Shown piece after piece: positions 1 to 60,520 of a stretch of DNA of 60,520 bases. The stretch is from a virus (taxonomy: Duplodnaviria > Caudoviricetes), in the IMG/VR virus record IMGVR_UViG_3300042507_002862, positions 1 to 60,520 of that record. The stretch is one strand, 5' to 3'. Below the pieces are notes generated by a model, which did no database searches, was not told the DNA's origin, and saw nothing but the letters and a program-made list of their open reading frames with translations. The position numbers and the translations under genes were made by a program. How positions within the stretch are numbered: the first letter of the stretch is position 1; the number at the start of each line of letters is the position of its first letter.

Positions 1-489
1 GGGCGGCGCGCCCGCAAGAAATTTGTGACGCGAGTGGACGTTCAGGGATCCCTGACCCTCCCGTATGTGTTTAAGGCGACGGTGAACGATGACTGCACTA
101 TCAAACTCTGGGAGCAGGATTTGACGCTGTCTGTTGATCTGGCCACCGACGCTCCGACCGACGCCATCGACTACTTGGCCCCATGACGTGTACTAATCCC
201 GGCCGGTGCTGCAACCGCGCGGACTGCACAACCGGAGTGGCCCGGTGCAACTGCAAGGCATGCAGCGGCCTGTCTTGGTCATCAGACAATGATTGCAGGG
301 ACGGTGCCTGTTGGCTGAACGCGGACGGCGTTTACTCCTGCATCCAAACCAACCCATGCGACTGCGTGTACCGGGGCGGTGAATTTGCAGGAGCCGCCAC
401 CACTTGCCCAGGAGATGGCTCTGGCCCACCACCACCACCCCCTCCCCCTCCGCCGCCGGAAGACCCGGGGCCTATTCAGTCTTACTGCT
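1..489. repeat. Terminal direct repeat / circular assembly overlap, copy 1
   Basis: 1-489 aligns without gaps to 60032-60520, with 8 substitutions at 127, 135, 199, 250, 275, 322, 332 and 362. Confidence 0.97.
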
Positions 490-956
490 GCGATAGTCAG
501 AGCGGCATGTGCTACCAAGAGAATGCCGGGTTCTGCTCAGACGGGCGGCGGCGGTTCACGTCGATGGCAGCGTGCGTCAGCAGCTGCAGGGCGAACACCG
601 ACCCAGACCCTCCGCCTGACCCGGATCCGACGCCCTGCGACCCACCGTGCGGCGCATGCCAAGATTGCGTCAGTGGCGTATGCGTCAATCGATGCAGCGC
701 CAGCCAGTGCTGCAATGGCGTTTGCTGCGCAGCCAATGAGACGTGCGTCAATGGCGTGTGTACTCCCGCTTCAAATTGCACTGGCTCTTGCCGGTGGCGA
801 CTTGATCGATTGGCTGAAGATGGCACGCCGCTGTGGTGGACCCTGCTTTCCGCCTGCACTAGCTCCGGCTGCGATTGCAATGGGCCGACCACCAACCCAG
901 GCGTAGGCGGCATCGCCGTGACGCCCTGCTACAGAGTCGGTAACTCTTTCCCATGA
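183..956 (+). CDS. Cysteine-rich protein with poly-Pro linkers (possible virion-associated protein)
   Basis: 257 aa with repeated CC/CxC/CxxGxC motifs; ATGA-coupled to the upstream ORF across the circular junction and to the downstream ORF. Confidence 0.7.
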   Translation: MTCTNPGRCCNRADCTTGVARCNCKACSGLSWSSDNDCRDGACWLNADGVYSCIQTNPCDCVYRGGEFAGAATTCPGDGSGPPPPPPPPPPPEDPGPIQSYCCDSQSGMCYQENAGFCSDGRRRFTSMAACVSSCRANTDPDPPPDPDPTPCDPPCGACQDCVSGVCVNRCSASQCCNGVCCAANETCVNGVCTPASNCTGSCRWRLDRLAEDGTPLWWTLLSACTSSGCDCNGPTTNPGVGGIAVTPCYRVGNSFP

Positions 957-1378
957 TCGAAGGACCGCGACACCACTTTGAAGCCCGCTGCCGCGAACGC
1001 GGCTACGACCTCGCCACCGCCATGAAGTCGGTAGTGGAAGTGCGTGGCGACATCTACGTAGTGGACGAAACGCACCCCAACTACCCCCGCGCCAAGGAGC
1101 CTGCTGGCCCAGGCACGGAACTCAAAGCCCTGCTGAAGTACATCGGAATTGTCGCCACCCCCAATTGTTCTTGTAACGCCCGTGCCGCAGAGATGGATCG
1201 CCGGGAAGCGGAAACCCCCGGATGGTGTGCGGAAAACATCGAAACCATCTTGGATTGGCTGAAGGAACAGGCCGATGCCAGGGGGCTTCCCTTCGTCCGA
1301 ATGGGCGCAAAAGTGCTTGTTCGACGGGCAATTTCCAATGCGCGAAAGAAAGCTGCCCAGAAGGACAATAACAAGTAG
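953..1378 (+). CDS. Hypothetical phage protein (GPGTELK...CSC motif)
   Basis: 141 aa, ATGA overlap, protein-like composition. Confidence 0.75.
   Translation: MIEGPRHHFEARCRERGYDLATAMKSVVEVRGDIYVVDETHPNYPRAKEPAGPGTELKALLKYIGIVATPNCSCNARAAEMDRREAETPGWCAENIETILDWLKEQADARGLPFVRMGAKVLVRRAISNARKKAAQKDNNK
1363..1378 (+). promoter_or_regulatory. Putative phage late promoter motif GGACAAT-N6-TAG
   Basis: Matches the motif seen before 20188, 34887, 36840, 44058 and 49730; directly precedes the RBS of 1388. Confidence 0.45.
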
Positions 1379-1387
1379 GAGAACACC

Positions 1388-2728
1388 ATGGCTACTTTTG
1401 GAAACTTTGATAAGACCTGGGGGTCGGTTAATGCCGGCGTGGGGGCGGCGGCGCTCCCAGAGGTCTACAAGACACAGCAGGTTCTGGCAGCACAGCCCGC
1501 AGCCTTTGCCGATCAGCGGCAGAAGAACTACGGCAATTTCGTCCAGGGACAGAACGGCTACATGCAGGCCCTGGCTGGCCTTGGCAACTCCTATGCCAGC
1601 AACTATGGGGCCTATGCCGCCGGGCTTGGTAATGTCGCCCAGGCGCAGGCTAACGCGCTGAATAACCAGAACGCCCAGAACGGCTACAACTCCATGGCAG
1701 CTGCTGCTCAGCAGGGCGCCATCGGCAACATCGGCTCCGCGGCTCTTGGCGCGGCCGGTTCCGCCACTAGTTCCGCCATGCAGGCGTGGGCGCAGAACCA
1801 AGCCGCTTACAACAAGGCGATGTCGGATCTGGGTGCGGCCAATCAGACCGGCCTGAGTCAGCTGGGCCAGAGCAGAAACAACGCCATCGGATCTTTGGGG
1901 AACTCCTACGCCAAGGCTGGCCTTGGGTTCGGCATCGCCAGTTCGCTCCCCGGCCTGTTCGGTGGTGGTGGCGGCGGCAGCGGCGGTGGATTCCAGGCCA
2001 CTGGGCCGGAAGGCTCCTTGGCCTCTGGCACGTATGGGTCTGACGCTCCCGCGGCGCCCCAGACGAATGGTGCTTTGAGTGGCATGCTGGATCGCACCAT
2101 GGCCGGGCTGGATTCCGTGCGAGGCGACCTGAACTCCACGGACATTGCCGACCGACTGGATCGCAACTATGCCGGCGGCGTCAACACGCTTACCGGCCAG
2201 CACATGTCCTCGCGCGGCATGCCGTCGCAGATGATGGGCCAAGCGTTGAGCGGGCTCTATGGCATGAATGCACTGAACCTGGATGCTTCAGAGCGGGGCA
2301 TGCAGGACTACTACGCCAACCAGACCCGCCCGCGCGACCCGCAGAACATCAACGTCACGGACGTTTTGTCTGGCCTGACCTATGGCTACGGCGACTCCGC
2401 GAACCGGCTTGGTGGCGTGCAGGGCCAGATGGGCTCCGGGTGGAACGACGCTAAGTCTGCCTATGGCGACTCCAACAGGTTTATCGACAACACCTACAAG
2501 ACCACCATCGGCAATCTGCCGCAGTGGAAGACGCCGACGCAGAACATGCTTGAGGCTCGCAAGTCCCAGCTGACCTCTGGCCTCATGGACTCCATGATGG
2601 AGGACCGCATGCCCAACGCGCTGAGTGACTTTCACAAGTCTTATTATGGTTTTGACACGCGCGCGCAGCAGGTTGCCAAGATGCGTGATGCGCTTGCGTT
2701 CGCCAACGGTCAGCTGGGGGCTGCATGA
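1388..2728 (+). CDS. Putative internal virion / DNA ejection protein (Gly/Ala/Gln/Asn-rich)
   Basis: 446 aa, AGGAG RBS, low-complexity helical composition, located after tail genes as in podoviruses. Confidence 0.6.
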   Translation: MATFGNFDKTWGSVNAGVGAAALPEVYKTQQVLAAQPAAFADQRQKNYGNFVQGQNGYMQALAGLGNSYASNYGAYAAGLGNVAQAQANALNNQNAQNGYNSMAAAAQQGAIGNIGSAALGAAGSATSSAMQAWAQNQAAYNKAMSDLGAANQTGLSQLGQSRNNAIGSLGNSYAKAGLGFGIASSLPGLFGGGGGGSGGGFQATGPEGSLASGTYGSDAPAAPQTNGALSGMLDRTMAGLDSVRGDLNSTDIADRLDRNYAGGVNTLTGQHMSSRGMPSQMMGQALSGLYGMNALNLDASERGMQDYYANQTRPRDPQNINVTDVLSGLTYGYGDSANRLGGVQGQMGSGWNDAKSAYGDSNRFIDNTYKTTIGNLPQWKTPTQNMLEARKSQLTSGLMDSMMEDRMPNALSDFHKSYYGFDTRAQQVAKMRDALAFANGQLGAA

Positions 2729-3069
2729 TTACATACAACAGCGGCCTGCAGAATGCGCCGCCGATCACCGAGGCGCTCCTGTCTTCAGCGAAGACCGACA
2801 TGCTTCGGAAGTCGCCCTACGCTTACCCCGGTTCGCACCAAGACATTCTTAGTGCGCGCGGCCAGGAGAACATGGCGCAGCTGCGGCACTCTGCAGAGAA
2901 GGCCAATACCGACTACGGCCTTCAGCAGCAGCGGGCGCAGAACGACCTGTCTCTTGCTGGCCTGCAGCAGATGGCATCTGCCCAACAGCAGCAGAGACAA
3001 CTGGAAACCTCGCGCGCCGGGGCGGCTATGAATGCCTATAGCGGCTTGCTCTCAGGGCTCTTTGGATGA
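2725..3069 (+). CDS. Gln-rich hypothetical protein, putative ejection protein
   Basis: 114 aa, ATGA coupling, C-terminus LLSGLFG. Confidence 0.65.
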   Translation: MITYNSGLQNAPPITEALLSSAKTDMLRKSPYAYPGSHQDILSARGQENMAQLRHSAEKANTDYGLQQQRAQNDLSLAGLQQMASAQQQQRQLETSRAGAAMNAYSGLLSGLFG

Positions 3070-3485
3070 ACCAGAACAGCGTCACCGTCAACCAGCCGCG
3101 CCCTGCCGGATTCACGCCGCAGACCACGCAGTCGGTATTTAACAACAACTACGCCAATGCGATGGCAGCGGGCGACCCTCGCTTCAACGTGAAGCAGTAT
3201 GACCGCGGCGGGATGTCGCGCGGTGGTGGGCAGTGGGGCCAAGCGGGCATTGATGCCTCGCAGAAACTGGCGTCTGGGATTGCCGAGGCGTACAGCCAAA
3301 AGGCCGGCGATGCCACAGCCAACGCAAACACGCAACTGCAGGGTCAGCAGCAACAGCAGCAGTACGCCCAGCAACTCGGCGCGCTTCAGCAACAACAAAA
3401 CAACGACAACGCCATGATGGCACTGCAACGACAGCAGCAGCAGATGAGCTTCGTCAATTCGCTTCTTGGAGGCTTGCTTAACTAA
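3066..3485 (+). CDS. Gln-rich hypothetical protein, putative ejection protein
   Basis: 139 aa, ATGA coupling, C-terminus LLGGLLN. Confidence 0.65.
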   Translation: MNQNSVTVNQPRPAGFTPQTTQSVFNNNYANAMAAGDPRFNVKQYDRGGMSRGGGQWGQAGIDASQKLASGIAEAYSQKAGDATANANTQLQGQQQQQQYAQQLGALQQQQNNDNAMMALQRQQQQMSFVNSLLGGLLN

Positions 3486-3778
3486 TGGCCCGCATCGACT
3501 TTGACCTGGATGACCTGACGCAGGCTGGCCTGAAGAGGCTGGTGAAGCAGCTGCTCGCCGCCAGCGACGAAGAGGAAAAGAAGATCGTCGCCAAGCTGGG
3601 CAAGCACAACGACTCTGAAGAGAAGTCAGAGGGCAAGCCACACAAGCAGAAGAACGATCTAGCCGATCTCCATGACGAGATGCACGGCAAGCCCAACACC
3701 CCGATGGTCGAAGACGATGACGGCCCGCTGGACGGCGAAGAGATGCCCGAGATTCCGAAGAAGAAGGGGAAGAAGTAA
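3485..3778 (+). CDS. Highly charged hypothetical protein
   Basis: 97 aa, TAATG coupling on both sides. Confidence 0.7.
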   Translation: MARIDFDLDDLTQAGLKRLVKQLLAASDEEEKKIVAKLGKHNDSEEKSEGKPHKQKNDLADLHDEMHGKPNTPMVEDDDGPLDGEEMPEIPKKKGKK

Positions 3779-4869
3779 TGCCCAACCCTGCGCGTTACGC
3801 GGATGACGCTGTCGATGCTATTCGCCGCATGCTCACGTCAGGTGGCGTTGTGCTTCCACCCCCGGGCGCTGCGCGAGCCGCCGCCGAAGTGGTTATCGAC
3901 CCGGCCATTGCCGCCCGCGCCGCAAGGCAGGCTGAGCTTCCTCTGGGTGACATTCCAGCGCCGTCCGCCCCCACGCACCCAGGCGCCTATCTAGACCGCA
4001 TGAGGACCGCGCACTGGGTTGACGCCACAGAGGGCTCTAGAGGCCCGCATAACATTTTCCCCGACGTTGCGCCGCTGGACCCGCAGTCGGCCCCAGACCT
4101 TCAACTTGGCTCGCCGCTCTGGAATCAGATGGATCAGCGGGCCACCGCATACGACAACCTCCTGAAGGGGCGCACTGCAAACCTTCGCAACCAGCCGTTC
4201 GCCAAGCCCGCCCAGGCTGCAATCCAAGAGGCCAATGCCAACTCCTCCAAGATGCGTGCTGCCATGGAGGCGTCCGCCCAGCGCGGCGAACTCATGCAGG
4301 ATGTTGCCCTTATTGGGGCCGGCGTAGCTGGTGCTGGCGCGCTAGGAGCAGGTGCGCTTGCTCTGTCTGGTGCTGGCGGTACGCCGGAAGCCGCAGCCAC
4401 TCCCCCCAAGGCTGCGCCTCCCGCCGCGGCGCCGAAGCCTACTGCCGCGCCCCCCAAGCCCGCCGGCGACGAGCCGCTGACCTCCACGGAAGGAACGGCA
4501 GACCTTGCTAGCGAGGCTCGCCCGGCACCTGCAGTGCAGTCTTCCACCGACCCGCGCGAGCAGGCCCAAGAACTGATCGCTCAGCTGAACCAGATGCGGC
4601 GGCAGGCTGGCGGCGAGGTGCCAGAAGCCAAGCAGATGACGGCGGAGATCAACCGGCTGTTGGCTCTCAGCAATCAGAAGCGCAACGCCACGCCTCCGCA
4701 GCAGGGGGCCAGCGATCCGCACAGCCAAGCCCAGGCTCTCATCGCTCAGTTGAACGAGATGCGCCGCAAGGCGGGCGGTGAAGTTCCGCAGGCCCAGCAG
4801 ATCATGGCTGAAGTGCGAAGGCTTCAGGCCATGGGCGACCAGCAACGCAACGTAGCACAGACCCGATAG
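3778..4869 (+). CDS. Putative internal virion protein with a hydrophobic Gly/Ala segment and two 46-aa C-terminal repeats
   Basis: 363 aa; repeats encoded at 4549-4686 and 4714-4851. Confidence 0.7.
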   Translation: MPNPARYADDAVDAIRRMLTSGGVVLPPPGAARAAAEVVIDPAIAARAARQAELPLGDIPAPSAPTHPGAYLDRMRTAHWVDATEGSRGPHNIFPDVAPLDPQSAPDLQLGSPLWNQMDQRATAYDNLLKGRTANLRNQPFAKPAQAAIQEANANSSKMRAAMEASAQRGELMQDVALIGAGVAGAGALGAGALALSGAGGTPEAAATPPKAAPPAAAPKPTAAPPKPAGDEPLTSTEGTADLASEARPAPAVQSSTDPREQAQELIAQLNQMRRQAGGEVPEAKQMTAEINRLLALSNQKRNATPPQQGASDPHSQAQALIAQLNEMRRKAGGEVPQAQQIMAEVRRLQAMGDQQRNVAQTR

Positions 4870-4877
4870 GAGATACG

Positions 4878-6521
4878 ATGTCCATTGATCTCAGGCCCAG
4901 CACCGTTGATCCGCTTGACGCTTCTGCCACGCCGATCACGCCCGATCCGGTTGTGAGAACCAGCACCGCCCCGGGGCGTGGCTGGACTGTGCGTGGGAAT
5001 GTGACTCGCGACGAGATGGTGCGACGGTATGTGGCTGCGGGGCTTTCTCAGGAAGACGCCGAGCGGTTGGCGGACGAGGAGTTGGCCCGCAGTGGTGACC
5101 GTCCGCGTGGCCTGTACGACCAGGACAACACGCCCGAAGGCAACGCCGCATTGGCGCAGCGCGTGCAAGGCGACAAGCGTGCGAAGGACCGGCAGGCGCG
5201 GTTTGAGTCCGACTACAACGAGGCTACTGGCGCGCCGGTGGGGCCCGACATCGCGCCGCCGGCATTGGCGCCCGACGATATCCCGCTGACGCCAGAGCAG
5301 TTGCGCGCCAAGGGCTACAACCCCATGCGAGAGCCGGGAGTCCGCATGCCTGACGGTTCTCGCGTTGCACCTCCGCAGCCGTTGTACACCGAGCGCGAAG
5401 CCCGCGATTACAACATTCGTACGCCCGTTGGTGACGGCATGTACACGCCGTCTGGACGAGACAGGGACATGGAGGCCCGAGGCTATCGTCCGGTTACCAA
5501 TCCCGATGGGACGGTCGCGTATCGGCTTTCGCCCACTGGTGGGGTTGACGGTCTTCCTGGCACGCCCGGCCGGGCCGGTCAGCGGCATGACATGGAAGCC
5601 CCAATGCTGGATGAAACAGGCAATCGCATCATCGGCCCCGACGGCCAGCCGGTCGCTAAGTTCAATACAGACGTGCTGCCCGGCCCGATCTCGCAGAACA
5701 ATGTGGTCTATAAGCAGACCGACTTGGCGAGGCGGCGGCAGGCTGCATACAACTCCGAGCGTCAGCTGTACCGCATGGCCGCTGCGGCCAATATGACGCC
5801 CGCCGAGTTCAGGGCGAAGCACCCGGAATTGTTCACCGACCTAGAGGTGCCCGTTGGTCCCGGCGCCTCTCAGCCCAACGGCCAAGGGCAGTTCATCGCC
5901 CAGCAGGGTGCCCCTGCTGCGCAGGGCGCCGCCAAGCCGCAACTAGTGCGCTCTGGCGTGGGCGCACGGATGGAAGTGCAAGCTGCCCGACAAGCTGATG
6001 CCGAAAAGCGCGAGTCGGCATGGCGTTCGCAGATGATGCTGGCCGGACGCAACCCCGCCAAGAATGCCGTCAATGCCTTCAACGCTCTGGGCGATCCAGC
6101 GATGAATGACTGGCAGCGTGCCGTCATGGCCAATGCTTTGCGCCCTGACATGGACAACACCACCCCGCTGACCGTCGATGCGATGGGTGCGCAGAACGCC
6201 ATGCGGCTGTTGAACGGAATTAACCTTGGTGCTGCGGGTGGACTTGGTGGCCCTGCCGCCGGCATCGCGGCGGATGCGGCCAAGCAGCAACGGCGCGACC
6301 GCGCCAAGACAGAGTTTGATACTTGGCATCAGTCTAACGTGGGCACGCGGGCGTACTCGCAGGGCGACCATGACCGAATGGTTAATTACATGATGAACCA
6401 ATACGGTCTTAGCAGGCCAGAGGCTGAAGCAATAGCGCAGTCGCACGGCCGTCCGGTCGCCACTACGCCCGCCAAGCCGCCGGATGCCGTAGACGCACTG
6501 GAGCCGTCGTACTCCTACTAA
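4878..6521 (+). CDS. Putative internal virion protein
   Basis: 547 aa, AGGAG RBS; function inferred from position only. Confidence 0.6.
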   Translation: MSIDLRPSTVDPLDASATPITPDPVVRTSTAPGRGWTVRGNVTRDEMVRRYVAAGLSQEDAERLADEELARSGDRPRGLYDQDNTPEGNAALAQRVQGDKRAKDRQARFESDYNEATGAPVGPDIAPPALAPDDIPLTPEQLRAKGYNPMREPGVRMPDGSRVAPPQPLYTEREARDYNIRTPVGDGMYTPSGRDRDMEARGYRPVTNPDGTVAYRLSPTGGVDGLPGTPGRAGQRHDMEAPMLDETGNRIIGPDGQPVAKFNTDVLPGPISQNNVVYKQTDLARRRQAAYNSERQLYRMAAAANMTPAEFRAKHPELFTDLEVPVGPGASQPNGQGQFIAQQGAPAAQGAAKPQLVRSGVGARMEVQAARQADAEKRESAWRSQMMLAGRNPAKNAVNAFNALGDPAMNDWQRAVMANALRPDMDNTTPLTVDAMGAQNAMRLLNGINLGAAGGLGGPAAGIAADAAKQQRRDRAKTEFDTWHQSNVGTRAYSQGDHDRMVNYMMNQYGLSRPEAEAIAQSHGRPVATTPAKPPDAVDALEPSYSY

Positions 6522-6527
6522 CGGCCC

Positions 6528-9500
6528 ATGCCACGCTCCCCACTCTTTGACATCTATGATCCCGATGGACTCCTGCAACAGCAGGCCCAGCTGGGGTTGC
6601 TGCCTCGCAATGACGAAGAGCTTGACCCTCTAGGCATCGCCCCTCTCGGAAAACGCAAGGCCCAGCTGTCTGACCTCATGCCCGAGGAGGAGAAGCGTGG
6701 CATGCTTCAGACGCTGGCTTCCGCCGGATCGTCTGGCCTTGCGGGTCTGGGTTGGTTGCTTGATACGCCCGGCGCCATAGTTCGCGGCGGCTTGTCTGGC
6801 GGTCCCGGCAAAGCCCTGTCCGCTCTGTGGGATACAACCGATGAGCGCGTGGACGGCCGCGAACTCCTGCGCCAGTACGGCATGGTTGGCGACCAGGATA
6901 ATTGGGGCAACTTCGGCGGCGGGCTGGCGGCTGAGTTGCTTCTGGATCCGCTCACGTACGCTTCGCTTGGGCTCAATCAGATTGTGGGCAAGGGTGCCAA
7001 GACCGCCGCCGGGAACATTGTGCAGACGGCTGGACTTCTGGATGATTTTGGCGTGCATGCTCGCAACGTGCTTGGCAAGGGCGAGCGCGAAGCGTTGCGC
7101 GAGGCTACGGCCCGGTCTGTGCTTGGGGCAGTCCCAGAAGGAGCGGCCAGGGACGCGGCCATGCGCGACTTCTTGGGCGCCGGTGGCACTGAGGCCATGA
7201 TGGATCAGCCTCTTGCCAGAATGAATCGCATCAGCCTTCCTGGCTTCTCGTCCGACGCCACGGACCTGTACGGCAAGGCTATCGGTGACTGGGCGGCGAA
7301 GACTGGCGATGCTCTTGGCGAAAGCATGATGACCAACCCATACACGGGCCGCATCGCCCGTGGGTTGCAAAGTGCTTTCGATCCAAGCGTCATGGGATTC
7401 GTTGACCGCGACAAGCAGCTGGATGCGCAGACGATCATGGCGGCGCGCAAGCAGCGCGAGCGAGCGGATCGCTTGGCTCTGTCGGGCTTGCAGTACGACG
7501 CCAACCAAGCACTCCGTGAAGCAGGGTCTTCGCTCAGCGACACCGACCTGTCTGATGCGCTGCGTGTTGTTGCCGAGGGTGGCGATGCGCCCAGCAGTCT
7601 CTCGCAGTATTTAGACTTGCCTGCCGTTGAGACGCTGATGAACTACGTTAGCGGCTATCGCGACGAGGCTGTTGAGCAGGCAAAAAGACTTGGCCTGCCG
7701 CTGGAGGAGTTCCGTTCTCGCACGGGCGGCGACTGGTTTCCGCGTCAGCAGCTTGCGTTCGACAGGCCGCAAGTGCCCCAATGGCCAGAGGGGACCGTCC
7801 CGCCAGAGCGCCTCAAGAGGCAGCAGACGCGCGGCTCTAAGCCAGTTGCCTTTGACGATAACCTCTCGCGCGGGCGTGACGAGGCGTACGACGTTATGGG
7901 TCAGAGCGACACGCTCAACCGCATGTCCTTGGACGCGGATCTACAGCAGGCTCTGCGAGGTGCCAAGAACGAGGACGTGCGTGGGATCCTAGAGCGGTGG
8001 TTTGCTGATCCCCAGAACAACGTCCCGCCCAAGATGCGAGATGCCTCTCTGGATGACTTCATTCAACGAGAGGACGGGAGCGTCGATTGGTCCCAAGCGT
8101 CCGGCCCCAGCAACGATCTGTACGGCTGGATGGATTCCATGGACGATGAGGGCAACTACCTATATAAGGCCCCTGCGCTCCCCGCCAACCACCCCTTGAA
8201 CCTGCAGGCTCAGTCGTTGCGCGACCAACTGCAAGCTGTCCCGCACGGAAGTAACGACCCAAATCTTTTGTCATCCTTGCGTGCGCAGCTGAGCGCCGTG
8301 TCTGAGCAGATACCGATGGCGGAGCGCGAGGTGTGGCGCGACAAGTTGCACACTAGGCTGGCCGATTTTGTGCGCGGCATGGATCCGCAACACGCGGCCA
8401 CCGGCCTGCCTGTCTTTGGGCAGAACTCTTTCAACGAGCTTTCTCGCTACGTGCTTGGGCGTGGCAGGACAGAGGTCAACGCCCAAGAGATGCTGAAGAT
8501 CCTGAAGCGGCAGGCCGAGAACACGGCAGCTGATGCGGTGACCGGCGGCGTCAACTACACCGCAGCCGATGCCTTGAAGGCACTCGGCATGACCGGAGAA
8601 ACGGCTCCCGACGTTCTTCGCGAGACGCTTGGAGTCAACAGCCTAGATGACATCAGCTTCAACAAGAAGTACATCGATGACTGGTCGAAGACACTAGAGC
8701 GTGGCAAGACGCCGCCGGAACTGTCGCCGCTGCTGGAGTCGTACGACAACTACACCAAGCGGTTTAAGGCGCTGGCACTTCTCTGGCCCTCGCGGTACTC
8801 GCGAGACGCTTATTCTGGCGCGTTCTCTGCCGCCACCAAAAAGGCGTTCAGCCCATCCGACTGGCTGACTGGCACCCAGATCAACAACGGCGACTACGCG
8901 GGCCTGCTTCGCAAGATCAAAGACCTTCCCCGCTACCGCGATCTGCCGACCGACGATGCCAAGCTGCGGCAGTATCTGATCGAACAGGGCGCAGAAGGGC
9001 TTGGCACCTCCACGGCGAACGACGAACTTCTGTCCGGTGCGGGCAACGCCGGGCTGCGAGGCATGTACCCTGGCGCTGTCGCCCCAGAAACCGAATCGCT
9101 ACTGGACCGCGCCAAGCGTGCGACTTGGAGGGACTGGCTGAATCCGTTCTCCATCTCCACGGCCAGCGGCAACACCAATCCCATCCTTGAGGCTGGCGAC
9201 CGAGCGGCTCAGTTCACTGACGCTGGCAATCGGCACGGTTCATACCTGACGCTCATCCGCAAAGGCTACGCACCAAACGAAGCTGCACGCATCGCCAACC
9301 TGACCCAAGTGGACTACCGCCCCGAGGCTTTTACGAACTTTGAGCGCGACGTGCTGAAACGCGCGTTTCCGTTTTATTCATACACCAAGGGCATCACGCC
9401 GCTCATTGCAGACCAGCTTGCCACCAATCCAGCCGGGATGATGGGGCAGTCAATTCGGGCGCTGAACCGCGGAGGGCAGGCGACCGAGCAGAACTTTACG

Positions 9501-10250
9501 CCGGAACACATGCGGAAGAAGGCGAGCATCCCGCTGCCACCAGACCTTCCTTTCTTTGGGCTGCCAGCAGACTCGCCGCTACGACGTTACCTGTCCAACA
9601 TCGATTTGTTTTACGCCGGACCCGTCAATCTAGTTTCTTCTGGCACTGGCAACAGCTTGCTGGACAAGGCAGGTAGCGGTATTAAGAACACGTTGCTCAA
9701 TGTGCTGGGCCAGAGCAACCCGCTCATCAAAGGCCCGCTGGAAGTCCTGACCAACAGACAGTTCTATTCCGGCCGAGAGATGTCCGACTTGTACTCCATG
9801 CTGGAACAACCCCTGGCGCCAGCGGGATTGGGCCAAGTTGGCCGATTGGCGGAGCAGGCTATCTCCAACGCTCCCGGCGGCTCGCGCCTGCTGGGTGTCG
9901 CGCGGCAGCTGCTGGATGACCGGATCCCCAATTTTGTAGACCGCCTGCCCAAGGTGTTCTTCAACGCTGGAACCGGCCTGACCTTTGAGGACATCGACCA
10001 AGAGAGAACCAAGCAGCAGGCGGCGCGCCAGATGCTCAACAAGATGCTTGAGTCCACCCCCGGTGTCCGCACGTACGAAAACGTCACCGTCCCCGACGAA
10101 GTCCTGCGCTCCATGCCCAAGCAGCAGAGGGACATGTACCTGCTCTATAAGATCGTCCAGTCCGAAGCCGCCAAGCGGGCACGGGACAAGAAGAAGGCAG
10201 AGTTGGCACTAGATCCCCTCCAGGTTCTAGGGGTGACGCAGCAGTTCTAG
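6528..10250 (+). CDS. Large putative internal virion / DNA ejection protein
   Basis: 1240 aa, last gene of the virion operon; size and position resemble large podovirus core proteins. Confidence 0.65.
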   Translation: MPRSPLFDIYDPDGLLQQQAQLGLLPRNDEELDPLGIAPLGKRKAQLSDLMPEEEKRGMLQTLASAGSSGLAGLGWLLDTPGAIVRGGLSGGPGKALSALWDTTDERVDGRELLRQYGMVGDQDNWGNFGGGLAAELLLDPLTYASLGLNQIVGKGAKTAAGNIVQTAGLLDDFGVHARNVLGKGEREALREATARSVLGAVPEGAARDAAMRDFLGAGGTEAMMDQPLARMNRISLPGFSSDATDLYGKAIGDWAAKTGDALGESMMTNPYTGRIARGLQSAFDPSVMGFVDRDKQLDAQTIMAARKQRERADRLALSGLQYDANQALREAGSSLSDTDLSDALRVVAEGGDAPSSLSQYLDLPAVETLMNYVSGYRDEAVEQAKRLGLPLEEFRSRTGGDWFPRQQLAFDRPQVPQWPEGTVPPERLKRQQTRGSKPVAFDDNLSRGRDEAYDVMGQSDTLNRMSLDADLQQALRGAKNEDVRGILERWFADPQNNVPPKMRDASLDDFIQREDGSVDWSQASGPSNDLYGWMDSMDDEGNYLYKAPALPANHPLNLQAQSLRDQLQAVPHGSNDPNLLSSLRAQLSAVSEQIPMAEREVWRDKLHTRLADFVRGMDPQHAATGLPVFGQNSFNELSRYVLGRGRTEVNAQEMLKILKRQAENTAADAVTGGVNYTAADALKALGMTGETAPDVLRETLGVNSLDDISFNKKYIDDWSKTLERGKTPPELSPLLESYDNYTKRFKALALLWPSRYSRDAYSGAFSAATKKAFSPSDWLTGTQINNGDYAGLLRKIKDLPRYRDLPTDDAKLRQYLIEQGAEGLGTSTANDELLSGAGNAGLRGMYPGAVAPETESLLDRAKRATWRDWLNPFSISTASGNTNPILEAGDRAAQFTDAGNRHGSYLTLIRKGYAPNEAARIANLTQVDYRPEAFTNFERDVLKRAFPFYSYTKGITPLIADQLATNPAGMMGQSIRALNRGGQATEQNFTPEHMRKKASIPLPPDLPFFGLPADSPLRRYLSNIDLFYAGPVNLVSSGTGNSLLDKAGSGIKNTLLNVLGQSNPLIKGPLEVLTNRQFYSGREMSDLYSMLEQPLAPAGLGQVGRLAEQAISNAPGGSRLLGVARQLLDDRIPNFVDRLPKVFFNAGTGLTFEDIDQERTKQQAARQMLNKMLESTPGVRTYENVTVPDEVLRSMPKQQRDMYLLYKIVQSEAAKRARDKKKAELALDPLQVLGVTQQF

Positions 10251-11068
10251 CGCATCCCGGCCATATCTAGGCTAGGCACAGCCCGCTTCAGATCCGACAG
10301 AATCACGGGGTCTAGGTAGTGCCGCTTCATGCCGGGGGTCAGATGACCTAAGTGTCCACTGGCGTCGATGCCAGCCAATTGGGCGTAAGTCGCGCTACTT
10401 CTCCGCAGGTATTTGCCTGACCCTGTCAGACCCGCACGCTTGACCAGTGCGCGCATGGCCACTATCATCCGGCTCCTTCCGACGAGGTTTCCGAAAATCT
10501 TCGGGCCGCGCCGGGGAAGCGAACGGATCGCTTCCAGAGCATTGGCGTCAAGGACGATGACATGCTGCTGCCTTGTTTTCTGCAGAACCGTAGCCAGACG
10601 ATCCCCTCGCAGGGAATCGTAGGTAATGGCCAGCAGATCCCCCAGCCGCAGGCCGCTGCTGTAGCCGACCAGAATCCACGCGGGAAGCAGGATTCGGTGC
10701 GGGCAATGGAGCGTACCCCCCGGCATCTCCGCGGCTACCGCAAGCAGGTGGCGCATCTCGTCATGGGTCCAAGCGCGGACCATCGGCAAGGTGTGCTTGA
10801 CACGGCGGATCGGCCGTGTACAATCGTTCACCACAAGGCCGTCTCGGAGGGCGGCTCGTCGCAGGGTGCTAAGCATCCGGCGATGGTTGTTCACCGTGGA
10901 GGCGGCGAGATGACCAAGGGCATGCGTGAGGTACGCATCAATGTTGCTGACGGTCAAGTCGGCCACCCCCCAAGGGAGCCGCTTGGTCAGCACAACGAGT
11001 TGCTCGCGGTAACCGGGGGAAGCCCCCGATTGGAGGGCGTAAGCCTCCGCGAACTCTCTGAGAGTCAT
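10247..11068 (-). CDS. int: Tyrosine recombinase / phage integrase
   Basis: Motifs YSSGLRLGDLL (R), LQKT (K), GKYLRRSSAT (HxxR position), HLGH and RHY (Y); N-terminal SAM-like core-binding region; start placed at MTLREF (11068). Confidence 0.9.
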   Translation of the reverse strand: MTLREFAEAYALQSGASPGYREQLVVLTKRLPWGVADLTVSNIDAYLTHALGHLAASTVNNHRRMLSTLRRAALRDGLVVNDCTRPIRRVKHTLPMVRAWTHDEMRHLLAVAAEMPGGTLHCPHRILLPAWILVGYSSGLRLGDLLAITYDSLRGDRLATVLQKTRQQHVIVLDANALEAIRSLPRRGPKIFGNLVGRSRMIVAMRALVKRAGLTGSGKYLRRSSATYAQLAGIDASGHLGHLTPGMKRHYLDPVILSDLKRAVPSLDMAGMR

Positions 11069-11123
11069 GTTGTTTTCGGCAAGTTTGTGGATCTGGTTGA
11101 GGGGGGTGAGACTACCCCCACTT

Positions 11124-11151
11124 TTGGATCCAGCAAGTCCCCTGCTATACT
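11124..11151 (+). promoter_or_regulatory. Sigma70-type promoter, TTGGAT-N16-TATACT with extended -10 TG
   Basis: TGcTATACT at 11143-11151; 13 nt separate it from the tRNA-like fragment. Confidence 0.55.
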
Positions 11152-11161
11152 CGGCTCGCAT

Positions 11162-11410
11162 ATGGCACCCCTAGCTCAATTGGATAGAGTCGGTCGAAGC
11201 GGCCCCCCAAGTGGGTGGCTCTCCCGAATTCTAAGGGGGGCGGTCCTAGCTTTGCTAGTGGTCGTCATTTTTCTTCACGGCGTGGGCACTCTGCTCACGT
11301 TCCTCGCACTCGGACAGTTGGGCCGAGCGGCGGTTTTGTTCCGCCGTTCCTATCGGAGGGATTCTGTTCGCCGCACGGAGGCGGCTTCTTTTAAGGAGGT
11401 GTACAGATGA
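11162..11410 (+). CDS. Possible small membrane protein overlapping the tRNA fragment
   Basis: 82 aa with hydrophobic ILRGAVLALLVVVIFLHGVGTLLTFLALG; stop overlaps the next ATG; no RBS (would be leaderless). Confidence 0.35.
   Translation: MAPLAQLDRVGRSGPPSGWLSRILRGAVLALLVVVIFLHGVGTLLTFLALGQLGRAAVLFRRSYRRDSVRRTEAASFKEVYR
11165..11190 (+). other. 5' fragment of a tRNA-Arg-like sequence (acceptor 5' strand plus D-arm); candidate attP core
   Basis: GCACCCC TA GCTC AATTGGATA GAGT matches canonical tRNA-Arg positions 1-25; no anticodon arm, T-arm or 3' acceptor strand follows; adjacent to int. Confidence 0.65.
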
Positions 11411-12261
11411 GCAGTTTGCCACGGAAGGTTGTGGGCATGAGCAATGCCGACTACCACTCTCAGAACGATTTTCTTGGCCGGTCCTACCTGCACTCTGTCG
11501 CCAAGTACGGCGGCGAGGCGCAGCGGTGGATGGATCAAGGCTACTCCCTCTTTGGGGGGAACGCCGGAACCCGCACGGGCAGCAAGTTTGACACCATCGT
11601 CACGGCTGTCTGTGAGGGAAAGAAGTTGAGTGACGTTCTCGCCATCCCTCCCGCCGAGGTGCTGGCCAGCAACGGCCACCGCCGGGGGAAAGCCTACGAC
11701 GAGTGGAAGTCGCAGGCCGAGGCCAAGGGGTTGATCGACTGCAACGCGGAAGAGGGATGGCAGCTGGAGGTGATGCTGACGCATCTCCTTGAGAACCCTG
11801 CCGCCAAGGCTCTGGTGGAGCAGACCACTGAGACTCAGGTGTCGGTGTTCTTTGAACTGAACGGCCACCGCTGCAAGGTGCGACCGGACGGCTGCACCCC
11901 GACGTTGTGGTGGGATCTGAAGACCACCTCGTCCACCTGGGACAAGGTCTACCGCAGTGCGATGGACTTCGGGTACGCGGAGCAGGAATGGCTTTACTGC
12001 CAAGGTGCCAAGGCTGTGGGCCTGCCGCACTTCCGCATGCCGTTCGTCTTCGTCCAGACGATGGCTCCGTACGGTGTCCACGTTTTCTATCTGCCGACAG
12101 AGATCGTTGAGGAGGCGGGCCTGCGTATGACCCGCGTGATGGAGGAGGTTCGTCTGAGGCGGGAGACGGGGATCTATGAGTCCGCAGATGCGGGCGAGAT
12201 CACGGAGCTTCAGTTCCCGAATTGGGCGAACAAGAAGGAGGAGGAGGTGGTGACTGTATGA
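11407..12261 (+). CDS. RecE / exonuclease VIII-like PD-(D/E)XK exonuclease
   Basis: MSNADYH, KVRPD...DLKTT and FVFV motifs; AAGGAGGT RBS. Confidence 0.85.
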   Translation: MSSLPRKVVGMSNADYHSQNDFLGRSYLHSVAKYGGEAQRWMDQGYSLFGGNAGTRTGSKFDTIVTAVCEGKKLSDVLAIPPAEVLASNGHRRGKAYDEWKSQAEAKGLIDCNAEEGWQLEVMLTHLLENPAAKALVEQTTETQVSVFFELNGHRCKVRPDGCTPTLWWDLKTTSSTWDKVYRSAMDFGYAEQEWLYCQGAKAVGLPHFRMPFVFVQTMAPYGVHVFYLPTEIVEEAGLRMTRVMEEVRLRRETGIYESADAGEITELQFPNWANKKEEEVVTV

Positions 12262-12905
12262 CTGACAACAACAACATCCTGGGGCCGTCCTGTTCGCCGG
12301 ACACCAGCGAGCTAACCAAGGCTCTGGCCAAGGCACAGGCGGAGTACAAGCACGTTGAGTTGGACGCCGCGAACCCGCACTTCAAAAGCAGGTTCTCGTC
12401 CTACGCGACCTGCTGTGATTCGTTGCGTGGCCCGCTAACCAAGCACGGCCTTGCCTTGCCGGACTTCCGGCCAGGGTTGGTCGGCAGTCAGTGGGTGCTG
12501 GTCGGCACGTTGCGTCACTCCAGTGGTCAGTACATCACGGGCATTGCCCCGCTGGTGAACGGCAAGGGTGACATGCAGGGGTTCGGATCGGCGGTGACTT
12601 ACGCCAAGCGAACTCTGCTGATGAGCCTGACTGGCGGGTTCAGTGGGGAACCCGATGACGATGGCGAGGACAACCGCGTGCAGGCCACCAGTCGGCCGGC
12701 ACCGGCGAACTCCGCTGCAGGGCTGCAGCGAGAGCAGGGATGGAAGACCAAGATCGCTGAAGCGGCCGACGAGGCTGCGGCGAGGAAGGTGATGTCTGAG
12801 GTTGAGTTGCGTCTTCGCGAGAAGGCCATCGACCGCAGCGTGTTCGATAGGTGCAAGGCGGAATTCGTCCGCCACTGGCAGAAGGAGGCCGTTGCTCATG
12901 GCTAG
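12258..12905 (+). CDS. erf: ERF-family single-strand annealing protein
   Basis: ALAKAQ..NPHFKS..QGFGSAVTYAKR..DDDG signature. Confidence 0.9.
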   Translation: MTDNNNILGPSCSPDTSELTKALAKAQAEYKHVELDAANPHFKSRFSSYATCCDSLRGPLTKHGLALPDFRPGLVGSQWVLVGTLRHSSGQYITGIAPLVNGKGDMQGFGSAVTYAKRTLLMSLTGGFSGEPDDDGEDNRVQATSRPAPANSAAGLQREQGWKTKIAEAADEAAARKVMSEVELRLREKAIDRSVFDRCKAEFVRHWQKEAVAHG

Positions 12906-13257
12906 TTCGTTTAACAAGTTCATCGGTGTTGGCAACCTCACCCGAGACGCTGAGTCTCGCATGGTTGGCGAGTCGGAAGTTGCCCGGTATGCGGTCGCCA
13001 TCAACGGCCGCAAACGCAAGGACGGCAGTCAGGATGTGATGTTCCTGGACTGCGACCACTGGCGTGTCGGCAATGTGCTGAGCTACCTCACCCGCGGCAC
13101 CACGGTGCTGGTGGAAGGTGAGCTTGAGCAGCAGCACTGGGAGAAAGACGGCCAGAAGCGGTCGAAGGTTGTCCTTCAGGTTCAGCGTGTCCAGCTGCTT
13201 GGCGGCAAGCGGCAGGAGGCGCAGGCGGAGGAAGAAGAGTTCGCTGAGTTCCGTTGA
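12898..13257 (+). CDS. ssb: Single-stranded DNA-binding protein
   Basis: NKFIGVGNLTRDAE...VLVEGEL...WEKDGQKRSK, acidic C-terminal tail. Confidence 0.93.
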   Translation: MASSFNKFIGVGNLTRDAESRMVGESEVARYAVAINGRKRKDGSQDVMFLDCDHWRVGNVLSYLTRGTTVLVEGELEQQHWEKDGQKRSKVVLQVQRVQLLGGKRQEAQAEEEEFAEFR

Positions 13258-13280
13258 TTGCTGGCGCGGTTACACGCGCC

Positions 13281-13331
13281 GCCCGGGGTTGAGGGCCGGA
13301 CCCTCCGACCGGCCCTCCCCCGGGCTTCTTT
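13281..13331 (+). terminator. Long GC-rich hairpin with T tail (terminator/attenuator)
   Basis: GCCCGGGG..GAGGGCCGG / CCGGCCCTC..CCCCGGGC followed by TTCTTT; a second hairpin at 13263-13280. Confidence 0.55.
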
Positions 13332-13349
13332 CAAAACAAGGATGTTTTC

Positions 13350-13940
13350 ATGCTCAGACTGCGCGACTACCAAACGGAAGTGATCGAATCGCTGCTGGAC
13401 GCAATGCGCCGCGGTGTGAAGTCCACGCTCGTTGGGCTTTTCACCGGCGCCGGCAAAACCGTGATCTTCACTGCACTCGCGGATCGCATCGAAGGACGCA
13501 CGCTGATCATCGCCCCGATGCGTGAGCTTGTCTGGCAGGCAGCTGACAAGGTTCGTCAGGTCACAGACTCTGACCCCGACATAGAGATGGCCGATTACGT
13601 TGCCGAGCGCGACTACTGGCCGGCAAAGGTGGTGGTCGCATCGAAGCAGACGCTGCTGTCCAGCCGCCAAGGCGAGAAGCGATACCGCAGATTCAATGGG
13701 TTCTCTCTCGTCATTGTGGACGAGGCGCACATGCAGTGCAGCGAGCCTGTCATTGAGATGTTGAAGTTCTTCCAAGACCAAGGAGCAATGGTCGCGGGTT
13801 TCACGGCAACGCCGTTTCGGATGGACGGCAAGCCCATGCTAAGGAGTGACGCATGCAGTTCTATCAAGAGTCAGTCTGTAACTACGACCTCCAGTGGGCC
13901 ATCGCCAACGGCTGGGCAGTGCCGCCTGTTTGCAAGCTGA
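13350..13940 (+). CDS. SF2 (DEAH/ResIII-like) helicase, N-terminal ATPase domain
   Basis: LRDYQ, TGAGKT, VDEAH and TATP motifs; similarity ends at about 13840. Confidence 0.88.
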   Translation: MLRLRDYQTEVIESLLDAMRRGVKSTLVGLFTGAGKTVIFTALADRIEGRTLIIAPMRELVWQAADKVRQVTDSDPDIEMADYVAERDYWPAKVVVASKQTLLSSRQGEKRYRRFNGFSLVIVDEAHMQCSEPVIEMLKFFQDQGAMVAGFTATPFRMDGKPMLRSDACSSIKSQSVTTTSSGPSPTAGQCRLFAS

Positions 13941-14914
13941 GCCGGGTGGAGTCGCTGGATCTAAGCAAGGTCAACATTGTCGGCGGCGACTTCAACCAGA
14001 CGAAGCTCGCCGCGGAACTGAACAAGGAAAGCAACTTGCACCGCGCCTGCATGATCACCGCTGAAGAGATGGAGGGGCAGACCGTCCTCTTCACCGGCAG
14101 CGTGTTCGCAGCCAAGGGTGCGACTGAGTACCTGACCCGCAACTACGGAATCCCAGCCGTCTGTGTCTGGGGCACCATGCCTGACGAGGAGAGAGCCGAT
14201 GCACTTGCAGCCTTTAAATCCCGACAGGCCAGGGTCATTGTCAACTGTGCCCTTGTTGCCGTTGGCTTCGACTTCCCACCGACCGCAACCCTCATCCTTG
14301 CCAGACCAACCCGCTCCCGATCCTTCTGGTTGCAGTGCGTTGGCCGAGCCACTCGTCCTCTCCCCGGAGTTGTTGACGGGGACGGCCTTCATACCGCTGC
14401 CGACAGAATTGCTGCAATCGCTCGCTCCGATAAGCCTCATTTCAAAATTGTTGACTGCACAGCAGGAACTCTGGATCACACAGTCATCACAAGTGTGGAC
14501 ATGTTCTGCACCTCGCCCGACGAGGAAGTCAAAGAAGCGGTGCGTAAAGCAGCGGCGCAGTCTCCACTCTCGCAGGAAGAGATAGACGCCTTGGCTGCGG
14601 CCGAGGCGCAGAAGAAGGCGGAGAAGATCGCCAGCGCCAAGCTCATCGAAGAGATGCGCCGCAACACGCAGGGGCGGGGCGAGGGCCGCATCCACGGCAA
14701 GGATGTGGACATCACCTGGAAGGGCGTCCGCTCAGTGGGCACATACAACAACCCGCTCAAGGGAAAGTACGCCGGCTACAAGCTGTCGGAGTTGCCCGAT
14801 CACTACGTTCAATGGGCGGCTGGTAACGACAAGCTGAATGGCTGGATCAAGTCAATGTTCAGGAAGGAACTGGGGAGGAGACATGGCAGAGAAGAACGAT
14901 TTGTTAGTCGATGA
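13853..14914 (+). CDS. SF2 helicase, C-terminal domain, in a separate frame
   Basis: VGFDFP, ARPTRS and QCVGRATR motifs; C-terminal KGKY..LSELPDHYVQW module; AAGGAG RBS. Confidence 0.88.
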   Translation: MQFYQESVCNYDLQWAIANGWAVPPVCKLSRVESLDLSKVNIVGGDFNQTKLAAELNKESNLHRACMITAEEMEGQTVLFTGSVFAAKGATEYLTRNYGIPAVCVWGTMPDEERADALAAFKSRQARVIVNCALVAVGFDFPPTATLILARPTRSRSFWLQCVGRATRPLPGVVDGDGLHTAADRIAAIARSDKPHFKIVDCTAGTLDHTVITSVDMFCTSPDEEVKEAVRKAAAQSPLSQEEIDALAAAEAQKKAEKIASAKLIEEMRRNTQGRGEGRIHGKDVDITWKGVRSVGTYNNPLKGKYAGYKLSELPDHYVQWAAGNDKLNGWIKSMFRKELGRRHGREERFVSR

Positions 14915-15134
14915 GACGGTGTCGGAGATTCTTTGGAGGTTCGATGTCACGCATGCGTTCCCACCGGAGCATGCTTTTCAACAAGGAGGTTCGGATGTTG
15001 TTCGCAAAGTTGGTTTCTGGAGGCGAGTGTGGGCTTTCCTCAACGCACCCATTAGCTTTCGCCGGTCAGCTGTGGCACCGGGTAATCGTCAACCAGGAGC
15101 AGGTGGCCCGGGTGGCCAAGCAACTGGGGCTTGA
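14883..15134 (+). CDS. Hypothetical protein
   Basis: 83 aa, GGAGGAG RBS. Confidence 0.5.
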   Translation: MAEKNDLLVDETVSEILWRFDVTHAFPPEHAFQQGGSDVVRKVGFWRRVWAFLNAPISFRRSAVAPGNRQPGAGGPGGQATGA

Positions 15135-15513
15135 GCCCGAGGTCTGCCGTGGCGTGGTGCGGATCCTGAAGTCTGTCGGAGGGGTGCCAAGCCAAGAGAG
15201 ACTGGCCGTCATCTGCCAGCTGGACCCGGGCTACAACGACAAGGATGTCGGTGAGGTGTTTGGCCGGACGGCGGAATGGTCAGCAAGCGTGCGGCGTGAC
15301 GCCTCGCTGATCCGGCAGGCCGAGCCCATCCTTCCACAGCTGGAGTGGTACGACGAGGGGCTCAAGCCGTTTGACCCCACGCCGTCTGAGATCCTGCAGC
15401 GTGCCTTGGAGGTTCGCAGCTACCGGGGGATGGACCGTCAGCCATCGCCAGGGATTCGCGCTTACACATGGAGGGGCCGTGTTTCATCGTTCTTTTCAAT
15501 CAGCGTTGAATAG
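14995..15513 (+). CDS. Hypothetical protein, possibly HTH-like DNA binding
   Basis: AAGGAGGT RBS; VARVAKQLGL and KDVGEVFGRT segments resemble HTH helices. Confidence 0.6.
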   Translation: MLFAKLVSGGECGLSSTHPLAFAGQLWHRVIVNQEQVARVAKQLGLEPEVCRGVVRILKSVGGVPSQERLAVICQLDPGYNDKDVGEVFGRTAEWSASVRRDASLIRQAEPILPQLEWYDEGLKPFDPTPSEILQRALEVRSYRGMDRQPSPGIRAYTWRGRVSSFFSISVE

Positions 15514-16090
15514 TGGGCACCGGGCCGAGCGGGCGTGGGTCGATGACCTGCGCTCCGCCGGCCGGTCGGCGGCACATGGCCGGAAGCTGGTGATAAAGGG
15601 GCACAACAAAAACAAGGATCACTGCGAGACTCCCGACGCAGTTGTCCTGTTGAGCCTGGAGATCAAGGAGCGATCCATCTCGTTCACTTGCCCGGAAGAC
15701 TATCCCTATGAGACGGTCTTCGTAGATGACATGCACGGCCTGGCAAAGGAAACGCTGAAACATTTCGCCTACATCTACAAGAGTAAGCCCACCGGCAAGT
15801 GGGTCTGGATCACACCTTTGGATCGCGACGATCAGTGGACAGAGCAGGTGGTGTTTGACCGTGGTCGAAAGCATGACGTTCCCATGTTAGTAGCGCCAAA
15901 AAGTTGCTTGCGTTCGGCGGACGAATTGACCAAACTTCTTTACCCACATCAGCTGCTGGAGTTTGTAGACGGTGACACAGGAATCTTTATCTCAGGAGGA
16001 GGCGAAAGTGAAGCAGTTAATAAAACGGATCCAGCTGCTAGAGGCCGAGGTCGCAAGGCTCCAGGCAAAGTTGATCGGAATGTGGGGTGA
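15479..16090 (+). CDS. PD-(D/E)XK-family nuclease-like protein
   Basis: G..AE, TPD and EIK motifs; GTG start after GGAGG. Confidence 0.6.
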   Translation: MFHRSFQSALNSGHRAERAWVDDLRSAGRSAAHGRKLVIKGHNKNKDHCETPDAVVLLSLEIKERSISFTCPEDYPYETVFVDDMHGLAKETLKHFAYIYKSKPTGKWVWITPLDRDDQWTEQVVFDRGRKHDVPMLVAPKSCLRSADELTKLLYPHQLLEFVDGDTGIFISGGGESEAVNKTDPAARGRGRKAPGKVDRNVG

Positions 16091-16093
16091 AGC

Positions 16094-16387
16094 ATGAGCT
16101 TTCTCCTGTTCTCCAGACCCCAGCGGCTGTACGAAAACATCCTTACGTTCCGCACGCTCAGCACCAACATTCGCACATGGGTGGAGCGAGACAAGCGTGG
16201 CCCAAATGACCAAGAGGACTTTGTTACTATCAACGCCTATGTGCAGGCTAACCGGCAGGTGATTGATAGCCAAGCGATGATTGACACAGCTGAGATGCTG
16301 ACCAAGGATTTCCCCCGCATCGTCGCGGTGGAAGTCCAGAACGGCAGTCGTACTAACGGTGTTATTATTTACCCGAGGTGGACATGA
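16094..16387 (+). CDS. Hypothetical protein
   Basis: 97 aa ORF in a tightly packed operon. Confidence 0.65.
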   Translation: MSFLLFSRPQRLYENILTFRTLSTNIRTWVERDKRGPNDQEDFVTINAYVQANRQVIDSQAMIDTAEMLTKDFPRIVAVEVQNGSRTNGVIIYPRWT

Positions 16388-16611
16388 TTATTTCTATCGA
16401 ACTTAGCGACGAAGACTGGTCGTTTATCAGCGAAGCTCTTGGCATGCTTGCCGTGGACTCAGACGGCAGCGCAGAGGAGTGCCTTAACGACGAGTCTGCC
16501 TATGACTTTCATATCGAAAACTCCTGCACTGCGGCCCGCTTGGACGGCTACATAAGCACCGCCGTCAGCAACGCCATGAACAGGATGCGCCCCAAGTTCA
16601 GCGAGAACTGA
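16384..16611 (+). CDS. Acidic hypothetical protein
   Basis: ATGA coupling, GAGGT RBS. Confidence 0.6.
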   Translation: MIISIELSDEDWSFISEALGMLAVDSDGSAEECLNDESAYDFHIENSCTAARLDGYISTAVSNAMNRMRPKFSEN

Positions 16612-16612
16612 C

Positions 16613-16840
16613 ATGACCCTTCCATGCGAGCGTACCCGCAGCGTCCTTTCCGCCCAGCAGTTTCTACTGCGGCTTGCCACCCCATACGGTGGCGGGCTGA
16701 AGCGGATCCCATCAGAGGCGAGAGACGAGGCGAGGCGGTTGCTTCGGCATTACCCAAGCTGGCTGGACTTCACACTCCCCGGGCACTTCGACGCCGATGC
16801 TGCCCGGGACTTTGCTGAGCGGGAGAATGCTCCCGAATAG
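16613..16840 (+). CDS. BPSL0761-like small phage protein
   Basis: MTLPxERTR...FL..L...EARRLLRHYP pattern, recognised from memory. Confidence 0.6.
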   Translation: MTLPCERTRSVLSAQQFLLRLATPYGGGLKRIPSEARDEARRLLRHYPSWLDFTLPGHFDADAARDFAERENAPE

Positions 16841-16892
16841 TGCGACCAACGTGGTGTTGGTCTGATGGATGGTTCGTAACGAAAGGATTCGT

Positions 16893-17189
16893 ATGCGTTA
16901 CTTTGTGTTGCTCGCCCTGTTCCTGACTGCCGCCACCGCCAATGCTGACGGCAGCTACCGCACGCGGACGGTCACCGTCTACCGTTCCGCACAGGCCGAT
17001 GCGGATGAGATGGCCCGCACCGGCATCCTCCGACACCGGGGTGGCCAGGGATACGAAGGGATCGGCTTCTCCACCGTCAGTAGTGACGCCGCCTGCCGTG
17101 CCTCATGCTACTGGGGCCAGCGGAAGGTGAAGGAAGTTGCCGTGTCCCGCGGCTCGCGCGGCTGGTTCGCTTGCGTCCGCTACTGGTGA
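16893..17189 (+). CDS. Secreted minimal CAP/SCP-like protein
   Basis: Signal peptide; A..A..MA....H....E pattern and C-terminal VAV..G..GWFACVRY. Confidence 0.55.
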   Translation: MRYFVLLALFLTAATANADGSYRTRTVTVYRSAQADADEMARTGILRHRGGQGYEGIGFSTVSSDAACRASCYWGQRKVKEVAVSRGSRGWFACVRYW

Positions 17190-17278
17190 TACCTAGCCAC
17201 CCGGCAGGACGGCAGCGGACTGATAAACCGTGTCGCCCACACCTGCCGGGTGGCTTTCCACTTCCTGGAATCTGGAAC

Positions 17279-17809
17279 ATGACCAAGCGAGACAGGCAAA
17301 TGAGGGAGTACGCAGCAGAGGGCGACATCGTCGCCCGGCTGCGGGAAGCCTCGCACTTCGCACTGATGGACGCCGCCCGGGAGTGGGTGCGTGAAGCCGC
17401 CGACGAGATCGAACGTCTGCGAGAGGGGCGGGTACTGGACGGCGAATCCATTGGCATATTGATTGGCGAGTGCCAAGACCTGCATGACCGCTGCATCAAC
17501 GGCGAGCCGACCGAAGAGTGGATCCCGGTGACAGAGCAGCTGCCGCCAGAGCCCGGGCGCTACGTGGCACGGCCGGACGGTGGCATGTGGTACTACTGCG
17601 ACTTCGACGGGGAATTCCTGGTTGAGAAGGGCGCGGCCCCCATCACCCACTGGATGCCCGACACCCCGCTCAGCCTAGACATGCGGCTGCAGGCACTGCC
17701 AGACCGGCTGGCTCAGGAGGTGAGAAAAGAATTGGCCTCAACTCGGTGGCGAGCCAAGGTTCAAACGAATATCATCGCCCGACTGAAGGCTGCATTGGAG
17801 AGGCGATGA
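17279..17809 (+). CDS. DUF551-like phage protein
   Basis: EAADEIERLR, WIPVTEQLP and ITHWMP motifs. Confidence 0.7.
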   Translation: MTKRDRQMREYAAEGDIVARLREASHFALMDAAREWVREAADEIERLREGRVLDGESIGILIGECQDLHDRCINGEPTEEWIPVTEQLPPEPGRYVARPDGGMWYYCDFDGEFLVEKGAAPITHWMPDTPLSLDMRLQALPDRLAQEVRKELASTRWRAKVQTNIIARLKAALERR

Positions 17810-17952
17810 GCGGGACACTGATCATAATGACAGGGGTGATTTACTTGTATGTGTCCGTTGAGCAAGGGCTTCACGGAAACGTAGGCATGTCAATCACTTA
17901 CGCCGCATACGCCGCTGCCAATGTTGGACTCTGGATGATGGCCAGTAAATAA
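17806..17952 (+). CDS. Small two-TM membrane protein
   Basis: 48 aa, hydrophobic, ATGA coupling. Confidence 0.65.
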   Translation: MSGTLIIMTGVIYLYVSVEQGLHGNVGMSITYAAYAAANVGLWMMASK

Positions 17953-17956
17953 CTCT

Positions 17957-18304
17957 CGCAACACATAGCCCCCGGATGGGCACACGGTATGAAGATCGGC
18001 CCCCCGCCGAAGGTTAGCTGTGCAAGGCTGACCGCTGCCATGGAATGGCGAAGAGGGGGCAACCCCGCTGAGACGCGCCGACAGGCAATCCAGCGGTTCG
18101 ATGTGTTTCTCTGCGGTAAAGGTGCGATGTCTTCCGACTCCGCGTCCACCGAGGCACAAGCCAATCGCAGCGCAGTGGCAGGGTTGAACTAAGGGAACTG
18201 CGTTATCAAAGGTCACACTTAGGGTAGAGGTCTGTGGCTCCAACCGTAAACAGGCTTTTGCTGACTCCTTGGAATTTTCCTTTTAGGATTTTCCAGGGAG
18301 TCGG
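17957..18304 (+). ncRNA. Candidate structured non-coding RNA of unknown family
   Basis: Gap in a dense operon filled by nested hairpins and a long-range closing stem, AACACAT(17960-66)/ATGTGTT(18101-07). Confidence 0.5.
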
Positions 18305-18340
18305 TCCAGTTCACCGCACCGAAACAGACATGGGGGTTTT

Positions 18341-18619
18341 ATGGATAAGCGTAGTCTGCCGAATCATAAGGGCTTCTTGGTCCGGTGTAACAGTCTTGGA
18401 GCCGTGAATGGCAAGTCCCATCTGTGGACCGGAGAGGATACGGTGTGCCGCATGTGGGCTACTAGCCTTGTGCAAAGCCAGAAGACCTACAAGGTCACAG
18501 CTGAACCGATGACTCAGCTTTGTGCCCTTTGTCACCCAGAGCGATACGACATGGAATTGTGGATCCGAGAGTCGGTTGCGCTGGCAGATGCACAGCCGTA
18601 TACTCTGCGGAATGAATAA
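18341..18619 (+). CDS. Hypothetical protein with a possible Zn site (H..C..CxxC)
   Basis: 92 aa; SHLW...TVC...LCALC. Confidence 0.6.
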   Translation: MDKRSLPNHKGFLVRCNSLGAVNGKSHLWTGEDTVCRMWATSLVQSQKTYKVTAEPMTQLCALCHPERYDMELWIRESVALADAQPYTLRNE

Positions 18620-19010
18620 GGCTGAGCAAAAGGAATTGCTGGCGTGGGTTGAGTTGCACCGCAGCTGTGCTGTGTGCTGGTGGCCTGAGTCTGATGGTCG
18701 GCGCGACCTGGAGGTGCATCACATCATCGGTGGTGCCGGTCGCAAGCATGATGTCAGGAATTACCTGCGCCTCTGCTCCCGATGTCACGGGGTGTATCAC
18801 AGCGGAAAGATTTTCAGTGGACAGGCCGACCTGAACAAAGCTACACTTCTAGGCGTTAAGCAAGAGTGCGACCCGGATAACTATGACCCGGTGTTTCTTG
18901 CATCGCTCAAGCACAAGAAACATTTGGGCTACGACCCGGAACCGCTGCCGGATTACTACCTCCAAGAACGCCAGCGAAACCTCACCTCATGGACGGCGCG
19001 ATCACCATGA
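18612..19010 (+). CDS. HNH-type nuclease
   Basis: CAVC..EVHHI..N.LRLCSRCH..YH. Confidence 0.8.
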   Translation: MNKAEQKELLAWVELHRSCAVCWWPESDGRRDLEVHHIIGGAGRKHDVRNYLRLCSRCHGVYHSGKIFSGQADLNKATLLGVKQECDPDNYDPVFLASLKHKKHLGYDPEPLPDYYLQERQRNLTSWTARSP

Positions 19011-19252
19011 TCACAGGCACCATGCTCCGCACGGCGAGCTACACGTTCCTGCTGTATTGGGAACCGATGGGCGCGAACACCGACCTCAACATGGGCGGGC
19101 GTGTCGGTCGCTGGCTCAGCCAGAACGAGAAGGCCATCGACAAACTGAAGTGCGGGATGGATGCCATAAAGCTACTGGCAGAACAGTTCCCCAGCCTCAC
19201 GCTAGTGGAGGCCCGCCATTCCAACGGCCTGCTCGCGAGGTATCAGAAATGA
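19007..19252 (+). CDS. Hypothetical protein
   Basis: 81 aa, ATGA coupling on both sides. Confidence 0.6.
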   Translation: MITGTMLRTASYTFLLYWEPMGANTDLNMGGRVGRWLSQNEKAIDKLKCGMDAIKLLAEQFPSLTLVEARHSNGLLARYQK

Positions 19253-19740
19253 ACTCACGTTCCAAAGGTTGCCGCGGGGAACTGGAAGCCTCCAAAGTTT
19301 GGGCGCATGTCATGGGCGGGAAGGCGCGCCGGGGCCAGCAATTTGCCGGGGGAAACGACTCGCCGGACGTGGTCAGCGACTACCCGGGCATTCACCTAGA
19401 GGTGAAGCGATGCGAGCGCGGTAACCCGTATGACTGGGTGTACCAAGCGACCCGAGACGCCAAGGGTAAATGCCCTGTTGTCTTGCACCGCCGAAACAAC
19501 CAGCCTTGGCTACTGATCCTGGAGTTGACCGATGCCCCGAGATTCCTGCTGGAGGCGCAAGCTGGCCCGCAAGCTGAAGGTGTGGGCGGAGGAGCGGTTC
19601 CCCTGCACGTTCCCGGTGAGGGTGTGCGTCCGGCCGGCGGCGGGAATGCCGGAACACCTGGGGTATTTCGCACTGAACGACGATGCCGACCGCGGGGTGA
19701 TCGCCCTGCGCGACAGCCTAGATCGGGACGCACTGGTTGA
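19249..19740 (+). CDS. Holliday-junction resolvase (Hjc-like PD-(D/E)XK)
   Basis: MNSRSKG.RGE...SPDV...EVKR signature. Confidence 0.8.
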   Translation: MNSRSKGCRGELEASKVWAHVMGGKARRGQQFAGGNDSPDVVSDYPGIHLEVKRCERGNPYDWVYQATRDAKGKCPVVLHRRNNQPWLLILELTDAPRFLLEAQAGPQAEGVGGGAVPLHVPGEGVRPAGGGNAGTPGVFRTERRCRPRGDRPARQPRSGRTG

Positions 19741-19885
19741 GACTTTCGCGGAGGAGTGGGCGCACGCCCGCACTGCATTTCTGTGTGACGAGGAGGAGCT
19801 AGACAACGATGACCCCTACCACCATCCAAGTTTCTGGGCCGAGTTCGGCCGAATCGTTAAGGCTTGCCGAGAGCGCACTTGGTGA
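19532..19885 (+). CDS. Zincin-like (ImmA/IrrE-type) protein with an EExxH variant motif
   Basis: I.L...L......ETFAEEWAHA; downstream HHP.FW. Confidence 0.5.
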   Translation: MPRDSCWRRKLARKLKVWAEERFPCTFPVRVCVRPAAGMPEHLGYFALNDDADRGVIALRDSLDRDALVETFAEEWAHARTAFLCDEEELDNDDPYHHPSFWAEFGRIVKACRERTW

Positions 19886-20210
19886 GGCCCTGGCCCTCTC
19901 CCCCGACGATCCCTACCTACCCATCTGCGTTGAGCTATGGCGCCTCCTGAGCAGGAAGCGGGGGTACTACGGGTGTGCGGAGGAAAGCCCCCTAGAGAAC
20001 GCGCTAGGCGTTGCAGAGGACGGCATCGAACCGTGGGTTTACCAGCTTGCCAGGATCGGGGAGAAGTGCCGCCGCCTCCGGGGGATGATCGGGTCTGACA
20101 GGACACTAGCTATTAGAGAAACGCTGGCCGACATCGCCGGCCACGCCATTGTGGCCATCGCAATCAATGACAACGTGGGAGAGGATCATGCTCAACGTGA
20201 AGGTAATTAA
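19809..20210 (+). CDS. DUF1599 / nucleotide-modification-associated-domain-like protein
   Basis: K..YG, RIGEK..RL and ETLADIAGHA pattern; start uncertain. Confidence 0.55.
   Translation: MTPTTIQVSGPSSAESLRLAESALGEALALSPDDPYLPICVELWRLLSRKRGYYGCAEESPLENALGVAEDGIEPWVYQLARIGEKCRRLRGMIGSDRTLAIRETLADIAGHAIVAIAINDNVGEDHAQREGN
20101..20116 (+). promoter_or_regulatory. Putative phage late promoter GGACACT-N6-TAG
   Basis: About 70 nt upstream of the membrane/protease cassette. Confidence 0.5.
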
Positions 20211-20544
20211 GTTCCTGCTGGCCAACCAGGCTGCGCTCCTGCAGGTGGTTGCCATTGCCAAGTCTTGGCGCAAAGACCTGCCCTACGTGGAGCAATGGGC
20301 GCTGGTCGATTCGATTGCCCGCGTGCTGATCCCGATCCTGGAAGCGCAGGCCGTGTCGGTTAAGGCGCTAACGAAGCACCGCTTCCATGATGAGGACTTT
20401 GAAGAGACTGACTACGAAGCCCTGGCCTTCAGCACTGGCGTGGAGTTTGCCGCTCTCGGCATCGACTGGAAGTTGCTGATCGATGTGATCATCCCCATTA
20501 TTATTTCGATCCTCAAGGCACTTGCCGCTGGCAAAGAAGAGTGA
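20188..20544 (+). CDS. Membrane protein with a C-terminal TM helix
   Basis: 118 aa; WKLLIDVIIPIIISILKALA. Confidence 0.7.
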   Translation: MLNVKVIKFLLANQAALLQVVAIAKSWRKDLPYVEQWALVDSIARVLIPILEAQAVSVKALTKHRFHDEDFEETDYEALAFSTGVEFAALGIDWKLLIDVIIPIIISILKALAAGKEE

Positions 20545-21482
20545 GCGGGTTCGTCCATCTCCCACCCTACCGGGTCAACCTAGACGCCCCTCGCGCTCTC
20601 CAGCATGGTGTTGACTGGGGTGTCTGTTCCTACGGGATCCCCTCTCTGTGGCAGAAGTCACAGGGCGAAGGCGTGACGGTGGCGGTGATCGACAGTGGCG
20701 TGGCCAAGCACCCTGCCCTGGACGATGCGGTGGTTGACTACCGCAACTTCACCAGCGACTCCGATGCCCATGACACGCTCGGTCATGGCACGCATGTGAG
20801 TGGGATCATCGCCGCCCGCAGCGGGCTGGCCAAAGGGATTGCCCCCGCCTCCAAGATCCTGTCGCTGAAGGTCTTGGGGCACAGCGGCATGGGAAGCAAC
20901 GAGTGGGTGGCGCAGGCCGTGCGTCATGCCGTCGAAGCCAAGGCGCAGATCATCTCCATGTCCTTGGGGTCTAGCCGCACGGACGATGGGGTGCATACCG
21001 CCCTGCGAGAAGCGTACGCCGCCGGCATTGTGGTGGTCTGTGCTGCAGGAAACGACGGTGGCTCGGTCAACTACCCTGCTGCCTACCAAGAAACGGTGGC
21101 CGTTGGTGCGGTCGATAGCCACGGCAATGCCTGTGAGTTCTCCAGCCGCGGGAAGGAGATCGCGGTCGCAGCACCAGGGCAGGACATCACCAGCACATGG
21201 CTGGCCAATGGCTATGCCACCGTGAGCGGTACAAGCATGGCCGCGCCGTTCGTCTCCGGTGTGCTGGCCTTGTACATCAGCGCACAGCACAAGCTGGATC
21301 GCACCGTCAACCATGCCGATGTGATGAAGGCACTGTCCACCACCTGCAAGGACGTTGGCGAGCAAGGCCATGACCACGTCTACGGCTGGGGCTTGGTCGA
21401 TCCGCACAAGCTGCTGAACTTCACCATGCAGGCGAACATCGGCGGCGTCACCATCTTCATCCCCGGAGCCAAGATCCTATGA
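20541..21482 (+). CDS. Subtilisin-like serine protease (S8)
   Basis: Complete triad VAVIDSG / GHGTHVSG / GTSMAAP and oxyanion motif AAGN; no signal peptide or I9 propeptide. Confidence 0.95.
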   Translation: MSGFVHLPPYRVNLDAPRALQHGVDWGVCSYGIPSLWQKSQGEGVTVAVIDSGVAKHPALDDAVVDYRNFTSDSDAHDTLGHGTHVSGIIAARSGLAKGIAPASKILSLKVLGHSGMGSNEWVAQAVRHAVEAKAQIISMSLGSSRTDDGVHTALREAYAAGIVVVCAAGNDGGSVNYPAAYQETVAVGAVDSHGNACEFSSRGKEIAVAAPGQDITSTWLANGYATVSGTSMAAPFVSGVLALYISAQHKLDRTVNHADVMKALSTTCKDVGEQGHDHVYGWGLVDPHKLLNFTMQANIGGVTIFIPGAKIL

Positions 21483-21691
21483 CCACAGTTCAGATCCTCG
21501 CCCTCGTCGCCGTGCTGGTTGCCGTAGTCCTGACCTACCTGCCCCTCCACACCCTGAAGCTGCCGGCCGGCAAGCCGTCTGTGCTGAAGCAGATCGAAGC
21601 GGTTGTCGCCATCCGCGACTCGCGCACCGACGAGCCAGTGGTTACTGCATGCAACACCCTCCTCGCTGCCCTGCTCCAGGTGAAGCCATGA
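21479..21691 (+). CDS. Small protein with an N-terminal TM helix
   Basis: 70 aa; ILALVAVLVAVVLTYL. Confidence 0.7.
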   Translation: MTTVQILALVAVLVAVVLTYLPLHTLKLPAGKPSVLKQIEAVVAIRDSRTDEPVVTACNTLLAALLQVKP

Positions 21692-22077
21692 AGCATCTGC
21701 CCGTGATCATAGCGGTGGTGGTAGCGGCGCTGGCCTTTGTGCCCGCCGCCAAGAAAGCGGACGGCCCGGTCGCAGCTGCGATGGCAAGTGCCAGCCGATC
21801 TGACCGCGCCCACCTGAAGGGAATCTACCTGTCGCTGGCCGATGTCACTGAGAAGGACAACGGCAAACTCATCAGCACCGTAGGCATGTGGCGACAGCTG
21901 CATATCAACACGCTGAAGCTGGCCGCTGCAGACATGCGTGGCAAGTACGCTGGGCTGGACGTTGCCGTTGAGAAGGTGATGGCCGAGAAGTTCCCGATGG
22001 ATGATGTACCACTTAGCACCTCGCTAGTGAACCAGATCGCAGCTGCATGCCGGGAGGTCGCGAAGCAGAGTGAGTGA
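21688..22077 (+). CDS. Exported or membrane-anchored helical protein
   Basis: 129 aa; MKHLPVIIAVVVAALAFVPA signal sequence. Confidence 0.7.
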   Translation: MKHLPVIIAVVVAALAFVPAAKKADGPVAAAMASASRSDRAHLKGIYLSLADVTEKDNGKLISTVGMWRQLHINTLKLAAADMRGKYAGLDVAVEKVMAEKFPMDDVPLSTSLVNQIAAACREVAKQSE

Positions 22078-24205
22078 CTTCGTACCGCTCAAAGCCTACG
22101 ACGATGGCATGCAGGGCTGGATCAACAGCGCCCGCGAGCGCGTCTTATGGCAGGAGTCCCAGCCCCGGCCGATCTACTCTGAGCCGAATAGCATGGGGTC
22201 CGGCGACGGCAAGCGTGCCCTGCTCTGGCAGTACGTTCGCAAGCTAGACCCACTGTCGTTCACGGAAGTTCAGACGGTAGGAGATTGCTTCGTTGCGGGC
22301 ACCTTGGTTCGCATGGGCGACGGGACCGAAAAGCCCATCGAAGCTATCTCAACAGGCGATGAGGTGGCGTCCCCATTTGGTGGCATTCGCAGGGTACTGT
22401 CTGTCTTTAGCAAGCCGTACCAAGGCACCGTATGCAGCCTTACCGCGGAAGGCTGTATGGATTCCGTGACGGCAACCGAAGACCACCGCTTTGTGTCGTT
22501 TGTTAACAAACAAGAGTTCATCTGGGAGTCTGCTGGTGGCCTGTCTGTTAGTGACCGCATGTTCGTACCGCGCACAGAAATTACCAGAGAAGCGCCGCAT
22601 GTGTTTGACCTATCTGGCGAGCATGGCTGCGCCTCCGATCCGAACGAATTACCCGACGCGCCTACACACAACAGCCGCAGGCTGAAAGCTGATGACGGCA
22701 TGGTGCGCGTCACAAATGGAAAGTATCAGTGCCGCCGACACGTTGAGCTAGACGCAGAAGTGGCATGGCTTATTGGTCTATGGCTGGCGGAAGGGTCTAC
22801 CGACAAAAACAAGAACGGCGAACCAATATCGTTGACGCTCAACTTGGCAAGCGACGAAATGCTGATAGCCAGCAAGGCCAAGAGCATTGTTCAGTCTCGT
22901 TTCGGAACGCCTGCCAAGATCGTAACCATTCCATCAAAGCCGTCTTGCCTGTTTGTTAACATCGCAAGCACGCCGCTGGCTCGCTTAGTGTACCGCATCT
23001 GCGGAAACGGGAACGTGTACAACAAGCGAGTGCCAAAAGAGATACTGACTTCCTGCCGGTCGGTGCGCATGGCATGTCTGCGGGGATGGATGGAAGGCGA
23101 CGGTTGCGTGATGAACAAGCCACGCTCTGGTCGGCCTCAGTACAAAATGTGCAAGGCAAGCGGCGTCTCTGTATGCCGCCCGCTTGTGCGAGACATGAAA
23201 TACCTGGCGGTTTCCTGCGGCGTGCGATGCACGGACACGGCACGCAAGGCGCGCGGGCGTTCACGCGCGGCATCAGAGCTTCACTTCTACGGAGAAGGCG
23301 CGGTGGCTGTTATGCCGTCGCGCTTAAAGACACCAGCGGCAACACGCGGTTCGACTGTGTGGCGAGTGGCTGGTGGGTTTGCTCCGCGAGTCAAATCCAA
23401 TGTCCGCTCGCAGTTTGCAGGCACCGTGTACTGCATAGAAGTTGAAGAGGATCACGCCTTCGTTGCTAACGGATACGCCGTTCACAACTGTGTCAGCCAC
23501 TCCAGTCGGAACGCCCGGGATTGCACGCGCGCGGTGCAGGTATTGCTAGAGAACAGGCCAGAGTCTTTCGTTAAGCGCGGCGCAACGGAGCCCACCTACG
23601 GGGCGCGTGGCCACAGCGGCGAGGGCATGGTCCCCGCCAGGGCGGCGACGTTTGAAAGGGATGTGGGTTTCTGCATCCGGCAGAAGTACGAACCAGTTGA
23701 TCTCTCCAAGTACAACGGCAACATCGGCACCAACTGGGGATCGTCCGGCGTGCCCAACGCAGTTGCAGACATCTGCCGCCAGCACAAGGTGGGGATCATT
23801 CGACAGATCACCACCGTGCGCGATGCGATGGACGCACTGGCCAGTGGGTACGGCCTTCACTCAGGTCAGTACGCCAAGTGGGCTGGCTCACCCAACTCAC
23901 AGAACATCCATCCGCGACAGGCGGGCGGCTGGTCGCACGCAATGGCCACAGTCGGAATGGACGACACCAAAGAGTTCTGGCCGTTCACTGTATTTTTTAT
24001 CGCCAATTCTTGGGGCGGTTGGAACCAGCCAGTGAAAGACTGGCCGTCCTCCTACCCAGAACAAGTACCAGGGATGATCGTCACCAAGGCAGATGACTGG
24101 GCCGTGTGCGTCACCGATGGTGACTGCTGGGCCTACGGAAACGTCGATGGATTCCCCCCTCAGAAGCTGCCCGACTACGGCGCTATCGGACTACTGCAGA
24201 CATGA
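22070..24205 (+). CDS. Papain-like cysteine peptidase (C1-like) precursor containing an intein
   Basis: The spliced extein reads Q-T-V-G-D-C-V-S (Gln plus catalytic Cys), SHAM..VG (His) and ANSWG (Asn); 310 aa after splicing. Confidence 0.85.
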   Translation: MSDFVPLKAYDDGMQGWINSARERVLWQESQPRPIYSEPNSMGSGDGKRALLWQYVRKLDPLSFTEVQTVGDCFVAGTLVRMGDGTEKPIEAISTGDEVASPFGGIRRVLSVFSKPYQGTVCSLTAEGCMDSVTATEDHRFVSFVNKQEFIWESAGGLSVSDRMFVPRTEITREAPHVFDLSGEHGCASDPNELPDAPTHNSRRLKADDGMVRVTNGKYQCRRHVELDAEVAWLIGLWLAEGSTDKNKNGEPISLTLNLASDEMLIASKAKSIVQSRFGTPAKIVTIPSKPSCLFVNIASTPLARLVYRICGNGNVYNKRVPKEILTSCRSVRMACLRGWMEGDGCVMNKPRSGRPQYKMCKASGVSVCRPLVRDMKYLAVSCGVRCTDTARKARGRSRAASELHFYGEGAVAVMPSRLKTPAATRGSTVWRVAGGFAPRVKSNVRSQFAGTVYCIEVEEDHAFVANGYAVHNCVSHSSRNARDCTRAVQVLLENRPESFVKRGATEPTYGARGHSGEGMVPARAATFERDVGFCIRQKYEPVDLSKYNGNIGTNWGSSGVPNAVADICRQHKVGIIRQITTVRDAMDALASGYGLHSGQYAKWAGSPNSQNIHPRQAGGWSHAMATVGMDDTKEFWPFTVFFIANSWGGWNQPVKDWPSSYPEQVPGMIVTKADDWAVCVTDGDCWAYGNVDGFPPQKLPDYGAIGLLQT
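22286..23488 (+). mobile_element. Intein with LAGLIDADG homing endonuclease (401 aa)
   Basis: Block A CFVAGT, block B TEDHRF, WLIGLWLAEGS and LRGWMEGDG motifs, block F VYCIEVEEDHAF, block G VHN/C. Confidence 0.95.
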
Positions 24206-24453
24206 TCAGCATCATCTTCTCCCTCCTGTTTCCGGTGCCCTCGTTCCCCGAAAGGGTCGCAGTTGAGGCAGCGTACGTGATCACCACCTACACGGCACCC
24301 AAGGCCAAGTGCTGTGGCGCATGCAAGAACGGGAAGATCACGCACGGGGATGGGCATGTGACCGACTGCCCCTGCCCTGCCGACTGCAAGTGCCGCACCA
24401 AGTCTGTGCTTATCCCACTCAAGGACTGCAAGACATGCTTGCCACTGAAATAG
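24202..24453 (+). CDS. Small exported Cys-rich protein
   Basis: Hydrophobic N-terminus; CCGAC.NG.I..GDGH...CPC..DCKC..CKTC. Confidence 0.65.
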   Translation: MISIIFSLLFPVPSFPERVAVEAAYVITTYTAPKAKCCGACKNGKITHGDGHVTDCPCPADCKCRTKSVLIPLKDCKTCLPLK

Positions 24454-24740
24454 CGAACCGCTGCGCCCAAGAGACGGGCGCCGGCCGCATGTCCAGGCAC
24501 AGCGAAGAGGTTGCGCTGATCGCAATCGCCACGGCCAACCCCGACCGGCGCGCTTGGAAGCAGCAGATCCGCAGTGAGTTCCGTGCCCGCCACCCTGAGT
24601 GCGGGTCGGTCCTTCTGATGATCCTTCTGCCCGTCATCATCAACCTCATCAGTGCATGGCTAGCCAAATGGATTTTCAGCGAACACCCCGCAAGCCTGGA
24701 TCATCTGAAGATGGAAGCGAATACCGCTTTGAAGTCATAG
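24435..24740 (+). CDS. Membrane protein
   Basis: 101 aa; VLLMILLPVIINLISAWL TM segment. Confidence 0.65.
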   Translation: MLATEIANRCAQETGAGRMSRHSEEVALIAIATANPDRRAWKQQIRSEFRARHPECGSVLLMILLPVIINLISAWLAKWIFSEHPASLDHLKMEANTALKS

Positions 24741-24895
24741 CCCGGTACGACGGGCACACGCACATGTATACGTACCCCGAAAGCGAAACCTCCAAGGCCA
24801 CACGCATGATCAAACTGCATGTGGAAGAGGGGCAGCTGCATCCCTATGCGGGACTCATGTTGATCTCAATGGTGCGAGGGGTAGATGTCTCCTGA
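24668..24895 (+). CDS. Hypothetical protein
   Basis: Fills the gap in the operon; start uncertain. Confidence 0.45.
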   Translation: MDFQRTPRKPGSSEDGSEYRFEVIARYDGHTHMYTYPESETSKATRMIKLHVEEGQLHPYAGLMLISMVRGVDVS

Positions 24896-25112
24896 AACTG
24901 AACTGTGGATGCTCGGCATATCGGTTGCCGCAGCCGTCATCCCGTGGGCTTTCAGCCTGCATGCCAAGGTCGCGGTCATCGCCAATAGCGTGGAGAGTTT
25001 GCCCCGCATGCTGGACGAACTGCGACAGACGATAGAGGAACATGAGGTTCGTCTCAATCAGCATGACAAAAAGATTGAAGCTCTCGGCCAAGCGTCAACG
25101 ACTGGTCGTTGA
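24885..25112 (+). CDS. N-terminal TM plus coiled-coil protein (holin/spanin-like architecture)
   Basis: 75 aa; LWMLGISVAAAVIPWAF followed by a heptad pattern. Confidence 0.55.
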   Translation: MSPETELWMLGISVAAAVIPWAFSLHAKVAVIANSVESLPRMLDELRQTIEEHEVRLNQHDKKIEALGQASTTGR

Positions 25113-25629
25113 GTACATGCCGCTAGCAGAAATGCTGGCCAAGTATTTCCTGCAGAACCGCCCGCACTGGCAGCGAGGCGTGCTAGTAGCAGACCTGCAG
25201 AGCGAAGGCTACCTCGCCATCTGCAAAGCGGCTCGCACCTATGATCCCAAGCGACTGCCCTACCCAAAGGCGTACTTCGCACGGGCCTGCCTCAATGCGA
25301 TGTACAAGCAGATCAAGAAGTTGAGCCGTCAGCCTGGCGACATACGCATCACGCTGGAAGAAGCGGCCGACCTGCTGCCAGAGTTCGACCATTTGGATCA
25401 CATCAGACTGGCGATAGCTGATCTCCCAGAGTGGGAGCAAGAGCTAGCTACCGACAGGTTCATCCACGGCAAGACACTCAGAGCGCTGGCTGAGTCGCAT
25501 GAAATTTCGCTTCGCGCTGCTGCTCGGCGGTCCACTGCTCTGGCGAAAGTCTTGGCGGGATCCTTGGGTATCCAGCTACCGCAGCCCGGTGCAGATTCCT
25601 TGTGTCAGTCAGGCCATAGTAGCCCCTGA
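25063..25629 (+). CDS. Phage-encoded sigma70-family factor (region 2 plus region 4; FliA/SigF-like)
   Basis: LVVEYMPLA..., DLQSEGYLAICKAARTYDP; region-4 HTH LPEWEQEL...GKTLRALAE. Confidence 0.85.
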   Translation: MTKRLKLSAKRQRLVVEYMPLAEMLAKYFLQNRPHWQRGVLVADLQSEGYLAICKAARTYDPKRLPYPKAYFARACLNAMYKQIKKLSRQPGDIRITLEEAADLLPEFDHLDHIRLAIADLPEWEQELATDRFIHGKTLRALAESHEISLRAAARRSTALAKVLAGSLGIQLPQPGADSLCQSGHSSP

Positions 25630-26251
25630 CACCCTTGTGATTGGGCGGCTTGCGAAGTTCCTTCTTGCATAGGTGCAGGCAGATGGCGGAGAAGGACTTC
25701 CCCTCCTCGCGCATGACCACAACCAGACTGCCGATGTCACGCTCCGGTTGGTAGGGAACGAACGCCTTGTTCTTCACCACCCAACCAAGCGGTCGCAACT
25801 TACCGCGTGGTCGGAAGTGGGCGTTGAGATAGGAATGGATCTCACGCTGTCGCTGCCCGGAAATCTGACTGCTGTACTGGGCGAACGCGGACATGGTGTT
25901 GTAGCTCAACTCGCCTTGGATCGTCATCACATCCAGGCTGTTGTCCAAGAACTTCAGCTGAACGCCAAGCTCTTTGCACTGAGCCAAGGTCTGCGCCGCA
26001 TCCAGCACCGACCTGAACACACGGTCGAAGGTGCAGAACACCACCACATCGCCGGCCTTCAGCTTGTCCCATAGCACCCTGCCCTGCCGGCGCTTGTGCA
26101 AGGGGATCTTGTACGCCGACTGATCCTCGTCAACGAACACCTCCCCAAACTCCAAGCCCGACTGCTCAGCGTACGCACGCAGCCGGATAGCCTGGGCATC
26201 AGCTGAGTTCTCTTGCTTGTCCGTAGACACACGGGCATATCCGTACAGCAT
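25478..26251 (-). CDS. Serine recombinase (resolvase catalytic domain plus short recombinase-like tail)
   Basis: YGYARVSTDKQ (catalytic Ser), DRVFRS; C-terminal PLGW..E..GKSFSAIC. Confidence 0.9.
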   Translation of the reverse strand: MLYGYARVSTDKQENSADAQAIRLRAYAEQSGLEFGEVFVDEDQSAYKIPLHKRRQGRVLWDKLKAGDVVVFCTFDRVFRSVLDAAQTLAQCKELGVQLKFLDNSLDVMTIQGELSYNTMSAFAQYSSQISGQRQREIHSYLNAHFRPRGKLRPLGWVVKNKAFVPYQPERDIGSLVVVMREEGKSFSAICLHLCKKELRKPPNHKGVRGYYGLTDTRNLHRAAVAGYPRIPPRLSPEQWTAEQQREAKFHATQPAL

Positions 26252-26253
26252 GG

Positions 26254-26340
26254 TCAGCTACTCCCTGAAGTCCACCACAACAGCAGCAGAACGCCCGTGC
26301 CACCGATCAGAAAGTCCATCGTCTCGCTCATTGCAAACAT
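26254..26340 (-). CDS. 28-aa hydrophobic peptide
   Basis: MFAMSETMDFLIGGTGVLLLLWWTSGSS; GGAGGT RBS; fills the gap exactly. Confidence 0.45.
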   Translation of the reverse strand: MFAMSETMDFLIGGTGVLLLLWWTSGSS

Positions 26341-26600
26341 CACTTCACCTCCACGGGTTTGTTGTCCTCATATCCACCAAGCTCTTCCGGCACCGGCTGA
26401 CCATCAATGAACCGCTTAGCCAAGTCCTTCGCCTCATCCAGCGTAAAGGGGCGGGTCGAAGTTCCCAAGCCGCCGCACCAGTGCGTGCCGTCACGGTCCC
26501 AGAAAGAAGTAATTCCGTAGCCGCTCCCCTCCTTGCTGATCACCGCCTTGCGGTCGTTTCCCTCGTACCAAATCATCCCGTCCTCTTGCGAAACCTTCAT
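26340..26600 (-). CDS. Hypothetical early protein
   Basis: Stop/start coupled, RBS present. Confidence 0.65.
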   Translation of the reverse strand: MKVSQEDGMIWYEGNDRKAVISKEGSGYGITSFWDRDGTHWCGGLGTSTRPFTLDEAKDLAKRFIDGQPVPEELGGYEDNKPVEVK

Positions 26601-26809
26601 TACCAAAACCCTCCTTCAATGACTTCGTCCACTGCACGCCTGGCTTCGACCAGCGTGCGGTACTTGCCCGGAACGTAAACAGCGCGCTTGGCAAATCCTG
26701 CGGCGCGGATGATGTATCCGGTGCGAGTCTTCCTCATCCGGCCTGGGTCAGCCCAAGATTCAAAGTCCTCTTCGATGACTCGGCCACGGTACTCCCATGT
26801 CTTAGCCAT
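26600..26809 (-). CDS. Hypothetical early protein
   Basis: GGAGGTGAGTGATG start. Confidence 0.65.
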   Translation of the reverse strand: MAKTWEYRGRVIEEDFESWADPGRMRKTRTGYIIRAAGFAKRAVYVPGKYRTLVEARRAVDEVIEGGFW

Positions 26810-26916
26810 CACTCACCTCCCAGTATCTTCACACACATCTCCTTCAACTGGCCCGCCAACAACATGAGTATAGCGGTAGCCAGCACATGTAAGACCTGAA
26901 GTACATCCTTGTACAT
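26809..26916 (-). CDS. 35-aa hydrophobic peptide
   Basis: MYKDVLQVLHVLATAILMLLAGQLKEMCVKILGGE; AGGAGG RBS; TGATG coupling. Confidence 0.5.
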   Translation of the reverse strand: MYKDVLQVLHVLATAILMLLAGQLKEMCVKILGGE

Positions 26917-26928
26917 GGTTGCCTCCTG

Positions 26929-27342
26929 TTAAGCAGTCACTCCGAAATCAATCACAGCAGCGCCACCTGCGTCCTTGTTGACACGGCAAAACACTGTGCG
27001 CTGGCCGTTAGACCAGAGCGGGATCGCACCAGCCGGGTACTCGGCTGTGTGCAGGGCAATGCCTGCAGGGCACGGACACCAGCGCGACCACCAATCATCC
27101 AGGCCGGTTGACGCATGGACAGAATCCAGGTTGACGAACTGGGCGAACAACTCAGATCCGATTCCGCGATGCGCACGCCTGACGCATGCCAGTACATGAG
27201 CAGGATCGGAGTCTGGCTTGGGGCCATAGTCTTGCAGTCCGTGGACGCCGGCCAAGAACTCTTCGACGTTAACGATACTGTTCAACTTGCCGGCCACAAT
27301 AATGGAGTCAAAGAACTCTTGCAGAATCTGCGTATCACTCAT
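26929..27342 (-). CDS. Hypothetical early protein
   Basis: 137 aa, GGAGG RBS. Confidence 0.65.
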   Translation of the reverse strand: MSDTQILQEFFDSIIVAGKLNSIVNVEEFLAGVHGLQDYGPKPDSDPAHVLACVRRAHRGIGSELFAQFVNLDSVHASTGLDDWWSRWCPCPAGIALHTAEYPAGAIPLWSNGQRTVFCRVNKDAGGAAVIDFGVTA

Positions 27343-27608
27343 CACTTGCCTCCCTTGGTTACCACATCGTACACCTCGTCCGCCACTTGCTTCTCATCTA
27401 CCCAGTGCCAGTCCGGCATCGCATGCACCAAGCAGAGGCGTCCCGTCTCCTGCTGGATAGGGTCGTAGGCCAGCACCACCTGCTCGGTAGTCCAGCCCTC
27501 ATCGAACAGCCGCTTCACCACCAGGACTAGCACCCAGTTGTTCTTACGCATCAGAGCGTTGCGCCCCTTGCGTTCCTCCTTGGAAATCTTACGCCTCGGC
27601 GCTGCCAT
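27342..27608 (-). CDS. Hypothetical early protein
   Basis: 88 aa, coupled. Confidence 0.65.
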   Translation of the reverse strand: MAAPRRKISKEERKGRNALMRKNNWVLVLVVKRLFDEGWTTEQVVLAYDPIQQETGRLCLVHAMPDWHWVDEKQVADEVYDVVTKGGK

Positions 27609-27922
27609 CAGCGTTCTCCTTTCCAGACAATCTCAAAAGCCCCAACGAATCGCTTGTCCATGCGATCCTTGTGGAACACGGGACGCTCCTTCGCATCCCA
27701 GTCAGGGGCGATACCCTCAATCGCTTCCTTCACCTGCTTGGTCGTCCATTCGTCAGGGTAGAAGTCCCAGCCGCACCGCATCCAGCAGTTGTAGATAGTC
27801 AGCAACTGTGGCACCGTCTTGTCATCCATAAAGGATTCGTTGCAGCGGTCAAACGACCCACCCATATGACGTAGCATCTCAATCGGCGTGTCGTACACCA
27901 TCTTCTCAGACAGCGTGTTCAT
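27608..27922 (-). CDS. Hypothetical early protein
   Basis: 104 aa, GGAGGAG RBS. Confidence 0.65.
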   Translation of the reverse strand: MNTLSEKMVYDTPIEMLRHMGGSFDRCNESFMDDKTVPQLLTIYNCWMRCGWDFYPDEWTTKQVKEAIEGIAPDWDAKERPVFHKDRMDKRFVGAFEIVWKGER

Positions 27923-28077
27923 CAGCACTCCTCCTTTAAGAACCTATGGATCTGCTCGTACACCCTACCCCAGTCACCCTCTTGGTCACGGAACGGCTCC
28001 AACAACTGCTCGGCGTTGACCAACAGGCGAATGGCCGTCTCAATCGTCTCGTCTTTCCAGACATCCAGCATAGACAT
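27922..28077 (-). CDS. Hypothetical early protein
   Basis: 51 aa, AAGGAGG RBS. Confidence 0.55.
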   Translation of the reverse strand: MSMLDVWKDETIETAIRLLVNAEQLLEPFRDQEGDWGRVYEQIHRFLKEEC

Positions 28078-28091
28078 CCTTGTCCTCCTTG

Positions 28092-28316
28092 TTAAGGAAC
28101 CTGCTCCCAGTCCGTGATCGGGCAAGCCTTGTCTCCGGCGTACAGGTTGTCGCCCGCGTCATCTAGCACGGCTATCACCATCAGAGTCTCACGCTCGGTG
28201 TCGCACATCGCATCCCGAAGGCCGTCGATAGCCGCGTCAACATCGTCTCCATCCGCATCGCCGTCGTAGACTTGGTCGTTGTCCCGGTAGTATCCAAGCA
28301 CCCTGTAGATAGGCAT
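28092..28316 (-). CDS. Highly acidic small protein (possible DNA mimic)
   Basis: 74 aa, very Asp-rich. Confidence 0.6.
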   Translation of the reverse strand: MPIYRVLGYYRDNDQVYDGDADGDDVDAAIDGLRDAMCDTERETLMVIAVLDDAGDNLYAGDKACPITDWEQVP

Positions 28317-28651
28317 CACTCACCCCTCCCTTCTGCCCTGTTTATTACCCTGAGTGCATCACCAAGGGCATTGTGACACGCGCCGCCTTCATCAAACTCA
28401 GGAGACTCTTCAGGAATCTCGTTTGAGTTATGGTACAGATTGAGCATTGCTTCCCGGCATAGCTTCAGCGCAGCCAGCAACTCAGGTGCTGCTGCCATCA
28501 ATCGCAGGTCATCCAAGTTGTAGCGGGGCGTGCCGGATGGGAACTCCGGGTCAGTCACATCGCTCACTTGGTAGACCGTCGATCCGTTCAGCCGGATGCG
28601 TTCGACATCGCCGTGAAACACAATGCCCCACGGTCCTGGTGTATGTGCCAT
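28316..28651 (-). CDS. Conserved phage protein (HTPGPW...RLMAAAPELL family)
   Basis: Characteristic motifs. Confidence 0.7.
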   Translation of the reverse strand: MAHTPGPWGIVFHGDVERIRLNGSTVYQVSDVTDPEFPSGTPRYNLDDLRLMAAAPELLAALKLCREAMLNLYHNSNEIPEESPEFDEGGACHNALGDALRVINRAEGRGE

Positions 28652-28860
28652 CAGTCCTCCCTCGGCAGTAAGTCTTTGATTGCTTCCCATCCCTCTTCAA
28701 TCATCCGGCACTGAATCTCGTCCTCGTTATCCATGAGGAACGCATTGCACTTCTTGGCAGACCAGTCCGGTCGCAACTCTTGGATGTCCTCGGCGTTCCA
28801 AGACACCTCGGCATGCTGCGAACGTGACAACTGCCCCATCTTGCTACTCGTCTTAGGCAT
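28651..28860 (-). CDS. Hypothetical early protein
   Basis: 69 aa; W..EDIQELRPDWS. Confidence 0.65.
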   Translation of the reverse strand: MPKTSSKMGQLSRSQHAEVSWNAEDIQELRPDWSAKKCNAFLMDNEDEIQCRMIEEGWEAIKDLLPRED

Positions 28861-29171
28861 CAGTCGCACCCTCCTCTCGCAGTAGGAACGTCCATGTCCA
28901 CCACATGGCAGGACAGGCCGGGAACAATCGACCTGTTGAACCGCTGCCACACCTCGCCCTCTGCCTCCTCCCGAATCCACTTGTGTGCCGCGTCCTCGTT
29001 GAGGAACGGGCCATACACATCGGTGCCATGGTGCATGGACTGAACCAGCACCACGCAATGCCTGGCCGGTTGGTATTCCGCATAGTGCGTGGCCGCTTCC
29101 GGCTGGAACCCGACACCATCGAACAACTTCCACCGCTTCGTCTTCTTCTTAACCGTCTTAGCCTTGCTCAT
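28860..29171 (-). CDS. Hypothetical early protein
   Basis: 103 aa, GGAGGTGAGCGATG start. Confidence 0.65.
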   Translation of the reverse strand: MSKAKTVKKKTKRWKLFDGVGFQPEAATHYAEYQPARHCVVLVQSMHHGTDVYGPFLNEDAAHKWIREEAEGEVWQRFNRSIVPGLSCHVVDMDVPTARGGCD

Positions 29172-29748
29172 CGCTCACCTCCACGCCCCACTGGGTAGCC
29201 ATCGCATGTGCAATACCGGGGTAGGTCTTGCTCCGAATCTTCCACCGATCCGGTGATGGCCCTAACTTGTTCTGTCCACTGGGAGTCTGGTTCTCCCATC
29301 GTCCACGCATCTGCATCACAGCCGTTGGTTGCAGGGGGTTCAGTCCCTTCAACCAGAGGCATGTCTTCTTGGATTCCGGATGGCCGAACTGGTAGGGCTG
29401 GATGATCTGATCCGGCCTGCGAATCCGACTGCTGATCACAGACACTGGGTTCTCCAGTGCTATGCGTGGGATGGGCGCATCCATCAGCGTCTGCACAAAC
29501 TCCAACGCTTCAGCCTGTTCGACCTGCTTGCGGTGGAAGTGACGGGCACCACTGACCGCAAGGTGGGTGCATGGCGGGTGAGCGATCATCAGATCCCAGT
29601 CGCTAGTCAGAACTTGGCGAACATCACCCTGTATGTGCGGCCCACCATCTTCTGCGGGCAGGAGGTCACAGCTCCACGCTTGGTGCCCCAACTCACGGAA
29701 CGCACGGCGAACCGTGCCACTGAACTCACACGCTACCAGTACTCGCAT
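29158..29748 (-). CDS. C5-cytosine DNA methyltransferase-like protein (short phage type)
   Basis: MRVLVACEFSG (motif I variant), AHPPC (motif IV) and ENP (motif VI). Confidence 0.8.
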   Translation of the reverse strand: MRVLVACEFSGTVRRAFRELGHQAWSCDLLPAEDGGPHIQGDVRQVLTSDWDLMIAHPPCTHLAVSGARHFHRKQVEQAEALEFVQTLMDAPIPRIALENPVSVISSRIRRPDQIIQPYQFGHPESKKTCLWLKGLNPLQPTAVMQMRGRWENQTPSGQNKLGPSPDRWKIRSKTYPGIAHAMATQWGVEVSDEQG

Positions 29749-29974
29749 CCTTGCTTCTCCTTCCCGCAGGGCGGTGATCGTTCCAATAAAAGCCGCAGTC
29801 CTCGCCGGGAACACCAAGCTCCACGGACTCACATCGCAGGCCAAACGCCGGGCCATGGGCATGCAACGCATACTCAATGGCTAGGTGCCACTCATCGGCC
29901 GTGACCACATAAGTGTACGGCTCCTCGCCATCCTCCCGCTCCTCACCGGAGATGGTCACGGTGTAGTCATCCAT
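29726..29974 (-). CDS. Hypothetical early protein
   Basis: 82 aa, GGAGGTGAGCGATG start. Confidence 0.65.
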   Translation of the reverse strand: MDDYTVTISGEEREDGEEPYTYVVTADEWHLAIEYALHAHGPAFGLRCESVELGVPGEDCGFYWNDHRPAGRRSKDASTGSV

Positions 29975-30149
29975 CGCTCACCTCCAGGTCTATGGGTTCG
30001 TCGACCACTGTGTAGGAAGCCTCGCCTTCGCAGGTTTCGCAAAACGTGTTGTCGTATGGCCCGCCACACACATCGCCATTGAGGTCAACCCACGCATCGA
30101 ACACAACCTCGCCGCCACACTCGCAGCACTTGGCCCATCGGTAGGTCAT
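29967..30149 (-). CDS. Small Zn-ribbon protein
   Basis: CCECG...FCETCE. Confidence 0.65.
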   Translation of the reverse strand: MTYRWAKCCECGGEVVFDAWVDLNGDVCGGPYDNTFCETCEGEASYTVVDEPIDLEVSDG

Positions 30150-30595
30150 ACCGCCACCTCTTTCTGTGCTGGGGACAGGATGAACTGCTCGCCGGTACGC
30201 ATCCGACCGAACAGGGCACCAGGCCCGTTACCTTCGTAGTCCTGAGACGCAAAGATCATGGAGCCATCGGACAGGGTGAGTGCAACCGCAGCGTCATAAG
30301 CACCCATCGCCTCGCCCCACCCCTCAGTGATGCACTCCGGGCGTGTCATATACCGCACCCCGGTGATCTTCAGCCCATTGGGATAGGGCTGTGCTTGCGG
30401 GGCGACGAACTCACACGCTGTCAGCATGGAGTAGGGCACGTTCCAGATGGTGCCAGCCGGATTGCTGTTGCGTTGCTCCAGCGTTTCCACCTTGGCCTTC
30501 TTGTCGTTGACCTTCAGCACCCTGCCCTTGGTATGGGCACCACGCCCACGCCCGAACGACACCGTCATACCGACCTTGCAATCGTCACGGTTCAT
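30146..30595 (-). CDS. Hypothetical two-domain protein (SH3-like N-terminus)
   Basis: 149 aa, AAGGAG RBS. Confidence 0.65.
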   Translation of the reverse strand: MNRDDCKVGMTVSFGRGRGAHTKGRVLKVNDKKAKVETLEQRNSNPAGTIWNVPYSMLTACEFVAPQAQPYPNGLKITGVRYMTRPECITEGWGEAMGAYDAAVALTLSDGSMIFASQDYEGNGPGALFGRMRTGEQFILSPAQKEVAV

Positions 30596-30605
30596 AGCTG
30601 TCTCC

Positions 30606-30854
30606 TTAAAAGGGTAGATCCAAACTCACTGCCAGCAGGTGGTCGGTGGGCAACGGCACACCGTACTTGGCAACTGCTTCCAGCAATTCACCGGCAGTCC
30701 CGTAGCCACCGCCGGTCATACTGCCCACCAAATCCTCAACGTCTGGGTAGTCACCCTCCCCCGGCGTGTGCTTCTGCAGGAAGTATTCCTGCAACGGACG
30801 GTCAAAGCCGTACGCAAACGTCGCATCACCCACCTTCACATGGTATCTGCTCAT
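30606..30854 (-). CDS. Hypothetical early protein
   Basis: 82 aa; YGFDRPLQEYFLQ. Confidence 0.65.
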   Translation of the reverse strand: MSRYHVKVGDATFAYGFDRPLQEYFLQKHTPGEGDYPDVEDLVGSMTGGGYGTAGELLEAVAKYGVPLPTDHLLAVSLDLPF

Positions 30855-31105
30855 CACTCGTCCTCCTCTGGGTAGATGATCAAAGCCCAGCAAGCCGGGG
30901 CATCGACCTCCCCGTTGTCGATGTCGAACCACTCCACGCTCTCCACATCGCCATCCAAGGCACAGATCTGCACGCAGTAGACAACCTTGGCGTTGACGCA
31001 TGGGTGATCGGGGTAGAAACCAAGCACAAAGTCTGTGCCATCGGGATCCTCCATCTCTGTCTCATGCCACGGGCCGATCCGTGGAGGCATCTTCACCTCG
31101 CTCAT
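30854..31105 (-). CDS. Acidic hypothetical protein
   Basis: 83 aa, coupled. Confidence 0.6.
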   Translation of the reverse strand: MSEVKMPPRIGPWHETEMEDPDGTDFVLGFYPDHPCVNAKVVYCVQICALDGDVESVEWFDIDNGEVDAPACWALIIYPEEDE

Positions 31106-31377
31106 CACGCCCTCACTTTCCAGTTGTAGTATTCCATCACAGCAATCGCTTCCTGTTCGTACTGCTTGGCCATGGCTTCGACCAGACCGACCCGTCTCAG
31201 GAACTCAACCCTATCCGCCTGGTAGTCGCCACCAATCTGGTAGTCCCTGCCATGCGGTTGCCACCTAGCCATAAGGGTGACCGCTGCCTCCAAGGCATGG
31301 CACACCTCCATCATCTGCTCGGCCAGCGCATCGGCTGGTGAGCCATTGTGATTGGGTACTGGTGCTATCTGGTGCAT
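31105..31377 (-). CDS. Hypothetical early protein
   Basis: 90 aa; PHGRDY motif; GGAGG RBS. Confidence 0.65.
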   Translation of the reverse strand: MHQIAPVPNHNGSPADALAEQMMEVCHALEAAVTLMARWQPHGRDYQIGGDYQADRVEFLRRVGLVEAMAKQYEQEAIAVMEYYNWKVRA

Positions 31378-31401
31378 CACTTCGCCTCCTCTAAGAAGTA
31401 G

Positions 31402-32073
31402 TCAAACCCAACACTCCAACTCAACTTTGTCGGACTCGCTAATCGGAACCGGCTGGCCGCTCTCGTCAGTCAACTGGTGGCGGTAGCACGAACTGCTGAC
31501 TTGGACGGCTGTGCCATCTGGGCGCGTGACCGTCCCCCACACATCGTCCGTGAGCAAATCGGCCGGATCGCAGGTGAACAGGCGAGCGTCCGTGTAGCCG
31601 CCGCGCATGTCACACCCACCATGCACTTGCAGCAGCACGTACTCGGTGTCTGCCAATTGCAGGAAGGTGCCTTGGATATCCTGCGATAACTTGGAAGACC
31701 AGTTGTAGGAGTTGAACGCCTGCTTCCACTCTGGATGCTCGGTGAATCCGCGCTTCTCCAGCCACTCGCCAGCTGCCCGCGACACCCCGTAGTAGTCGCC
31801 GTCCCAGTCCTTGGCGGGAACGAATCGCCTGTTGTAGGAGTCGCACACCTCATCTAGGAACAGGCGATTGATTAGGTAGTGGAATATGTCCACCGTCCAG
31901 TCCTCGCCATCCCAGGTCACTTGCGGGCGTTTCTGGAAGGCAGCGACAGTCGTTCCTTGGTTGCGCTGCCATGCCCGACCATACGCATCGCCCGAATCGC
32001 ATAGCGCACGCCCAGTGTTTTCTATCAGCATGGCATGCACGCGGTTGGCGATGGCCCGATTTCTATTCCCCAT
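31402..32073 (-). CDS. Conserved hypothetical phage protein
   Basis: 223 aa; ENTG...DSG.AYGR.WQ and HGGCD.RGGYTD motifs. Confidence 0.75.
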   Translation of the reverse strand: MGNRNRAIANRVHAMLIENTGRALCDSGDAYGRAWQRNQGTTVAAFQKRPQVTWDGEDWTVDIFHYLINRLFLDEVCDSYNRRFVPAKDWDGDYYGVSRAAGEWLEKRGFTEHPEWKQAFNSYNWSSKLSQDIQGTFLQLADTEYVLLQVHGGCDMRGGYTDARLFTCDPADLLTDDVWGTVTRPDGTAVQVSSSCYRHQLTDESGQPVPISESDKVELECWV

Positions 32074-32194
32074 CACTCACCTCCTCTAGTGGACAAGAGT
32101 ATACCCAGCCACACGCACGGCAGCAGGCATGGAACAGGTCACCTAAGACACCGCTCCACGCCTGCTCGCCGCACCCACACTGATCACATTCCAT
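32063..32194 (-). CDS. 43-aa Zn-ribbon peptide
   Basis: MECDQCG...CCRACGW; AAGGTG RBS. Confidence 0.5.
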   Translation of the reverse strand: MECDQCGCGEQAWSGVLGDLFHACCRACGWVYSCPLEEVSDGE

Positions 32195-32203
32195 GTCACA
32201 CCT

Positions 32204-33031
32204 TTACGCTTGGAGAATGGGCAGGTTGGCGACAGCGGTCATAATCGCATTGCCACCATGCCCGGGGATGTACACATCACGCATAGCCAAGCCGATCTTG
32301 CGGACACCGGCACCGTCGCACAGCCTGCAAGTCAGGCAGCTAAGACGATGGCCAGCCTCCAAAGATGCTGGGCACAAGACTTCATCCGTAGAAGGCTCAC
32401 CTCCACGCATGGTGCGGAAGGTGCGCCATCCGAGAGACTTGGCATGTTCACGGGACCACGGCCCCGTCAGACCATGCACACTGGCCATGAAGAACTGCTT
32501 GTATGGAGCGTAGGTCAGGTTGCTCCACGCATGGGTGTAGCCCGTCCAGCCGTCTGAAAGACCGGCCAGATGCTGCACCAGGGCAAGCGGTATCAGCACC
32601 GGCTCACCGTATGTACCGAACCGGATCTTGCGATCACGGATGTACTGGTCATGCATGATCGGATCGTATTCAACGTACCGACCACGCATGAAGGCACCGT
32701 AGACCATTGCTGGCCCCTGCCCGACGTTGACATAACACGCACGCCAACGCTTTGGATTACGCTTTGCGTTGGCCGGGGTCCGCTTAGGAAAGCCGACCAG
32801 ACCACGCATGGGGCAGTTGAAACAGATGGCCCCATCTTGTTCTTCGCGTACCGCCACCACTGGGTGCATATCAGCCCTAAGAATATAGGTCTGAAGCATT
32901 GAGCCGGTCTTCTTATTCTTGGAATTCCGCAGTGGCATGATCACCACATACGGCGAACCGTCATAAGGAGACACGCCCCGGTGCAGAATGACACCCAGAG
33001 GCTTGGCGGTACGTATACGGCGAATTGCCAT
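32204..33031 (-). CDS. Cys-motif phage protein (gp88-like; possible metal or Fe-S binding)
   Basis: N.KTG, ICFNCP, CYV, R.G.YG.P, TGYTH and CP...CLTCRLC motifs; GGAGGT RBS. Confidence 0.65.
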   Translation of the reverse strand: MAIRRIRTAKPLGVILHRGVSPYDGSPYVVIMPLRNSKNKKTGSMLQTYILRADMHPVVAVREEQDGAICFNCPMRGLVGFPKRTPANAKRNPKRWRACYVNVGQGPAMVYGAFMRGRYVEYDPIMHDQYIRDRKIRFGTYGEPVLIPLALVQHLAGLSDGWTGYTHAWSNLTYAPYKQFFMASVHGLTGPWSREHAKSLGWRTFRTMRGGEPSTDEVLCPASLEAGHRLSCLTCRLCDGAGVRKIGLAMRDVYIPGHGGNAIMTAVANLPILQA

Positions 33032-33152
33032 ACGTACCTCCATGGAAAGAAACCGATTACCAGAAACGGCAACCGAACCCGGGCAGGCAGCATTCGGACT
33101 TACTTGGGCGAGCGCCCGTTAGCCGCAACCACCTGCCCGGGATCGGATGTCG

Positions 33153-33362
33153 TCACTTCACCTTCACTGGCCGACCATCTTTCATGGTCACTTGTGCATA
33201 CCAGCGGTGAGGCTGGGGATAGTGCGGACCCTCAACGGTGAACGTCCCGTTGCGGTAATCGCCACCCCCGAACGGCCCAGCCTGGTACAGCCCGAATGCC
33301 ATACCTTGGGCAACAGCCTCTTTCAGCTGTTTCTTAGACTGAAAGTTATGCTCACAGTACAT
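33153..33362 (-). CDS. First early gene, small hypothetical protein
   Basis: 69 aa; NF.SKK.LKEAV..G and EGPHYP.PH.WYA. Confidence 0.7.
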   Translation of the reverse strand: MYCEHNFQSKKQLKEAVAQGMAFGLYQAGPFGGGDYRNGTFTVEGPHYPQPHRWYAQVTMKDGRPVKVK

Positions 33363-33419
33363 TGCGCCCCCTTTGCTGCCCGCATGCGCAGTAGTTAATC
33401 GTTCCCCCTTCTGACATTG

Positions 33420-33620
33420 ATACATGCGATTGCGGTCGTACAGAAAATTCTAAGATTTTCCGCAGCCGCTGATCGCATATGCAATGGTCAGCATGAGACG
33501 TTAACCCCGACGCTGGTCGGTTGAGTAACTTACAATCGGCGATCGTTATAGGCTCCCGATTGTCTCTCCGAGTGTTTCGGAGACTCGCCAATACATGCGG
33601 TTGCGGTTGTACATAAAATT
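33420..33620. repeat. Two 30-bp direct repeats in the divergent control region
   Basis: ATACATGCGATTGCGGTCGTACAGAAAATT (33420-33449) versus ATACATGCGGTTGCGGTTGTACATAAAATT (33591-33620); 27/30 identical. Confidence 0.85.
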
Positions 33621-33642
33621 TTCAGAGCATCGGATTTTTCTA

Positions 33643-33671
33643 TTGACTATGAAACAGACAGCCGATAGAAA
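33643..33671 (+). promoter_or_regulatory. Possible sigma70 promoter TTGACT-N17-TAGAAA
   Basis: Upstream of 33718; flanked by inverted TTTCTAT/ATAGAAA. Confidence 0.4.
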
Positions 33672-33717
33672 TAGATGTACCGGGCAGACCCCGGCAGTAA
33701 CAAACGGAGAGACTACG

Positions 33718-34404
33718 ATGCACATTAACTACGCGGGCAAGGAAGTATGGCTTTCGGAAGACATGGCCCGACAGGTGGGGGAAGCCATTGACCGCTATAT
33801 AGGCCGACATGGCGACTTGCAGAATCCGGCCATGCTTCCCCGTCATGACCGGGAAGACATGCGGCAAACGATCATGACCGATTGGATGGGTGCCGATTGG
33901 CTAGACCTGTGTTTTCGGCATCTCACCAACACGGGACGCCATATCTTCCCCGCCGATGGTAACCCTATGGATTACCACCTACGGGGGGCCCTGTTTATGG
34001 CCGGCAGGGCAAGGGTACGACGTTGGCACGGGGAGGAAGACAGCACTACCATCCCAAGCCTACGGGCCCGTGGCATGACCGACTTCAGCGGGGCAGGCAT
34101 GGGTAGCCGAACCGCTTCCCCCGATAGGATTCTGGAAGCCATTGAAACGGCAAGTACCATCGGCATCCGGCCAGTATCAGACAGGGCACTACGGGCCCGC
34201 CGCAGGCAAGTCAGAACCCGCCGTAGCTTCCAGTACATTGTCAACGTAGTGGCCCGCTACGATGACAGGACGGCCATCCAGATAGAGAAGGTAGCACAGT
34301 ACAACTACAGGCAGGCGGGGAGCGTACCCAACCGACAGACCCCCAAGGGGAAGCCCTGCAAGGCCAGCCCATCGGACAGCCTGCGAGAAGCCATCCAAGG
34401 CTAG
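33718..34404 (+). CDS. Hypothetical protein in a monocistronic unit
   Basis: 228 aa, GGAGAG RBS, basic C-terminus. Confidence 0.65.
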   Translation: MHINYAGKEVWLSEDMARQVGEAIDRYIGRHGDLQNPAMLPRHDREDMRQTIMTDWMGADWLDLCFRHLTNTGRHIFPADGNPMDYHLRGALFMAGRARVRRWHGEEDSTTIPSLRARGMTDFSGAGMGSRTASPDRILEAIETASTIGIRPVSDRALRARRRQVRTRRSFQYIVNVVARYDDRTAIQIEKVAQYNYRQAGSVPNRQTPKGKPCKASPSDSLREAIQG

Positions 34405-34414
34405 GCCAGCCGGT

Positions 34415-34455
34415 AAAACCCCCTCCCCCGCAAGCCGTGGGGAGGGGGTTTTTTT
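34415..34455 (+). terminator. Rho-independent terminator
   Basis: AAAACCCCCTCCCC / GGGGAGGGGG-TTTTTTT. Confidence 0.85.
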
Positions 34456-34859
34456 ATGCCAGCCAGGCGGACTATACGGGTGTACACCCTCGGCGGACTA
34501 GGTGTCCGATGGGGAGGGGGGGGCGATGCATGCCAGCCAATCCCCGGGGAAAATCAATGTTCACCAAATCGGTAATGTATCCCATGGTTTTGACTAGCTT
34601 ACAGAGAGAACGCCATAAGTGTAGGCGGGCCATAGACTTAGGGAACGGGGGGGAGGGCAGGAGACACGCACTAGACCCCCCTCCCGCCCCCAACGCGGAA
34701 GCGGATTATTGTCATATCCACCCCTGGATTTTTTCCACCCTCTAGCCCCCACATGTCGCTTTTTCCCCTCTTCCACGCCACATCGCCGCAATCTGTCGCT
34801 GCGTGACTCCAATGGCTTAGCCCTATTTTCCAGCCTTCTGCGTGTCCGCTGTCGCCGCG

Positions 34860-34876
34860 GGGCACTTGCCTAGTAG
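34860..34876 (+). promoter_or_regulatory. Putative phage late promoter GGGCACT-N7-TAG
   Basis: Directly precedes the RBS of 34887. Confidence 0.45.
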
Positions 34877-34886
34877 GAGGGCATCG

Positions 34887-35540
34887 ATGGCTGACTTACC
34901 GGGGTGGTTCGGAGAACAACAGCGGCTGTTTCGCTCCTCCGCACCAGGAGCATTTGGCAAAGGGCGTACGGCCAGCGATGGTGTCTCAGCAGATGCTAGT
35001 TGGTGGGGCGAAGAAGCTGAGTTTGATGCTGACATCAAAGAGCGTCTGAAAAGCTCAGACCCAGCAGTGCGCGCCGAGGCTCAAAGACTCCTCATCGCTC
35101 GCAACGCCCGCAAGAGCCAAGGGCGCAATCCCTTCCAGTCTCAAGCTGCCCCGCAACCCGCCGCGCAGCCAGATGCTCAGGAAGGCCCCCAGCGCGCGAT
35201 TAGACGGCCGTTCGGTATGCAGGCGTACTCAGGAGCCAATCCGGTGCAACAGGGCTTTATAAACGAATTTGGACCCGCTGCGCAGGGGCAGCACCTTGCC
35301 GGCATGATCGCGCAGACTCAGGGCGCCATCCAAGACGAGAACGATTCCCGCGTGGCTCAGTCGCGCGAGCAGGGCCGGATGGCCCATGAGCGTGAGATGG
35401 AGGCTATGCGCCAAGAGGCTTTGTTACAGCGCTTGGCCATGGAACAACGGGAGCGGGAGAAGGATCGCATTCTCCAGAAGCAATTAACGTCCGGTGTAAC
35501 AACCCGTAAGCTCGTTAACGGACGGTGGGTGGATGTTTGA
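34887..35540 (+). CDS. Hypothetical Gln/Ala-rich protein
   Basis: 217 aa, AGGAGG RBS. Confidence 0.7.
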   Translation: MADLPGWFGEQQRLFRSSAPGAFGKGRTASDGVSADASWWGEEAEFDADIKERLKSSDPAVRAEAQRLLIARNARKSQGRNPFQSQAAPQPAAQPDAQEGPQRAIRRPFGMQAYSGANPVQQGFINEFGPAAQGQHLAGMIAQTQGAIQDENDSRVAQSREQGRMAHEREMEAMRQEALLQRLAMEQREREKDRILQKQLTSGVTTRKLVNGRWVDV

Positions 35541-35570
35541 CTATCTCTTTGAAGACGATTGGTGTGAATA

Positions 35571-35873
35571 GTGTTCCGTTGGCTGTCCTATGCCATCCTG
35601 CGCGCTGGGGCGTGGCCGCGGGTTCGACGGGAACACCTTCTCAAAGAACCTGAGTGCATAGCGTGCGGCCGGTCCAAGGAACTGGAGGTACATCACGTAT
35701 TACCTCTCAGCATGGGCGGTGCAGAATTGGACCCCGCTAATCTGGTCACGCTGTGTGCGGATCCTTGTCACCTTGTCCACGGACACTTAATGGCATGGAC
35801 CCGTGCGAACCCGGAAGTACGGGAAGACTGCACCCGCTATCGGGCAAAACTGGAGAAGGCTAAGAATGGCTGA
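35571..35873 (+). CDS. HNH endonuclease
   Basis: CIACG..EVHHVLP..GG..D..NLVTLC...H. Confidence 0.88.
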   Translation: MFRWLSYAILRAGAWPRVRREHLLKEPECIACGRSKELEVHHVLPLSMGGAELDPANLVTLCADPCHLVHGHLMAWTRANPEVREDCTRYRAKLEKAKNG

Positions 35874-36522
35874 CACATGGGCGAGGTACTTCGGTGGCGT
35901 GCAGCTGACTCCCGGGCAGATCCGCGACGAGCAGGAACGCCGGGCGATGATCGACAGCGAAATGCAGGATGTGAACGCCCCACCCGACAGGAAGATGGCG
36001 TACCTCCAGTCGCAGGGCATGCTGGCTCCCATCCCCACACACCGGCCGGGAGAAGTGTGGGGCGACATGGGCAAGGCTGCATACAACACAGCCGATGTTG
36101 CACTGAAAGCCTTGGATAGCCTGGGGAGAGGAAGGGACGCGGCGTTTCGCGCAGTCCAAGAGGTGAGCGGCCCGCTGGTCAACATTGTCGAAGGCCAGAA
36201 CGGTTTGGTTCCGCGAGAAGGCAACTGGAACCCCTCTGCAGCCCTGGGCCATCTCGCCAGTATCCCAAGCAACATGGTCGCTCCTCTCACTGGAGCAAGA
36301 GTCGTTGGTGGATACGGAGAGTCCGATGACTGGCGGCAATACGCCACTCCCGGCAATGCCATGATGATCGACATCGCCACCGATCTTGGCAACTGGCTTC
36401 CGCTTCCCACTATCGGCGCAGCCAAGAACGCACTCAAAGCCTCTGGAAACGCTCTCCGATACGGCGGTGCAGTGGACAGCCAGGGCCCAGTCATCCGCCA
36501 GCTTATGAGTCCAGCGAGGTAG
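35866..36522 (+). CDS. Hypothetical protein
   Basis: 218 aa, RBS present. Confidence 0.65.
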   Translation: MADTWARYFGGVQLTPGQIRDEQERRAMIDSEMQDVNAPPDRKMAYLQSQGMLAPIPTHRPGEVWGDMGKAAYNTADVALKALDSLGRGRDAAFRAVQEVSGPLVNIVEGQNGLVPREGNWNPSAALGHLASIPSNMVAPLTGARVVGGYGESDDWRQYATPGNAMMIDIATDLGNWLPLPTIGAAKNALKASGNALRYGGAVDSQGPVIRQLMSPAR

Positions 36523-36524
36523 CA

Positions 36525-36770
36525 ATGGCCGACATCGAAGATCAGATCCGCAAGCTCATCGAAGCCGGCGACATCGGCGTGAACTGGGACGGCCCGCGCG
36601 AGATGTGGCACCAGAACGGTCGCCTGCCTGCGAAATACGACAAGAGCGCCATTCAATTCCCAACCTCAGACCCAACACGCACCACCATCCGCAAGCAGAC
36701 GATGCGCCGTTACCCGGCCGTGCGCACTGATCCTCGCTATGCCGACCAGTACAAAGACCAAGACACTTAG
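36525..36770 (+). CDS. Hypothetical protein
   Basis: 81 aa, GAGGT RBS. Confidence 0.65.
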   Translation: MADIEDQIRKLIEAGDIGVNWDGPREMWHQNGRLPAKYDKSAIQFPTSDPTRTTIRKQTMRRYPAVRTDPRYADQYKDQDT

Positions 36771-36799
36771 ACCTACCCCGTAACAAAATAGGAGAAACA

Positions 36800-36816
36800 G
36801 GACACTGACTATGTAG
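36800..36816 (+). promoter_or_regulatory. Putative phage late promoter GGACACT-N7-TAG
   Basis: Intergenic, 23 nt before the scaffold start. Confidence 0.55.
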
Positions 36817-36839
36817 ACCCTTCCCCCGAAAGGATTTAC

Positions 36840-37871
36840 ATGTCAGACGAAACACCAGACATCCAGACGCAGGACGCTCCCGTCGCAGAGCAGACGGCGA
36901 GCTACGACTCTCCAGTTGAGAGTTCGGCCGGTACGGAGACTTCTACTCCCGGCTTTGATACCCCCTACTCCGCGTTTCGCCATCTGCCGGACTTCCAGGG
37001 TCAGGACGATCTCACCATCGCCCAGAACCTGTACCGGGCCTACAACGGCTACGGGGAAACCCAGCGGCAGCTGCAGCAGTTCCAGAGCTTGATCCCCGAT
37101 ACCACTGAGTACATCCGCAACAAGGCGGAATACGCCAAGTGGCAGGCGGCGCAGCGCGAAGCGGCTAAGCCCAAGGAGCCGGAAGCGCCCAAGTGGTGGA
37201 ACCCTCCCCAGGTCAAAGATACCTGGAGGAGCTACATCGTCCGCGACCCGCAGACGGGCAAGGAAGTCATCTCCCCCGATGCTCCGTATGAGGCCCAGCA
37301 GTCTCTGCGCGAGTACCAGGCGTACACGGCCGACTTCGCCCGCAAGCTGGTGACCGATCCCGAAAACACGCTCAAGCCCTTCGTTGAGCAGGTTGCGATC
37401 CAGAAGGCGCAGGAGATGGTGCAGAACCATCTCAACCAGTACCAGACCCAGAACTTTGTTCAGGATCTGGAGCGGCAGAACGCCGACTGGCTGTACGACC
37501 AGCAGGGCAATCCCACCCGTGAAGGTCAGGCCATCTCGCAGTACATCGGCCAGGCCGCGCAGCTGGGCATCCAGTCGGCCAATGACCGCTGGAAGTACGC
37601 GACCGGCATGCTGCAGCGCGACCTCCTGAACATGCGCTACCAGCAGATGCAGGCACAACCGGCGCAGGGTTTCGCAGGGGTGCCAGCGCCAGCACCGGCC
37701 CCAGCGGCACCTGCGGACCCAGTGGCACAACAGAACATGCAGTTCCTTCGGGAGCGTGCAACGCGCACCCCGAATCGAAGTGCTGGAACTACGGAACCGC
37801 GCGCACCGCGCTCGCGGATGAGTTTTGAGGACCGGCTGAAAAGCCAACTCGCTAACGATGGAGTTATCTGA
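36840..37871 (+). CDS. Putative capsid scaffolding protein
   Basis: 343 aa; acidic disordered N-terminus and helical Gln-rich body; directly upstream of the capsid gene. Confidence 0.7.
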   Translation: MSDETPDIQTQDAPVAEQTASYDSPVESSAGTETSTPGFDTPYSAFRHLPDFQGQDDLTIAQNLYRAYNGYGETQRQLQQFQSLIPDTTEYIRNKAEYAKWQAAQREAAKPKEPEAPKWWNPPQVKDTWRSYIVRDPQTGKEVISPDAPYEAQQSLREYQAYTADFARKLVTDPENTLKPFVEQVAIQKAQEMVQNHLNQYQTQNFVQDLERQNADWLYDQQGNPTREGQAISQYIGQAAQLGIQSANDRWKYATGMLQRDLLNMRYQQMQAQPAQGFAGVPAPAPAPAAPADPVAQQNMQFLRERATRTPNRSAGTTEPRAPRSRMSFEDRLKSQLANDGVI

Positions 37872-38980
37872 TGGCTAGTTCGACTGACTGGGCAAGGTCT
37901 ATTGCTACGACGATTGTAAACCATCTTCGCGAAGAAGAGGTTGCATCGCTTCGTAAGTACAAGTTGTTCGCCGCGCTTGAGGGTTCGGGCCAGATCCGAA
38001 CCAACATGTCGGGCAGAGGTTTCGACTGGGAACTCCAGTACCGTAATCACACGCCTTCGGGCAACAATGGTGAGACGCCGCGAACCTTCGCGCGCCAGAA
38101 CCTCTGGAAGCGTGCGGAGCTTGAATTCCGGGGCGCGCAAGCCTCTGACGCGATTTACAAGAAAGAGATGCTTGAGAACCGTTCGGCTCAGGCTCTTGTA
38201 AACGTCGCTGGTAAGATGGCCAGCCGTCTGCTGACGAGCATGGAACAGTACCTTGCCAAGGAGTGGATTGTTGACGGCTATGCTGCTGGCAACGAGCTTC
38301 GCTTCCACGGCATCGAAAGTTTCATGGGCAACAACGGTACTGTCAATGTTACCACTGGCGCCCAGCGTGCGGCCAATGCGGCTGACCCGTTCTGCTACCC
38401 GACCGACACCTACGCTGGTCTTTCGACCGTGCTGGGTGCCTACGGCGGCTCGCAGACAACCGGCGTCTGGCCCAACGGCTACGCCGATCCTGAGTTTGAT
38501 TTCTTCTCGCCGGTGCAGGTCAACTTCACTTCGTCCTACTTCGGTGGAGCGACGTGGAAGGACAACTGCGTGAAGGCTGTGCGTGAGGCGATTCATCAGA
38601 CCCGCCGGAACGACAGCAAGGAAGATCAAGTGGACATGGTGTTGCTTGATCGCCGCCTGTTCATCGACTTCCTCAACACGCTGGACTCCAAGGAGCGCGT
38701 GATCGTCAGCCGCACCAACGGCCTGCGGTCCTATGGCTTCACCGATGTGTTTGAGTTGGACGGCGTGGAAATCAGTAGTGAAAATTCTGTTCCCGCCAAC
38801 ACCGGATATGGCCTGTCTGTGGGCAATATCGAACTGCTCTGCATGGAAGGTCAGCTGCTCAATAGCGAGGGACCGTTCTATGACGAAATCACGCAGCAGT
38901 ACCGCTACGTTGTTTCGACGCTCGGCAACCTGAAGTTCAAGTCGCCGCGTAACTTCTTCAAGCTCACCACTCTCGCCTGA
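37871..38980 (+). CDS. Major capsid protein
   Basis: 369 aa; position after the scaffold; HK97-like features (DG......FHGI; C-terminal GNL...SPR). Confidence 0.8.
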   Translation: MASSTDWARSIATTIVNHLREEEVASLRKYKLFAALEGSGQIRTNMSGRGFDWELQYRNHTPSGNNGETPRTFARQNLWKRAELEFRGAQASDAIYKKEMLENRSAQALVNVAGKMASRLLTSMEQYLAKEWIVDGYAAGNELRFHGIESFMGNNGTVNVTTGAQRAANAADPFCYPTDTYAGLSTVLGAYGGSQTTGVWPNGYADPEFDFFSPVQVNFTSSYFGGATWKDNCVKAVREAIHQTRRNDSKEDQVDMVLLDRRLFIDFLNTLDSKERVIVSRTNGLRSYGFTDVFELDGVEISSENSVPANTGYGLSVGNIELLCMEGQLLNSEGPFYDEITQQYRYVVSTLGNLKFKSPRNFFKLTTLA

Positions 38981-38998
38981 GAAAGGACTCTAGTCACA

Positions 38999-39613
38999 AT
39001 GGGAATGCAAGTTGATCCTCCGTTCGGTCTTGGTCAGACGCTTGGCATCATCGGTGCCAACGACAGTCTGGTCGGTATTTCTGGTTCGTATGGCGACAAC
39101 TGGGTCGGGGCTGTGAAGGAGTTCACCGACGTGAACCCCACCACGGGTCAGGTCCGCAGCAATCGTCGCAAGGTGTGCATCGCTGTTCGGAACACATCCG
39201 GTGTGGCTCTGCTGCCCAAGCGAGTTGTTCGGCTGTCCGGCACGGGCACTGGCCTGTTCGGTTCGGCTGACGGCTATGCGTCTGTTGCCAACGAGGCGCT
39301 CTGCGGCGTGGTGGACGAGTTCCTCCCTGCCGGCGGTGTGGCTGCGAACGACGTGTTCTGGGTGACGGTTGACGGCCCGACCGAAGTGTCGGTTGCCCTC
39401 TCCGGTTCGGACGTTGCCGTTCGCGACCGGCTGTCGGTGATCACCTCTGCTGCCAGCACCTCCACTACGGCTGGCCGCGTGACGGTGTCTCCGCTGTCTT
39501 CCAGCACCGCTGGTGCCAACGACAACGGCATCGGTGTCATCGGGTTTGCGGCGAGTGCCGGTGCGACAACCGGATCGGCTGTTCTCGCCCTGGTTAAGAC
39601 TCGGGCTTCGTAA
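38999..39613 (+). CDS. Putative capsid decoration/cement protein
   Basis: 204 aa, Gly/Ala/Val beta-rich, FWVTVDGP motif; follows the capsid gene. Confidence 0.6.
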   Translation: MGMQVDPPFGLGQTLGIIGANDSLVGISGSYGDNWVGAVKEFTDVNPTTGQVRSNRRKVCIAVRNTSGVALLPKRVVRLSGTGTGLFGSADGYASVANEALCGVVDEFLPAGGVAANDVFWVTVDGPTEVSVALSGSDVAVRDRLSVITSAASTSTTAGRVTVSPLSSSTAGANDNGIGVIGFAASAGATTGSAVLALVKTRAS

Positions 39614-39638
39614 TTTGCCCTTCACGGGCTTTCGGGGG

Positions 39639-39674
39639 CGGGGCCAGGGTGGAAACATCCTGGCCCCGTTTTCT
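39639..39674 (+). terminator. Rho-independent terminator after the capsid genes
   Basis: CGGGGCCAGGGTG-GAAA-CATCCTGGCCCCG-TTTTCT. Confidence 0.8.
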
Positions 39675-39676
39675 GT

Positions 39677-39832
39677 ATGGACAACCCACCAGCAATCCAG
39701 AACTTAGATTTCCTGCGCCAGCTGATCGCTGAGATACGCGATCTTCCGCAGGACGATGCCGACCGACTCAGAATGCTTTACGGCACTGGCCTTGGCACTG
39801 ACGGCCTGACCACCCAGCAAGGAGATCGCTGA
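39677..39832 (+). CDS. 51-aa hypothetical protein
   Basis: MDNPPAIQNLDFLRQLIAEIR...; TGATG-coupled to 39832. Confidence 0.5.
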   Translation: MDNPPAIQNLDFLRQLIAEIRDLPQDDADRLRMLYGTGLGTDGLTTQQGDR

Positions 39833-40464
39833 TGGCTACTGTGTGGGCTGGTGGCACTCCCAACTTCGATGAGAAGACCGGGCAGTACAAGCAGGCTTAC
39901 CAAGCCGCCCAGAAGCCATTCGACCCTTCGGCCATCCTGAAGCAACACGGGTTTGGTGACTACAAGCCCGGGTCTTTCACGCAAGTCGCCGCCTCTTCCG
40001 CACCCACCCCAAGCAACCAGATTTGGGCGCAGGCGTGGAACCAGGCTAGGCCGCAGTCGCAAAAGGCAACCCCGCAGGCCAACACCTACACAGCGCCGGG
40101 CGAACACTACCGCCAACAGCTGCGCTTTGACGGCAAGCCCCAGGCCGCTCCCGCGCGGATGGGCAGCAGTGACTTTGGTAATTACGCCTACGCGCAGGAC
40201 GGCTACCGGCCGGCGGCATTCACTCAGAAGGCGACCGACTTCACGGGCGCCGCAAGCGAATCGCCAGACTTCGCGCGGCGAGATGCGTTCATCGACCAGT
40301 TAAACGCGCGCCTGGGCAGTTACCAGAGCGGCGTGTACTCCACGCCCCAGCCACGCAATGCCCCAAGCTATGACGTGCAGGCCCTGTGGGAGAACGCTGG
40401 GAAGATGGTTCGCAACGGCTGGCGCAACCCGTTCTCACGTCAATCTCCGCTTGCAAACGCCTAG
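39832..40464 (+). CDS. Hypothetical protein
   Basis: 210 aa, AAGGAG RBS. Confidence 0.65.
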   Translation: MATVWAGGTPNFDEKTGQYKQAYQAAQKPFDPSAILKQHGFGDYKPGSFTQVAASSAPTPSNQIWAQAWNQARPQSQKATPQANTYTAPGEHYRQQLRFDGKPQAAPARMGSSDFGNYAYAQDGYRPAAFTQKATDFTGAASESPDFARRDAFIDQLNARLGSYQSGVYSTPQPRNAPSYDVQALWENAGKMVRNGWRNPFSRQSPLANA

Positions 40465-40478
40465 CTAGCCTATACAAT
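40451..40478 (+). promoter_or_regulatory. Sigma70-type promoter TTGCAA-N16-TACAAT
   Basis: Near-consensus hexamers ending 24 nt before ATG 40503. Confidence 0.6.
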
Positions 40479-40502
40479 AGTTCACCAACCCCCGAGGTGA
40501 TC

Positions 40503-41390
40503 ATGTTGCACAAGTTTACGGTCGGCATCTGCACGTTCAGCTACGGCGGCAATGGCGGCATTAGCTCCGAGGTTCCCGACATTCGGGAGTGGATGGTGCC
40601 GATGGTGTCGGAGGCGAGCAAAGATCCTCGCATCCAAGACATCCGCATCTGGAACCTGGCCGACACTCCGATCACCATGACCCGCAACCGCGCCGTCCTC
40701 ATGGCACGCGACTACGGGTGTGATGTTCTGCTCATGGTCGATTCGGACATGAAGCCGGACATGCTGGTGACTGCGGAGGGCGCCAAGCCGTTCTTCCAGT
40801 CATCGTTCGACTTCCTAGTGGATCACTACGCCAAGGGTCCGGTGGTCATCGGCGCCCCGTACTGCGGCCCGCCGCCCGCGGAGTGCGTCTATGTGTTCCG
40901 GTGGCAGAACCAGCAGAACGAGAACGCCAACCCGGACTTCCAGCTGGAGATGTACGACCGGCACACGGCGATCAAGATGGCTGGCATCCAAGAGTGCGCC
41001 GCCCTTCCGACCGGCCTGATCATGTACGACATGCGAGCGTTTGAGCTTACGGAGCCCAAGTCCGAAGATGACAAGCCGTGGTTCTACTATGAGTGGTCCG
41101 ACAAGTACGCCGCAAACAAGGCGTCCACGGAAGACGTGACGATGACTCGCGACCTGTCCTTGGTCGGCACGCAGCGCCTTGGCTATTCCCCGGTGTTCTG
41201 CAACTGGGATGCGTGGGCCGGTCACTGGAAACCCAAGTGCGTTGGCAAGCCCGTGGCCATCGATGCCAGGGGTGTCAGCGACAAACTGCGCAGCTGCTGG
41301 GAAGCCAAGTGCGACAGCAACGTAAAGCTCGTTGACCTGCGCCCTAAGTGGAACTATCGGCCGACCAAGCCGTCGATAACGAATGGCTGA
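40503..41390 (+). CDS. GT-A fold glycosyltransferase-like protein
   Basis: TRN.AV, LLMVDSDM (DxD), PTG....D, PWF, ED and GH.K motifs; GAGGTG RBS. Confidence 0.7.
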   Translation: MLHKFTVGICTFSYGGNGGISSEVPDIREWMVPMVSEASKDPRIQDIRIWNLADTPITMTRNRAVLMARDYGCDVLLMVDSDMKPDMLVTAEGAKPFFQSSFDFLVDHYAKGPVVIGAPYCGPPPAECVYVFRWQNQQNENANPDFQLEMYDRHTAIKMAGIQECAALPTGLIMYDMRAFELTEPKSEDDKPWFYYEWSDKYAANKASTEDVTMTRDLSLVGTQRLGYSPVFCNWDAWAGHWKPKCVGKPVAIDARGVSDKLRSCWEAKCDSNVKLVDLRPKWNYRPTKPSITNG

Positions 41391-41988
41391 ATACAAGGCG
41401 TGCATCCAGTGCGGTCACTCCTATGAGTTGACTCCGACCCACTGGCACAAATCCAAGGACGGGTTTCACGCACGCTGCCGCAAGTGCCGCAACGCCCATG
41501 AGAAGAAGTCACGCAAGAAGAAGACCAACAAGAAGCTGGCGGAGATTGAGAAGGGCGCAGTCGATCTCTTTGTAGCCTCTGCCAGGATCGGCGGAGCGAA
41601 CATCCCCCACTCATCGGAACTCTTGGAGGTTCTGATGGAATACTTCGGTGGGGTGCGAGGATTTGCAAACTGCTACATGAAGCAGCTTTTCGACTCACCG
41701 TCCGGCGGCGCGTTCCGCACCAAGATGCTGGACACCGTCGTTCGGCTTGTCTCCGCGAACACGGCGATGGGCGGGGCGAAGAAACCCCTCACCGCTTGGA
41801 CTGAAGAGGAACTGGAAGACGAGCTTCGCCAGCGGATCCTTGAGGCCGCAACAACGATCACAGTACAGGGAATCCCTTTGAAGGAGATGCAGCATGGAGT
41901 GTCAGAAGTGCCGGTGGTGGAAGGCGATGCCGGGGCAGGCAATGTACGGGAAGTGTCGGAGATACCCGCCCCAGGCGGGGCCGGATGA
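41383..41988 (+). CDS. Putative terminase small subunit with an N-terminal Zn finger
   Basis: CIQC...CRKC; helical body ending in TEEELEDEL; directly upstream of TerL. Confidence 0.55.
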   Translation: MAEYKACIQCGHSYELTPTHWHKSKDGFHARCRKCRNAHEKKSRKKKTNKKLAEIEKGAVDLFVASARIGGANIPHSSELLEVLMEYFGGVRGFANCYMKQLFDSPSGGAFRTKMLDTVVRLVSANTAMGGAKKPLTAWTEEELEDELRQRILEAATTITVQGIPLKEMQHGVSEVPVVEGDAGAGNVREVSEIPAPGGAG

Positions 41989-42032
41989 TGACCGTCAGCC
42001 GATCACGCTGAACTACGACTACTGCGGAGAAT

Positions 42033-43718
42033 ATGCGCAAGCACCCACAGATCCCCCCACCGCCGCCACCTGACGAGCCGGCGGTCCAAGGCATCACGCA
42101 GCACGCTCTCAACCAGCTGCGCGATGTTCAGATCGAACTGGCTGAGCGCCGGATCGAAGCCCTGCGTCTGTATTCCCCCATGCCCAAGCAGGAGGAGTTC
42201 CACAAGTGCATGGCGAGCGAACGCCTGCTAATCGGAGGCAACAGAAGCGGCAAGAGTGCCGCAAGTTTCGTAGAGGACGCACGCGCGGCTACCGGGCAAG
42301 ACCCGTACGGGAAATATCCGAAGGAGGGCGGGAACCTAGTGATCATCGGAAGGAACTGGCCCCACGTAGGATTAGTAATAGTACCGATGCTGTTCCGTGC
42401 CGGGGCGTTCAAAATGATCAAGGACGAGACAACGAATCAGTGGAGGGCCTTTAAGCCCGGGGTGGACGATCCCTCAAAAGCCAAACCAGCGCCGCCTCTC
42501 ATCCCGCCTCGCATGATCAAAGAGATGAGTTGGGTGCTGAAGAACGCCGGCTACCTCAACAAGGCAGAGCTTACAAACGGCTGGACTATCAACTGCTTCT
42601 CCTCAGAAGGCGAACCACCGCAGGGCTTTCAGGCCGACTTAGTTCACATTGATGAGGATATTAATAATGAACGGTGGGTCGGTGAAATGCAGGCGAGACT
42701 TGCCGACCGTAAAGGCCGGTTTGTCTGGAGTGCGATGCCACATAGTAAGAACGATGCGTTGCTGGGGCTGTGTGAACGTGCGGACAAGGCCGAAGAGGAA
42801 GGGCAAGAGAACCCGATTATCAAGAAGTTCACCCTGCGCTTCTTGGATAACGCCCACATCGACCAAGAGGAAAAGAAGAAAAACATTGAGCGGTGGTCGG
42901 CCTTGGGAATGGACGAGCTTCGCATGCGAGCGGAGGGTGAGTTCACCACGGAAAGCACGCTCATGTACCCGTCGTTCAATCCTGCAGTGCATGTTCTGCG
43001 GCGCGAGGATCTACCCGGTGGTGTGGTGCCCGCTGAATGGACGCGGTATGTGGCGATCGACCCTGGCCATACAGTCCTCGCGTGCGTCTTCGGTGCCGTG
43101 CCGCCGGACGAGAAGTTCCTGCTGATCTACGACGAACTGTACATCCGCCAAGCCAATGCCCTCATCTTTGGTGACCAGTTCGCCCAGAAGGCCGATGGAC
43201 AGAACTACCGGACTTTCATCATCGACATGCACGGCGGCATGCTCAGAGACTTGGGGTCAGGCCGTCTTCCCCATGAACTGTACTCCGAGGAACTCCGCAA
43301 GCGCGGCATCAAGTCGCAGATGAGCGGGTTCGGATTCATTCCAGGCTCCGATGACATCCCGGCCCGCACGGCGCTCGTCCGGCAGATGCTGCACATCCGC
43401 GGCGACGGGTCCACCAAGCTGAAGTTCTTGGAGGGCGCCTGTCCGAATCTCATGCGCGAGATCCGCCGCTACCGCAAGAAGACCACTAGCGTCAACGGTC
43501 AGGTCTATGTGACCGATGAGCCGCAGAGCCGCGGCGAGGTTCATGCCATCCAATCGGTGGAGTACCTCTGCGCGTACGAACCAAAATACCACGCACCCCC
43601 CAAGACCTATGGTCCCGATCCTTGGTGGGTGAAGTACCTCGCGGAGAAACGCCGCAGGCAGCAGGGGTCCGAAGACAACTGCGTGATTCTCGGGCCAATG
43701 GGGAGTAGACGAAGATGA
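42033..43718 (+). CDS. terL: Terminase large subunit
   Basis: PKQ (Q motif), GGNRSGKS (Walker A), VHIDED (Walker B), AIDPG nuclease motif. Confidence 0.93.
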   Translation: MRKHPQIPPPPPPDEPAVQGITQHALNQLRDVQIELAERRIEALRLYSPMPKQEEFHKCMASERLLIGGNRSGKSAASFVEDARAATGQDPYGKYPKEGGNLVIIGRNWPHVGLVIVPMLFRAGAFKMIKDETTNQWRAFKPGVDDPSKAKPAPPLIPPRMIKEMSWVLKNAGYLNKAELTNGWTINCFSSEGEPPQGFQADLVHIDEDINNERWVGEMQARLADRKGRFVWSAMPHSKNDALLGLCERADKAEEEGQENPIIKKFTLRFLDNAHIDQEEKKKNIERWSALGMDELRMRAEGEFTTESTLMYPSFNPAVHVLRREDLPGGVVPAEWTRYVAIDPGHTVLACVFGAVPPDEKFLLIYDELYIRQANALIFGDQFAQKADGQNYRTFIIDMHGGMLRDLGSGRLPHELYSEELRKRGIKSQMSGFGFIPGSDDIPARTALVRQMLHIRGDGSTKLKFLEGACPNLMREIRRYRKKTTSVNGQVYVTDEPQSRGEVHAIQSVEYLCAYEPKYHAPPKTYGPDPWWVKYLAEKRRRQQGSEDNCVILGPMGSRRR

Positions 43719-44032
43719 GCGATTATTCAATGCCGACCGCAGAGCTTGGCGACTGGGTGTTCTTCCGTGCCCATGAAGGTGCCGATCCCGTCCCGGCCAT
43801 GGTGACCAGGGCTAGCCAGCGCACCCTGACGCTGTGGGCTCTGGCCCCCGGGTACGGCGGGACTGAGAAGCATTCGGTCCACCATGTCACCGACCCCGGC
43901 GTGAATGAATTCCCGGCCTGGAAGGAATACGGATTCTGGGAACACAAGCCCCAGAAGAACGCCATTCTGTCCGAGAAAGTGGCGCTTCTGGAACGGAAAG
44001 TCGCAGAACTGGAAGCCCGAAAAGGCAAGTAA
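43715..44032 (+). CDS. Hypothetical protein
   Basis: 105 aa; SH3-like region plus C-terminal coiled coil. Confidence 0.7.
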   Translation: MSDYSMPTAELGDWVFFRAHEGADPVPAMVTRASQRTLTLWALAPGYGGTEKHSVHHVTDPGVNEFPAWKEYGFWEHKPQKNAILSEKVALLERKVAELEARKGK

Positions 44033-44048
44033 GGACACTTGCTAATAG
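44033..44048 (+). promoter_or_regulatory. Putative phage late promoter GGACACT-N6-TAG
   Basis: Intergenic, directly before the portal RBS. Confidence 0.55.
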
Positions 44049-44057
44049 GAGCCTTTC

Positions 44058-46046
44058 ATGGAAAAACCCCTGCGTCCGATAGTCGCCCGCTGGCTTGAGT
44101 GCATTAAGCAAGCGCAGGCCCACAAGCGCCCCTTTTCTGAGGACGCAGATGAGGCGATGAACTTCTTTGCGGGCGACCCGGACTTCATGTGGCGGGACGG
44201 GTACGCCCGCGGGGAGAGGGGTTACAACAAGGGCATGACGCCCCCGGCGTTCAGAATGCAGGTCAACCGCGTGTGGGAGGCCGTCCGCCTCTTTACCGCG
44301 GTGATCCACCATCGGAATCCCAATCGCTCGGTGACTCCCAAAGAGTACCCGATCATCGGGGCAGCACTCCTTGGCATCCAGCCGCAGCCTCCAGTGCCGG
44401 CCATGGGGCCTGACGGCCAGCCCATCATTGGCCCCGATGGTCAGCCGGTGATGATGCCGGACCCCGGGATGATGGCGTACCAGCAGGGCCTGCAAAACCA
44501 GCAGATGATGCTGGAGCGCCGGAAGCTGGTGTCCAGCCTGTTGGAAGACTATCTCAACTATACCCCCAACGAGCTAGACCTAAAGAAGCATTCTCGGAAG
44601 GTGGTTGAGGAAGCGTTCATCAAGGGTGCGGGTGTGTGGTGGCATGAGCTTTATTCTCCGCCTGGCTCGCAGGTGAAGATGGCCGGCAGTTTCTACGACA
44701 CCATCGACAACTTGGTGTGGGATCCCGATGCCGATGAGTTTGAGGACATCCGCTGGGCCGCACGCAAACGGGTCCAGCCGTTGGACGAGGTGGCTGAGAA
44801 GTTCGGCCTGTCCCGCGAGGATCTGAAGGGGCACATCGAAAGCTACTCGTCCCGCGGCGACAACAACGAGCGCGGCTTTGAATACAAGAAGAAGATGGGG
44901 AAGACGAACGACCTCATCGTCTACTGGGAAATCTATTCCAAGACCGGGTTTGGTGATCGGCTGAAGAACTCCGACCAAGACCTCCGCGGCAAGTTCGACG
45001 CCTTCGGACCCAACTGCTACATCGTTGTGGCGGAGGGTGTTGACTTCCCGCTGAACATGCCGGAAGCCATGCTGCAGGAAGAAGTGGACGAGACGGGTGT
45101 CCCCCAGTCGATGTTCATGGCGGCTCAGTGGCCGATCCCGTTCTGGGCAGAACCGGGCGGCTGGCCGTTCACTCCGCTCGTCTGGCACGGCAAGCCCGGC
45201 TACAGCTGGCCGATCTCCATCATTCGTCCCGGCATCGGTGAGCTTCGGTTCATTAACTGGGCGATGAGCTTCCTGGCCACGCGCATCGCCACTAGCGCGC
45301 AGGTACTGATCGGTGTAGCAAAGTCGGCCGACCCCGATCTGAAAGCCAAGATCCTAGAGAAGGACGAGGGCGGCTTTAAGATCGTAGAAATCTCCGAAGC
45401 CATCGGCCGGTCGGTCAACGATGTGATCTCGGTCTTCCAGATGCCGGGTGTCACATCGGACATGTACAACATCATCTCTGAGGTCACGGCGCTGTTCGAC
45501 CGGCGAGTGGGTTTGACAGAACTCATTTATGGCATGACCAGAAATCAGTTCCGGTCAGCTGCAGAAGCGCAGGTGAAGGCAGAGCAAATTTCGGTCAGGC
45601 CAGACGATTACGCAAATATCCTGGAAGACGCTCTGTCGTTGGTGGCTCGCAAGGAAGCTCTCCTTGCCCGCTGGTTGATTGGCCCGCAGGACGTTGCGCC
45701 GCTCTTGGGCCCGATGGCTGCACAGGCGTGGCAGATGCACGTTCAGGGCGAAGACCCGGATTCCGTGGTGCGCGAGTATTCGTACCGCGTTGAAGCTGGG
45801 TCGGTCAAGAAGCCCAACAACGCCACGCGCATTGAGAACATTACCAATGCGATGCAGATCCTGGCTCCGATCAGTCAGGGCCTGCTGCAGGCCGGACGGC
45901 CAGAACTGTTCAACGCCCTGCTGGAGGATTGGGGCAAGGCGATGAACGTGGACGTGTCCCGATACATGGTTCCGCCGCCGCCGCCTCCTGCCCCTCCGCA
46001 GGACGCCCCTCCCCCCGAAGGACAGCCCAATGGAAATCCCAGCTGA
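44058..46046 (+). CDS. Portal protein
   Basis: 662 aa after TerL; podovirus-type features (DPDA, SAAEAQ, Pro-rich tail). Confidence 0.85.
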   Translation: MEKPLRPIVARWLECIKQAQAHKRPFSEDADEAMNFFAGDPDFMWRDGYARGERGYNKGMTPPAFRMQVNRVWEAVRLFTAVIHHRNPNRSVTPKEYPIIGAALLGIQPQPPVPAMGPDGQPIIGPDGQPVMMPDPGMMAYQQGLQNQQMMLERRKLVSSLLEDYLNYTPNELDLKKHSRKVVEEAFIKGAGVWWHELYSPPGSQVKMAGSFYDTIDNLVWDPDADEFEDIRWAARKRVQPLDEVAEKFGLSREDLKGHIESYSSRGDNNERGFEYKKKMGKTNDLIVYWEIYSKTGFGDRLKNSDQDLRGKFDAFGPNCYIVVAEGVDFPLNMPEAMLQEEVDETGVPQSMFMAAQWPIPFWAEPGGWPFTPLVWHGKPGYSWPISIIRPGIGELRFINWAMSFLATRIATSAQVLIGVAKSADPDLKAKILEKDEGGFKIVEISEAIGRSVNDVISVFQMPGVTSDMYNIISEVTALFDRRVGLTELIYGMTRNQFRSAAEAQVKAEQISVRPDDYANILEDALSLVARKEALLARWLIGPQDVAPLLGPMAAQAWQMHVQGEDPDSVVREYSYRVEAGSVKKPNNATRIENITNAMQILAPISQGLLQAGRPELFNALLEDWGKAMNVDVSRYMVPPPPPPAPPQDAPPPEGQPNGNPS

Positions 46047-46563
46047 CGTGAAGCGCGCCGGCGCTGACGCTATTGCCGCCTACAAGCGCGCCCTACCCTA
46101 CGGCGAGAAGTGGGCTGCGATGGTCGCCACGCAAACTCCACCTGGAACGTCTGGCACCGACCGGGCGTTCATGGAGCGCCGCATGAACAACCAGCAGCTG
46201 GATGACATGCCTCCTCGCCAAGCCAAGTACGTGGCGGCTGAAACCAAGAAGGCCGGCATCAACATCTCTGGCAAGCATTACGTTGGCGGGCTGGCAGATA
46301 ACCGCGGCTGGAGAGATCCAGAGGCGTGGGTGTCGAACAACGATGACATCCTGAAGGTCGCCCACAAGCGCCGCCTGTCTGTGACCGGCACGGTGAACTA
46401 TGACCCGGGCCCGGCGGATCCGAAGCGCAAGCTCATCAGTGAAAAGATTGTCCGCGAGGAAGTGGCCAAGGCCAAGCGGCAGAACCCGTCCGCAAAGACG
46501 AGTGACCTGCGCGAGAAGGTGATTGAGAAGCATGCCTACCGTGCCAAGGGGAGGGGCGTGTGA
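46030..46563 (+). CDS. Hypothetical protein
   Basis: 177 aa. Confidence 0.7.
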   Translation: MEIPADVKRAGADAIAAYKRALPYGEKWAAMVATQTPPGTSGTDRAFMERRMNNQQLDDMPPRQAKYVAAETKKAGINISGKHYVGGLADNRGWRDPEAWVSNNDDILKVAHKRRLSVTGTVNYDPGPADPKRKLISEKIVREEVAKAKRQNPSAKTSDLREKVIEKHAYRAKGRGV

Positions 46564-46916
46564 GCTACAGGCTCGTTCAGTTCCGGCGCGGTACAGCCGC
46601 AGAGTGGGCTGCAACCAACCCGATCCTTGCGGCCGGCGAGATGGGGTATGAGCGGGATGTGCCGCTTAGTGACCCCTCGTCCACGGACACTTTCAGTTAC
46701 ACGGACCCGGCCTTTGGTTCTGGTGCCATCAAAATTGGCGACGGCGTGACGAGGTGGGCCGACTTGCCGTACCTACTCAACGCTCTGAGATTCTCGCTCC
46801 CATCGTCCAGCGACGTGGAAGTAACGGACATCAAGACTGGCGATGTGTTGCGCTGGTCAAACGGCAAGTGGCGCAATTACGCGGAAACGCAACTTTTAGA
46901 CGGGGGTAACTTCTGA
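46560..46916 (+). CDS. Fibre-associated protein with an Mtd_N-like N-terminus
   Basis: QFRRGTAAEW...NPILAAGE.GYE...KIGDG; ends in LLDGGNF. Confidence 0.75.
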   Translation: MSYRLVQFRRGTAAEWAATNPILAAGEMGYERDVPLSDPSSTDTFSYTDPAFGSGAIKIGDGVTRWADLPYLLNALRFSLPSSSDVEVTDIKTGDVLRWSNGKWRNYAETQLLDGGNF

Positions 46917-47683
46917 TGGCAACAGTACGCATTAAGCGACGGGCAAGTGGCGGTGGCGCTGGGGCTCCCAGTAGCCTGGCCAACGCAGAATTGGCCTACA
47001 ATGAGCAGACGAATATTTTGTATTACGGCACGGGCACGGGCGGCGCCGGCGGAACGGCGACGAGCATCATCGCCGTCGGCGGCAGTGGCGCGTACGCAAC
47101 GACTTCGTACGTTGACTCGGCCGTGTCAAATGTCAACGTCAGTTCGCAGCTGGCAAACTATGCGCTTCTGTCTGGGGCATCGTTCTCTGGCAACGTGGTG
47201 GTAGGCGGCAACCTGACGGTCAACGGTACGACCACCACCATCAACAGCACCACGGTTAGCGTCGATGACATCAACGTCATCCTTGGCGATACCGCATCTC
47301 CTTCGGACGCCACCTCAGACGGCGGCGGCATCACGCTCAAAGGCAACAGCGACAAGACGCTGAGTTGGGTCAGCGCAACCGGAGCTTGGACGAGCAACCA
47401 GGACTTCAACCTCCTGACCGGCAAGGTGTATGAGATCAACGGATCCACTGTTCTCTCTGCAACCACGCTCGGCTCTGGCGTCACCGGCTCCAGCCTGACC
47501 AGCGTTGGCACCATCAGCAGCGGCACATGGCAGGGCACGTCTGTTGCTGTGGGATACGGGGGCACGGGTCTGACTTCTGCCGTGTCAGGGCTCCTGAAGG
47601 GTAATGGCACAGCGTATTCCGCAGCGGTGGCCGGCACGGATTATTTGGCACCTAGCTCCGACATCGACGGCGGAACCTACTGA
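46916..47683 (+). CDS. Tail/head fibre protein
   Basis: IKRR..LANAELAYN; GNLTVNGTTTTINST; ends in IDGGTY. Confidence 0.75.
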   Translation: MATVRIKRRASGGGAGAPSSLANAELAYNEQTNILYYGTGTGGAGGTATSIIAVGGSGAYATTSYVDSAVSNVNVSSQLANYALLSGASFSGNVVVGGNLTVNGTTTTINSTTVSVDDINVILGDTASPSDATSDGGGITLKGNSDKTLSWVSATGAWTSNQDFNLLTGKVYEINGSTVLSATTLGSGVTGSSLTSVGTISSGTWQGTSVAVGYGGTGLTSAVSGLLKGNGTAYSAAVAGTDYLAPSSDIDGGTY

Positions 47684-48021
47684 TGCCTCGCGGCAACAAG
47701 ATCACCATTCGCACTGGCTCGGCCTCCCCGGTGGCGGCGGACTTTGCCACCAGCGAACCGGCGTGGGACTCCGCGGCTGGCAAGCTGTGGATCAAGAACG
47801 CATCGGGCAGCATGGTGGAAGTGGGCGGTTCGTCGCTCTCGGTGCATTCTTCGGTGGCAAACTTCCCGGCGACAGGTTCGGAAACAACGCTGTATCTGGA
47901 CGAATCTAAATCTCGTCTCTTTCAGTGGGAATCGCCCGTCTACGTAGAGGTCGGCGTCTCGGGTGGCGGTGGTGGCGGTTCGTCTGCATCTAGCTACGGC
48001 TCCAACCTTCTTTTTGGGTGA
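47683..48021 (+). CDS. Short fibre-associated protein
   Basis: 112 aa; FP.TG..TLY module. Confidence 0.65.
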   Translation: MPRGNKITIRTGSASPVAADFATSEPAWDSAAGKLWIKNASGSMVEVGGSSLSVHSSVANFPATGSETTLYLDESKSRLFQWESPVYVEVGVSGGGGGGSSASSYGSNLLFG

Positions 48022-48024
48022 ACA

Positions 48025-48396
48025 ATGGCAGCGCCAAACCTCAACGCACCAACGACCATAACCGGCAAGGCCACCTACCTAACGCTGGCGAATACGACGG
48101 AGACGGACCTGCTCGTCAACGCTGCTTCCAGCGGGAAGGCTCTCCGGGTGACGATGGTGACGCTCGCCAACATCGACGGCACGAGCAGTGTCGATGCCAC
48201 GGTGAGAATCTACAACGCAGCATCCGGCGGCACAGGGTTCGCGTTGGCATCGACGGTGACGATCCCTGCGGACGCGACTGTCGTGCTGCTTGGGCGTGAC
48301 TCGTCCGTATGGCTGGAGGAGGATCGACGGCTGACGGTGACGGCGAGTGCGGGCGGCGACCTGGCGGTGGTCTGCTCCTACGAGGAGGTCAGCTAG
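48025..48396 (+). CDS. Putative virion structural protein
   Basis: 123 aa, beta-rich; MAAPN...SYEEVS. Confidence 0.7.
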   Translation: MAAPNLNAPTTITGKATYLTLANTTETDLLVNAASSGKALRVTMVTLANIDGTSSVDATVRIYNAASGGTGFALASTVTIPADATVVLLGRDSSVWLEEDRRLTVTASAGGDLAVVCSYEEVS

Positions 48397-49244
48397 TGGG
48401 GCTTCAGCGCGGCGGCGGATGCATTGGCAGGAGAGTCGTTCCGACTGCGACCAGCGCGAGCGGCGTGTGGAGTATTACGGAACTAGAGTCGGCTGCTCGC
48501 GATGGAATCTGGCCGCTAACAATCGCGTCTCCCTCTGCACTACCAGGCCTACAGCTATGGTTAGACGGATCGGACGCCGGAAGTTTGTACGACGCCACCA
48601 GTGGCGGTTCTCTTGCTGCTGCGGACGGTGCCGTGGCGAGGTGGGAGGACAAGTCTGGCAACGCTAGGCACTTCACGCAGGCGACCAGCGGAATACAGCC
48701 GCTGAGAAAAACGAACGTCAAGAACGGTCTGTCGGCCGTAGAGTTTACTGGCGACTGGATGAGCGGCACCTATACATACACAATCGGCACAATTTTTGTG
48801 GTGTGGAATCAACCGACTACAAGGTCCGATTTCACGTCAGTGGTAAGCGCTCGCACGTCTGGTTCTTCAAAGGTCGCAAACGGCTCGCTCAACTACAACC
48901 TTAACACGCCGTCCGTCGATACCGTGGCAGTGGACTCTAATCCCGGTAGTGTCACGGCTGTGGCGTATAGGCTGAATAGAGTTGCGATTACCAGCGCAAA
49001 CTTTGTCAACTTTGCTACTGGCGTGTCTGCGCGTACTTCGCCAGACAGGTGGCAACACACTAGCGCATCATTTACGGCAGTCACTGGAAGCAAGCCAATA
49101 GTCCTCGGTGCCGACTCGTTTGGCTCTACCGGCCGCACTATGAATAACGGGCACATTGGCGAGGTGATTGCCTACTCGGGCACGCTCACGGCTGGGCAGG
49201 CGATAGCCGTGGAAACGTACCTAGTGAATAAATGGGGGCTGTGA
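48396..49244 (+). CDS. Lectin/LamG-like receptor-binding protein
   Basis: LQLWLDGSD..WEDKSGN..GHIGEVIAY..YL.NKW. Confidence 0.7.
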   Translation: MGLQRGGGCIGRRVVPTATSASGVWSITELESAARDGIWPLTIASPSALPGLQLWLDGSDAGSLYDATSGGSLAAADGAVARWEDKSGNARHFTQATSGIQPLRKTNVKNGLSAVEFTGDWMSGTYTYTIGTIFVVWNQPTTRSDFTSVVSARTSGSSKVANGSLNYNLNTPSVDTVAVDSNPGSVTAVAYRLNRVAITSANFVNFATGVSARTSPDRWQHTSASFTAVTGSKPIVLGADSFGSTGRTMNNGHIGEVIAYSGTLTAGQAIAVETYLVNKWGL

Positions 49245-49702
49245 TGATCTACCGCAACCTTTCCACCGGTCGCATTGAGCCATTGCCGTGGCGTGTCCGC
49301 ATGCCAGACGGCAGCACTCGCACCGATCCCGATCAGTGGGCAAGCCACCCCGAAGTTCTCGCTGCGGCGGGCTTTGTTGAGACGGTGCGGACGCCAGAGG
49401 ATGACATCGTGCCACCAGAGCCTACGCCTGCGACAGTGTCAGCACGCCAGATACGCCTCTGGTTAATTCGTCAGGGCGTGCCGATGGCGGCAGTCGATGC
49501 TGCTATCGACGCAATCACCGACGAGCTAAAGCGAGATTCAGTGCGAGTCGAATGGGAGTACGCGCCCTATGTAGAGCGGTCGCACCCGATGCTGATTCCG
49601 TTGGCTGCGGCTCTCGGGCTGACCGAGCAGGAAGTCGATCAGGCGTTTGCCGAGGCTGCGCAGATCGACGAGGCGACGGGAACGTGGGCGGAGGGACAAT
49701 AG
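49244..49702 (+). CDS. Putative fibre assembly/chaperone protein
   Basis: VSARQIRLWL...EWEYA...R.HP...LGLT..EVD. Confidence 0.6.
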   Translation: MIYRNLSTGRIEPLPWRVRMPDGSTRTDPDQWASHPEVLAAAGFVETVRTPEDDIVPPEPTPATVSARQIRLWLIRQGVPMAAVDAAIDAITDELKRDSVRVEWEYAPYVERSHPMLIPLAAALGLTEQEVDQAFAEAAQIDEATGTWAEGQ

Positions 49703-49709
49703 TCTTTAG
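49694..49709 (+). promoter_or_regulatory. Putative phage late promoter GGACAAT-N6-TAG
   Basis: 20 nt before ATG 49730. Confidence 0.4.
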
Positions 49710-49729
49710 GCCCATTTCGCAGGACTTTC

Positions 49730-50647
49730 ATGCCGCCCCCCCGACTGAAACGTAGCAATACCGCAAACGCCGTTCCCGCCTCGCTGGAGGACGGGGAGGT
49801 GGCCGTGAACCAGGCGGACGGTCGCCTGTTCTACAGGACAGTTGCCGGGGGCGTTTCCGCGCTTGCGGTGTCCTCTTCCGCTCACTCTCACGGCAACATC
49901 ACCGGCGCGGGGGCGATTGGCACCACGGCCGGACTGCTCGTCATCACTGGGGGCAGCGGTGTTCTGACAACCTCCGCTACGATCTCTGCTTCTCAGGTGA
50001 CCGGGCTGGCCGCGGTATGCAGCACTAACAGCTACACCGACCTCATCGACAAGCCATCGATCCCCGCCGCGTACACGTTGCCCACAGCGTCCGGCTCCGT
50101 GACGGGCGGCGTCCGAATTGGCTCTGGAATCAGCATCGACGCGAATGGCGTCATTTCCGCATCGGTCGGATACACCCTGCCAGCTGCAACCTCCTCAACT
50201 CTTGGCGGTTGTATTGTCGGCACCGGAATCTCCGTATCGTCTGGCACCATCAGTGTGTCATACGGAACAACCGCTGGCACGGCCTGCCAAGGAAATGATT
50301 CGCGTCTGTCTGATGCGCGCACGCCGGCCTCGCACGTTCACGGCAACATCAGCAGTCAGGGCGCGATTGGCATCACCGCCGGGCAGCTTGTGGTCACTGG
50401 TGCGAGCGGCGTGCTGACTACCGCTGCGACGATTGCGGCAAGTGCCGTGGCTGGACTGGCCACTGTCGCCACCAGCGGCAGCTATGCCGATCTGTCGAAT
50501 AGGCCGGCTTCTTCACTCGTTGAAGCGACCACGGCGGCGGGCTTCCCGGCGGCGGGGGCCAGCCAGACGCTGTACATCAGCCGTGACTACAGCCGCGTGT
50601 ACAGATGGGATTCGTCGGGCGCAGTGTACATCGAACTAGGGAACTAA
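49730..50647 (+). CDS. Tail fibre protein with internal repeats
   Basis: LKRS..L.DGEVAVN anchor; two HxHGNI...SY.DL..P repeats; two YTLP.A..GG repeats. Confidence 0.75.
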   Translation: MPPPRLKRSNTANAVPASLEDGEVAVNQADGRLFYRTVAGGVSALAVSSSAHSHGNITGAGAIGTTAGLLVITGGSGVLTTSATISASQVTGLAAVCSTNSYTDLIDKPSIPAAYTLPTASGSVTGGVRIGSGISIDANGVISASVGYTLPAATSSTLGGCIVGTGISVSSGTISVSYGTTAGTACQGNDSRLSDARTPASHVHGNISSQGAIGITAGQLVVTGASGVLTTAATIAASAVAGLATVATSGSYADLSNRPASSLVEATTAAGFPAAGASQTLYISRDYSRVYRWDSSGAVYIELGN

Positions 50648-50651
50648 CACC

Positions 50652-51902
50652 ATGCCATTCTCATTTCCATCATCGCCCACCGTGGGCCAGACCTCCACGC
50701 AAAACGGAAGAAGCTACACCTACGCTGGCGGATCGGTGTGGGAACTGACGCCAGCGAGCGGCGGCGGCGGCTCCGATTCTCGCTGGGATTTGTTTTTGCC
50801 GCCTGCGCCGACAAGCGTCACGGCGGGCGGATTCGACGGTCAGGCCGTAGTGCAGTGGACTGCGCCAACGGTTCTTTCGCAGACTCCGATCACAGACTAC
50901 ACGTTGCAGTTCCGTCAGGGCAGCGGCGCTTGGACAACCTTCACACGATCTGCCTCGACCGCGACGAGCGCAACGGTGACGCAGCTTCAAAACGGCGCGG
51001 ACTACACGTTTCGCGTCGCAGCGGTGAACGGCGTGGGCACTGGTGCTTATTCGGCGGCGAGTAGTTCCGTGACGCCCAATTCCGGCGTGGCCGTAACCTA
51101 CTTGCTCGTCGGCGGTGGCGGCGGTGGTGGTGATGGTCGCGGTGGCGGTGGCGGTGCTGGTGGATACTTGTACGGATCAGGGATTGCCGCCCTCGCCAGT
51201 TCGCTGTCGGTTGTTGTCGGCGCTGGTGGCAGCAACAGCACGAACGGCGAAAACTCCACTTTCGCGATTTCGTCGGGGTCGCTGACTGCCCTCGGGGGGG
51301 GCGGCGGCGCGGACGGCCTTAAGGGGCTGTTTACCGGTTCTGGCGAGGCGGGTGGTTCTGGCGGCTCCGGCGGCGGCGGTAGCGGATATCCGCCTGTCGG
51401 CGATGGCGGCAGCGGCAGTCAAGGCTACGCCGGCGGTAGCGGCTATGGCTTAGGGGAGCCATACAACGGCGGCAGCGGCGGTGGCGCAGGCGGCGCTGGC
51501 AGTACCGGCCACACGGCACCGGGCGGTCCCGGCAGGAGTAACGAGTCTGACTTCCTTGCTGCCGCTAACGCCGGCGTAGATGTAAGCGGAACAAGATACA
51601 TCGCTGCTGGCGGCTCTGGTGGCTCTTACGGGCCGACACCGGGCAGCGGTGGCGTCGGTGGCGGCGGCGCAGGTGGCAACTCAGGGGCACAAGGCAGCAG
51701 CGGCGCTGCGTTCACTGGCTCTGGCGGCGGCGGCGGCGGCAACGGAGCAAACGGCGGCTCTGGCGGCTCTGGCGTGGTGATCCTGCGAATCCCAACCACG
51801 CACACCGCGACAACCACAGGATCGCCTGACATTTATGTGACCGGCGGATACCGCTATTACAAGTTCACGCAAAACGGAACCATTCAATTCTCCGTCGCAT
51901 GA
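50652..51902 (+). CDS. Fn3 plus glycine-rich domain virion protein
   Basis: One Fn3 domain followed by YLLVGGGG...GGSGVVILR. Confidence 0.8.
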   Translation: MPFSFPSSPTVGQTSTQNGRSYTYAGGSVWELTPASGGGGSDSRWDLFLPPAPTSVTAGGFDGQAVVQWTAPTVLSQTPITDYTLQFRQGSGAWTTFTRSASTATSATVTQLQNGADYTFRVAAVNGVGTGAYSAASSSVTPNSGVAVTYLLVGGGGGGGDGRGGGGGAGGYLYGSGIAALASSLSVVVGAGGSNSTNGENSTFAISSGSLTALGGGGGADGLKGLFTGSGEAGGSGGSGGGGSGYPPVGDGGSGSQGYAGGSGYGLGEPYNGGSGGGAGGAGSTGHTAPGGPGRSNESDFLAAANAGVDVSGTRYIAAGGSGGSYGPTPGSGGVGGGGAGGNSGAQGSSGAAFTGSGGGGGGNGANGGSGGSGVVILRIPTTHTATTTGSPDIYVTGGYRYYKFTQNGTIQFSVA

Positions 51903-52027
51903 GAGACTCCATCTACCTCGGCGCTCTCCTAACAGCCGCAGCGTCCGCGCTGCTGCTTTCGGCTCGCGCGGGGCAGGCAGCGATGCGGTGGGCGATTGGC
52001 AAAGTGATCGTAAATACTCTCGGGTAA
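51899..52027 (+). CDS. 42-aa hydrophobic peptide
   Basis: MRDSIYLGALLTAAASALLL...; ATGA-coupled and fills the gap. Confidence 0.45.
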   Translation: MRDSIYLGALLTAAASALLLSARAGQAAMRWAIGKVIVNTLG

Positions 52028-52030
52028 AAC

Positions 52031-53167
52031 ATGCTGACCTACTTCGACGCCGTTGAGCATTTGATCACCAGCAGCTTTGGTGGTCCGCAGGACGCAGAGC
52101 AGGCCGACATTCGCACGTCCATCCAGCGAGCGTATAGCGAAATCTCCACGCTCCGTGACTGGAACTACTACCAGACCCACGGGCGCATCAAGTTCTCCAT
52201 CAACTGGAATGGAACCGTCACCTACAGCCAGAACACAAGGTTCTTTGACTTGGCATCTGGTGACGCATTTCCGAATAATTCGGTGTTGTGTCGCATGCGC
52301 CTCAACAACACGGTCGCCAAGATTGCCACCCGCGTAAGCAGCACCCGCCTGCTGTGCGACCCGATCCTCACGCCATCTAGCGATCTGGTAAGCCCGACCG
52401 CGGCAACGCTGTACCAGGACACCTTCCCACTGCCGTCTGATTTCCGGTCCTTGGATTCGCCCATTGACCATGTGGCATGGACGCGATTCATCTACGTGTC
52501 GGCCGACCAAGCGATGAAGCTGGAGAATGCGAACAACCTCGCGGGCCCTCCTCATGCGTGGACGGTGATCAAGGATCCGCAGGGAACGGGGTGGGCGATT
52601 AAGGTCATCGGCTATCCGGTGGCAAACTCTAATCTGGACTTCACCTACCGGCGCCTTCCGCGGCGGTTGAGGATCTCTGGGCATGAGGCTAGTTCGCGGC
52701 AAGGCACTGTCACTGTGTCTGGGGTGGAGGTCACGGGAACTGGCACGGCGTTCTCGGCGGCTATGGTGGGGTCTGTGCTTCGCCTGGGAACGTCCGCGGA
52801 CTTCCCTGGAAGCGACGGCTCCATGGCGCCCTACCAAGGAGAGGCCGTCATTGCGGCTGTGTCTAGCGCCACGTCTTGCACTCTGGCCACGCCCCTCACG
52901 GCCACGGGGGTTAAGTACCTCATTACCGACATAGTGGACATGCCCACCGGAATGCACAACGGGTTCCTGTCCTGCTCAGCGTACTGGCTGGCTCGCACGC
53001 GGAACGCCAAGCCTGACAACGCCTTCGCCATGTACCAGCGCGACCTTCGTCTGGCCATGGAGTCGGACGCGCTGACGCCATTCCAGCAACCGCAGCGAGT
53101 CATCTTTGACGCCATGGCATGGCGGACACCCTTGCAGTCCGACAACTTCGACGGTGGCAACCCGTGA
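52031..53167 (+). CDS. Putative head-tail adaptor / tail tubular protein A-like
   Basis: 378 aa; W.Y, LPSDF and helical C-terminus; position before the nozzle. Confidence 0.6.
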   Translation: MLTYFDAVEHLITSSFGGPQDAEQADIRTSIQRAYSEISTLRDWNYYQTHGRIKFSINWNGTVTYSQNTRFFDLASGDAFPNNSVLCRMRLNNTVAKIATRVSSTRLLCDPILTPSSDLVSPTAATLYQDTFPLPSDFRSLDSPIDHVAWTRFIYVSADQAMKLENANNLAGPPHAWTVIKDPQGTGWAIKVIGYPVANSNLDFTYRRLPRRLRISGHEASSRQGTVTVSGVEVTGTGTAFSAAMVGSVLRLGTSADFPGSDGSMAPYQGEAVIAAVSSATSCTLATPLTATGVKYLITDIVDMPTGMHNGFLSCSAYWLARTRNAKPDNAFAMYQRDLRLAMESDALTPFQQPQRVIFDAMAWRTPLQSDNFDGGNP

Positions 53168-56100
53168 TCAACATCGAAAAATTCGCTGGGCTGGTAACCA
53201 ATGCGTCTCCGTACTCACTGCCTCCCGGCGCAGCCGTCACGCAAGTCAACGTGCAGTGCCTGTCTCCCGGCCAGCTGAGCGTGCGCCCTGGCATGCAGGC
53301 GTACACGCTGTCTAGCACGGTGTCTGCCACTCGTCCTGTGGTGGCGTCGTTTTCTTTTCAGCATGCGGGCGGCAGCGTGATTGTCTACCAAGACGCTGTA
53401 GGCACTATCTTCTCTGGAAGGTCTACGGCTTCGGACGGCGCACCATCGCTGACCGGCGTCCCCAGCGCGCCGCTCAACGTGACGGCGGTTCCTCAGACCT
53501 CGTCCGTGGCCCTGGACTGGGATCCGCCGGCCGTCACTGGGGGCAGCGACATCACGGGCTACACTGTGCAGGTGTCGCTGGACGGCGGGACCGTGTGGAG
53601 CTACGCGCTCTCCGCCACTGCCAGTGCTGCCACTGCTGCTGGCCTGACGAACGGTCAGGCATATGTGTTCCGCGTGGCGGCGACGAACAACTACGGAATT
53701 GGGCCCTACAGCGCGGCATCTGCGTCAGCCACTCCGGTTGGTGCGCCGGCATCACCGACCAATCTCTTGGCGACCGCTGCCAACTCCGGTGCTTCGCTGA
53801 CATGGTCTGCGCCCACCAACAATGGCGGATCCGTCCTCACCGACTATGCGGTTGAGTACAGCGCCAATGCCGGTCAGGCGTGGACGGTCTTTGCGGACGG
53901 CACCTCCACTAGCACCTCCGCCACCGTTACGGGCTTAACGAACGGTCAGGCATACGTGTTTCGCGTGGCGGCTCGCAACGCAGTTGGGACGAGCGACTAC
54001 GCCACATACATGACCCCTGTGTATCCCATTGGCGTGCCCGACCAAGTGGCCAGCCTGACCGCGACCCACGGCAACGCGCAGGTGACATTGCAGTGGCAGG
54101 CACCCTCTGCCAACAACGTCGGCGGAATCACAGACTATGTCATTCAGCGATCTACGGATTCAGGGGCGACGTGGTCTACGCTGTCGGACGGCACAAACAC
54201 AGACACCTCCTACTTTGTCACGCAGCTGACCAACGGCACGGCCTATCAGTTCCGTGTGTCGGCAGTCAACTCCGTGGGGGCGGGACCATACTCCGCTTCC
54301 ACAGGCAATGTGACCCCAAGAACACTCCCGGGAGCCCCCACCGGCCTGACGGCCACGCCCGGGAATTCTCAGATCGCCCTGTCATGGACCGCCCCAGCCA
54401 GCAGCGGCGGGGCGGCAATCACCGACTATCAGATCCAAGTGTCTGTGGCTGGCGGGGCATATTCTACCGTCACCAAGAGCGCTAGCACTGCAACGTCCTA
54501 CACCGCTACCGGCCTGACCAATGGGACCGCTTACACCTATCGCGTTGCCACCGTCAACTCAGAGGGTGCCAGCGCGAATGTGACTTCGTCCTCAGTGACG
54601 CCGCAGACCGTTCCTTTGGCCCCAACCAATGTCGCCGGCACAGTAGGCAATGGATCTGTGACAGTGCGCTGGTCGGCACCGACCGATGCCGGCGGAAGCG
54701 TCATCACAGACTATCTGATTCAGTATTCCACGGACGGCACGTCTTGGACAACCGTTTCTGATGGCACGTCTACCGTCCTGCAGACAACTGTCGCCGGACT
54801 GACCAATGGAATTTCTTACACGTTCCGGGTCGCGGCGGTGAGTGCGGTAGGAACGGGAAACTACAGCACCCCTAGTGCTGCCTGCGTCCCGATTGGGCCC
54901 CCGGGTGCGCCGACCAACGCTGCGATCAGCGGCGGCAACACTCAGATGTTCGCCAGTTGGACGCAACCCACGTCCACGGGCGGCACGCCGATCACCGGCT
55001 ACGTGCTTCAGTATCGCCGCAGCACAACCACCACATGGACTACCTATGGGACGGTGGATGCGGTGCTGGAGTATACGATCTCGGGCCTCACCAACGGGTT
55101 CACGTACTTCTTCCGCGTGGCCGCTGTCAACGCAGCCGGAACCGGAGCCTACAGCGCGGAGTCCGCAAGCGTAGTGGTTGGCCAGGTTCCCGTGGCGGTG
55201 GCCACGCCAACGATCACCAGCAAATACGCGACCAGCCTTACAGACACCACGCTGACTCTGTCCTGGACCGCCCCCAACGCCTACGGCTCGCGGATCACAG
55301 ACTATCTCGTCCAATACAGCACCAGTTCTTCTGGGCCGTGGACGCTGCATGCTGACGGCGCGGGCACCGCCACTTCGACCACAATCACTGGCTTAAACGC
55401 GACTACGGCATACTATTACCGCGTGGCTGCAGTGTCCACCGTGGGGGCGGGCCCGTACACGTCAACGCCCGTTACAGGCGTTATCGCAACCGCGCCCGGC
55501 ACCCCCACCGTTACCGCAACGGCTGGCGCTGGGTTTGTGACCATCACCTGGACGGCTGTGGACGATGGAGGGGCGGCTATCACTGGCTACAAGCTGTACT
55601 ACCAAGTCGGCACTGGAAGCACGCTCAGCGGCAACACCATAGACCAAGCGATCTACAACGCCAAGATCGACTGGTCCGCTCGCACGGCGATTGTTCCGGC
55701 CTGCGGCGGCCTGCCGCAGTGGAGGGCGCAGCTTGCGTTCACCAACTTTGCGGCCACTGGTTCGTACGGTGCCTCCAACTCCGTGACGCTCATTTCTGGC
55801 ACTACGGCCGATTCGCACTCCATAGATTCTGTGGAGTTTGCCGGTGGCGCGTGCGTGCTGAACGTCACGCTCCCAGCCAAGGGCCCCGCGTGCGGCACCG
55901 AAGACTTGGCGTGCGACTACAGCACGGACGCCGGGGCAACGTGGACGGCAGTGTCTCGCCCCAGCGGCATTCAGGCTTACCCGACATCGCCTGCAGGCAG
56001 GATGTGGCGTGGCTACCGCGGGACAGGCAAGGCGAAATACTGGATTTCCCCGGCTCCCAGCAGTCCGTTCCGAATTCGCTCTCTTGTGTCTAATGGGATA

Positions 56101-56835
56101 ACAAGCGCACTCAGCGGGTCCACGTATGCGACCACAAGCGACCTCACTTCTCCAGACAACTCGGACCCGTACTGGGATGGCGTGCTGTACCTCTGGGACG
56201 CCAATACAGCCAAGACTTTCACTCGCCAATTGAACGGAAGCATTTCGTCCATCAGCGGCAGCACGTCCACCACTTCGGGCTCGGGGCGCTTTGGGTTTTT
56301 GCAAAACAGCGACCAGAATCCGGTGATTAATTTTGGCGGCACGCTCGCCACTGCACCATCGCCTCCATACCCCGTTGATCGAACCGGCCACACCTTGGAG
56401 TGGTGGATGAAGATGCCCGCTTCAGGGCAAACGGCAGAGCCCATCCTGAATATCCCCTTCTACCACGCAAGCATGGCGGCGTATCTGGTTGTGTCGTATT
56501 CCAGCGGCAGCGCAGTAGTGCGACTGTATTACGGCTCATCGATCGGGTCTACGCACTCATACACCAGCCGGACGGTGTCTGGCCTGAACGGTCAGTGGGC
56601 GCATTTTGCCTACGAGGGGTCTAGCGGCAGTGGCTATCTGTATGTGAATGGCGTGCAGTCGTATTACATGAACAGCGCCACCGCCACAAGCGGTTCTGGA
56701 AATCTGAACACTGTCGTTGGGTCTTTGGGCGGAAACAAAATCTCGCCCTCTGCGGTAGAGTCAGTGCGGTACAGCGCATGGACGCGCTATAGCGAAGTCT
56801 TTCAGCCACCCTCCCTGCCCTTCTGGCATCCATAA
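53164..56835 (+). CDS. Large tail protein: nozzle-like N-terminus, about 8 Fn3 domains and a LamG-like C-terminus
   Basis: GTG start coupled to the upstream stop; repeated P.AP..L.A...W.AP...GG..ITDY...GLTNG.AY.FRV.A.N. Confidence 0.85.
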   Translation: MINIEKFAGLVTNASPYSLPPGAAVTQVNVQCLSPGQLSVRPGMQAYTLSSTVSATRPVVASFSFQHAGGSVIVYQDAVGTIFSGRSTASDGAPSLTGVPSAPLNVTAVPQTSSVALDWDPPAVTGGSDITGYTVQVSLDGGTVWSYALSATASAATAAGLTNGQAYVFRVAATNNYGIGPYSAASASATPVGAPASPTNLLATAANSGASLTWSAPTNNGGSVLTDYAVEYSANAGQAWTVFADGTSTSTSATVTGLTNGQAYVFRVAARNAVGTSDYATYMTPVYPIGVPDQVASLTATHGNAQVTLQWQAPSANNVGGITDYVIQRSTDSGATWSTLSDGTNTDTSYFVTQLTNGTAYQFRVSAVNSVGAGPYSASTGNVTPRTLPGAPTGLTATPGNSQIALSWTAPASSGGAAITDYQIQVSVAGGAYSTVTKSASTATSYTATGLTNGTAYTYRVATVNSEGASANVTSSSVTPQTVPLAPTNVAGTVGNGSVTVRWSAPTDAGGSVITDYLIQYSTDGTSWTTVSDGTSTVLQTTVAGLTNGISYTFRVAAVSAVGTGNYSTPSAACVPIGPPGAPTNAAISGGNTQMFASWTQPTSTGGTPITGYVLQYRRSTTTTWTTYGTVDAVLEYTISGLTNGFTYFFRVAAVNAAGTGAYSAESASVVVGQVPVAVATPTITSKYATSLTDTTLTLSWTAPNAYGSRITDYLVQYSTSSSGPWTLHADGAGTATSTTITGLNATTAYYYRVAAVSTVGAGPYTSTPVTGVIATAPGTPTVTATAGAGFVTITWTAVDDGGAAITGYKLYYQVGTGSTLSGNTIDQAIYNAKIDWSARTAIVPACGGLPQWRAQLAFTNFAATGSYGASNSVTLISGTTADSHSIDSVEFAGGACVLNVTLPAKGPACGTEDLACDYSTDAGATWTAVSRPSGIQAYPTSPAGRMWRGYRGTGKAKYWISPAPSSPFRIRSLVSNGITSALSGSTYATTSDLTSPDNSDPYWDGVLYLWDANTAKTFTRQLNGSISSISGSTSTTSGSGRFGFLQNSDQNPVINFGGTLATAPSPPYPVDRTGHTLEWWMKMPASGQTAEPILNIPFYHASMAAYLVVSYSSGSAVVRLYYGSSIGSTHSYTSRTVSGLNGQWAHFAYEGSSGSGYLYVNGVQSYYMNSATATSGSGNLNTVVGSLGGNKISPSAVESVRYSAWTRYSEVFQPPSLPFWHP

Positions 56836-59450
56836 TGTCCATCATCGCGACTCGTCAATCTGGCTCTGTGGTCACCGTGTCTGTGCTGACGGGTGGCTCG
56901 GGCTACGAATCGCCTCCAACGGTAGCGGTGATCGGCGGCGGTGGGACGGGGGCCGCAGCGGTTGCGCACATGGCAGGGACGGCCGTGGAGTCTGTCGTTC
57001 TGACCGCTGGCGGGACTGGCTACACGGGCTCTCCGCAGATCCAGTTTTCCGGCGGCAGCGGCTCGGGGGCTGCAGCCACGGCGTTTGCGTACACCGGCCC
57101 GTTGCGTCCGACATGCTTCTTTAAGGGGCGTGGTAATGACATGTACGGTGTGGACGGCATGGGCCGCGGTCTGCGGTGGACGGGCGACAGCGCCACAGTC
57201 GAAGTCATTGGCATTTCCAAGCCAGCCACCGCGCCTGCCGTAACGGCGAGTTCGTCCGCCGGCAATCGGTATGTCAGCGCCGTCCAGCTAGTGAATGCCG
57301 GGGCGGGCTACAACAACGTGCCGTCCGTGGTGTTCTCTGGCGGCACGCCTAGTCGCGATGCGGTCGCAAAGGCCACGCTGACAAACGGTCGCGTGACGCG
57401 CGTTGATGTCACCGATGGCGGGGCGGGATACCAAGACACCCCTACGGTCACTCTGTCCGGCGGCTTGGCGGGCGGGGCTACGCTGTCTGTTGGCGTCGTT
57501 GGCCAAGTGGATTCGCTTTCCATCGCCTCCCAAGGCACGGGGTACACAGCCGCGCCAGACCTCGTCTTCTCAACGGCGCAGGGCCTGACTCGCGCTGCGG
57601 CGAGCGTGACGGTGGCGGGCGGCAAGGTGACGGCCCTTCGCCTCCTGTCTGCTGGGACCGGCGCAACCACCAGCGGCGTGACGGCCATGCTGGTCGGCGG
57701 GGGCACGGGCGCGCAAGTGTCGGTGGATATGGTGTACCGCGTCAGCGCGCTGACCGTGAGCGCCGGGGGGACTGGCTATCGGTCGGCTCCGGTCATTACG
57801 TTCCGCGCCGCACCGGAAGATCCGGTTGGTGGCGGCGCCGCTGCTACGGCAGTCATTAGCGGCGGAAGCCTCACTGCTGCGACCGTGTATGCCGGTGGTC
57901 AGTATTCAGCCATTCCCTCTGCCTTTGTCATTGACTCCACCGCCAAGGCCACTGCCACACTCACCGCGCCCATGAGCGGCACGTACAAGTGCTGCATTCG
58001 CTATCTAGACTCCACGCCTGAAAGTCGCGGTGGCCCAATACCGTCTTCCATTTCCGATCTGGAGGAAGTGGACATCCCCAATGGCTCTGGATCGTTGACG
58101 TGGGCATTCACCCACAGTGGCCTGGAGGATCGCGTCACCGCCATGGAACTATGGCGCACCACCGCCGATCAGTCCGTGGTGCTATTCCGCGTGGCGACCA
58201 TCCAGCGCTCCTCCCCCAGCTTTTTTGGTTCGTACACAGACACGTTGTCGGACGATGATTTGCGCGACACTGATCGCGAGCAGTACGGGCTCATGCCTGT
58301 CACGCTGCCAAACGGACAGATTAACGCCCGCCGATTCCAGGCGCCTCCCGGGAACTACGGCGTGGCCACCATGTTCCAAGATCGGGCGTGGTATGCCGTG
58401 GACACCTCCGGGGACAGGCCCAACTCGCTCCTGTACAGTGAGGTTGACGAGCCGGAATCCGTGCCGGAAAGCAACGAGCTTGTCCTGCAGGAGAGTGTGG
58501 CGGACCCCGATGCAATCGTAGCCCTAGTCCCACTGGGGTCGCTGCTTGCGGTGTGCCAGTCTCGCCACTTGTATCGCCTGCAGTACGTGGCCCAGCCGGT
58601 GCTTGATGCGTCTATAACGCTGGTGGCCTATCGCGGCATACTCAGTCAGAATTGCTGGGACGTTCTGGGCGGAATCGCATACATCGTAGATAGCTATGGA
58701 CTCTACGCATTCGACGGCCAGCAGGCGGAGCCGGTATCGATCCCGGTGGACAACTACTGGCGAGAGCGCGTCATAAACTTCCAGGCTTCCGCAGCCTTTC
58801 ACGTCCGCGCCGATCATGGCGCCCAGGTGATTCGGTTTTTCTACTGCAGGACCGGCGAGTCCCTTCCCACGCGCGCCCTCTGCTATTGCATAGCTACCAA
58901 GACATGGTGGGAAGAGGTGTTCGCGACGGCCGTCACGGCCTCCACAGAAGGAGTGATCGCTGGTCGGCAGGACACCCTGTGGGGAACTGGCTCTGGGGCA
59001 TTTGCATATAGCGGCGGCTACGCCGACCTCCAAGGCACCCCGATCCCGTATGAGTTCCGCACTGGCAACATGCCTCTGGGCGAATCGCAAACGGACGGCG
59101 GCAGCAGGTCGATTGGCGTCCTGTACAGCCCGACCGTCAATAGCTCGCAGATGCAAGTGCGACTGCACTACAACAACTCCCCTTCCCCGCGCCCAGCAGC
59201 AATCTCCACAGACCGGGGTGGGTTTGCTTCCGCGGCAGGCTCCACGGCCGCAGTGCTGGATCTCCGATCTGCGCGCTCGTCTCTTGGTCCGTCCAACGGG
59301 TTTGCAAAAGCGTACTTCTCAGGCCACAGGGACGAGCGAAGTGTCGGCGGCGACCGGCATGTGGCGGTGGCTGTCGCCGGCACGCAGGCAAGCACGGTGG
59401 CCGGTGACGTTGTTCGGTTGTACGGACTCACCATCGAAGGCGTCAGCTGA
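56835..59450 (+). CDS. Tail nozzle / tubular protein B-like protein with Gly-rich beta repeats
   Basis: 871 aa; GxGY..P.V...GG repeats; propeller-like RAWY..LLYSE..EPES. Confidence 0.65.
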   Translation: MSIIATRQSGSVVTVSVLTGGSGYESPPTVAVIGGGGTGAAAVAHMAGTAVESVVLTAGGTGYTGSPQIQFSGGSGSGAAATAFAYTGPLRPTCFFKGRGNDMYGVDGMGRGLRWTGDSATVEVIGISKPATAPAVTASSSAGNRYVSAVQLVNAGAGYNNVPSVVFSGGTPSRDAVAKATLTNGRVTRVDVTDGGAGYQDTPTVTLSGGLAGGATLSVGVVGQVDSLSIASQGTGYTAAPDLVFSTAQGLTRAAASVTVAGGKVTALRLLSAGTGATTSGVTAMLVGGGTGAQVSVDMVYRVSALTVSAGGTGYRSAPVITFRAAPEDPVGGGAAATAVISGGSLTAATVYAGGQYSAIPSAFVIDSTAKATATLTAPMSGTYKCCIRYLDSTPESRGGPIPSSISDLEEVDIPNGSGSLTWAFTHSGLEDRVTAMELWRTTADQSVVLFRVATIQRSSPSFFGSYTDTLSDDDLRDTDREQYGLMPVTLPNGQINARRFQAPPGNYGVATMFQDRAWYAVDTSGDRPNSLLYSEVDEPESVPESNELVLQESVADPDAIVALVPLGSLLAVCQSRHLYRLQYVAQPVLDASITLVAYRGILSQNCWDVLGGIAYIVDSYGLYAFDGQQAEPVSIPVDNYWRERVINFQASAAFHVRADHGAQVIRFFYCRTGESLPTRALCYCIATKTWWEEVFATAVTASTEGVIAGRQDTLWGTGSGAFAYSGGYADLQGTPIPYEFRTGNMPLGESQTDGGSRSIGVLYSPTVNSSQMQVRLHYNNSPSPRPAAISTDRGGFASAAGSTAAVLDLRSARSSLGPSNGFAKAYFSGHRDERSVGGDRHVAVAVAGTQASTVAGDVVRLYGLTIEGVS

Positions 59451-60217
59451 TGTACACACAATCCGCTCCATCACTGTTCAACGCTCTCAGCGGAGTCCTG
59501 CCGGCCGTGGCGGTGCAAGCCGTCGTTCAGGCGCTGGGCAATTGCCAGCAACCGCTCACGCACCGCGGGCCGGTCACGCTGTCTGCGCCCCAGCCACCCA
59601 ACAACAACGGGGTGGCTGTCGGAGGAACGTGGAACCCCCAGCAATACCAGTACGTGTTCCCGCAGAACTCGTCTCAGTATTACTACGAAGCCCCAAACAT
59701 CGGCGGCTACACCAACGGCGACTGGTACAGCACCAACTACAACGGCGCGCAGTTCTCATTCCCGACGAGCCAAGAGTTTGCGGCCAACAGCTACTACGGC
59801 GGGCCGACCTTCAACGTGGGCGGGAACAGCTTTTTCGACAACACATCCGCTAACAACGCCACCTACCAGAACCTGACCACCAACAACGTGACGGCGCAGA
59901 ACATCAACGCCACCACAATCAACAACGCCCCCCTGCCCTCGCCGTTCTTCTCTCCGAGCCAAGTTGGCGAATACACGGAAAACTACGAATCCAACTTCTA
60001 CGACATGCGCCTGTCTCAGCAGGGAGCCCAGGGGCGGCGCGCCCGCAAGAAATTTGTGACGCGAGTGGACGTTCAGGGATCCCTGACCCTCCCGTATGTG
60101 TTTAAGGCGACGGTGAACGATGACTGCACTATCAAACTCTGGGAGCAGGATTTGACGTTGTCTGTGGATCTGGCCACCGACGCTCCGACCGACGCCATCG
60201 ACTACTTGGCCCCATGA
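59450..60217 (+). CDS. Asn/Tyr-rich putative tail protein (its 3' end is duplicated at 1-186)
   Basis: 255 aa, TGATG coupling. Confidence 0.65.
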   Translation: MYTQSAPSLFNALSGVLPAVAVQAVVQALGNCQQPLTHRGPVTLSAPQPPNNNGVAVGGTWNPQQYQYVFPQNSSQYYYEAPNIGGYTNGDWYSTNYNGAQFSFPTSQEFAANSYYGGPTFNVGGNSFFDNTSANNATYQNLTTNNVTAQNINATTINNAPLPSPFFSPSQVGEYTENYESNFYDMRLSQQGAQGRRARKKFVTRVDVQGSLTLPYVFKATVNDDCTIKLWEQDLTLSVDLATDAPTDAIDYLAP

Positions 60218-60520
60218 CGTGTACTAATCACGGCCGGTGCTGCAACCGCGCGGACTGCACAACCGGAGTGGCCCGGTGCAGCTGCAAGGCATGCAGCGGC
60301 CTGTCCTGGTCATCAGACAATGATTGCAGGGACGGTGCCTGTTGGCTGAACGAGGACGGCGTCTACTCCTGCATCCAAACCAACCCATGCGATTGCGTGT
60401 ACCGGGGCGGTGAATTTGCAGGAGCCGCCACCACTTGCCCAGGAGATGGCTCTGGCCCACCACCACCACCCCCTCCCCCTCCGCCGCCGGAAGACCCGGG
60501 GCCTATTCAGTCTTACTGCT
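60032..60520. repeat. Terminal direct repeat / circular assembly overlap, copy 2
   Basis: Matches 1-489 at 481 of 489 positions. Confidence 0.97.

Follow-up and report, generated by a model that had tools for sequence, protein, structure and literature searches.

Integrases that target tRNA genes are said by Williams (2002) to use, as a rule, attachment sites carrying a 3' fragment of the gene, with crossover in the anticodon loop, the T-loop or the 3' end. A reversed target orientation, in which islands and prophages carry a 5' tDNA fragment, was reportedly described by Zhao & Williams in 2002 (J Bacteriol 184:859), and pTN3-like archaeal integrases are reportedly the subject of work by Krupovic & Bamford in 2008 and by Cossu et al. 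in 2017. Integration with a 5' tRNA fragment is already known, and is rare: Table 1 of Islander gives 159 of 3919 islands as 5'-fragment islands, and the footnote to that table agrees with the three classical sublocations. In the cited passages of PMC8371274, pTN3-like elements use the 5' half of a tRNA gene as attB, and the promoter region of the element (that of the integrase) then drives the restored tRNA. For D-loop or D-arm crossover and for temperate phages of Planctomycetes, the literature used here consists only of the passages cited, and we make no claim that such cases are absent from print.

The window analysed here, a stretch of 60,520 nt, is a complete phage genome of ~60 kb from lake water. 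Our subject is the region next to its integrase gene, at 11069-11410, which had been predicted from the letters alone to be a candidate attP holding the 5' end of a tRNA-Arg gene.

Results

A tyrosine integrase gene (int) encoding 273 aa lies at 10247-11068 on the minus strand, as assigned from the ORF list, PHROG, Pfam and the N-terminus of its relatives. The protein matches phrog_1 'integrase' at E 3.5e-19 and Pfam Phage_integrase (PF00589) at E 3e-5, with 24.3 bits, under the 27.1-bit gathering cut-off. Residues R141, K164, R222, H242 and Y251, which we take to be the catalytic motif of a tyrosine integrase, are invariant in alignment A2. The start codon is the ATG at 11068, with an N-terminus (MTLREF...) common to all relatives; a start at 11161 was rejected because this shared N-terminus places it at 11068. 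As had been noted from the sequence, the int stop (at 10247) overlaps the stop of a converging plus-strand ORF (6528-10250, 1240 aa) in the ORF list. The flank beside the int start, however, which had been described as free space, is occupied by a conserved ORF of 82 codons (11162-11410, plus strand). Looking for lambda-type arm sites of this 273-aa Int in 10950-11450, we found only short and weak repeats. The phage also encodes a serine resolvase.

Read directly from the window, positions 11165-11190 are GCACCCCTAGCTCAATTGGATAGAGT. The proposed att core (11165-11189, plus strand) is identical to bases 1-25 of the Planctomycetota tRNA-Arg(ACG), and within it 11165-11187 (plus strand), equal to tRNA bases 1-23, is the longest invariant run in alignment A1; at base 26 the phage has T (11190) and the host C. 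A search of genomes with the 23-mer matched at least 120 genome stretches. Among the matches listed, Planctomycetota lineages are named in 77 of 80 titles, the identity with the window covers exactly 25 nt in 118 of 120 host loci and 23 nt in the other 2, and upstream of base 1 it continues for only 0-2 nt in the 118 loci with a 25-nt match. Of 60 loci checked, 58 have a tRNA-Arg gene that begins with the match (anticodon ACG in 57, TCG in 1). Of 251 genomes sampled from one Planctomycetota order, 114 contain the 23-mer, 110 of them as a single copy. When the host tRNA gene is compared with the whole window, 11165-11189 is the sole match (blastn-short, E 3e-9). The tRNA likeness of the block is real and far beyond chance. 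The fragment is terminal, beginning at base 1, not internal, and its base 1 lies 97 nt from the int start. ARAGORN called no tRNA in the window and Rfam gave no match to the block, as is expected because the piece is only 25 nt long; a distant blastn search of 9000-13000 against the phage collection also returned no match. The direct reading and the host loci bear out the original prediction that bases 1-25 of a tRNA-Arg stand behind an extended -10, and the comparison of 11165-11190 with bacterial tRNA-Arg genes that had been proposed as a guide to the host points to Planctomycetota, a member of which is most likely the host of this phage.

The region is present in 47 of 48 relative loci (34 distinct sequences), the remaining locus (L017) holding the integrase C-terminus only. 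In all 47, a tRNA 5'-end block stands at the same place, at a distance of 50-110 nt from the start of int and on its only free flank. The core in each of them is a tRNA 5' end that points away from the int-side arm, so that a regenerated tRNA gene would adjoin int. The exact block occurs in 16 of 16 viral relatives, in 16 of 30 metagenome relatives and in L222, with integrase identity down to 55%, and among the nearer relatives 0 of 23 sites vary in the block (bases 1-23) as against 94 of 160 in the ORF body. Eight loci have tRNA-Arg-like variant cores in which the identity ends at base 18-21. In six loci of the most distant clade (integrase 50-54% identical), the core is GGGCAGCTAGCTCAGTTG..., the 5' end of another tRNA; this second core type is one mismatch from tRNA-Val/Ile genes and had 0 exact matches in 301 Planctomycetota genomes. 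A full tRNA at the site, which had been named beforehand as the mark of a decayed tRNA, was seen in 0 of 48 relative loci (L017 being without the region). With an invariant block beside int and a core that switches with a distant integrase clade, the comparison supports 11069-11410 as an attP candidate, as predicted, and it also favours a candidate crossover in the acceptor/D-arm part, in keeping with the D-arm region proposed earlier. The integrase region itself is found at very different positions across related contigs.

Upstream of the core, a promoter-like element spans 11124-11151 (plus strand) and consists of a -35-like TTGGAT (11124-11129), a 16-nt spacer and an extended -10, TGcTATACT (TGCTATACT, 11143-11151), with 13 nt between it and tRNA base 1. 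Of the 34 distinct relatives, 27 have a TAnnnT box ending 8-13 nt ahead of the tRNA-like block, and at other offsets from 0 to 34 nt ahead of the block none was found in these 34. Among 114 distinct upstreams of host tRNA-Arg genes, 38 have TAnnnT 9-14 nt ahead of base 1. Judged by these positions, the spacing of the phage -10-like box to base 1 is the same as in native tRNA promoters, and the box at 11143-11151 is a putative promoter. In 10900-11600 a consensus scanner made no sigma-70 call, since TTGGAT, the best -35 there, matches just 3/6. The earlier claim that the phage supplies a promoter to the tRNA is backed by a conserved box at tRNA-promoter distance and not by the scanner; with a sigma-70-family protein of its own (25042-25629), the phage may have promoters that do not resemble sigma-70 sites. 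Between the int start and the box is a G-rich/C-rich hairpin, GGGGGTGAGACTACCCCC followed by ACTTTT (11102-11119, plus strand), which received a terminator-like call and whose G-run and C-run are kept in close relatives. The fold of 11095-11135 (dG -15 kcal/mol, z -0.88) is not exceptional, and the hairpin may be an insulator, a site for integrase or an accessory factor, or a terminator.

The 82-codon ORF, of which the tRNA-like block forms the first codons, is conserved and encodes a predicted membrane protein with one hydrophobic segment and the motif LGQL/LGQF; PHROG gave no family. Its variable sites among relatives are 32/53 at the first, 21/53 at the second and 41/54 at the third codon position. 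The ATG at 11162 is not conserved, with AAG or AGC in its place in some relatives, and is lost in four relatives with the block still exact; an in-frame TTG lies within the block at 11180. The ORF stop overlaps the ATG at 11407 (ATGA), where the recombination/replication operon begins on the plus strand with a PD-(D/E)XK exonuclease gene (11407-12261; Pfam DUF3799; phrog_412 'exonuclease VIII', E 1.9e-33), followed by ERF (12222-12905; Pfam ERF), SSB (12802-13257; Pfam SSB) and helicase parts (13350-14914; Pfam ResIII and Helicase_C). Just before this operon is a terminator- or attenuator-like hairpin, GCCGC-ACGGAG-GCGGC followed by TTCTTTT (11370-11392, plus strand), identified by a terminator-like call and by covariation, and directly 3' of it a ribosome-binding site, AAGGAGG (11393-11399, plus strand). 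The hairpin folds at dG -9.9 kcal/mol (z -0.64). Across 25 distinct sequences, 125 of 125 cells are paired, one position takes three pair types (C-G 16, G-C 7, U-A 2), and the covariation score was reached by 0 of 500 shuffles; the sequences were chosen by a regular expression that does not force pairing, with six loci non-matching and three too short. The hairpin would probably terminate transcription. Another hairpin, CCCCCC-NNNN-GGGTGG at 11203-11220, was rejected as a covarying RNA because coding explains it better (PPSGW, with an AGT/TCG serine switch).

No lysogen of the window's phage or of a close relative was seen in any of our searches, and each of the 47 related loci with the region has the non-integrated form. 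A search of JGI metagenome contigs for the junction pattern predicted on the int side gave 0 matches. The stretch is present in 20 lake metagenome rows, and we examined four: contigs of all four runs bridge the core in attP form and otherwise show strain variants only, with no loose ends at 11165-11190 in these contigs, which drop rare forms. Lake contigs with attP only are no evidence against rare junctions. The integrase protein had 0 hits at E <= 1e-10 in 401 sampled Planctomycetota genomes; an integrase profile found distant homologues only, with 122 bits at best; of 401 genomes of one Planctomycetota order 43 had such homologues, and of 5 lake genomes none. A comparison of 20 kb of phage DNA with 401 genomes of the same order gave no long match, and about 200 of the 401 match the phage DNA at the tRNA piece only. 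Near-exact matches of 31-32 nt to the SSB gene resemble conserved coding sequence and not CRISPR spacers. The attL/attR junctions or related prophages that the original prediction looked to were thus not found in the samples and contigs searched.

Integration on the 5' side does occur at tRNA-Arg(ACG) in Planctomycetota. A 15.2-kb island (G434:C95) has a displaced 5' fragment (bases 1-39) upstream of the intact tRNA-Arg, with a divergent tyrosine integrase directly adjoining the intact gene, and carries HTH_17, DUF5906 and DUF5131. A second island, of 5.95 kb (G001:C31), lies between 24-nt direct repeats that end at base 23 and share this boundary with the phage family; here too the intact tRNA-Arg gene has a displaced piece of its 5' end upstream. 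On chromosomes, distant homologues of the integrase adjoin tRNA 3' fragments, which indicates that the wider integrase family targets tRNA genes. Around tRNA-Arg in 120 host loci, a search for phage genes gave three weak, unrelated matches only. The fragment contexts in G002 (L154/L155) and G003 (L156/L157) were rejected as islands for having no integrase or phage genes, G518 proved to be the same tRNA on two contigs and not two copies, and G574:C70 was set aside as an integration case, with its core at the contig end and no phage homologues on the contig.

Discussion

The identity with the host gene, the invariance of the block, its proximity to int, the switch of core, the conserved box and hairpin, and the 5'-side islands in the phylum lead us to read 11069-11410 as a phage attP in a rare reversed orientation, carrying bases 1-25 of tRNA-Arg(ACG), with a probability of roughly 0.72. 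The integrase would integrate the phage by recombining the block with the identical bases of the host tRNA-Arg gene, with strand exchange within bases 1-23, in the acceptor-stem/D-arm part; as to the exact location, we infer a crossover perhaps before base 19, because the identity ends earlier in some relatives. One junction would then run from int (minus strand) through the phage promoter-like box to a complete tRNA-Arg, and the host tRNA would be transcribed from the phage -10 box after integration. The other would run from the host tRNA promoter through bases 1-23, the small ORF, and the hairpin and T-run into the exonuclease/ERF/SSB operon. It is conceivable, if rather doubtful, that promoters are swapped at both junctions and that the phage uses the swap, so that att would both sense whether the phage is integrated and keep a hold on an essential host tRNA, with the D-arm sublocation, outside the three classical ones, kept throughout the phage family. 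The host tRNA-Arg(ACG) gene would in that case become dependent on the phage promoter, and the strong host tRNA promoter would drive the small membrane-protein gene, with its in-frame TTG within the core, and also the recombination operon through the conserved attenuator hairpin.

The original prediction went in another direction: in the free phage the recombination/replication operon would depend on the 11143 promoter, and integration would cut this promoter away, silence the operon and take the place of a repressor. The geometry of integration would indeed part the phage -10 box from 11190 onward, and no other consensus promoter was called between 11190 and 11407. The accompanying statement that no CI-like repressor is evident holds for the 38 ORF translations scanned, a set that covers only part of the genome. 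However, the operon would come under the host tRNA-Arg promoter, which is a replacement and not a removal, and the conserved hairpin with its T-run at 11370-11392 intervenes between the box and the 11407 gene in every state, the free one included, so that the box may mainly yield a ~230-nt RNA with the small ORF. We consider such a silencing switch improbable. It is also unlikely, in our judgement, that the phage does not integrate at all, its recombinase being an Xer/Cre-like resolvase and the block either the site of that resolvase or a part of the small-ORF leader that mimics a tRNA 5' end at the RNA level. The absence of lysogens from every search made would fit, as would the shortness (273 aa) and weak Pfam score of the recombinase, and the varied positions of the integrase region are as expected for free, circularly permuted genomes. 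Yet a resolvase site would have no reason to equal bases 1-23 or 1-25 of the host tRNA-Arg exactly, or to give way, in a distant clade, to another tRNA's 5' end, and the phage already has its serine resolvase. A mimic could not do without the acceptor stem's 3' strand, whereas nothing after base 25 is tRNA-like (P 0.02-0.8) and the fold of the 83 nt is ordinary (z -0.04).

Some relatives of the L004 type do hold traces that recall a decayed phage tRNA gene: 77 nt from base 1 stands GGGGTGC, the complement of the 5' acceptor strand, a T-loop-like CGAATC is present, and the local alignment of L004 is marginal (P 0.02, uncorrected). The window, L013, L014, L015 and L172, in contrast, are without significant likeness after base 25 (P 0.11-0.83), the window and 48 relatives contain 0 tRNAs, Rfam has no match at the site in the window, and a pseudogene would drift, whereas none of the 23 sites varies, synonymous sites included. 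Neither chance nor conservation of the small ORF's N-terminus for coding alone sits well with the four relatives in which the start codon is lost and the block stays exact. Decay, chance and coding constraint together seem to us very improbable explanations.

The attP reading would give a concrete host link (Planctomycetota, tRNA-Arg(ACG)) to an uncultured family of lake phages of ~60 kb. Its 34 distinct sequences make a well-populated natural series of a rare reversed tRNA attachment site, which allows the core, the promoter-like box of the element and the hairpin downstream to be compared between integrase clades that have switched tRNA. If integration is true, the integrase and its core of ~25 bp would give the Planctomycetota, for which genetic tools are few, a compact site-specific one, and the phage would be an example of an element taking over the transcription of an essential tRNA.

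Compared with conventional tRNA attP sites, the locus is alike in its tyrosine integrase, in a core identical to an end of the tRNA gene and in the predicted regeneration of that gene; it differs in its opposite orientation and in a candidate sublocation in the acceptor/D-arm part, outside the three classical ones. With the 5' class of Zhao & Williams and of Islander it shares a tyrosine integrase, an attP with a tRNA 5' end, a fragment that would be displaced upstream, and an element that would have to supply the promoter. In contrast to that class, the phage fragment is very short, at 23-25 nt, and ends in the D-arm; it overlaps the start of a conserved ORF, and it belongs to a ~60-kb phage family of an under-studied phylum. 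The pTN3-like archaeal integrases are 'suicidal', their gene being split on integration, whereas int of this phage would stay whole, with the core outside it. The G434 island has the same target gene, phylum and geometry, with a divergent adjoining integrase and a 5' fragment upstream. Its fragment, however, reaches the anticodon loop (bases 1-39), its integrase has 393 aa and is only 26% identical to that of the phage over 146 aa, and its cargo is P4-like (HTH_17, DUF5906), whereas the locus described here is part of a tailed-phage genome.

The phage genome and the integrase neighbourhood

The record, at 60,520 bases and ~60% G+C, is rated 100% complete by IMG/VR and is without end repeats. 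Almost all genes are plus-strand. One exception, the integrase gene (10247–11068, minus), encodes a 273-aa tyrosine recombinase whose Pfam match to Phage_integrase (E 3e-5) falls short of the curated cut-off and whose PHROG match is phrog_1 "integrase" (E 3.5e-19). Its stop codon overlaps the stop of a converging 1240-aa ORF, so that any integrase-adjacent site is confined to 11069–11406. To the right of 11406, Pfam and PHROG matches identify a plus-strand operon of PD-(D/E)XK exonuclease, ERF, SSB, and helicase genes. The helicase is divided between two overlapping ORFs in different frames (13350–13940 and 13853–14914, plus; ResIII/DEAD then Helicase_C), an arrangement that may be genuine or may stem from a frameshift or a sequencing error. 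Elsewhere, a small serine recombinase of 257 aa (25478–26251, minus; Pfam Resolvase N-terminal domain, E 2e-27) is the second recombinase of the phage; it falls below the size of a large serine integrase, so it may be an invertase or dimer resolvase. A 711-aa protein (22070–24205, plus) carries intein-splicing, Hint, and LAGLIDADG domains, so an intein sits in some phage gene. A DNA methyltransferase (29158–29877, minus; phrog_757, E 1e-71) lies within a minus-strand block at ~25.5–33 kb that has negative GC skew and whose other genes are without known function.

A host tRNA-Arg 5′ end upstream of the integrase

The original prediction had read TGCTATACT at 11143–11151 as an extended −10 and GCACCCCTAGCTCAATTGGATAGAGT at 11165–11190 as the start of a tRNA-Arg, and both sequences are there when read directly. 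Neither ARAGORN, run on the window, nor an Rfam search of 10900–11600 returned a match. An exact search with the first 23 bases of the block (11165–11187) against one genome per prokaryote species matched at least 120 stretches, and Planctomycetota lineages were named in 77 of 80 titles among the matches listed. The 23-mer was the start of a tRNA-Arg gene in 58 of the 60 loci checked (anticodon ACG in 57, TCG in one); of the other two, one was truncated at its end and one had no tRNA. Among the matches listed, identity to the window was exactly 25 bases in 118 of 120 loci, the next base being C in the host and T in the phage, and upstream of base 1 host and phage shared only 0–2 bases in the 120 loci. 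A host tRNA gene compared with the whole window matched solely at 11165–11189 (E 3e-9). The comparison with bacterial tRNA-Arg genes that had been proposed thus returned tRNA-Arg(ACG), mostly from Planctomycetota, and 11165–11189 is confirmed as the 5′ end of tRNA-Arg(ACG). In one Planctomycetota order, 114 of 251 sampled genomes carry the 23-mer, once in 110 and twice in four. A subtilase gene (Peptidase_S8; 20541–21482, plus; E 3e-55) shares 66–68% DNA identity over ~230 nt with genes found in several Planctomycetota genomes, a second and weak hint of a host in this phylum.

Relatives were gathered through the integrase (17 viral contigs, 16 including the upstream region), through an integrase alignment (30 metagenome contigs, a few being the same records as viral ones), and through an exonuclease search, which added one, L222. 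A tRNA 5′-like block lies 50–110 nt from the integrase start in all 47 loci examined with the window (34 distinct upstream sequences), and the exact 23-mer, by far the longest invariant run in the alignment of this region, is found in 16/16 viral loci, 16/30 metagenome loci, and L222, down to 55% integrase identity. Among nine close relatives none of the 23 block sites varies, and in the body of the small ORF that follows, 32/53 first, 21/53 second, and 41/54 third codon positions are variable; the ATG ahead of the block is replaced by AAG in three relatives and by AGC in one. Together, the invariant block, variable third positions, and lost ATG place the constraint on the bases rather than on the peptide. 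At the six loci whose integrases diverge most (50–54% identical; L180–L184 and L187), the block is another tRNA's 5′ end, GGGCAGCTAGCTCAGTTG..., one mismatch off tRNA-Val(CAC) and tRNA-Ile(GAT) genes and with no exact match in 301 sampled Planctomycetota genomes. This second-core clade, with a GGGCAGCTAGCTCAGTTGG/A... core upstream of the integrase, keeps the same promoter-like box, small ORF, and hairpin. A sequence that adjoins the integrase, equals a host tRNA end, and changes tRNA with the integrase clade has the pattern of an attachment site.

The block might instead be what is left of a decayed phage tRNA, in which case relatives could carry a full one. A full tRNA at this position was found in 0/48 relative loci, a check named by the original prediction that its attP reading survives. 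Beyond base 25, resemblance to the remainder of the tRNA was not significant: five sequences gave P values of 0.11–0.83, and the compared locus L004 gave 0.02 before correction. We rejected decay as an explanation. We read 11069–11410 as a probable reversed (5′-fragment) tRNA attP, at a probability of roughly 70%.

Promoter-like box, small ORF, and hairpin

A consensus scanner found no sigma-70 promoter in 10900–11600 (best −35 TTGGAT, a 3/6 match); a sigma-70 region 2 protein (25042–25629, plus; E 7e-6) is a candidate phage sigma factor, so the phage's own promoters may be missed by such scans. Of 34 distinct relatives, 27 have a TAnnnT hexamer that ends 8–13 nt ahead of base 1; elsewhere within offsets 0–34 it is absent, while the sequence around it differs by clade (GCTATACT, GCTACAAT, GGTATGAT, GCTAAACT, GTAAAAT). 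Upstream of host tRNA-Arg genes the same class peaks at 9–14 nt (38 of 114 distinct regions), and the phage box thus occupies the position of the native tRNA promoter −10. It fits an element supplying a putative promoter for the restored tRNA.

The small ORF runs from 11162 to 11410 (82 codons), overlapping the exonuclease ATG as ATGA. Its product has a single hydrophobic segment, and an LGQL/LGQF motif is conserved. Sequences whose core comes from the other tRNA also keep the reading register through the block, and an in-frame TTG inside the block means that the ORF could survive integration. Near its end, immediately 5′ of AAGGAGG, lies a plus-strand hairpin that a scanner rated terminator-like (11370–11392; GCCGC-ACGGAG-GCGGC followed by TTCTTTT). 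Its folding energy (−9.9 kcal/mol) is unexceptional against shuffles. Pairing is kept in 125/125 cells across 25 distinct sequences, chosen by a regular expression that left pairing unforced and that left out six non-matching loci (some with variants by eye) and three that were too short. One position covaries (C-G 16, G-C 7, U-A 2), a score reached by 0/500 shuffles, and slid controls lowered the paired fraction to 38–67%.

Predicted integration and the proposed switch

In the model we favor, the integrase would recombine the block with the same bases of the host tRNA-Arg gene, crossing over within the shared acceptor/D-arm part, as suggested by variants at eight loci in which tRNA-Arg identity stops at base 18–21. 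The integrase-side junction would gain the rest of the tRNA, placing a full tRNA-Arg behind the phage box, and the other junction would read host promoter, bases 1–23, small ORF, hairpin, and operon. It had been suggested that integration cuts the operon from its promoter and silences it. Silencing does not follow, since the host tRNA promoter would replace the phage box, and it is undercut further by the conserved hairpin, which in both states separates any upstream promoter from the gene at 11407. The promoter swap would be a structural consequence of the integration model and might be put to regulatory use; no repressor was seen among 38 ORF translations scanned.

The stretch is present in twenty lake metagenome runs, and contigs from the four of these that were examined bridge the core in attP form, with no loose ends at 11165–11190. 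The predicted integrase-side junction had no match in JGI metagenome contigs, an integrase protein search at E ≤ 1e-10 found none in 401 sampled Planctomycetota genomes, and an integrase profile found none in five lake genomes with matched tRNA loci. Comparing 20 kb of phage DNA with 401 genomes of the order gave no long match, ~200 of them matching the tRNA piece alone. Each of these searches drew on a sample or on contig-level data, and we consider integration unproven rather than disproven.

Comparison with known tRNA-targeting elements

Planctomycetota genomes carry islands of similar layout. In G434:C95 (18500–38000), the 23-mer occurs twice on the same strand, at a distance of 15.2 kb. 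The upstream copy belongs to a fragment that comprises bases 1–39, stops within the anticodon loop, and is preceded by a TACAAT box of native appearance; the downstream copy belongs to an intact tRNA-Arg(ACG). A 393-aa tyrosine integrase (PF00589, E 6.6e-15) lies directly beside the intact tRNA and divergent from it, followed by HTH_17, DUF5906, GMT-wHTH, and DUF5131 genes. The geometry is that predicted for the phage, yet the element is different, its integrase being 26% identical over 146 aa. In a second genome (G001:C31, 98000–114000; 5793–11820), an upstream fragment, 5,953 bp from the intact gene, ends at base 23, the boundary of the phage family's invariant block; a similar fragment ending at base 23 lies on a separate contig in G002. 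The G001 interval holds two RAMP-superfamily genes and DUF7689 and no integrase, with an rve transposase just past the tRNA, and judging by its genes could be what is left of an island with CRISPR type III-like genes. A ~46-nt tRNA-Arg 5′ fragment with several mismatches in G003:C210 (~6238–6303, minus), which has neither a tRNA call nor a nearby integrase, could be a displaced fragment that is old and has decayed. The phage integrase has distant chromosomal homologues in 43/401 genomes (best 122 bits); four of them (L192, L193, L198, L200), in Planctomycetota genomes, lie in the conventional orientation, 200–330 nt from 3′ fragments of tRNAs (tRNA-Met-like in one case).

According to PMC6563490, which cites Zhao & Williams 2002 among other work, recombination is far rarer at the 5′-distal part of tRNA genes than at the 3′ part, and Table 1 of Islander gives 159 5′-fragment against 3760 3′-fragment islands. 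For archaeal pTN3-like elements, PMC8371274 describes an element's promoter expressing the restored tRNA, a situation "seldomly encountered in bacteria", and the phage box at the promoter position agrees with the promoter supply described there for 5′-side integration. The phage site therefore appears to belong to an already known, rare kind of tRNA attachment. It is marked by a very short D-arm fragment that overlaps the start of an ORF, accompanied by a conserved box and a hairpin, in phages whose probable host phylum is Planctomycetota and whose family offers a whole series of such sites, a change of tRNA included.

Follow-up and report, generated by a model that had tools for sequence, protein, structure and literature searches.

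What defines HEARO elements is a large structured RNA immediately ahead of an HNH gene and in its orientation; IscB, the HEARO-associated protein, has about 400-500 amino acids and carries both RuvC and HNH domains. Homing endonuclease genes of the T4 family, such as I-TevI, have regulatory leader hairpins and nested late or middle promoters. RNAs of the GOLLD and ROOL type are associated with tRNA clusters. Earlier orphan classes of large complex RNAs proved to be ribozymes, guides or cages, and to our knowledge, large RNAs with complex pseudoknotted folds are rare. In the available excerpt of bioRxiv 10.1101/2024.12.08.627333, GOLLD, ROOL and similar RNAs are large ornate orphan RNAs of phages and metagenomes. 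The available excerpt of PMC10690425 covers both the translational operator of T4 gene 32, which is a 5' pseudoknot bound by the gene product, and the DNAVirus_X set, which consists of structured RNA candidates of 29-151 nt that were predicted from IMG/VR.

The DNA that we analysed, hereafter the window, is a complete IMG/VR virus record of 60,520 bp with about 60% GC. The sequencing runs that contain this DNA are lake-water metagenomes; a search of public runs found 24 with it, and RNA is recorded for none of them. A blastn comparison to 50,697 phage records gave no match. This is a phage group without a cultured relative. (A candidate for the terminase large subunit, at 42033-43718, has a single match among those phage records, at 24% identity.) On the + strand, a gap of 388 nt at 17953-18340 separates the stop of a 48-codon ORF (17806-17952) from the ATG of a 92-codon ORF (at 18341). 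We are confident that this gap encodes a member of a new, uncatalogued family of structured RNAs. The members of this family, from uncultured tailed phages that live in freshwater, are large pseudoknotted RNAs of about 300-390 nt that are encoded on the + strand, and the best explanation of the data is that the RNA is transcribed from this strand together with a DNA-metabolism operon. A preliminary description of the window had proposed a densely structured segment in this gap as a novel phage RNA on the + strand. The segment is indeed structured and non-coding, it matches no Rfam family, and folding, covariation and ORF decay all agree with that proposal, but part of the fold that was drawn for it is wrong.

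Like HEARO (the omega RNA of IscB, RF02033), this is a pseudoknotted RNA of a few hundred nucleotides that directly precedes an HNH gene in the same orientation. Unlike HEARO, it does not match the RF02033 covariance model, either in the window or in 10 diverged relatives; the neighboring protein has 132 amino acids and contains PF01844 only, instead of the RuvC and HNH domains of IscB; the RNA is single-copy in the 60.5-kb genome and syntenic, while HEARO is a multi-copy mobile element; and many homologous HNH genes are found without this RNA. Leaders of the I-TevI type also place RNA structure just ahead of phage nuclease genes, and in two relatives of the window there is a promoter-like site at the 3' edge of the structure. 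However, our RNA is five to ten times larger than those leaders, multi-domain and pseudoknotted; occlusion of the ribosome site is unsupported here; and the window has no nested promoter-like site. The fold resembles those of GOLLD and ROOL, as far as the excerpt describes them, in being large, ornate, conserved, carried by phages and found in lake metagenomes, but it does not match their Rfam models, is shorter, and is tied to a nuclease cassette. As in the excerpt's account of the T4 gene 32 operator, a pseudoknotted RNA lies just upstream of a DNA-metabolism gene, and the protein binding to single-stranded sites beside the start codon that we propose below would be a second similarity; the differences are that this RNA is much larger, that its downstream gene varies by lineage, and that its binding protein is only putative. 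With the DNAVirus_X set, as excerpted, the RNA shares its source (IMG/VR) and the use of covariation in intergenic regions of viral contigs. The described lengths of those candidates set it apart, so at most a fragment of it could be among them. A group I intron with a homing endonuclease was also considered and rejected: there is no Rfam match, the upstream ORF has its own stop, and the downstream ORF has its own start.

In Rfam searches, the whole window had no match at the gathering score, and at E <= 10 the region 17700-18600 had only three matches (E 6.5-7.2), all of them with unrelated small-RNA families of eukaryotes or archaea. Ten diverged relatives had no match at E <= 1 in Rfam 15. 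ARAGORN found no tRNA or tmRNA genes in the window.

The gap stands out within its operon. If + strand ORFs of at least 60 amino acids are called mechanically, then 17953-17988 and 18193-18340 are the only sizeable regions without an ORF from 10.5 to 26 kb, and the next largest is 43 nt. Both of these regions are in the same gap, where they flank a spurious ORF (17989-18192), so the preliminary description was right to call this the largest gap in a tightly packed operon. Upstream of the RNA are genes for an exonuclease, Erf and a helicase; downstream are the gene for the 132-amino-acid HNH nuclease (18612..19010; PF01844, E 7.7e-8), which is the constant downstream neighbor as judged by synteny, a RusA-like gene and a subtilase. 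All of the flanking genes are on the + strand. The subtilase gene (S8 family, 20541-21482) and a sigma-factor-like gene (25042-25629) belong to the same + strand operon. We also note that a 711-amino-acid ORF at 22070-24205 has intein-type domains (LAGLIDADG_3, Intein_splicing and Hint), and that the helicase (phrog_16) is spread over two overlapping ORFs, 13350-13940 and 13853-14914, which cover successive segments of the profile (272-428 and 428-704). A frameshift, a gene split in two or a misassembly could each explain this helicase arrangement (13350-14914).

We identified relatives of the RNA in several ways. The 234-amino-acid ORF upstream led to four related viral contigs, whose DNA is 85-88% identical over 17.3-20 kb, and the set was enlarged by pattern scans and by using an alignment of the HNH protein as a query. 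A scan with a 17-mer returned nine stretches (five relatives and four chance matches); a 16-mer returned 15, with six relatives; and a scan of genome contigs returned 13, with one relative. Scanning for the 5' motif was more productive, as 19 of 21 stretches were relatives and the other two (L202 and L209) were chance matches. The metagenome scan gave at least three relatives among the 118 matches listed. Altogether, the RNA was found on 30 further IMG/VR contigs, on at least two metagenome contigs, and on one contig that was binned into a metagenome-assembled genome (MAG). The last is a 7.4-kb contig (L147) with the RNA, HNH and RusA-like locus, whose MAG is labelled Myxococcales; this is probably a binning artefact rather than a clue to the host. 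Our main alignment (A6) has 28 sequences from about 16 lineages. When 47 loci were searched with covariance model R1, it matched only these 28 known members, and it had no match in 13 HNH loci without the RNA. Another contig, L009, looked by eye like a low-GC relative, and a covariance model of the central domain gave no match to it.

The RNA is better conserved than the neighboring genes: in five relatives, the identity of the RNA core is 93, 93, 87, 83 and 83%, as compared to 68-93% for the flanking genes. The gap is non-coding. Two frames are open across it in the window, namely the 67-codon ORF at 17989-18192 and an antisense ORF of 117 codons, and neither has a match in PHROGs or Pfam. 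The preliminary description had suggested looking for a coding signal in the first of these; in seven of the eight aligned rows it has lost its ATG or has in-frame stops or frameshifts (it is intact only in the remaining one), and the antisense ORF is broken in seven of the eight rows as well.

Folding and covariation both support a structured RNA. The comparison with shuffled sequence, which had been chosen beforehand as a check on the proposed RNA, shows that the + strand folds better than shuffles (minimum free energy of -149.2 kcal/mol; z = -2.22; none of 100 shuffles was as good). For the - strand, z = -0.81 and 21 of 100 shuffles were as good. RNAalifold on the eight closest sequences gives 92 pairs, of which 17 have compensatory changes. 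Across the alignment, P2 and the pseudoknot (described below) have 93.9% of cells paired versus 83.4% in shuffles and a covariation score of 0.259 versus 0.087, with none of 500 shuffles matching the observed values; slid controls are only 30-55% paired. In the alignment made with covariance model R1, H3b and H4 are 79.7% paired versus 65.4% in shuffles, with a covariation score of 0.383 versus 0.145 (again none of 500), and these figures undercount the true pairing because the covariance-model alignment mis-registers H4 in window-type rows. We also used an alignment-free test that compares cognate to non-cognate duplex energies across 17-19 lineages. For P2, H3b, H4 and the pseudoknot, none of 2,000 permutations matched the observed values, and for H5, seven of 2,000 did.

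The evidence favours the + strand as the RNA strand, as the preliminary description had argued from G-U pairs. Cells with G-U outnumber those with A-C by 91 to 8 in the close clade (alignment A1) and by 26 to 8 for H3b and H4 (alignment A9), and they are tied at 6 to 6 in A6. The RNAalifold energy is -110.4 for the + strand and -83.1 for the - strand. The minimum free energy of single sequences is lower on the + strand in only six of 19 members, which is not decisive for the strand.

In the window, the whole structured RNA runs on the + strand from the P1 hairpin to the end of the second direct repeat (DR2), 17964..18331, or about 370 nt, as judged from alignments A1 and A6 and from extraction lengths; the homologues are 294-385 nt as extracted, with a few flanking bases each. 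Compensatory changes back P1, H1, Hb, H2, H3b, H4, H5, H6, P2 and the pseudoknot. Seven of the eleven helices in the preliminary description are supported by the 28 homologues (those that we call P1, H1, Hb, H2, H4, H5 and H6), and the other four are unsupported.

The RNA begins with P1 (17968..17981), a GCCC/GGGC hairpin with a 6-nt loop, which starts at the upstream gene's stop codon or a few bases from it. By our own reading of alignment A5, P1 covaries (GCCA/TGGC, GGCA/TGCC, GGC/GCC and GAC/GTC); MAFFT puts the P1 columns of distant rows out of register. It is followed by a 5' junction, ACGG-N-CUGAAGAUCG (17984..17998), whose columns are near-invariant in A5 and A6, and then by the long-range helix P2 (17999..18060), in which GCCCCC at 17999-18004 pairs with GGGGGC at 18055-18060. 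All 28 rows can form P2, each with five or six of the six pairs, and it covaries to GCUCGC/GCGAGC in L181 and L199 and to GCCAA/UUGGC in L177 and L180. P2 takes the place of two hairpins that had been proposed. One of these was GGG-GCAA-CCC, whose G-run pairs with the C-run at 17999-18004 instead; the other was TCGGC/GCCGA, in which 14 of 24 rows have C-A or C-T at the second pair (our own reading of A5). P2 encloses two variable hairpins, H1 (GGTTAGC/GCTGACC, 18012-18033) and Hb (GCCAT/ATGGC, 18037-18049), and the hairpins within P2 are exchanged between lineages.

Just 3' of P2 is H2 (18065..18096), a CCGCUG/CAGCGG hairpin with a conserved inner GCC-tetraloop-GGC. It has compensatory changes at two pairs; other lineages have CGGAUG/CAUCCG or CUGGAG/CUCCAG, and L159, L162 and L183 either lack the hairpin or have something else in its place. 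Contigs from four lake-water DNA runs contain sequence variants that are consistent with H1 and H2. The preliminary description enclosed all of these hairpins in a closing stem, ACACAT/ATGTGT. In L002 and L008 this stem is disrupted, and distant members lack an equivalent of it. RNAalifold suggested another closing helix, between the 5' end and the Shine-Dalgarno region, which competes with the well-supported P1 and is broken in two of eight rows.

The central domain is closed, in window-type members, by H3 (18111..18170), in which CUGCGGU at 18111-18117 pairs with AUCGCAG at 18164-18170. H3 is invariant in the window clade, changes a G-U pair to G-C in L143, and is absent as such in type-2 members. 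The 3' strand of H3 had originally been assigned to a TGCGAT/ATCGCA hairpin; L004 changes only one side of that hairpin, and ATCGCAG pairs with CTGCGGT at 18111-18117. Within the domain, H3b (18121..18150) has a conserved loop with the consensus GCUGACGACUCCA (13 nt, at 18129-18141 in the window), and its stem has changes on both sides at five of six pairs, or at four of six in the independent subset of type-2 members. The loop also provides the 5' strand of the pseudoknot (CCGA, 18134..18137, which pairs with 18301-18304): the first bases of YGAC in the H3b loop pair with GUCR directly 3' of H6. At pair 18135/18303, we found CG in 21 rows, UA in four, AU in two and UG in one; at pair 18134/18304, there are six CG, six GC, two AU and 14 unpaired. 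The pseudoknot pairs are kept in L174 and L206, where the 5' strand of H6 cannot pair with those bases.

H4 (18171..18202), a CGCAGU/ACUGCG hairpin, covaries to CGCCGU/ACGGCG, ACGGGG/CCCCGU, CGGAG/CUCCG and ACGCUG/CAGCG(A) in other members. An A-rich junction (GUUAUCAAAGGUCA, 18203..18216) follows, with three adenines (A242, A245 and A246 of A6) that are invariant across the 28 rows. The next hairpin, H5 (18226..18257; GUCUGU/ACAGGC), includes the first direct repeat (DR1, 18230-18257). Its loop has a GGCUCC motif, which is kept in most members, and the repeat core, and a scan for partners found the 5' strand of H5 with repeat R1 (z = -6.2; none of 400 controls). RNAalifold pairs GGCUCC with GGAGUCG in type-2 members; we set this pairing aside, as it gives no evidence either way because both strands are invariant. 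The last hairpin, H6 (18261..18304), is long, with a conserved CUCC/GGAG and an upper stem that varies in length and sequence. Beyond it are the second direct repeat (DR2, 18304..18331) and a GGGGG Shine-Dalgarno-like run with the ATG of the 92-amino-acid ORF (18332..18343), a start that is conserved in the window clade.

The two direct repeats that flank H6 are present in all 19 representatives. They are about 28 nt long in the window, and across the family they align over 25-43 nt, are about two-thirds to four-fifths identical, and are 46-74 nt apart. Each lineage has its own version of the repeat core, which the two copies in a genome share: the alignment score is 30.1 for cognate copies and 18.2 for non-cognate copies, and none of 1,000 permutations matched this, so the two repeats evolve in concert. 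Because DR1 folds into H5, the core of repeat R1 is largely the H5 loop. For DR2, we found no partner within the RNA in a scan of all 16-column windows (the best z was -2.6 among about 160 tests). Specific pairings of the repeats were tried and rejected as well: repeat R2 with the 5' strand of H5 (X:R2; 1869 of 2000), the 5' junction with R1 (J5:R1; 560 of 2000) or with R2 (J5:R2; 713 of 2000), and a second H5-like hairpin in DR2 (X':R2; 1490 of 2000). Neither the 60.5-kb genome nor the surroundings of the RNA in 15 relatives contain a further copy of the repeat core in direct or complementary form. We infer from these patterns that the repeats may be two identical single-stranded sites for one lineage-specific partner.

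The RNA directly precedes a nuclease cassette, which comprises an optional inserted ORF, the gene for the 132-amino-acid HNH protein, and the RusA-like gene. Among 41 loci that were fetched via the HNH protein, the RNA is upstream of the HNH gene and on its strand in 26 and is absent from 15, with L188 and L195 judged by motifs only. So, the HNH gene does not need the RNA. The locus that was found via the RNA's 5' motif alone (L210) has the HNH gene one ORF downstream. The RNA is always zero or one gene upstream of the HNH gene, with constant orientation and position. It abuts the HNH start in L183, L181 and L199, lies about 50 nt before the HNH gene in L159 and L162, and abuts the 92-amino-acid ORF in the window clade and in L196. 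The interval is thus either empty (in those first five loci) or occupied by one of five unrelated ORFs, with 92 amino acids (window 18341-18619, the first gene 3' of the RNA), 150 (L169:2062-2514, with a weak Endonuclease_7 match, E 1.7e-4, that is below the Pfam cut-off), 170 (L178:2002-2514), 173 (L166:1983-2504) or 187 (L210:10840-11403). This interval looks like a hot spot for gene insertion. The gene upstream of the RNA varies as well, and in several lineages its stop codon is in or beside P1. One contig of run X10 joins 18096 to 18613 and skips 516 nt; the shorter side of the joint has only 30 nt. This is a weak hint of a variant without the 3' half of the RNA and the 92-amino-acid ORF.

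We tentatively propose, as the most likely role, that the RNA controls the nuclease cassette in cis, as a leader or operator. It would do so by limiting or timing the expression of the downstream genes. On this proposal, the RNA carries two identical single-stranded copies of a lineage-specific sequence, with R1 displayed in the H5 loop and R2 at the 3' edge, where in several lineages it would run into the ribosome-binding site or the start codon of the next gene. One putative lineage-specific trans factor would bind both R1 and R2, and occupancy of R2 could block initiation. The synteny with nuclease genes (26 of 41 loci, and L210) and the twin repeats argue for a leader. Against it, the pairings that might hide the ribosome site or switch the fold (X:R2, J5:R1, J5:R2 and X':R2) are unsupported; the gene after the RNA differs by lineage, being one of five unrelated ORFs or none; and the known leader hairpins of nuclease genes are far simpler than a pseudoknotted RNA of about 370 nt. 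A riboswitch or attenuator is not indicated, as the alternative pairings are unsupported and there is no terminator-like site on the + strand after the RNA. As to direct occlusion of the ribosome site, we found no partner for the segment adjacent to the start, and the RNAalifold helix between the 5' end and the Shine-Dalgarno run conflicts with P1 and is broken in two of eight rows.

The main rival to the leader is a stand-alone ncRNA that acts in trans or is a scaffold for a ribonucleoprotein, and which would be either cut out of the operon transcript or transcribed from a promoter of its own. We regard this as possible but somewhat doubtful. Its function would then be independent of the next gene, and the twin repeats would be docking sites for a partner. 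In L170 and L178, there are promoter-like sites directly 5' of the RNA (in L170, TTGACT-16-TATTAT, 10/12, with TG) and second sites just 3' of it, so a separate RNA gene fits as well as a leader does. However, no such site precedes the RNA in L166, L177, L183, L210 or the gap of the window; where the upstream stop codon is in or beside P1, as in several lineages, there is no room for a promoter; and neither the window nor the six scanned relatives have a terminator-like site on the same (+) strand after the RNA. Nested promoter-like sites 3' of the RNA are limited to two of the six scanned relatives (L170 and L178). The varying genes on both sides, the exchange of peripheral hairpins around a conserved core (as in other large ncRNAs), and a sequence conservation above that of the neighboring proteins would all suit a stand-alone RNA, but its constant orientation and position relative to the HNH gene would not be expected.

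We also noticed that an unusual second hexamer, TACACT, is common to the promoter-like sites at 18818-18847 of the window, L170:2006-2033 and L178:1938-1965. The site in the window is within the HNH gene and the other two are just after the RNA. TACACT may represent the promoter type of this phage group.

Another explanation is that the RNA is the partner of the small HNH nuclease, in a ribonucleoprotein like that of IscB and the omega RNA, with the repeat core as the specificity element. A large structured RNA encoded immediately before an HNH gene and in its orientation, a short lineage-specific element that is single-stranded, and the synteny of the two in 26 of 41 loci and L210 are what such a partnership would predict. 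We nevertheless consider it unlikely: neither HEARO nor any other Rfam model matches; the 132-amino-acid protein has an HNH domain only, with no RuvC-type domain found, and the next gene is RusA-like; each genome has one copy of the RNA; 15 of the 41 HNH homologues occur without it; and the genome and the vicinity of the RNA in 15 relatives contain no complementary or additional copy of the repeat core. It is similarly improbable that the RNA and the HNH protein form a novel RNA-dependent nuclease system, an independently arisen, minimal, phage-borne analogue of IscB and the omega RNA, in which the RNA would be the scaffold and the repeats would set recognition.

There is also a small chance that the 3' part acts as DNA, with iteron-like repeats around an inverted repeat that form a replication origin or a packaging or recombination site. 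As with iterons, the two repeats are identical in any one genome and vary from one genome to the next, and the element is part of the replication and recombination module, surrounded by genes for an exonuclease, Erf, a helicase and a RusA-like protein. But an iteron-type origin is a poor match: there are only two repeats, with no other copies in the genome, and the region lacks an AT-rich stretch (GC content 0.56). The RNA elements that overlap the repeats (H5, H6 and the pseudoknot) covary, and their G-U pairs are confined to one strand; the 5' 260 nt would be left unexplained. The preliminary description had offered a structured replication origin as its alternative; the excess of G-U over A-C on one strand disfavours it.

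That the gap is a degenerate coding region or a GC-rich spacer with chance structure is hardly credible, even though two ORFs are open in the window and the folding z-score is only -2.2, since both ORFs are intact in only one of eight aligned rows and lack PHROGs or Pfam matches, the covariation tests are significant, and conservation exceeds that of real genes nearby.

With about 30 members, the family has enough diversity for structure determination, and it has a fixed place ahead of nuclease genes. The repeats that change jointly are a concrete handle for finding the RNA's partner. If the RNA gates the expression of the nucleases, then it would represent a new and much more elaborate form of control of phage DNA-metabolism genes. 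If instead it works with the HNH protein, then it would be part of a new RNA-protein nuclease system.

What the first reader, a model, noticed from the sequence alone, without database searches (positions are those of the whole stretch)
20188..25112. Candidate protease-based lysis/egress cassette in a phage with no recognisable endolysin
Seen: nine coupled genes comprising a subtilisin (S8), a papain-like C1 peptidase, six TM or signal-peptide proteins (one Cys-rich, one TM plus coiled coil) and one small soluble ORF, preceded by the putative late-promoter motif at 20101. I recognise no amidase, muramidase, transglycosylase, M15, M23 or CHAP gene in the circular genome. Established: tailed phages normally encode a holin, a peptidoglycan hydrolase and spanins. 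Inference: two signal-less proteases released by holin-like proteins could attack a protein-rich envelope, as reported for some planctomycetes, which would be a non-canonical lysis system.
Basis: partly seen in the sequence, partly recalled or inferred. Interest (0 to 1): 0.85.

Follow-up and report, generated by a model that had tools for sequence, protein, structure and literature searches.

The report
Protease-based phage lysis module candidate
An uncultured 60-kb phage, like at least 44 other phages that share its unusual papain-like enzyme, shows no recognisable cell-wall-cutting enzyme and instead carries a conserved block of membrane proteins and two proteases that probably opens the host envelope from the outside face of the cell membrane.

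Summary
Window 20188-25112 is a run of nine overlapping + strand genes. They are a Pfam-certain S8 subtilase, six small hydrophobic proteins, one small soluble ORF and a 711-aa ORF.

The enzyme family is large (527 viral contigs, 1321 clusters at 50% identity). It always travels with the membrane-anchored upstream gene g33, and 15 of 149 cluster representatives carry an N-terminal membrane-anchored extension that is g33-like where tested. Charge bias places the enzyme outside the cytoplasm in 13 of those 15. The Cys-rich downstream gene g35 is a lipoprotein in some lineages.

Ten peptidoglycan-hydrolase or peptidoglycan-binding families gave no hit above cut-off in 44-45 phage records carrying the enzyme.

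Best reading (0.5): an egress module with the papain-fold enzyme as the endolysin stand-in. S8 linkage is confined to the ~60-kb clade. Substrate and host are unproven. Planctomycetota is supported only for distant relatives.

The parts
20101..20116 (+). Conserved motif GGACACTAGCTATTAG inside gene g29, 87 nt before the g30 start. The same motif precedes two late (structural) operons. It is a candidate promoter or other regulatory site.
   Evidence: There are three + strand copies in the window (20101, 36800, 44033) against 0 in 300 Markov resamplings. The identical 16-mer lies at the same relative place in 8 related loci. G003 has 3 copies. The function as a promoter is inferred.
20188..20544 (+). 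g30, 118 aa, with a hydrophobic N-terminal stretch and a C-terminal TM segment. Holin or antiholin candidate of no known family.
   Evidence: Hydropathy segments at 6-24 and 87-116. No Pfam or PHROG family. tblastn homologues in 51 of 80 loci.
20541..21482 (+). S8 subtilase, 313 aa. It is a catalytic domain only, with no signal peptide and no I9 propeptide domain. Motifs D51, H82 and S232.
   Evidence: PF00082 at E 3.4e-55 and phrog_3677 'protease' at 1.1e-74. Motif positions. No TM segment. Present in 54 of 80 loci. In L022 the homologue carries its own intein at the HG|TH catalytic-His motif.
21479..21691 (+). g32, 70 aa, with an N-terminal TM segment. Holin-like candidate.
   Evidence: Hydropathy segment 1-28. 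No family match. Present in 46 of 80 loci.
21688..22077 (+). g33, 129 aa: an N-terminal signal-anchor or signal peptide followed by a four-helix domain. It is the universal partner of the C1-like enzyme.
   Evidence: TM segment 1-25. AlphaFold model with pLDDT 88, all helical, with no specific fold match. hhalign gives 96.8% probability (E 2.6e-10) to an alignment of the N-terminal extensions of 14 long C1-like proteins. hhalign gives 97.6% (E 4.8e-12) to the gene just upstream of the C1-like gene in five distant low-GC phages.
22070..22285 (+). N-extein of the C1-like peptidase (aa 1-72). It contains a pro-segment-like N-terminus and the oxyanion-hole-like Gln68.
   Evidence: Q68 is invariant in A1. 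Model residues 2-45 align with the C-terminal part of C1A propeptides, while mature enzymes align only from residues ~28-47, most from ~43-47.
22286..23488 (+). Intein of 401 aa with a LAGLIDADG homing-endonuclease domain, inserted directly before the catalytic Cys.
   Evidence: LAGLIDADG_3 scores 34.5 bits (cut-off 22.5). Intein_splicing scores 33.5 bits (cut-off 35.8). Hint-type hits are also present. The sequence shows Cys1, TEDH, two LAGLIDADG-like motifs, and a terminal His-Asn followed by Cys+1. Intein-less homologues read straight across the junction. The same intein is found in L051 and L058.
23489..24205 (+). C-extein of the C1-like peptidase (238 aa). It carries Cys474 (= Cys73 of the spliced protein), His623 and Asn646 within an NSWG motif.
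24202..24453 (+). g35, 83 aa, with a hydrophobic N-terminus and a Cys-rich domain bearing the signature C..C..G.I.HGDGH.T.CPCP.
   Evidence: 9 Cys residues. The signature is conserved in all 25 loci read. Lipobox versions occur in L089, L091 and L069. The motif is fused to the C-terminus of the C1-like proteins P0178 (E 6e-4) and P0201 (E 0.012).
24435..24740 (+). g36, 101 aa, with one central TM segment.
   Evidence: Hydropathy segment 53-82. Present in 43 of 80 loci. No family match.
24599..24895 (+). g36b, a small soluble ORF whose start is uncertain; the first ATG gives about 80 aa.
   Evidence: No TM segment. tblastn homologues in 45 of 80 loci. Only chance-level Pfam hits.
24885..25112 (+). 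g37, 75 aa, with an N-terminal TM segment and a coiled-coil tail. It looks like an i-spanin, XhlA or holin.
   Evidence: TM segment 7-32. Only weak hits: DUF7365 at 6.6e-4, XhlA at 0.073, phrog_1296 holin at 0.0022, phrog_1193 hemolysin at 0.0058, phrog_739 Rz-like spanin at 0.016. Present in 53 of 80 loci.
25042..25629 (+). Sigma-70-family factor, the last gene of the same co-directional string.
   Evidence: Sigma70_r2 at E 7.4e-6 (26.1 bits, cut-off 24). PHROG sigma-factor families. Syntenic in 53 of 80 loci.

Best explanation
The block is the phage's envelope-opening (lysis or egress) module.

Its core is a papain-fold (C1A-like) cysteine peptidase that does the job an endolysin does in other tailed phages. 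It works on the outer side of the cytoplasmic membrane, together with the membrane-anchored helical protein g33 and the Cys-rich protein g35.

In this phage the peptidase is made as a precursor. It first has to splice out an intein that interrupts its active site. It also carries a short N-terminal segment in the position where C1A zymogens carry the cleft-blocking part of their propeptide.

The enzyme has no export signal of its own. It would therefore reach the periplasm through holes made by one or more of the small TM proteins g30, g32 and g36. g37 (TM plus coiled coil) would act late, like a spanin or XhlA.

The S8 subtilase is an addition of this ~60-kb clade. It either activates the peptidase by clipping its pro-segment or g33, or it attacks a second, proteinaceous envelope layer.

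**Shown:** the folds, the motifs, the intein, the gene linkage, the fusions, the predicted topology, the shared motif and the lack of detectable peptidoglycan hydrolases.

**Inferred:** the lysis role, the order of events, the activation by S8 and the substrate. Given a lysis role, I put envelope protein at about 55% and the peptidoglycan peptide at about 45%.
For: 1. **No canonical endolysin was detected.**
- 70 Pfam queries and 30 PHROG queries on the window gave no hydrolase.
- Six-frame searches over records that carry the C1-like gene gave: PF00959 0 of 44; PF01510, PF01464, PF01471, PF00877, PF01183 and PF00182 0 of 45 each; PF13539, PF01551 and PF05838 1 of 45 each, all below cut-off.
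- 32 of the 45 records are at least 90% complete. They include complete 158-kb and 170-kb phages.

2. **Rosetta-stone fusions and topology.**
- 23 of 149 cluster representatives carry 120 or more residues before the C1-like domain, and 15 of those 23 start with a TM segment. Charge bias gives N-in/C-out for 13 of the 15, a tie for 2 and N-out for none.
- An alignment of 14 such extensions is homologous to g33 (96.8%, E 2.6e-10).
- P0178 and P0201 end in the g35 motif.
- g35 homologues have lipoboxes in L089, L091 and L069.

3. **Neighbourhood across very different phages.** The C1-like gene is flanked by a g33 homologue (97.6%, E 4.8e-12) and by small TM, signal-peptide or lipoprotein genes.

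4. **Late-type co-regulation.** The motif is shared with the portal operon and one other late operon.

5. **Pro-form likeness.** Pro-enzymes align from model residues 2-8, whereas mature enzymes align from residues ~28-47, most from ~43-47.

6. **A second protease recurs.** S8 is present in every close-clade locus with upstream sequence. Secreted Trypsin_2 proteases lie beside the C1-like gene in L059 and L081.

7. **Weak lysis-category hits for g37.** Its only function-bearing hits are holin, XhlA/hemolysin and spanin families.

8. **Strong constraint on the enzyme.** Identity is 60-88% across the 120 homologues listed. 37 of 149 representatives carry insertions at three or more active-site-proximal sites.
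Against: - There is no biochemical or expression evidence of any kind.
- Absence of endolysins rests on profile HMMs in a genome where most ORFs match nothing. A divergent muramidase could be hidden. Only two proteins were folded.
- 24 called ORFs of 90 aa or less were not hmmscanned.
- GH19 and GH108 rang in none of the control genomes, so their zeros carry little weight.
- No comparison set of phages lacking the C1-like gene was run, so the baseline detection rate of endolysins is only recalled knowledge.
- In the window the cassette follows replication and recombination genes, not the structural genes.
- In the Planctomycetota-labelled prophages L091 and L087 the module sits directly after the capsid gene, which would also fit a morphogenetic role.
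- The S1-type protease neighbour was seen in only 2 loci.
- g30, g32, g36 and g37 have no significant family match. Their counterparts in distant phages show no detectable homology.
- The window's own C1-like and S8 proteins lack export signals, so the periplasmic site of action is extrapolated from fused relatives.
- The g37 hits all have E > 5e-4.
Confidence: 0.5

Rival explanations
1. The module acts on the envelope but not for lysis. It could remodel or strip periplasmic or outer-membrane proteins, for example to destroy receptors, exclude superinfecting phages or keep progeny from sticking to debris. The real endolysin would be one of the many unannotated ORFs.
For: The same membrane and periplasm evidence applies as for the best reading. 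Most ORFs have no family match, so a hidden lysin cannot be excluded. C1A-fold and S8 enzymes are, by established knowledge, protein proteases and not murein hydrolases. A classification paper, read in passages only, places the peptidoglycan-acting papain-like enzymes in the NlpC/P60-CHAP cluster (PMC10318531).
Against: Accessory functions of this type are usually patchy and fast-evolving. Here the enzyme is 60-88% identical across the clade, is present in 527 viral contigs, and is an intein hot-spot. No canonical lysin family reached its cut-off in 44-45 records, including jumbo phages.
Confidence: 0.2
2. The proteases are morphogenetic. They would process head, tail or ejection proteins, or each other, during assembly. 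The TM genes would be unrelated neighbours.
For: In prophages L091 and L087 the module follows the capsid gene directly. No prohead protease family was recognised in the window by Pfam or PHROGs. High conservation is typical of morphogenetic genes.
Against: 15 of 149 representatives are membrane-anchored, and 13 of those 15 have a predicted outside orientation. The g35 partner is a lipoprotein in three lineages. In the window and in 54 loci the genes lie about 12 kb or more from the capsid-portal genes, among TM genes. L091 already has a protease-capsid fusion-sized capsid gene.
Confidence: 0.1
3. The proteases are cytoplasmic host-takeover or counter-defence enzymes. They would degrade host proteins for amino acids or destroy defence proteins. 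The small TM proteins would be unrelated.
For: The window's S8 and C1-like proteins have no export signal. The cassette lies downstream of early or middle replication genes and upstream of a sigma factor.
Against: The fusions to an N-in/C-out anchor and to the g35 motif argue against it. So do the obligate linkage to g33 and the motif shared with late operons.
Confidence: 0.08

Closest known systems
Holin-endolysin-spanin lysis cassettes of tailed phages (lambda S-R-Rz/Rz1; SAR or signal-anchored endolysins such as P1 Lyz), recalled from established knowledge
   Same: Both are a tight cluster of small membrane proteins around one soluble or membrane-tethered hydrolase, followed by a TM-plus-coiled-coil protein and, in relatives, a small lipoprotein. 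Both show late-type regulation. Some relatives tether the enzyme by an N-terminal anchor, as SAR endolysins do.
   Different: No muramidase, transglycosylase, amidase, M15, M23, CHAP or NlpC/P60 domain is present. The hydrolase has the C1A papain fold with a pro-segment. A subtilase is co-encoded. None of the TM proteins belongs to a described holin or spanin family above threshold.
C1A papain-family zymogens (xylellain 3ois, procathepsins B/L/K, Der p 1 pro-form)
   Different: Sequence profiles do not connect them. There is no PF00112 hit. A profile search of PDB sequences finds only chance hits. Identity is 10-17%. The pro-segment is only ~45 aa. The partner domain g33 is a membrane-anchored four-helix bundle, not an I29 domain.
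Plasmodium egress cascade, in which the subtilisin SUB1 activates papain-like SERA proteases (recalled; PMC3861531 seen only in a search listing)
   Same: A subtilase and a papain-fold enzyme are deployed together at the moment a parasite must break out of its host compartment.
   Different: This is an analogy only, with no homology claimed beyond the two superfamilies. Whether S8 acts on the C1-like protein here is untested.
Papain-clan peptidoglycan peptidases used as endolysin domains (CHAP, NlpC/P60, Amidase_5, pseudomurein endoisopeptidases PeiW/PeiP)
   Same: They are Cys-His enzymes of the papain-like superfamily used by viruses to cut wall peptides. BFVD neighbours of the model include phage C1-domain proteins whose names mention peptidoglycan binding or muramidase.
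   Different: Those families form a separate cluster from C1 (PMC10318531, passages). NlpC/P60 was 0 of 45 here. No wall-binding domain is fused in 23 of 23 longer homologues or in 10 of 10 extended forms scanned.
Inteins of phage genes (terminase, helicase, RecB-like nuclease, portal and others in mycobacteriophages; PMC5050341, abstract and passages)
   Same: It is a class-1 intein with a LAGLIDADG endonuclease inserted at a catalytic motif of a conserved phage protein.
   Different: The hosts here are two proteases. That paper's text contains 'lysin' 0 times, 'peptidase' 0 times and 'protease' once. This family has at least three insertion sites, and some members carry two inteins.

Membership tests
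Peptidase S8 (subtilases) | Match to PF00082 above the curated cut-off | tested here: met
   187.8 bits against a cut-off of 21.8, covering 288 of 288 profile positions. The six-frame search agrees.
Peptidase S8 (subtilases) | Asp-His-Ser triad in the order D...HGTH...GTSMA | tested here: met
   D51 (VIDSG), H82 (HGTH) and S232 (GTSMA) are read from the translation. The motif names are recalled knowledge.
Peptidase C1 (papain family, C1A) | Match to PF00112 Peptidase_C1 | tested here: not met
   There is no hit for the precursor at E <= 0.1 or for the C-extein at E <= 0.05. 0 of 120 listed homologues have any precomputed Pfam domain. In the nearest ESM-Atlas cluster only 12% of members carry PF00112.
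Peptidase C1 (papain family, C1A) | Papain fold (L and R domains) by structure comparison | tested here: met
Peptidase C1 (papain family, C1A) | Catalytic Gln, Cys, His and Asn conserved and in papain order | tested here: met
   Q68, C73 and H222 are invariant and N245 is present in at least 90% of 26 sequences, followed by the invariant S-W-G. Their catalytic roles are assigned by motif likeness, not by superposition of coordinates.
Class-1 intein with homing endonuclease | Hint/splicing domain and LAGLIDADG domain | tested here: met
   LAGLIDADG_3 scores 34.5 bits, above the 22.5 cut-off. Intein_splicing scores 33.5 bits, just under its 35.8 cut-off. Four Hint-type families match at E 4e-4 to 0.05.
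Class-1 intein with homing endonuclease | Cys/Ser at position 1, His-Asn at the end, Cys/Ser/Thr at +1, and precise absence in homologues | tested here: met
   The junctions read CFVAG...VHN|C. Intein-less homologues read ...TVGDCV(A/S)H... across the junction. Splicing activity is not testable here.
Canonical phage endolysin | A peptidoglycan hydrolase domain (GH24, GH25, GH19, GH108, SLT, Amidase_2, M15, M23, NlpC/P60) | tested here: not met
   Only three hits appeared, all below cut-off and in other records. One of them (GH108 in G013) lies antisense to a real gene.
Holin / spanin families | Match to a described holin, i-spanin or o-spanin family; lipobox on the o-spanin | tested here: inconclusive
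   There are only weak PHROG hits for g37 (E 0.002-0.016). g35 has no lipobox in the window but does in L089, L091 and L069. g30, g32 and g36 match no family.
SAR / signal-anchored endolysins (works-like comparison) | N-terminal TM anchor on the lytic enzyme itself | tested here: not met
   This is not met in the window, where the C1-like N-extein has no TM segment. It is met in 15 of 149 cluster representatives of the family.

The most novel reading that the evidence does not exclude
A widespread group of uncultured phages, at least some of them infecting Planctomycetota, has dispensed with peptidoglycan hydrolases. They break out of their hosts by a protease cascade: the S8 subtilase (or an S1 protease in other lineages) activates a membrane-associated papain-fold zymogen. 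That enzyme then dismantles a load-bearing proteinaceous envelope layer from the periplasmic side. This would be a bacterial-virus counterpart of the SUB1-SERA egress cascade of malaria parasites. Intein splicing at the catalytic Cys would add a further post-translational gate.
Probability: 0.2. Interest if true: 0.9.

Novelty: new variant of a known kind. Interest (0 to 1): 0.72.

Why it matters
If the reading is right, this papain-fold family would be a new class of phage lytic enzyme. It is large (1321 clusters at 50% identity, 527 viral contigs) and currently annotated only as 'hypothetical'.

It would also explain why whole groups of environmental phages, including jumbo phages, appear to lack an endolysin.

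It would give a handle on the envelope of Planctomycetota, whose wall composition has long been debated (recalled knowledge).

It offers candidate enzymes for opening cells that are hard to lyse.

Independently of function, it is an intein hot-spot in proteases. That extends the known range of intein host proteins and provides a natural case where splicing rebuilds a protease active site.

Tried and rejected
- **Sequence routes to C1.** Pfam on the precursor and on the C-extein, phmmer of the C-extein against PDB sequences and a profile of A1 against PDB sequences (only chance galectin hits) did not connect the family to C1. Only structure did.
- **Cultured relatives.** tblastn of P0001 against 50,697 GenBank phage records gave no match, so no cultured relative was found there.
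- **Fused forms.** A search for longer fused forms gave 23 of 23 intein-bearing proteins and no wall-binding fusions. Pfam on 10 N-terminally extended forms found 0 families.
- **Complex prediction.** The job with the C1-like homologue and the soluble part of g33 returned no verdict (score 0.00). It is not evidence either way.
- **ESM Atlas.** The query with g35 gave no usable hit.
- **RNA runs.** The look-up of sequencing runs listed no RNA holder.
- **Small TM proteins.** hhalign of g30, g32, g36, g37 and g35 against positional counterparts in five low-GC phages found no homology; the best was g32 at 14%.
- **Weak GH108 hit in G013.** I judge it spurious because it lies antisense to a g64-like gene.
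- **Promoter and terminator scan.** The sigma-70 and terminator scan of 18.5-27 kb was not above shuffles. The 19-mer around 20101 is unique at up to 3 mismatches; only the shorter gapped motif repeats.
- **Literature.** Six searches found no paper describing this cassette, a C1-fold endolysin or a subtilase in a phage lysis cassette. That holds only for the held library. Supplements were not available.
- **Host test.** The phylum sampling gave 4 of 400 other genomes in the phylum of G045 against 0 of 400 in the phylum of G048. This is suggestive but weak.

Full report
**What the window is.** The window is one whole IMG/VR virus record of 60,520 bp, classed linear, with CheckV completeness 100%. 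I found no terminal repeat and no tRNA gene. My own codon-bias gene call gives 89 ORFs.

Recognisable genes include:
- a P22-like portal;
- a weak terminase match;
- fn3-rich and Mtd_N tail-fibre-type proteins;
- ERF, SSB, a PDDEXK nuclease and a helicase;
- a serine recombinase and a sigma-70-family factor.

Most ORFs match nothing.

**The observation.** At 20188-25112 nine + strand genes overlap one another by 4-19 nt.
- The S8 subtilase is beyond doubt: PF00082 at 3.4e-55, with D51, H82 and S232.
- Hydropathy gives TM-like segments in g30, g32, g33, g36 and g37.
- g35 has nine Cys residues and a hydrophobic N-terminus.
- g36b is soluble.

GGACACTNNCTAN(1-2)TAG occurs three times in the window, all on the gene strand. 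One copy is at 20101, one is 40 nt before a late gene (36800) and one is 25 nt before the portal gene (44033). It occurred 0 times in 300 Markov resamplings. Relative G003 also has three copies, one at the cassette.

**The 711-aa ORF is an intein-interrupted enzyme.** Pfam sees only LAGLIDADG_3, Intein_splicing and Hint-type domains in it. Residues 73-473 begin with Cys, contain TEDH and two LAGLIDADG-like motifs, and end in His-Asn followed by Cys.

At least 402 homologues of about 310 aa lack the insert and read straight across the junction. The intein therefore sits directly before the Cys that is invariant in the family.

Instead I folded the natural intein-less homologue P0001, which is 88% identical over the C-extein, using alignment A1. 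The model has pLDDT 82.9.
- It matches C1A papain-family structures: xylellain at Foldseek E 5.7e-9.
- Q68, C73, H222 and N245-S-W-G are invariant or nearly so.
- Pro-enzymes align from model residues 2-8. Mature enzymes align from residues ~28-47, most from ~43-47. The first ~45 residues therefore occupy the place of the cleft-filling end of a C1A propeptide.

Sequence methods do not make this link. By Pfam's own test the protein is not a member of PF00112, although it has the fold and the motif order.

**Size and spread of the family.**
- 527 of 557 candidate stretches in IMG/VR encode a relative.
- A full scan of 1.84 billion representatives finds 1321 clusters at E <= 1e-3.
- There is no hit in 50,697 GenBank phage records.
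- Nearest ESM-Atlas clusters are 93-96% viral.

**Synteny.** Among the 80 loci kept, the counts by tblastn are S8 54, g33 55, g35 50, g37 53 and the sigma factor 53.

The 26 loci without S8 fall into two groups:
- three close-clade loci, of which L005 and L051 are cut short on the upstream side;
- 23 distant relatives (L057 and L059-L081, C-extein identity 39-50%) from other phage types, including 117-185 kb genomes.

So S8 linkage is a property of the ~60-kb clade only.

**What is linked everywhere.** The constant partner is g33.
- In five low-GC distant phages the gene just upstream of the C1-like gene is a g33 homologue (hhalign 97.6%, E 4.8e-12).
- 23 of 149 cluster representatives have 120 or more extra N-terminal residues. 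15 of these begin with a TM segment.
- An alignment of 14 such extensions is homologous to g33 (96.8%, E 2.6e-10).
- Flanking charges favour N-in/C-out in 13 of the 15, with none favouring the reverse. This puts the enzyme domain outside the cytoplasm.
- Two representatives (P0178, P0201) end in the g35 signature.
- g35 homologues have lipoboxes in two Planctomycetota-labelled prophage or contig copies and in one low-GC phage.
- Around the C1-like gene in ten further distant loci the neighbours are again small TM, signal-peptide or lipoprotein genes.
- In two loci (L059, L081) a signal-peptide-bearing Trypsin_2 protease lies beside it.

**Is there a hidden endolysin?**
- 70 Pfam queries, covering 65 of 89 called ORFs plus five further segments, gave no peptidoglycan hydrolase or wall-binding domain.
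- 30 PHROG queries gave none either.
- 24 ORFs of 90 aa or less were not scanned in this way.
- Six-frame family searches over the window and 44 other records carrying the C1-like gene (32 of them at least 90% complete) gave the results below.

| Family | Hits |
|---|---|
| Phage_lysozyme (PF00959) | 0 of 44 |
| Amidase_2 (PF01510) | 0 of 45 |
| SLT (PF01464) | 0 of 45 |
| PG_binding_1 (PF01471) | 0 of 45 |
| NLPC_P60 (PF00877) | 0 of 45 |
| GH25 (PF01183) | 0 of 45 |
| GH19 (PF00182) | 0 of 45 |
| M15_4 (PF13539) | 1 of 45, below cut-off |
| M23 (PF01551) | 1 of 45, below cut-off |
| GH108 (PF05838) | 1 of 45, below cut-off |

The GH108 hit lies antisense to a real gene. The controls for GH19 and GH108 rang nowhere, so their zeros weigh little.

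I ran no matched set of phages without the C1-like gene. That most complete tailed phages show such a domain is recalled knowledge.

**Host.** Of 14 loci found in the species-representative genome collection, 8 carry Planctomycetota MAG labels: Pirellulaceae, Planctomycetaceae x3, Pirellulales x2 and Thermoguttaceae x2. Two of these lie inside contigs of 0.92 and 5.5 Mb of one Thermoguttaceae MAG. One of the two sits next to a serine recombinase and a phage capsid gene, so it is a prophage.

Sampling gave 4 of 400 other genomes of that phylum with a match, against 0 of 400 in the phylum of a Rubrivivax-labelled MAG.

The close relatives of the window (59-65% identity) are on phage-sized or smaller contigs binned under six different labels. 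I read that as binning noise, so the host of this phage is open.

**Inteins.**
- 23 of 23 long homologues are intein-bearing.
- 37 of 149 representatives have split profile matches. The insertion points are near profile positions ~78 (Cys), ~227 (after His) and ~240-257.
- Some members carry two inserts, and the inserts include both mini and full-size inteins.
- In L022 the S8 gene has its own intein between HG and TH of the catalytic-His motif.
- In many relatives an EndoVII/HNH-type gene is inserted between g33 and the C1-like gene.

**Reading.** The evidence fits an envelope-directed module best. The papain-fold enzyme takes the endolysin's place and acts outside the cytoplasmic membrane together with g33 and g35. 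In this clade the small TM proteins would supply access and the S8 protease would be an activator or a second degrading enzyme.

I give this reading 0.5. The rivals are:
- a non-lytic envelope function with a hidden lysin (0.2);
- morphogenetic processing (0.1);
- cytoplasmic takeover or counter-defence (0.08).

The substrate question, peptidoglycan peptide against envelope protein, is untouched by my data.

The complex-prediction job gave no verdict and no RNA run was listed. Neither counts as evidence.

Six literature searches in the held library found no description of such a cassette. Supplementary files could not be consulted.

Noticed in passing
L022:7137-9377 (+): The S8 homologue of this relative is a 746-aa ORF with a LAGLIDADG-type intein inserted between HG and TH of the catalytic-His motif. 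Both proteases of the cassette are therefore intein targets in different phages.
   Followed up: partly
proteins P0148, P0179, P0181, P0216, P0242 and 32 others: 37 of 149 cluster representatives of the C1-like family have insertions at three or more different sites near active-site residues. Some carry two inserts (up to 1,041 aa). Both mini (~126-177 aa) and full-size (~345-390 aa) inserts occur.
   Followed up: partly
L010:9331-9984 (+); same ~660-bp gap in L008, L012, L014-L019, L026, L027, L034: A 217-aa Cys-rich EndoVII/HNH-like ORF is inserted between g33 and the C1-like gene in many relatives. It looks like a free-standing homing endonuclease. The window's own ORF 41383-41988 matches PHROG endonuclease VII/HNH families (5.3e-8).
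   Followed up: partly
window 13350-13940 and 13853-14914 (+): The ResIII/DEAD helicase N-terminal half and the Helicase_C half lie in two overlapping ORFs in different frames. This could be a split gene, a frameshift or a sequencing error.
   Followed up: no
window 36800-36816 and 44033-44048 (+): These are the two further copies of the motif GGACACTNNCTAN(1-2)TAG, just upstream of a late gene and of the portal gene. It may be the recognition site of the phage's own sigma factor (25042-25629).
   Followed up: partly
L059:7621-8562 and L081:11067-11921 (+): Signal-peptide-bearing Trypsin_2 (S1) proteases (E 3.5e-17 and 3.1e-11) lie next to the C1-like gene in two distant phages. They are 35% identical to each other. 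They may be a non-homologous counterpart of the S8 gene.
   Followed up: partly
window 25478-26251 (-) and 10247-11161 (-): A serine recombinase (Resolvase, 2.1e-27) converges on the cassette's end. A weak tyrosine-integrase-like ORF (24.3 bits, cut-off 27.1) lies after the structural genes. The phage may be temperate.
   Followed up: no
window 53164-56835 (+) and 46560-46916 (+): A 1223-aa protein has eight fn3 repeats plus galactose-binding-like segments. A separate small ORF carries an Mtd_N (major tropism determinant N-terminal) domain. Both are likely receptor-binding apparatus.
   Followed up: no
G048:C10:48471-49319 (+) (L105): The Rubrivivax-labelled MAG holds a second, distant C1-like copy (E 1e-30) with one in-frame TGA.
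   Followed up: no
L067:11802-12053 and equivalents in L069, L070, L071, L081: In the low-GC relatives an 83-aa two-TM 'Transglycosylase associated protein' (PF04226, 3e-7) lies a few genes downstream of the C1-like gene.
   Followed up: no
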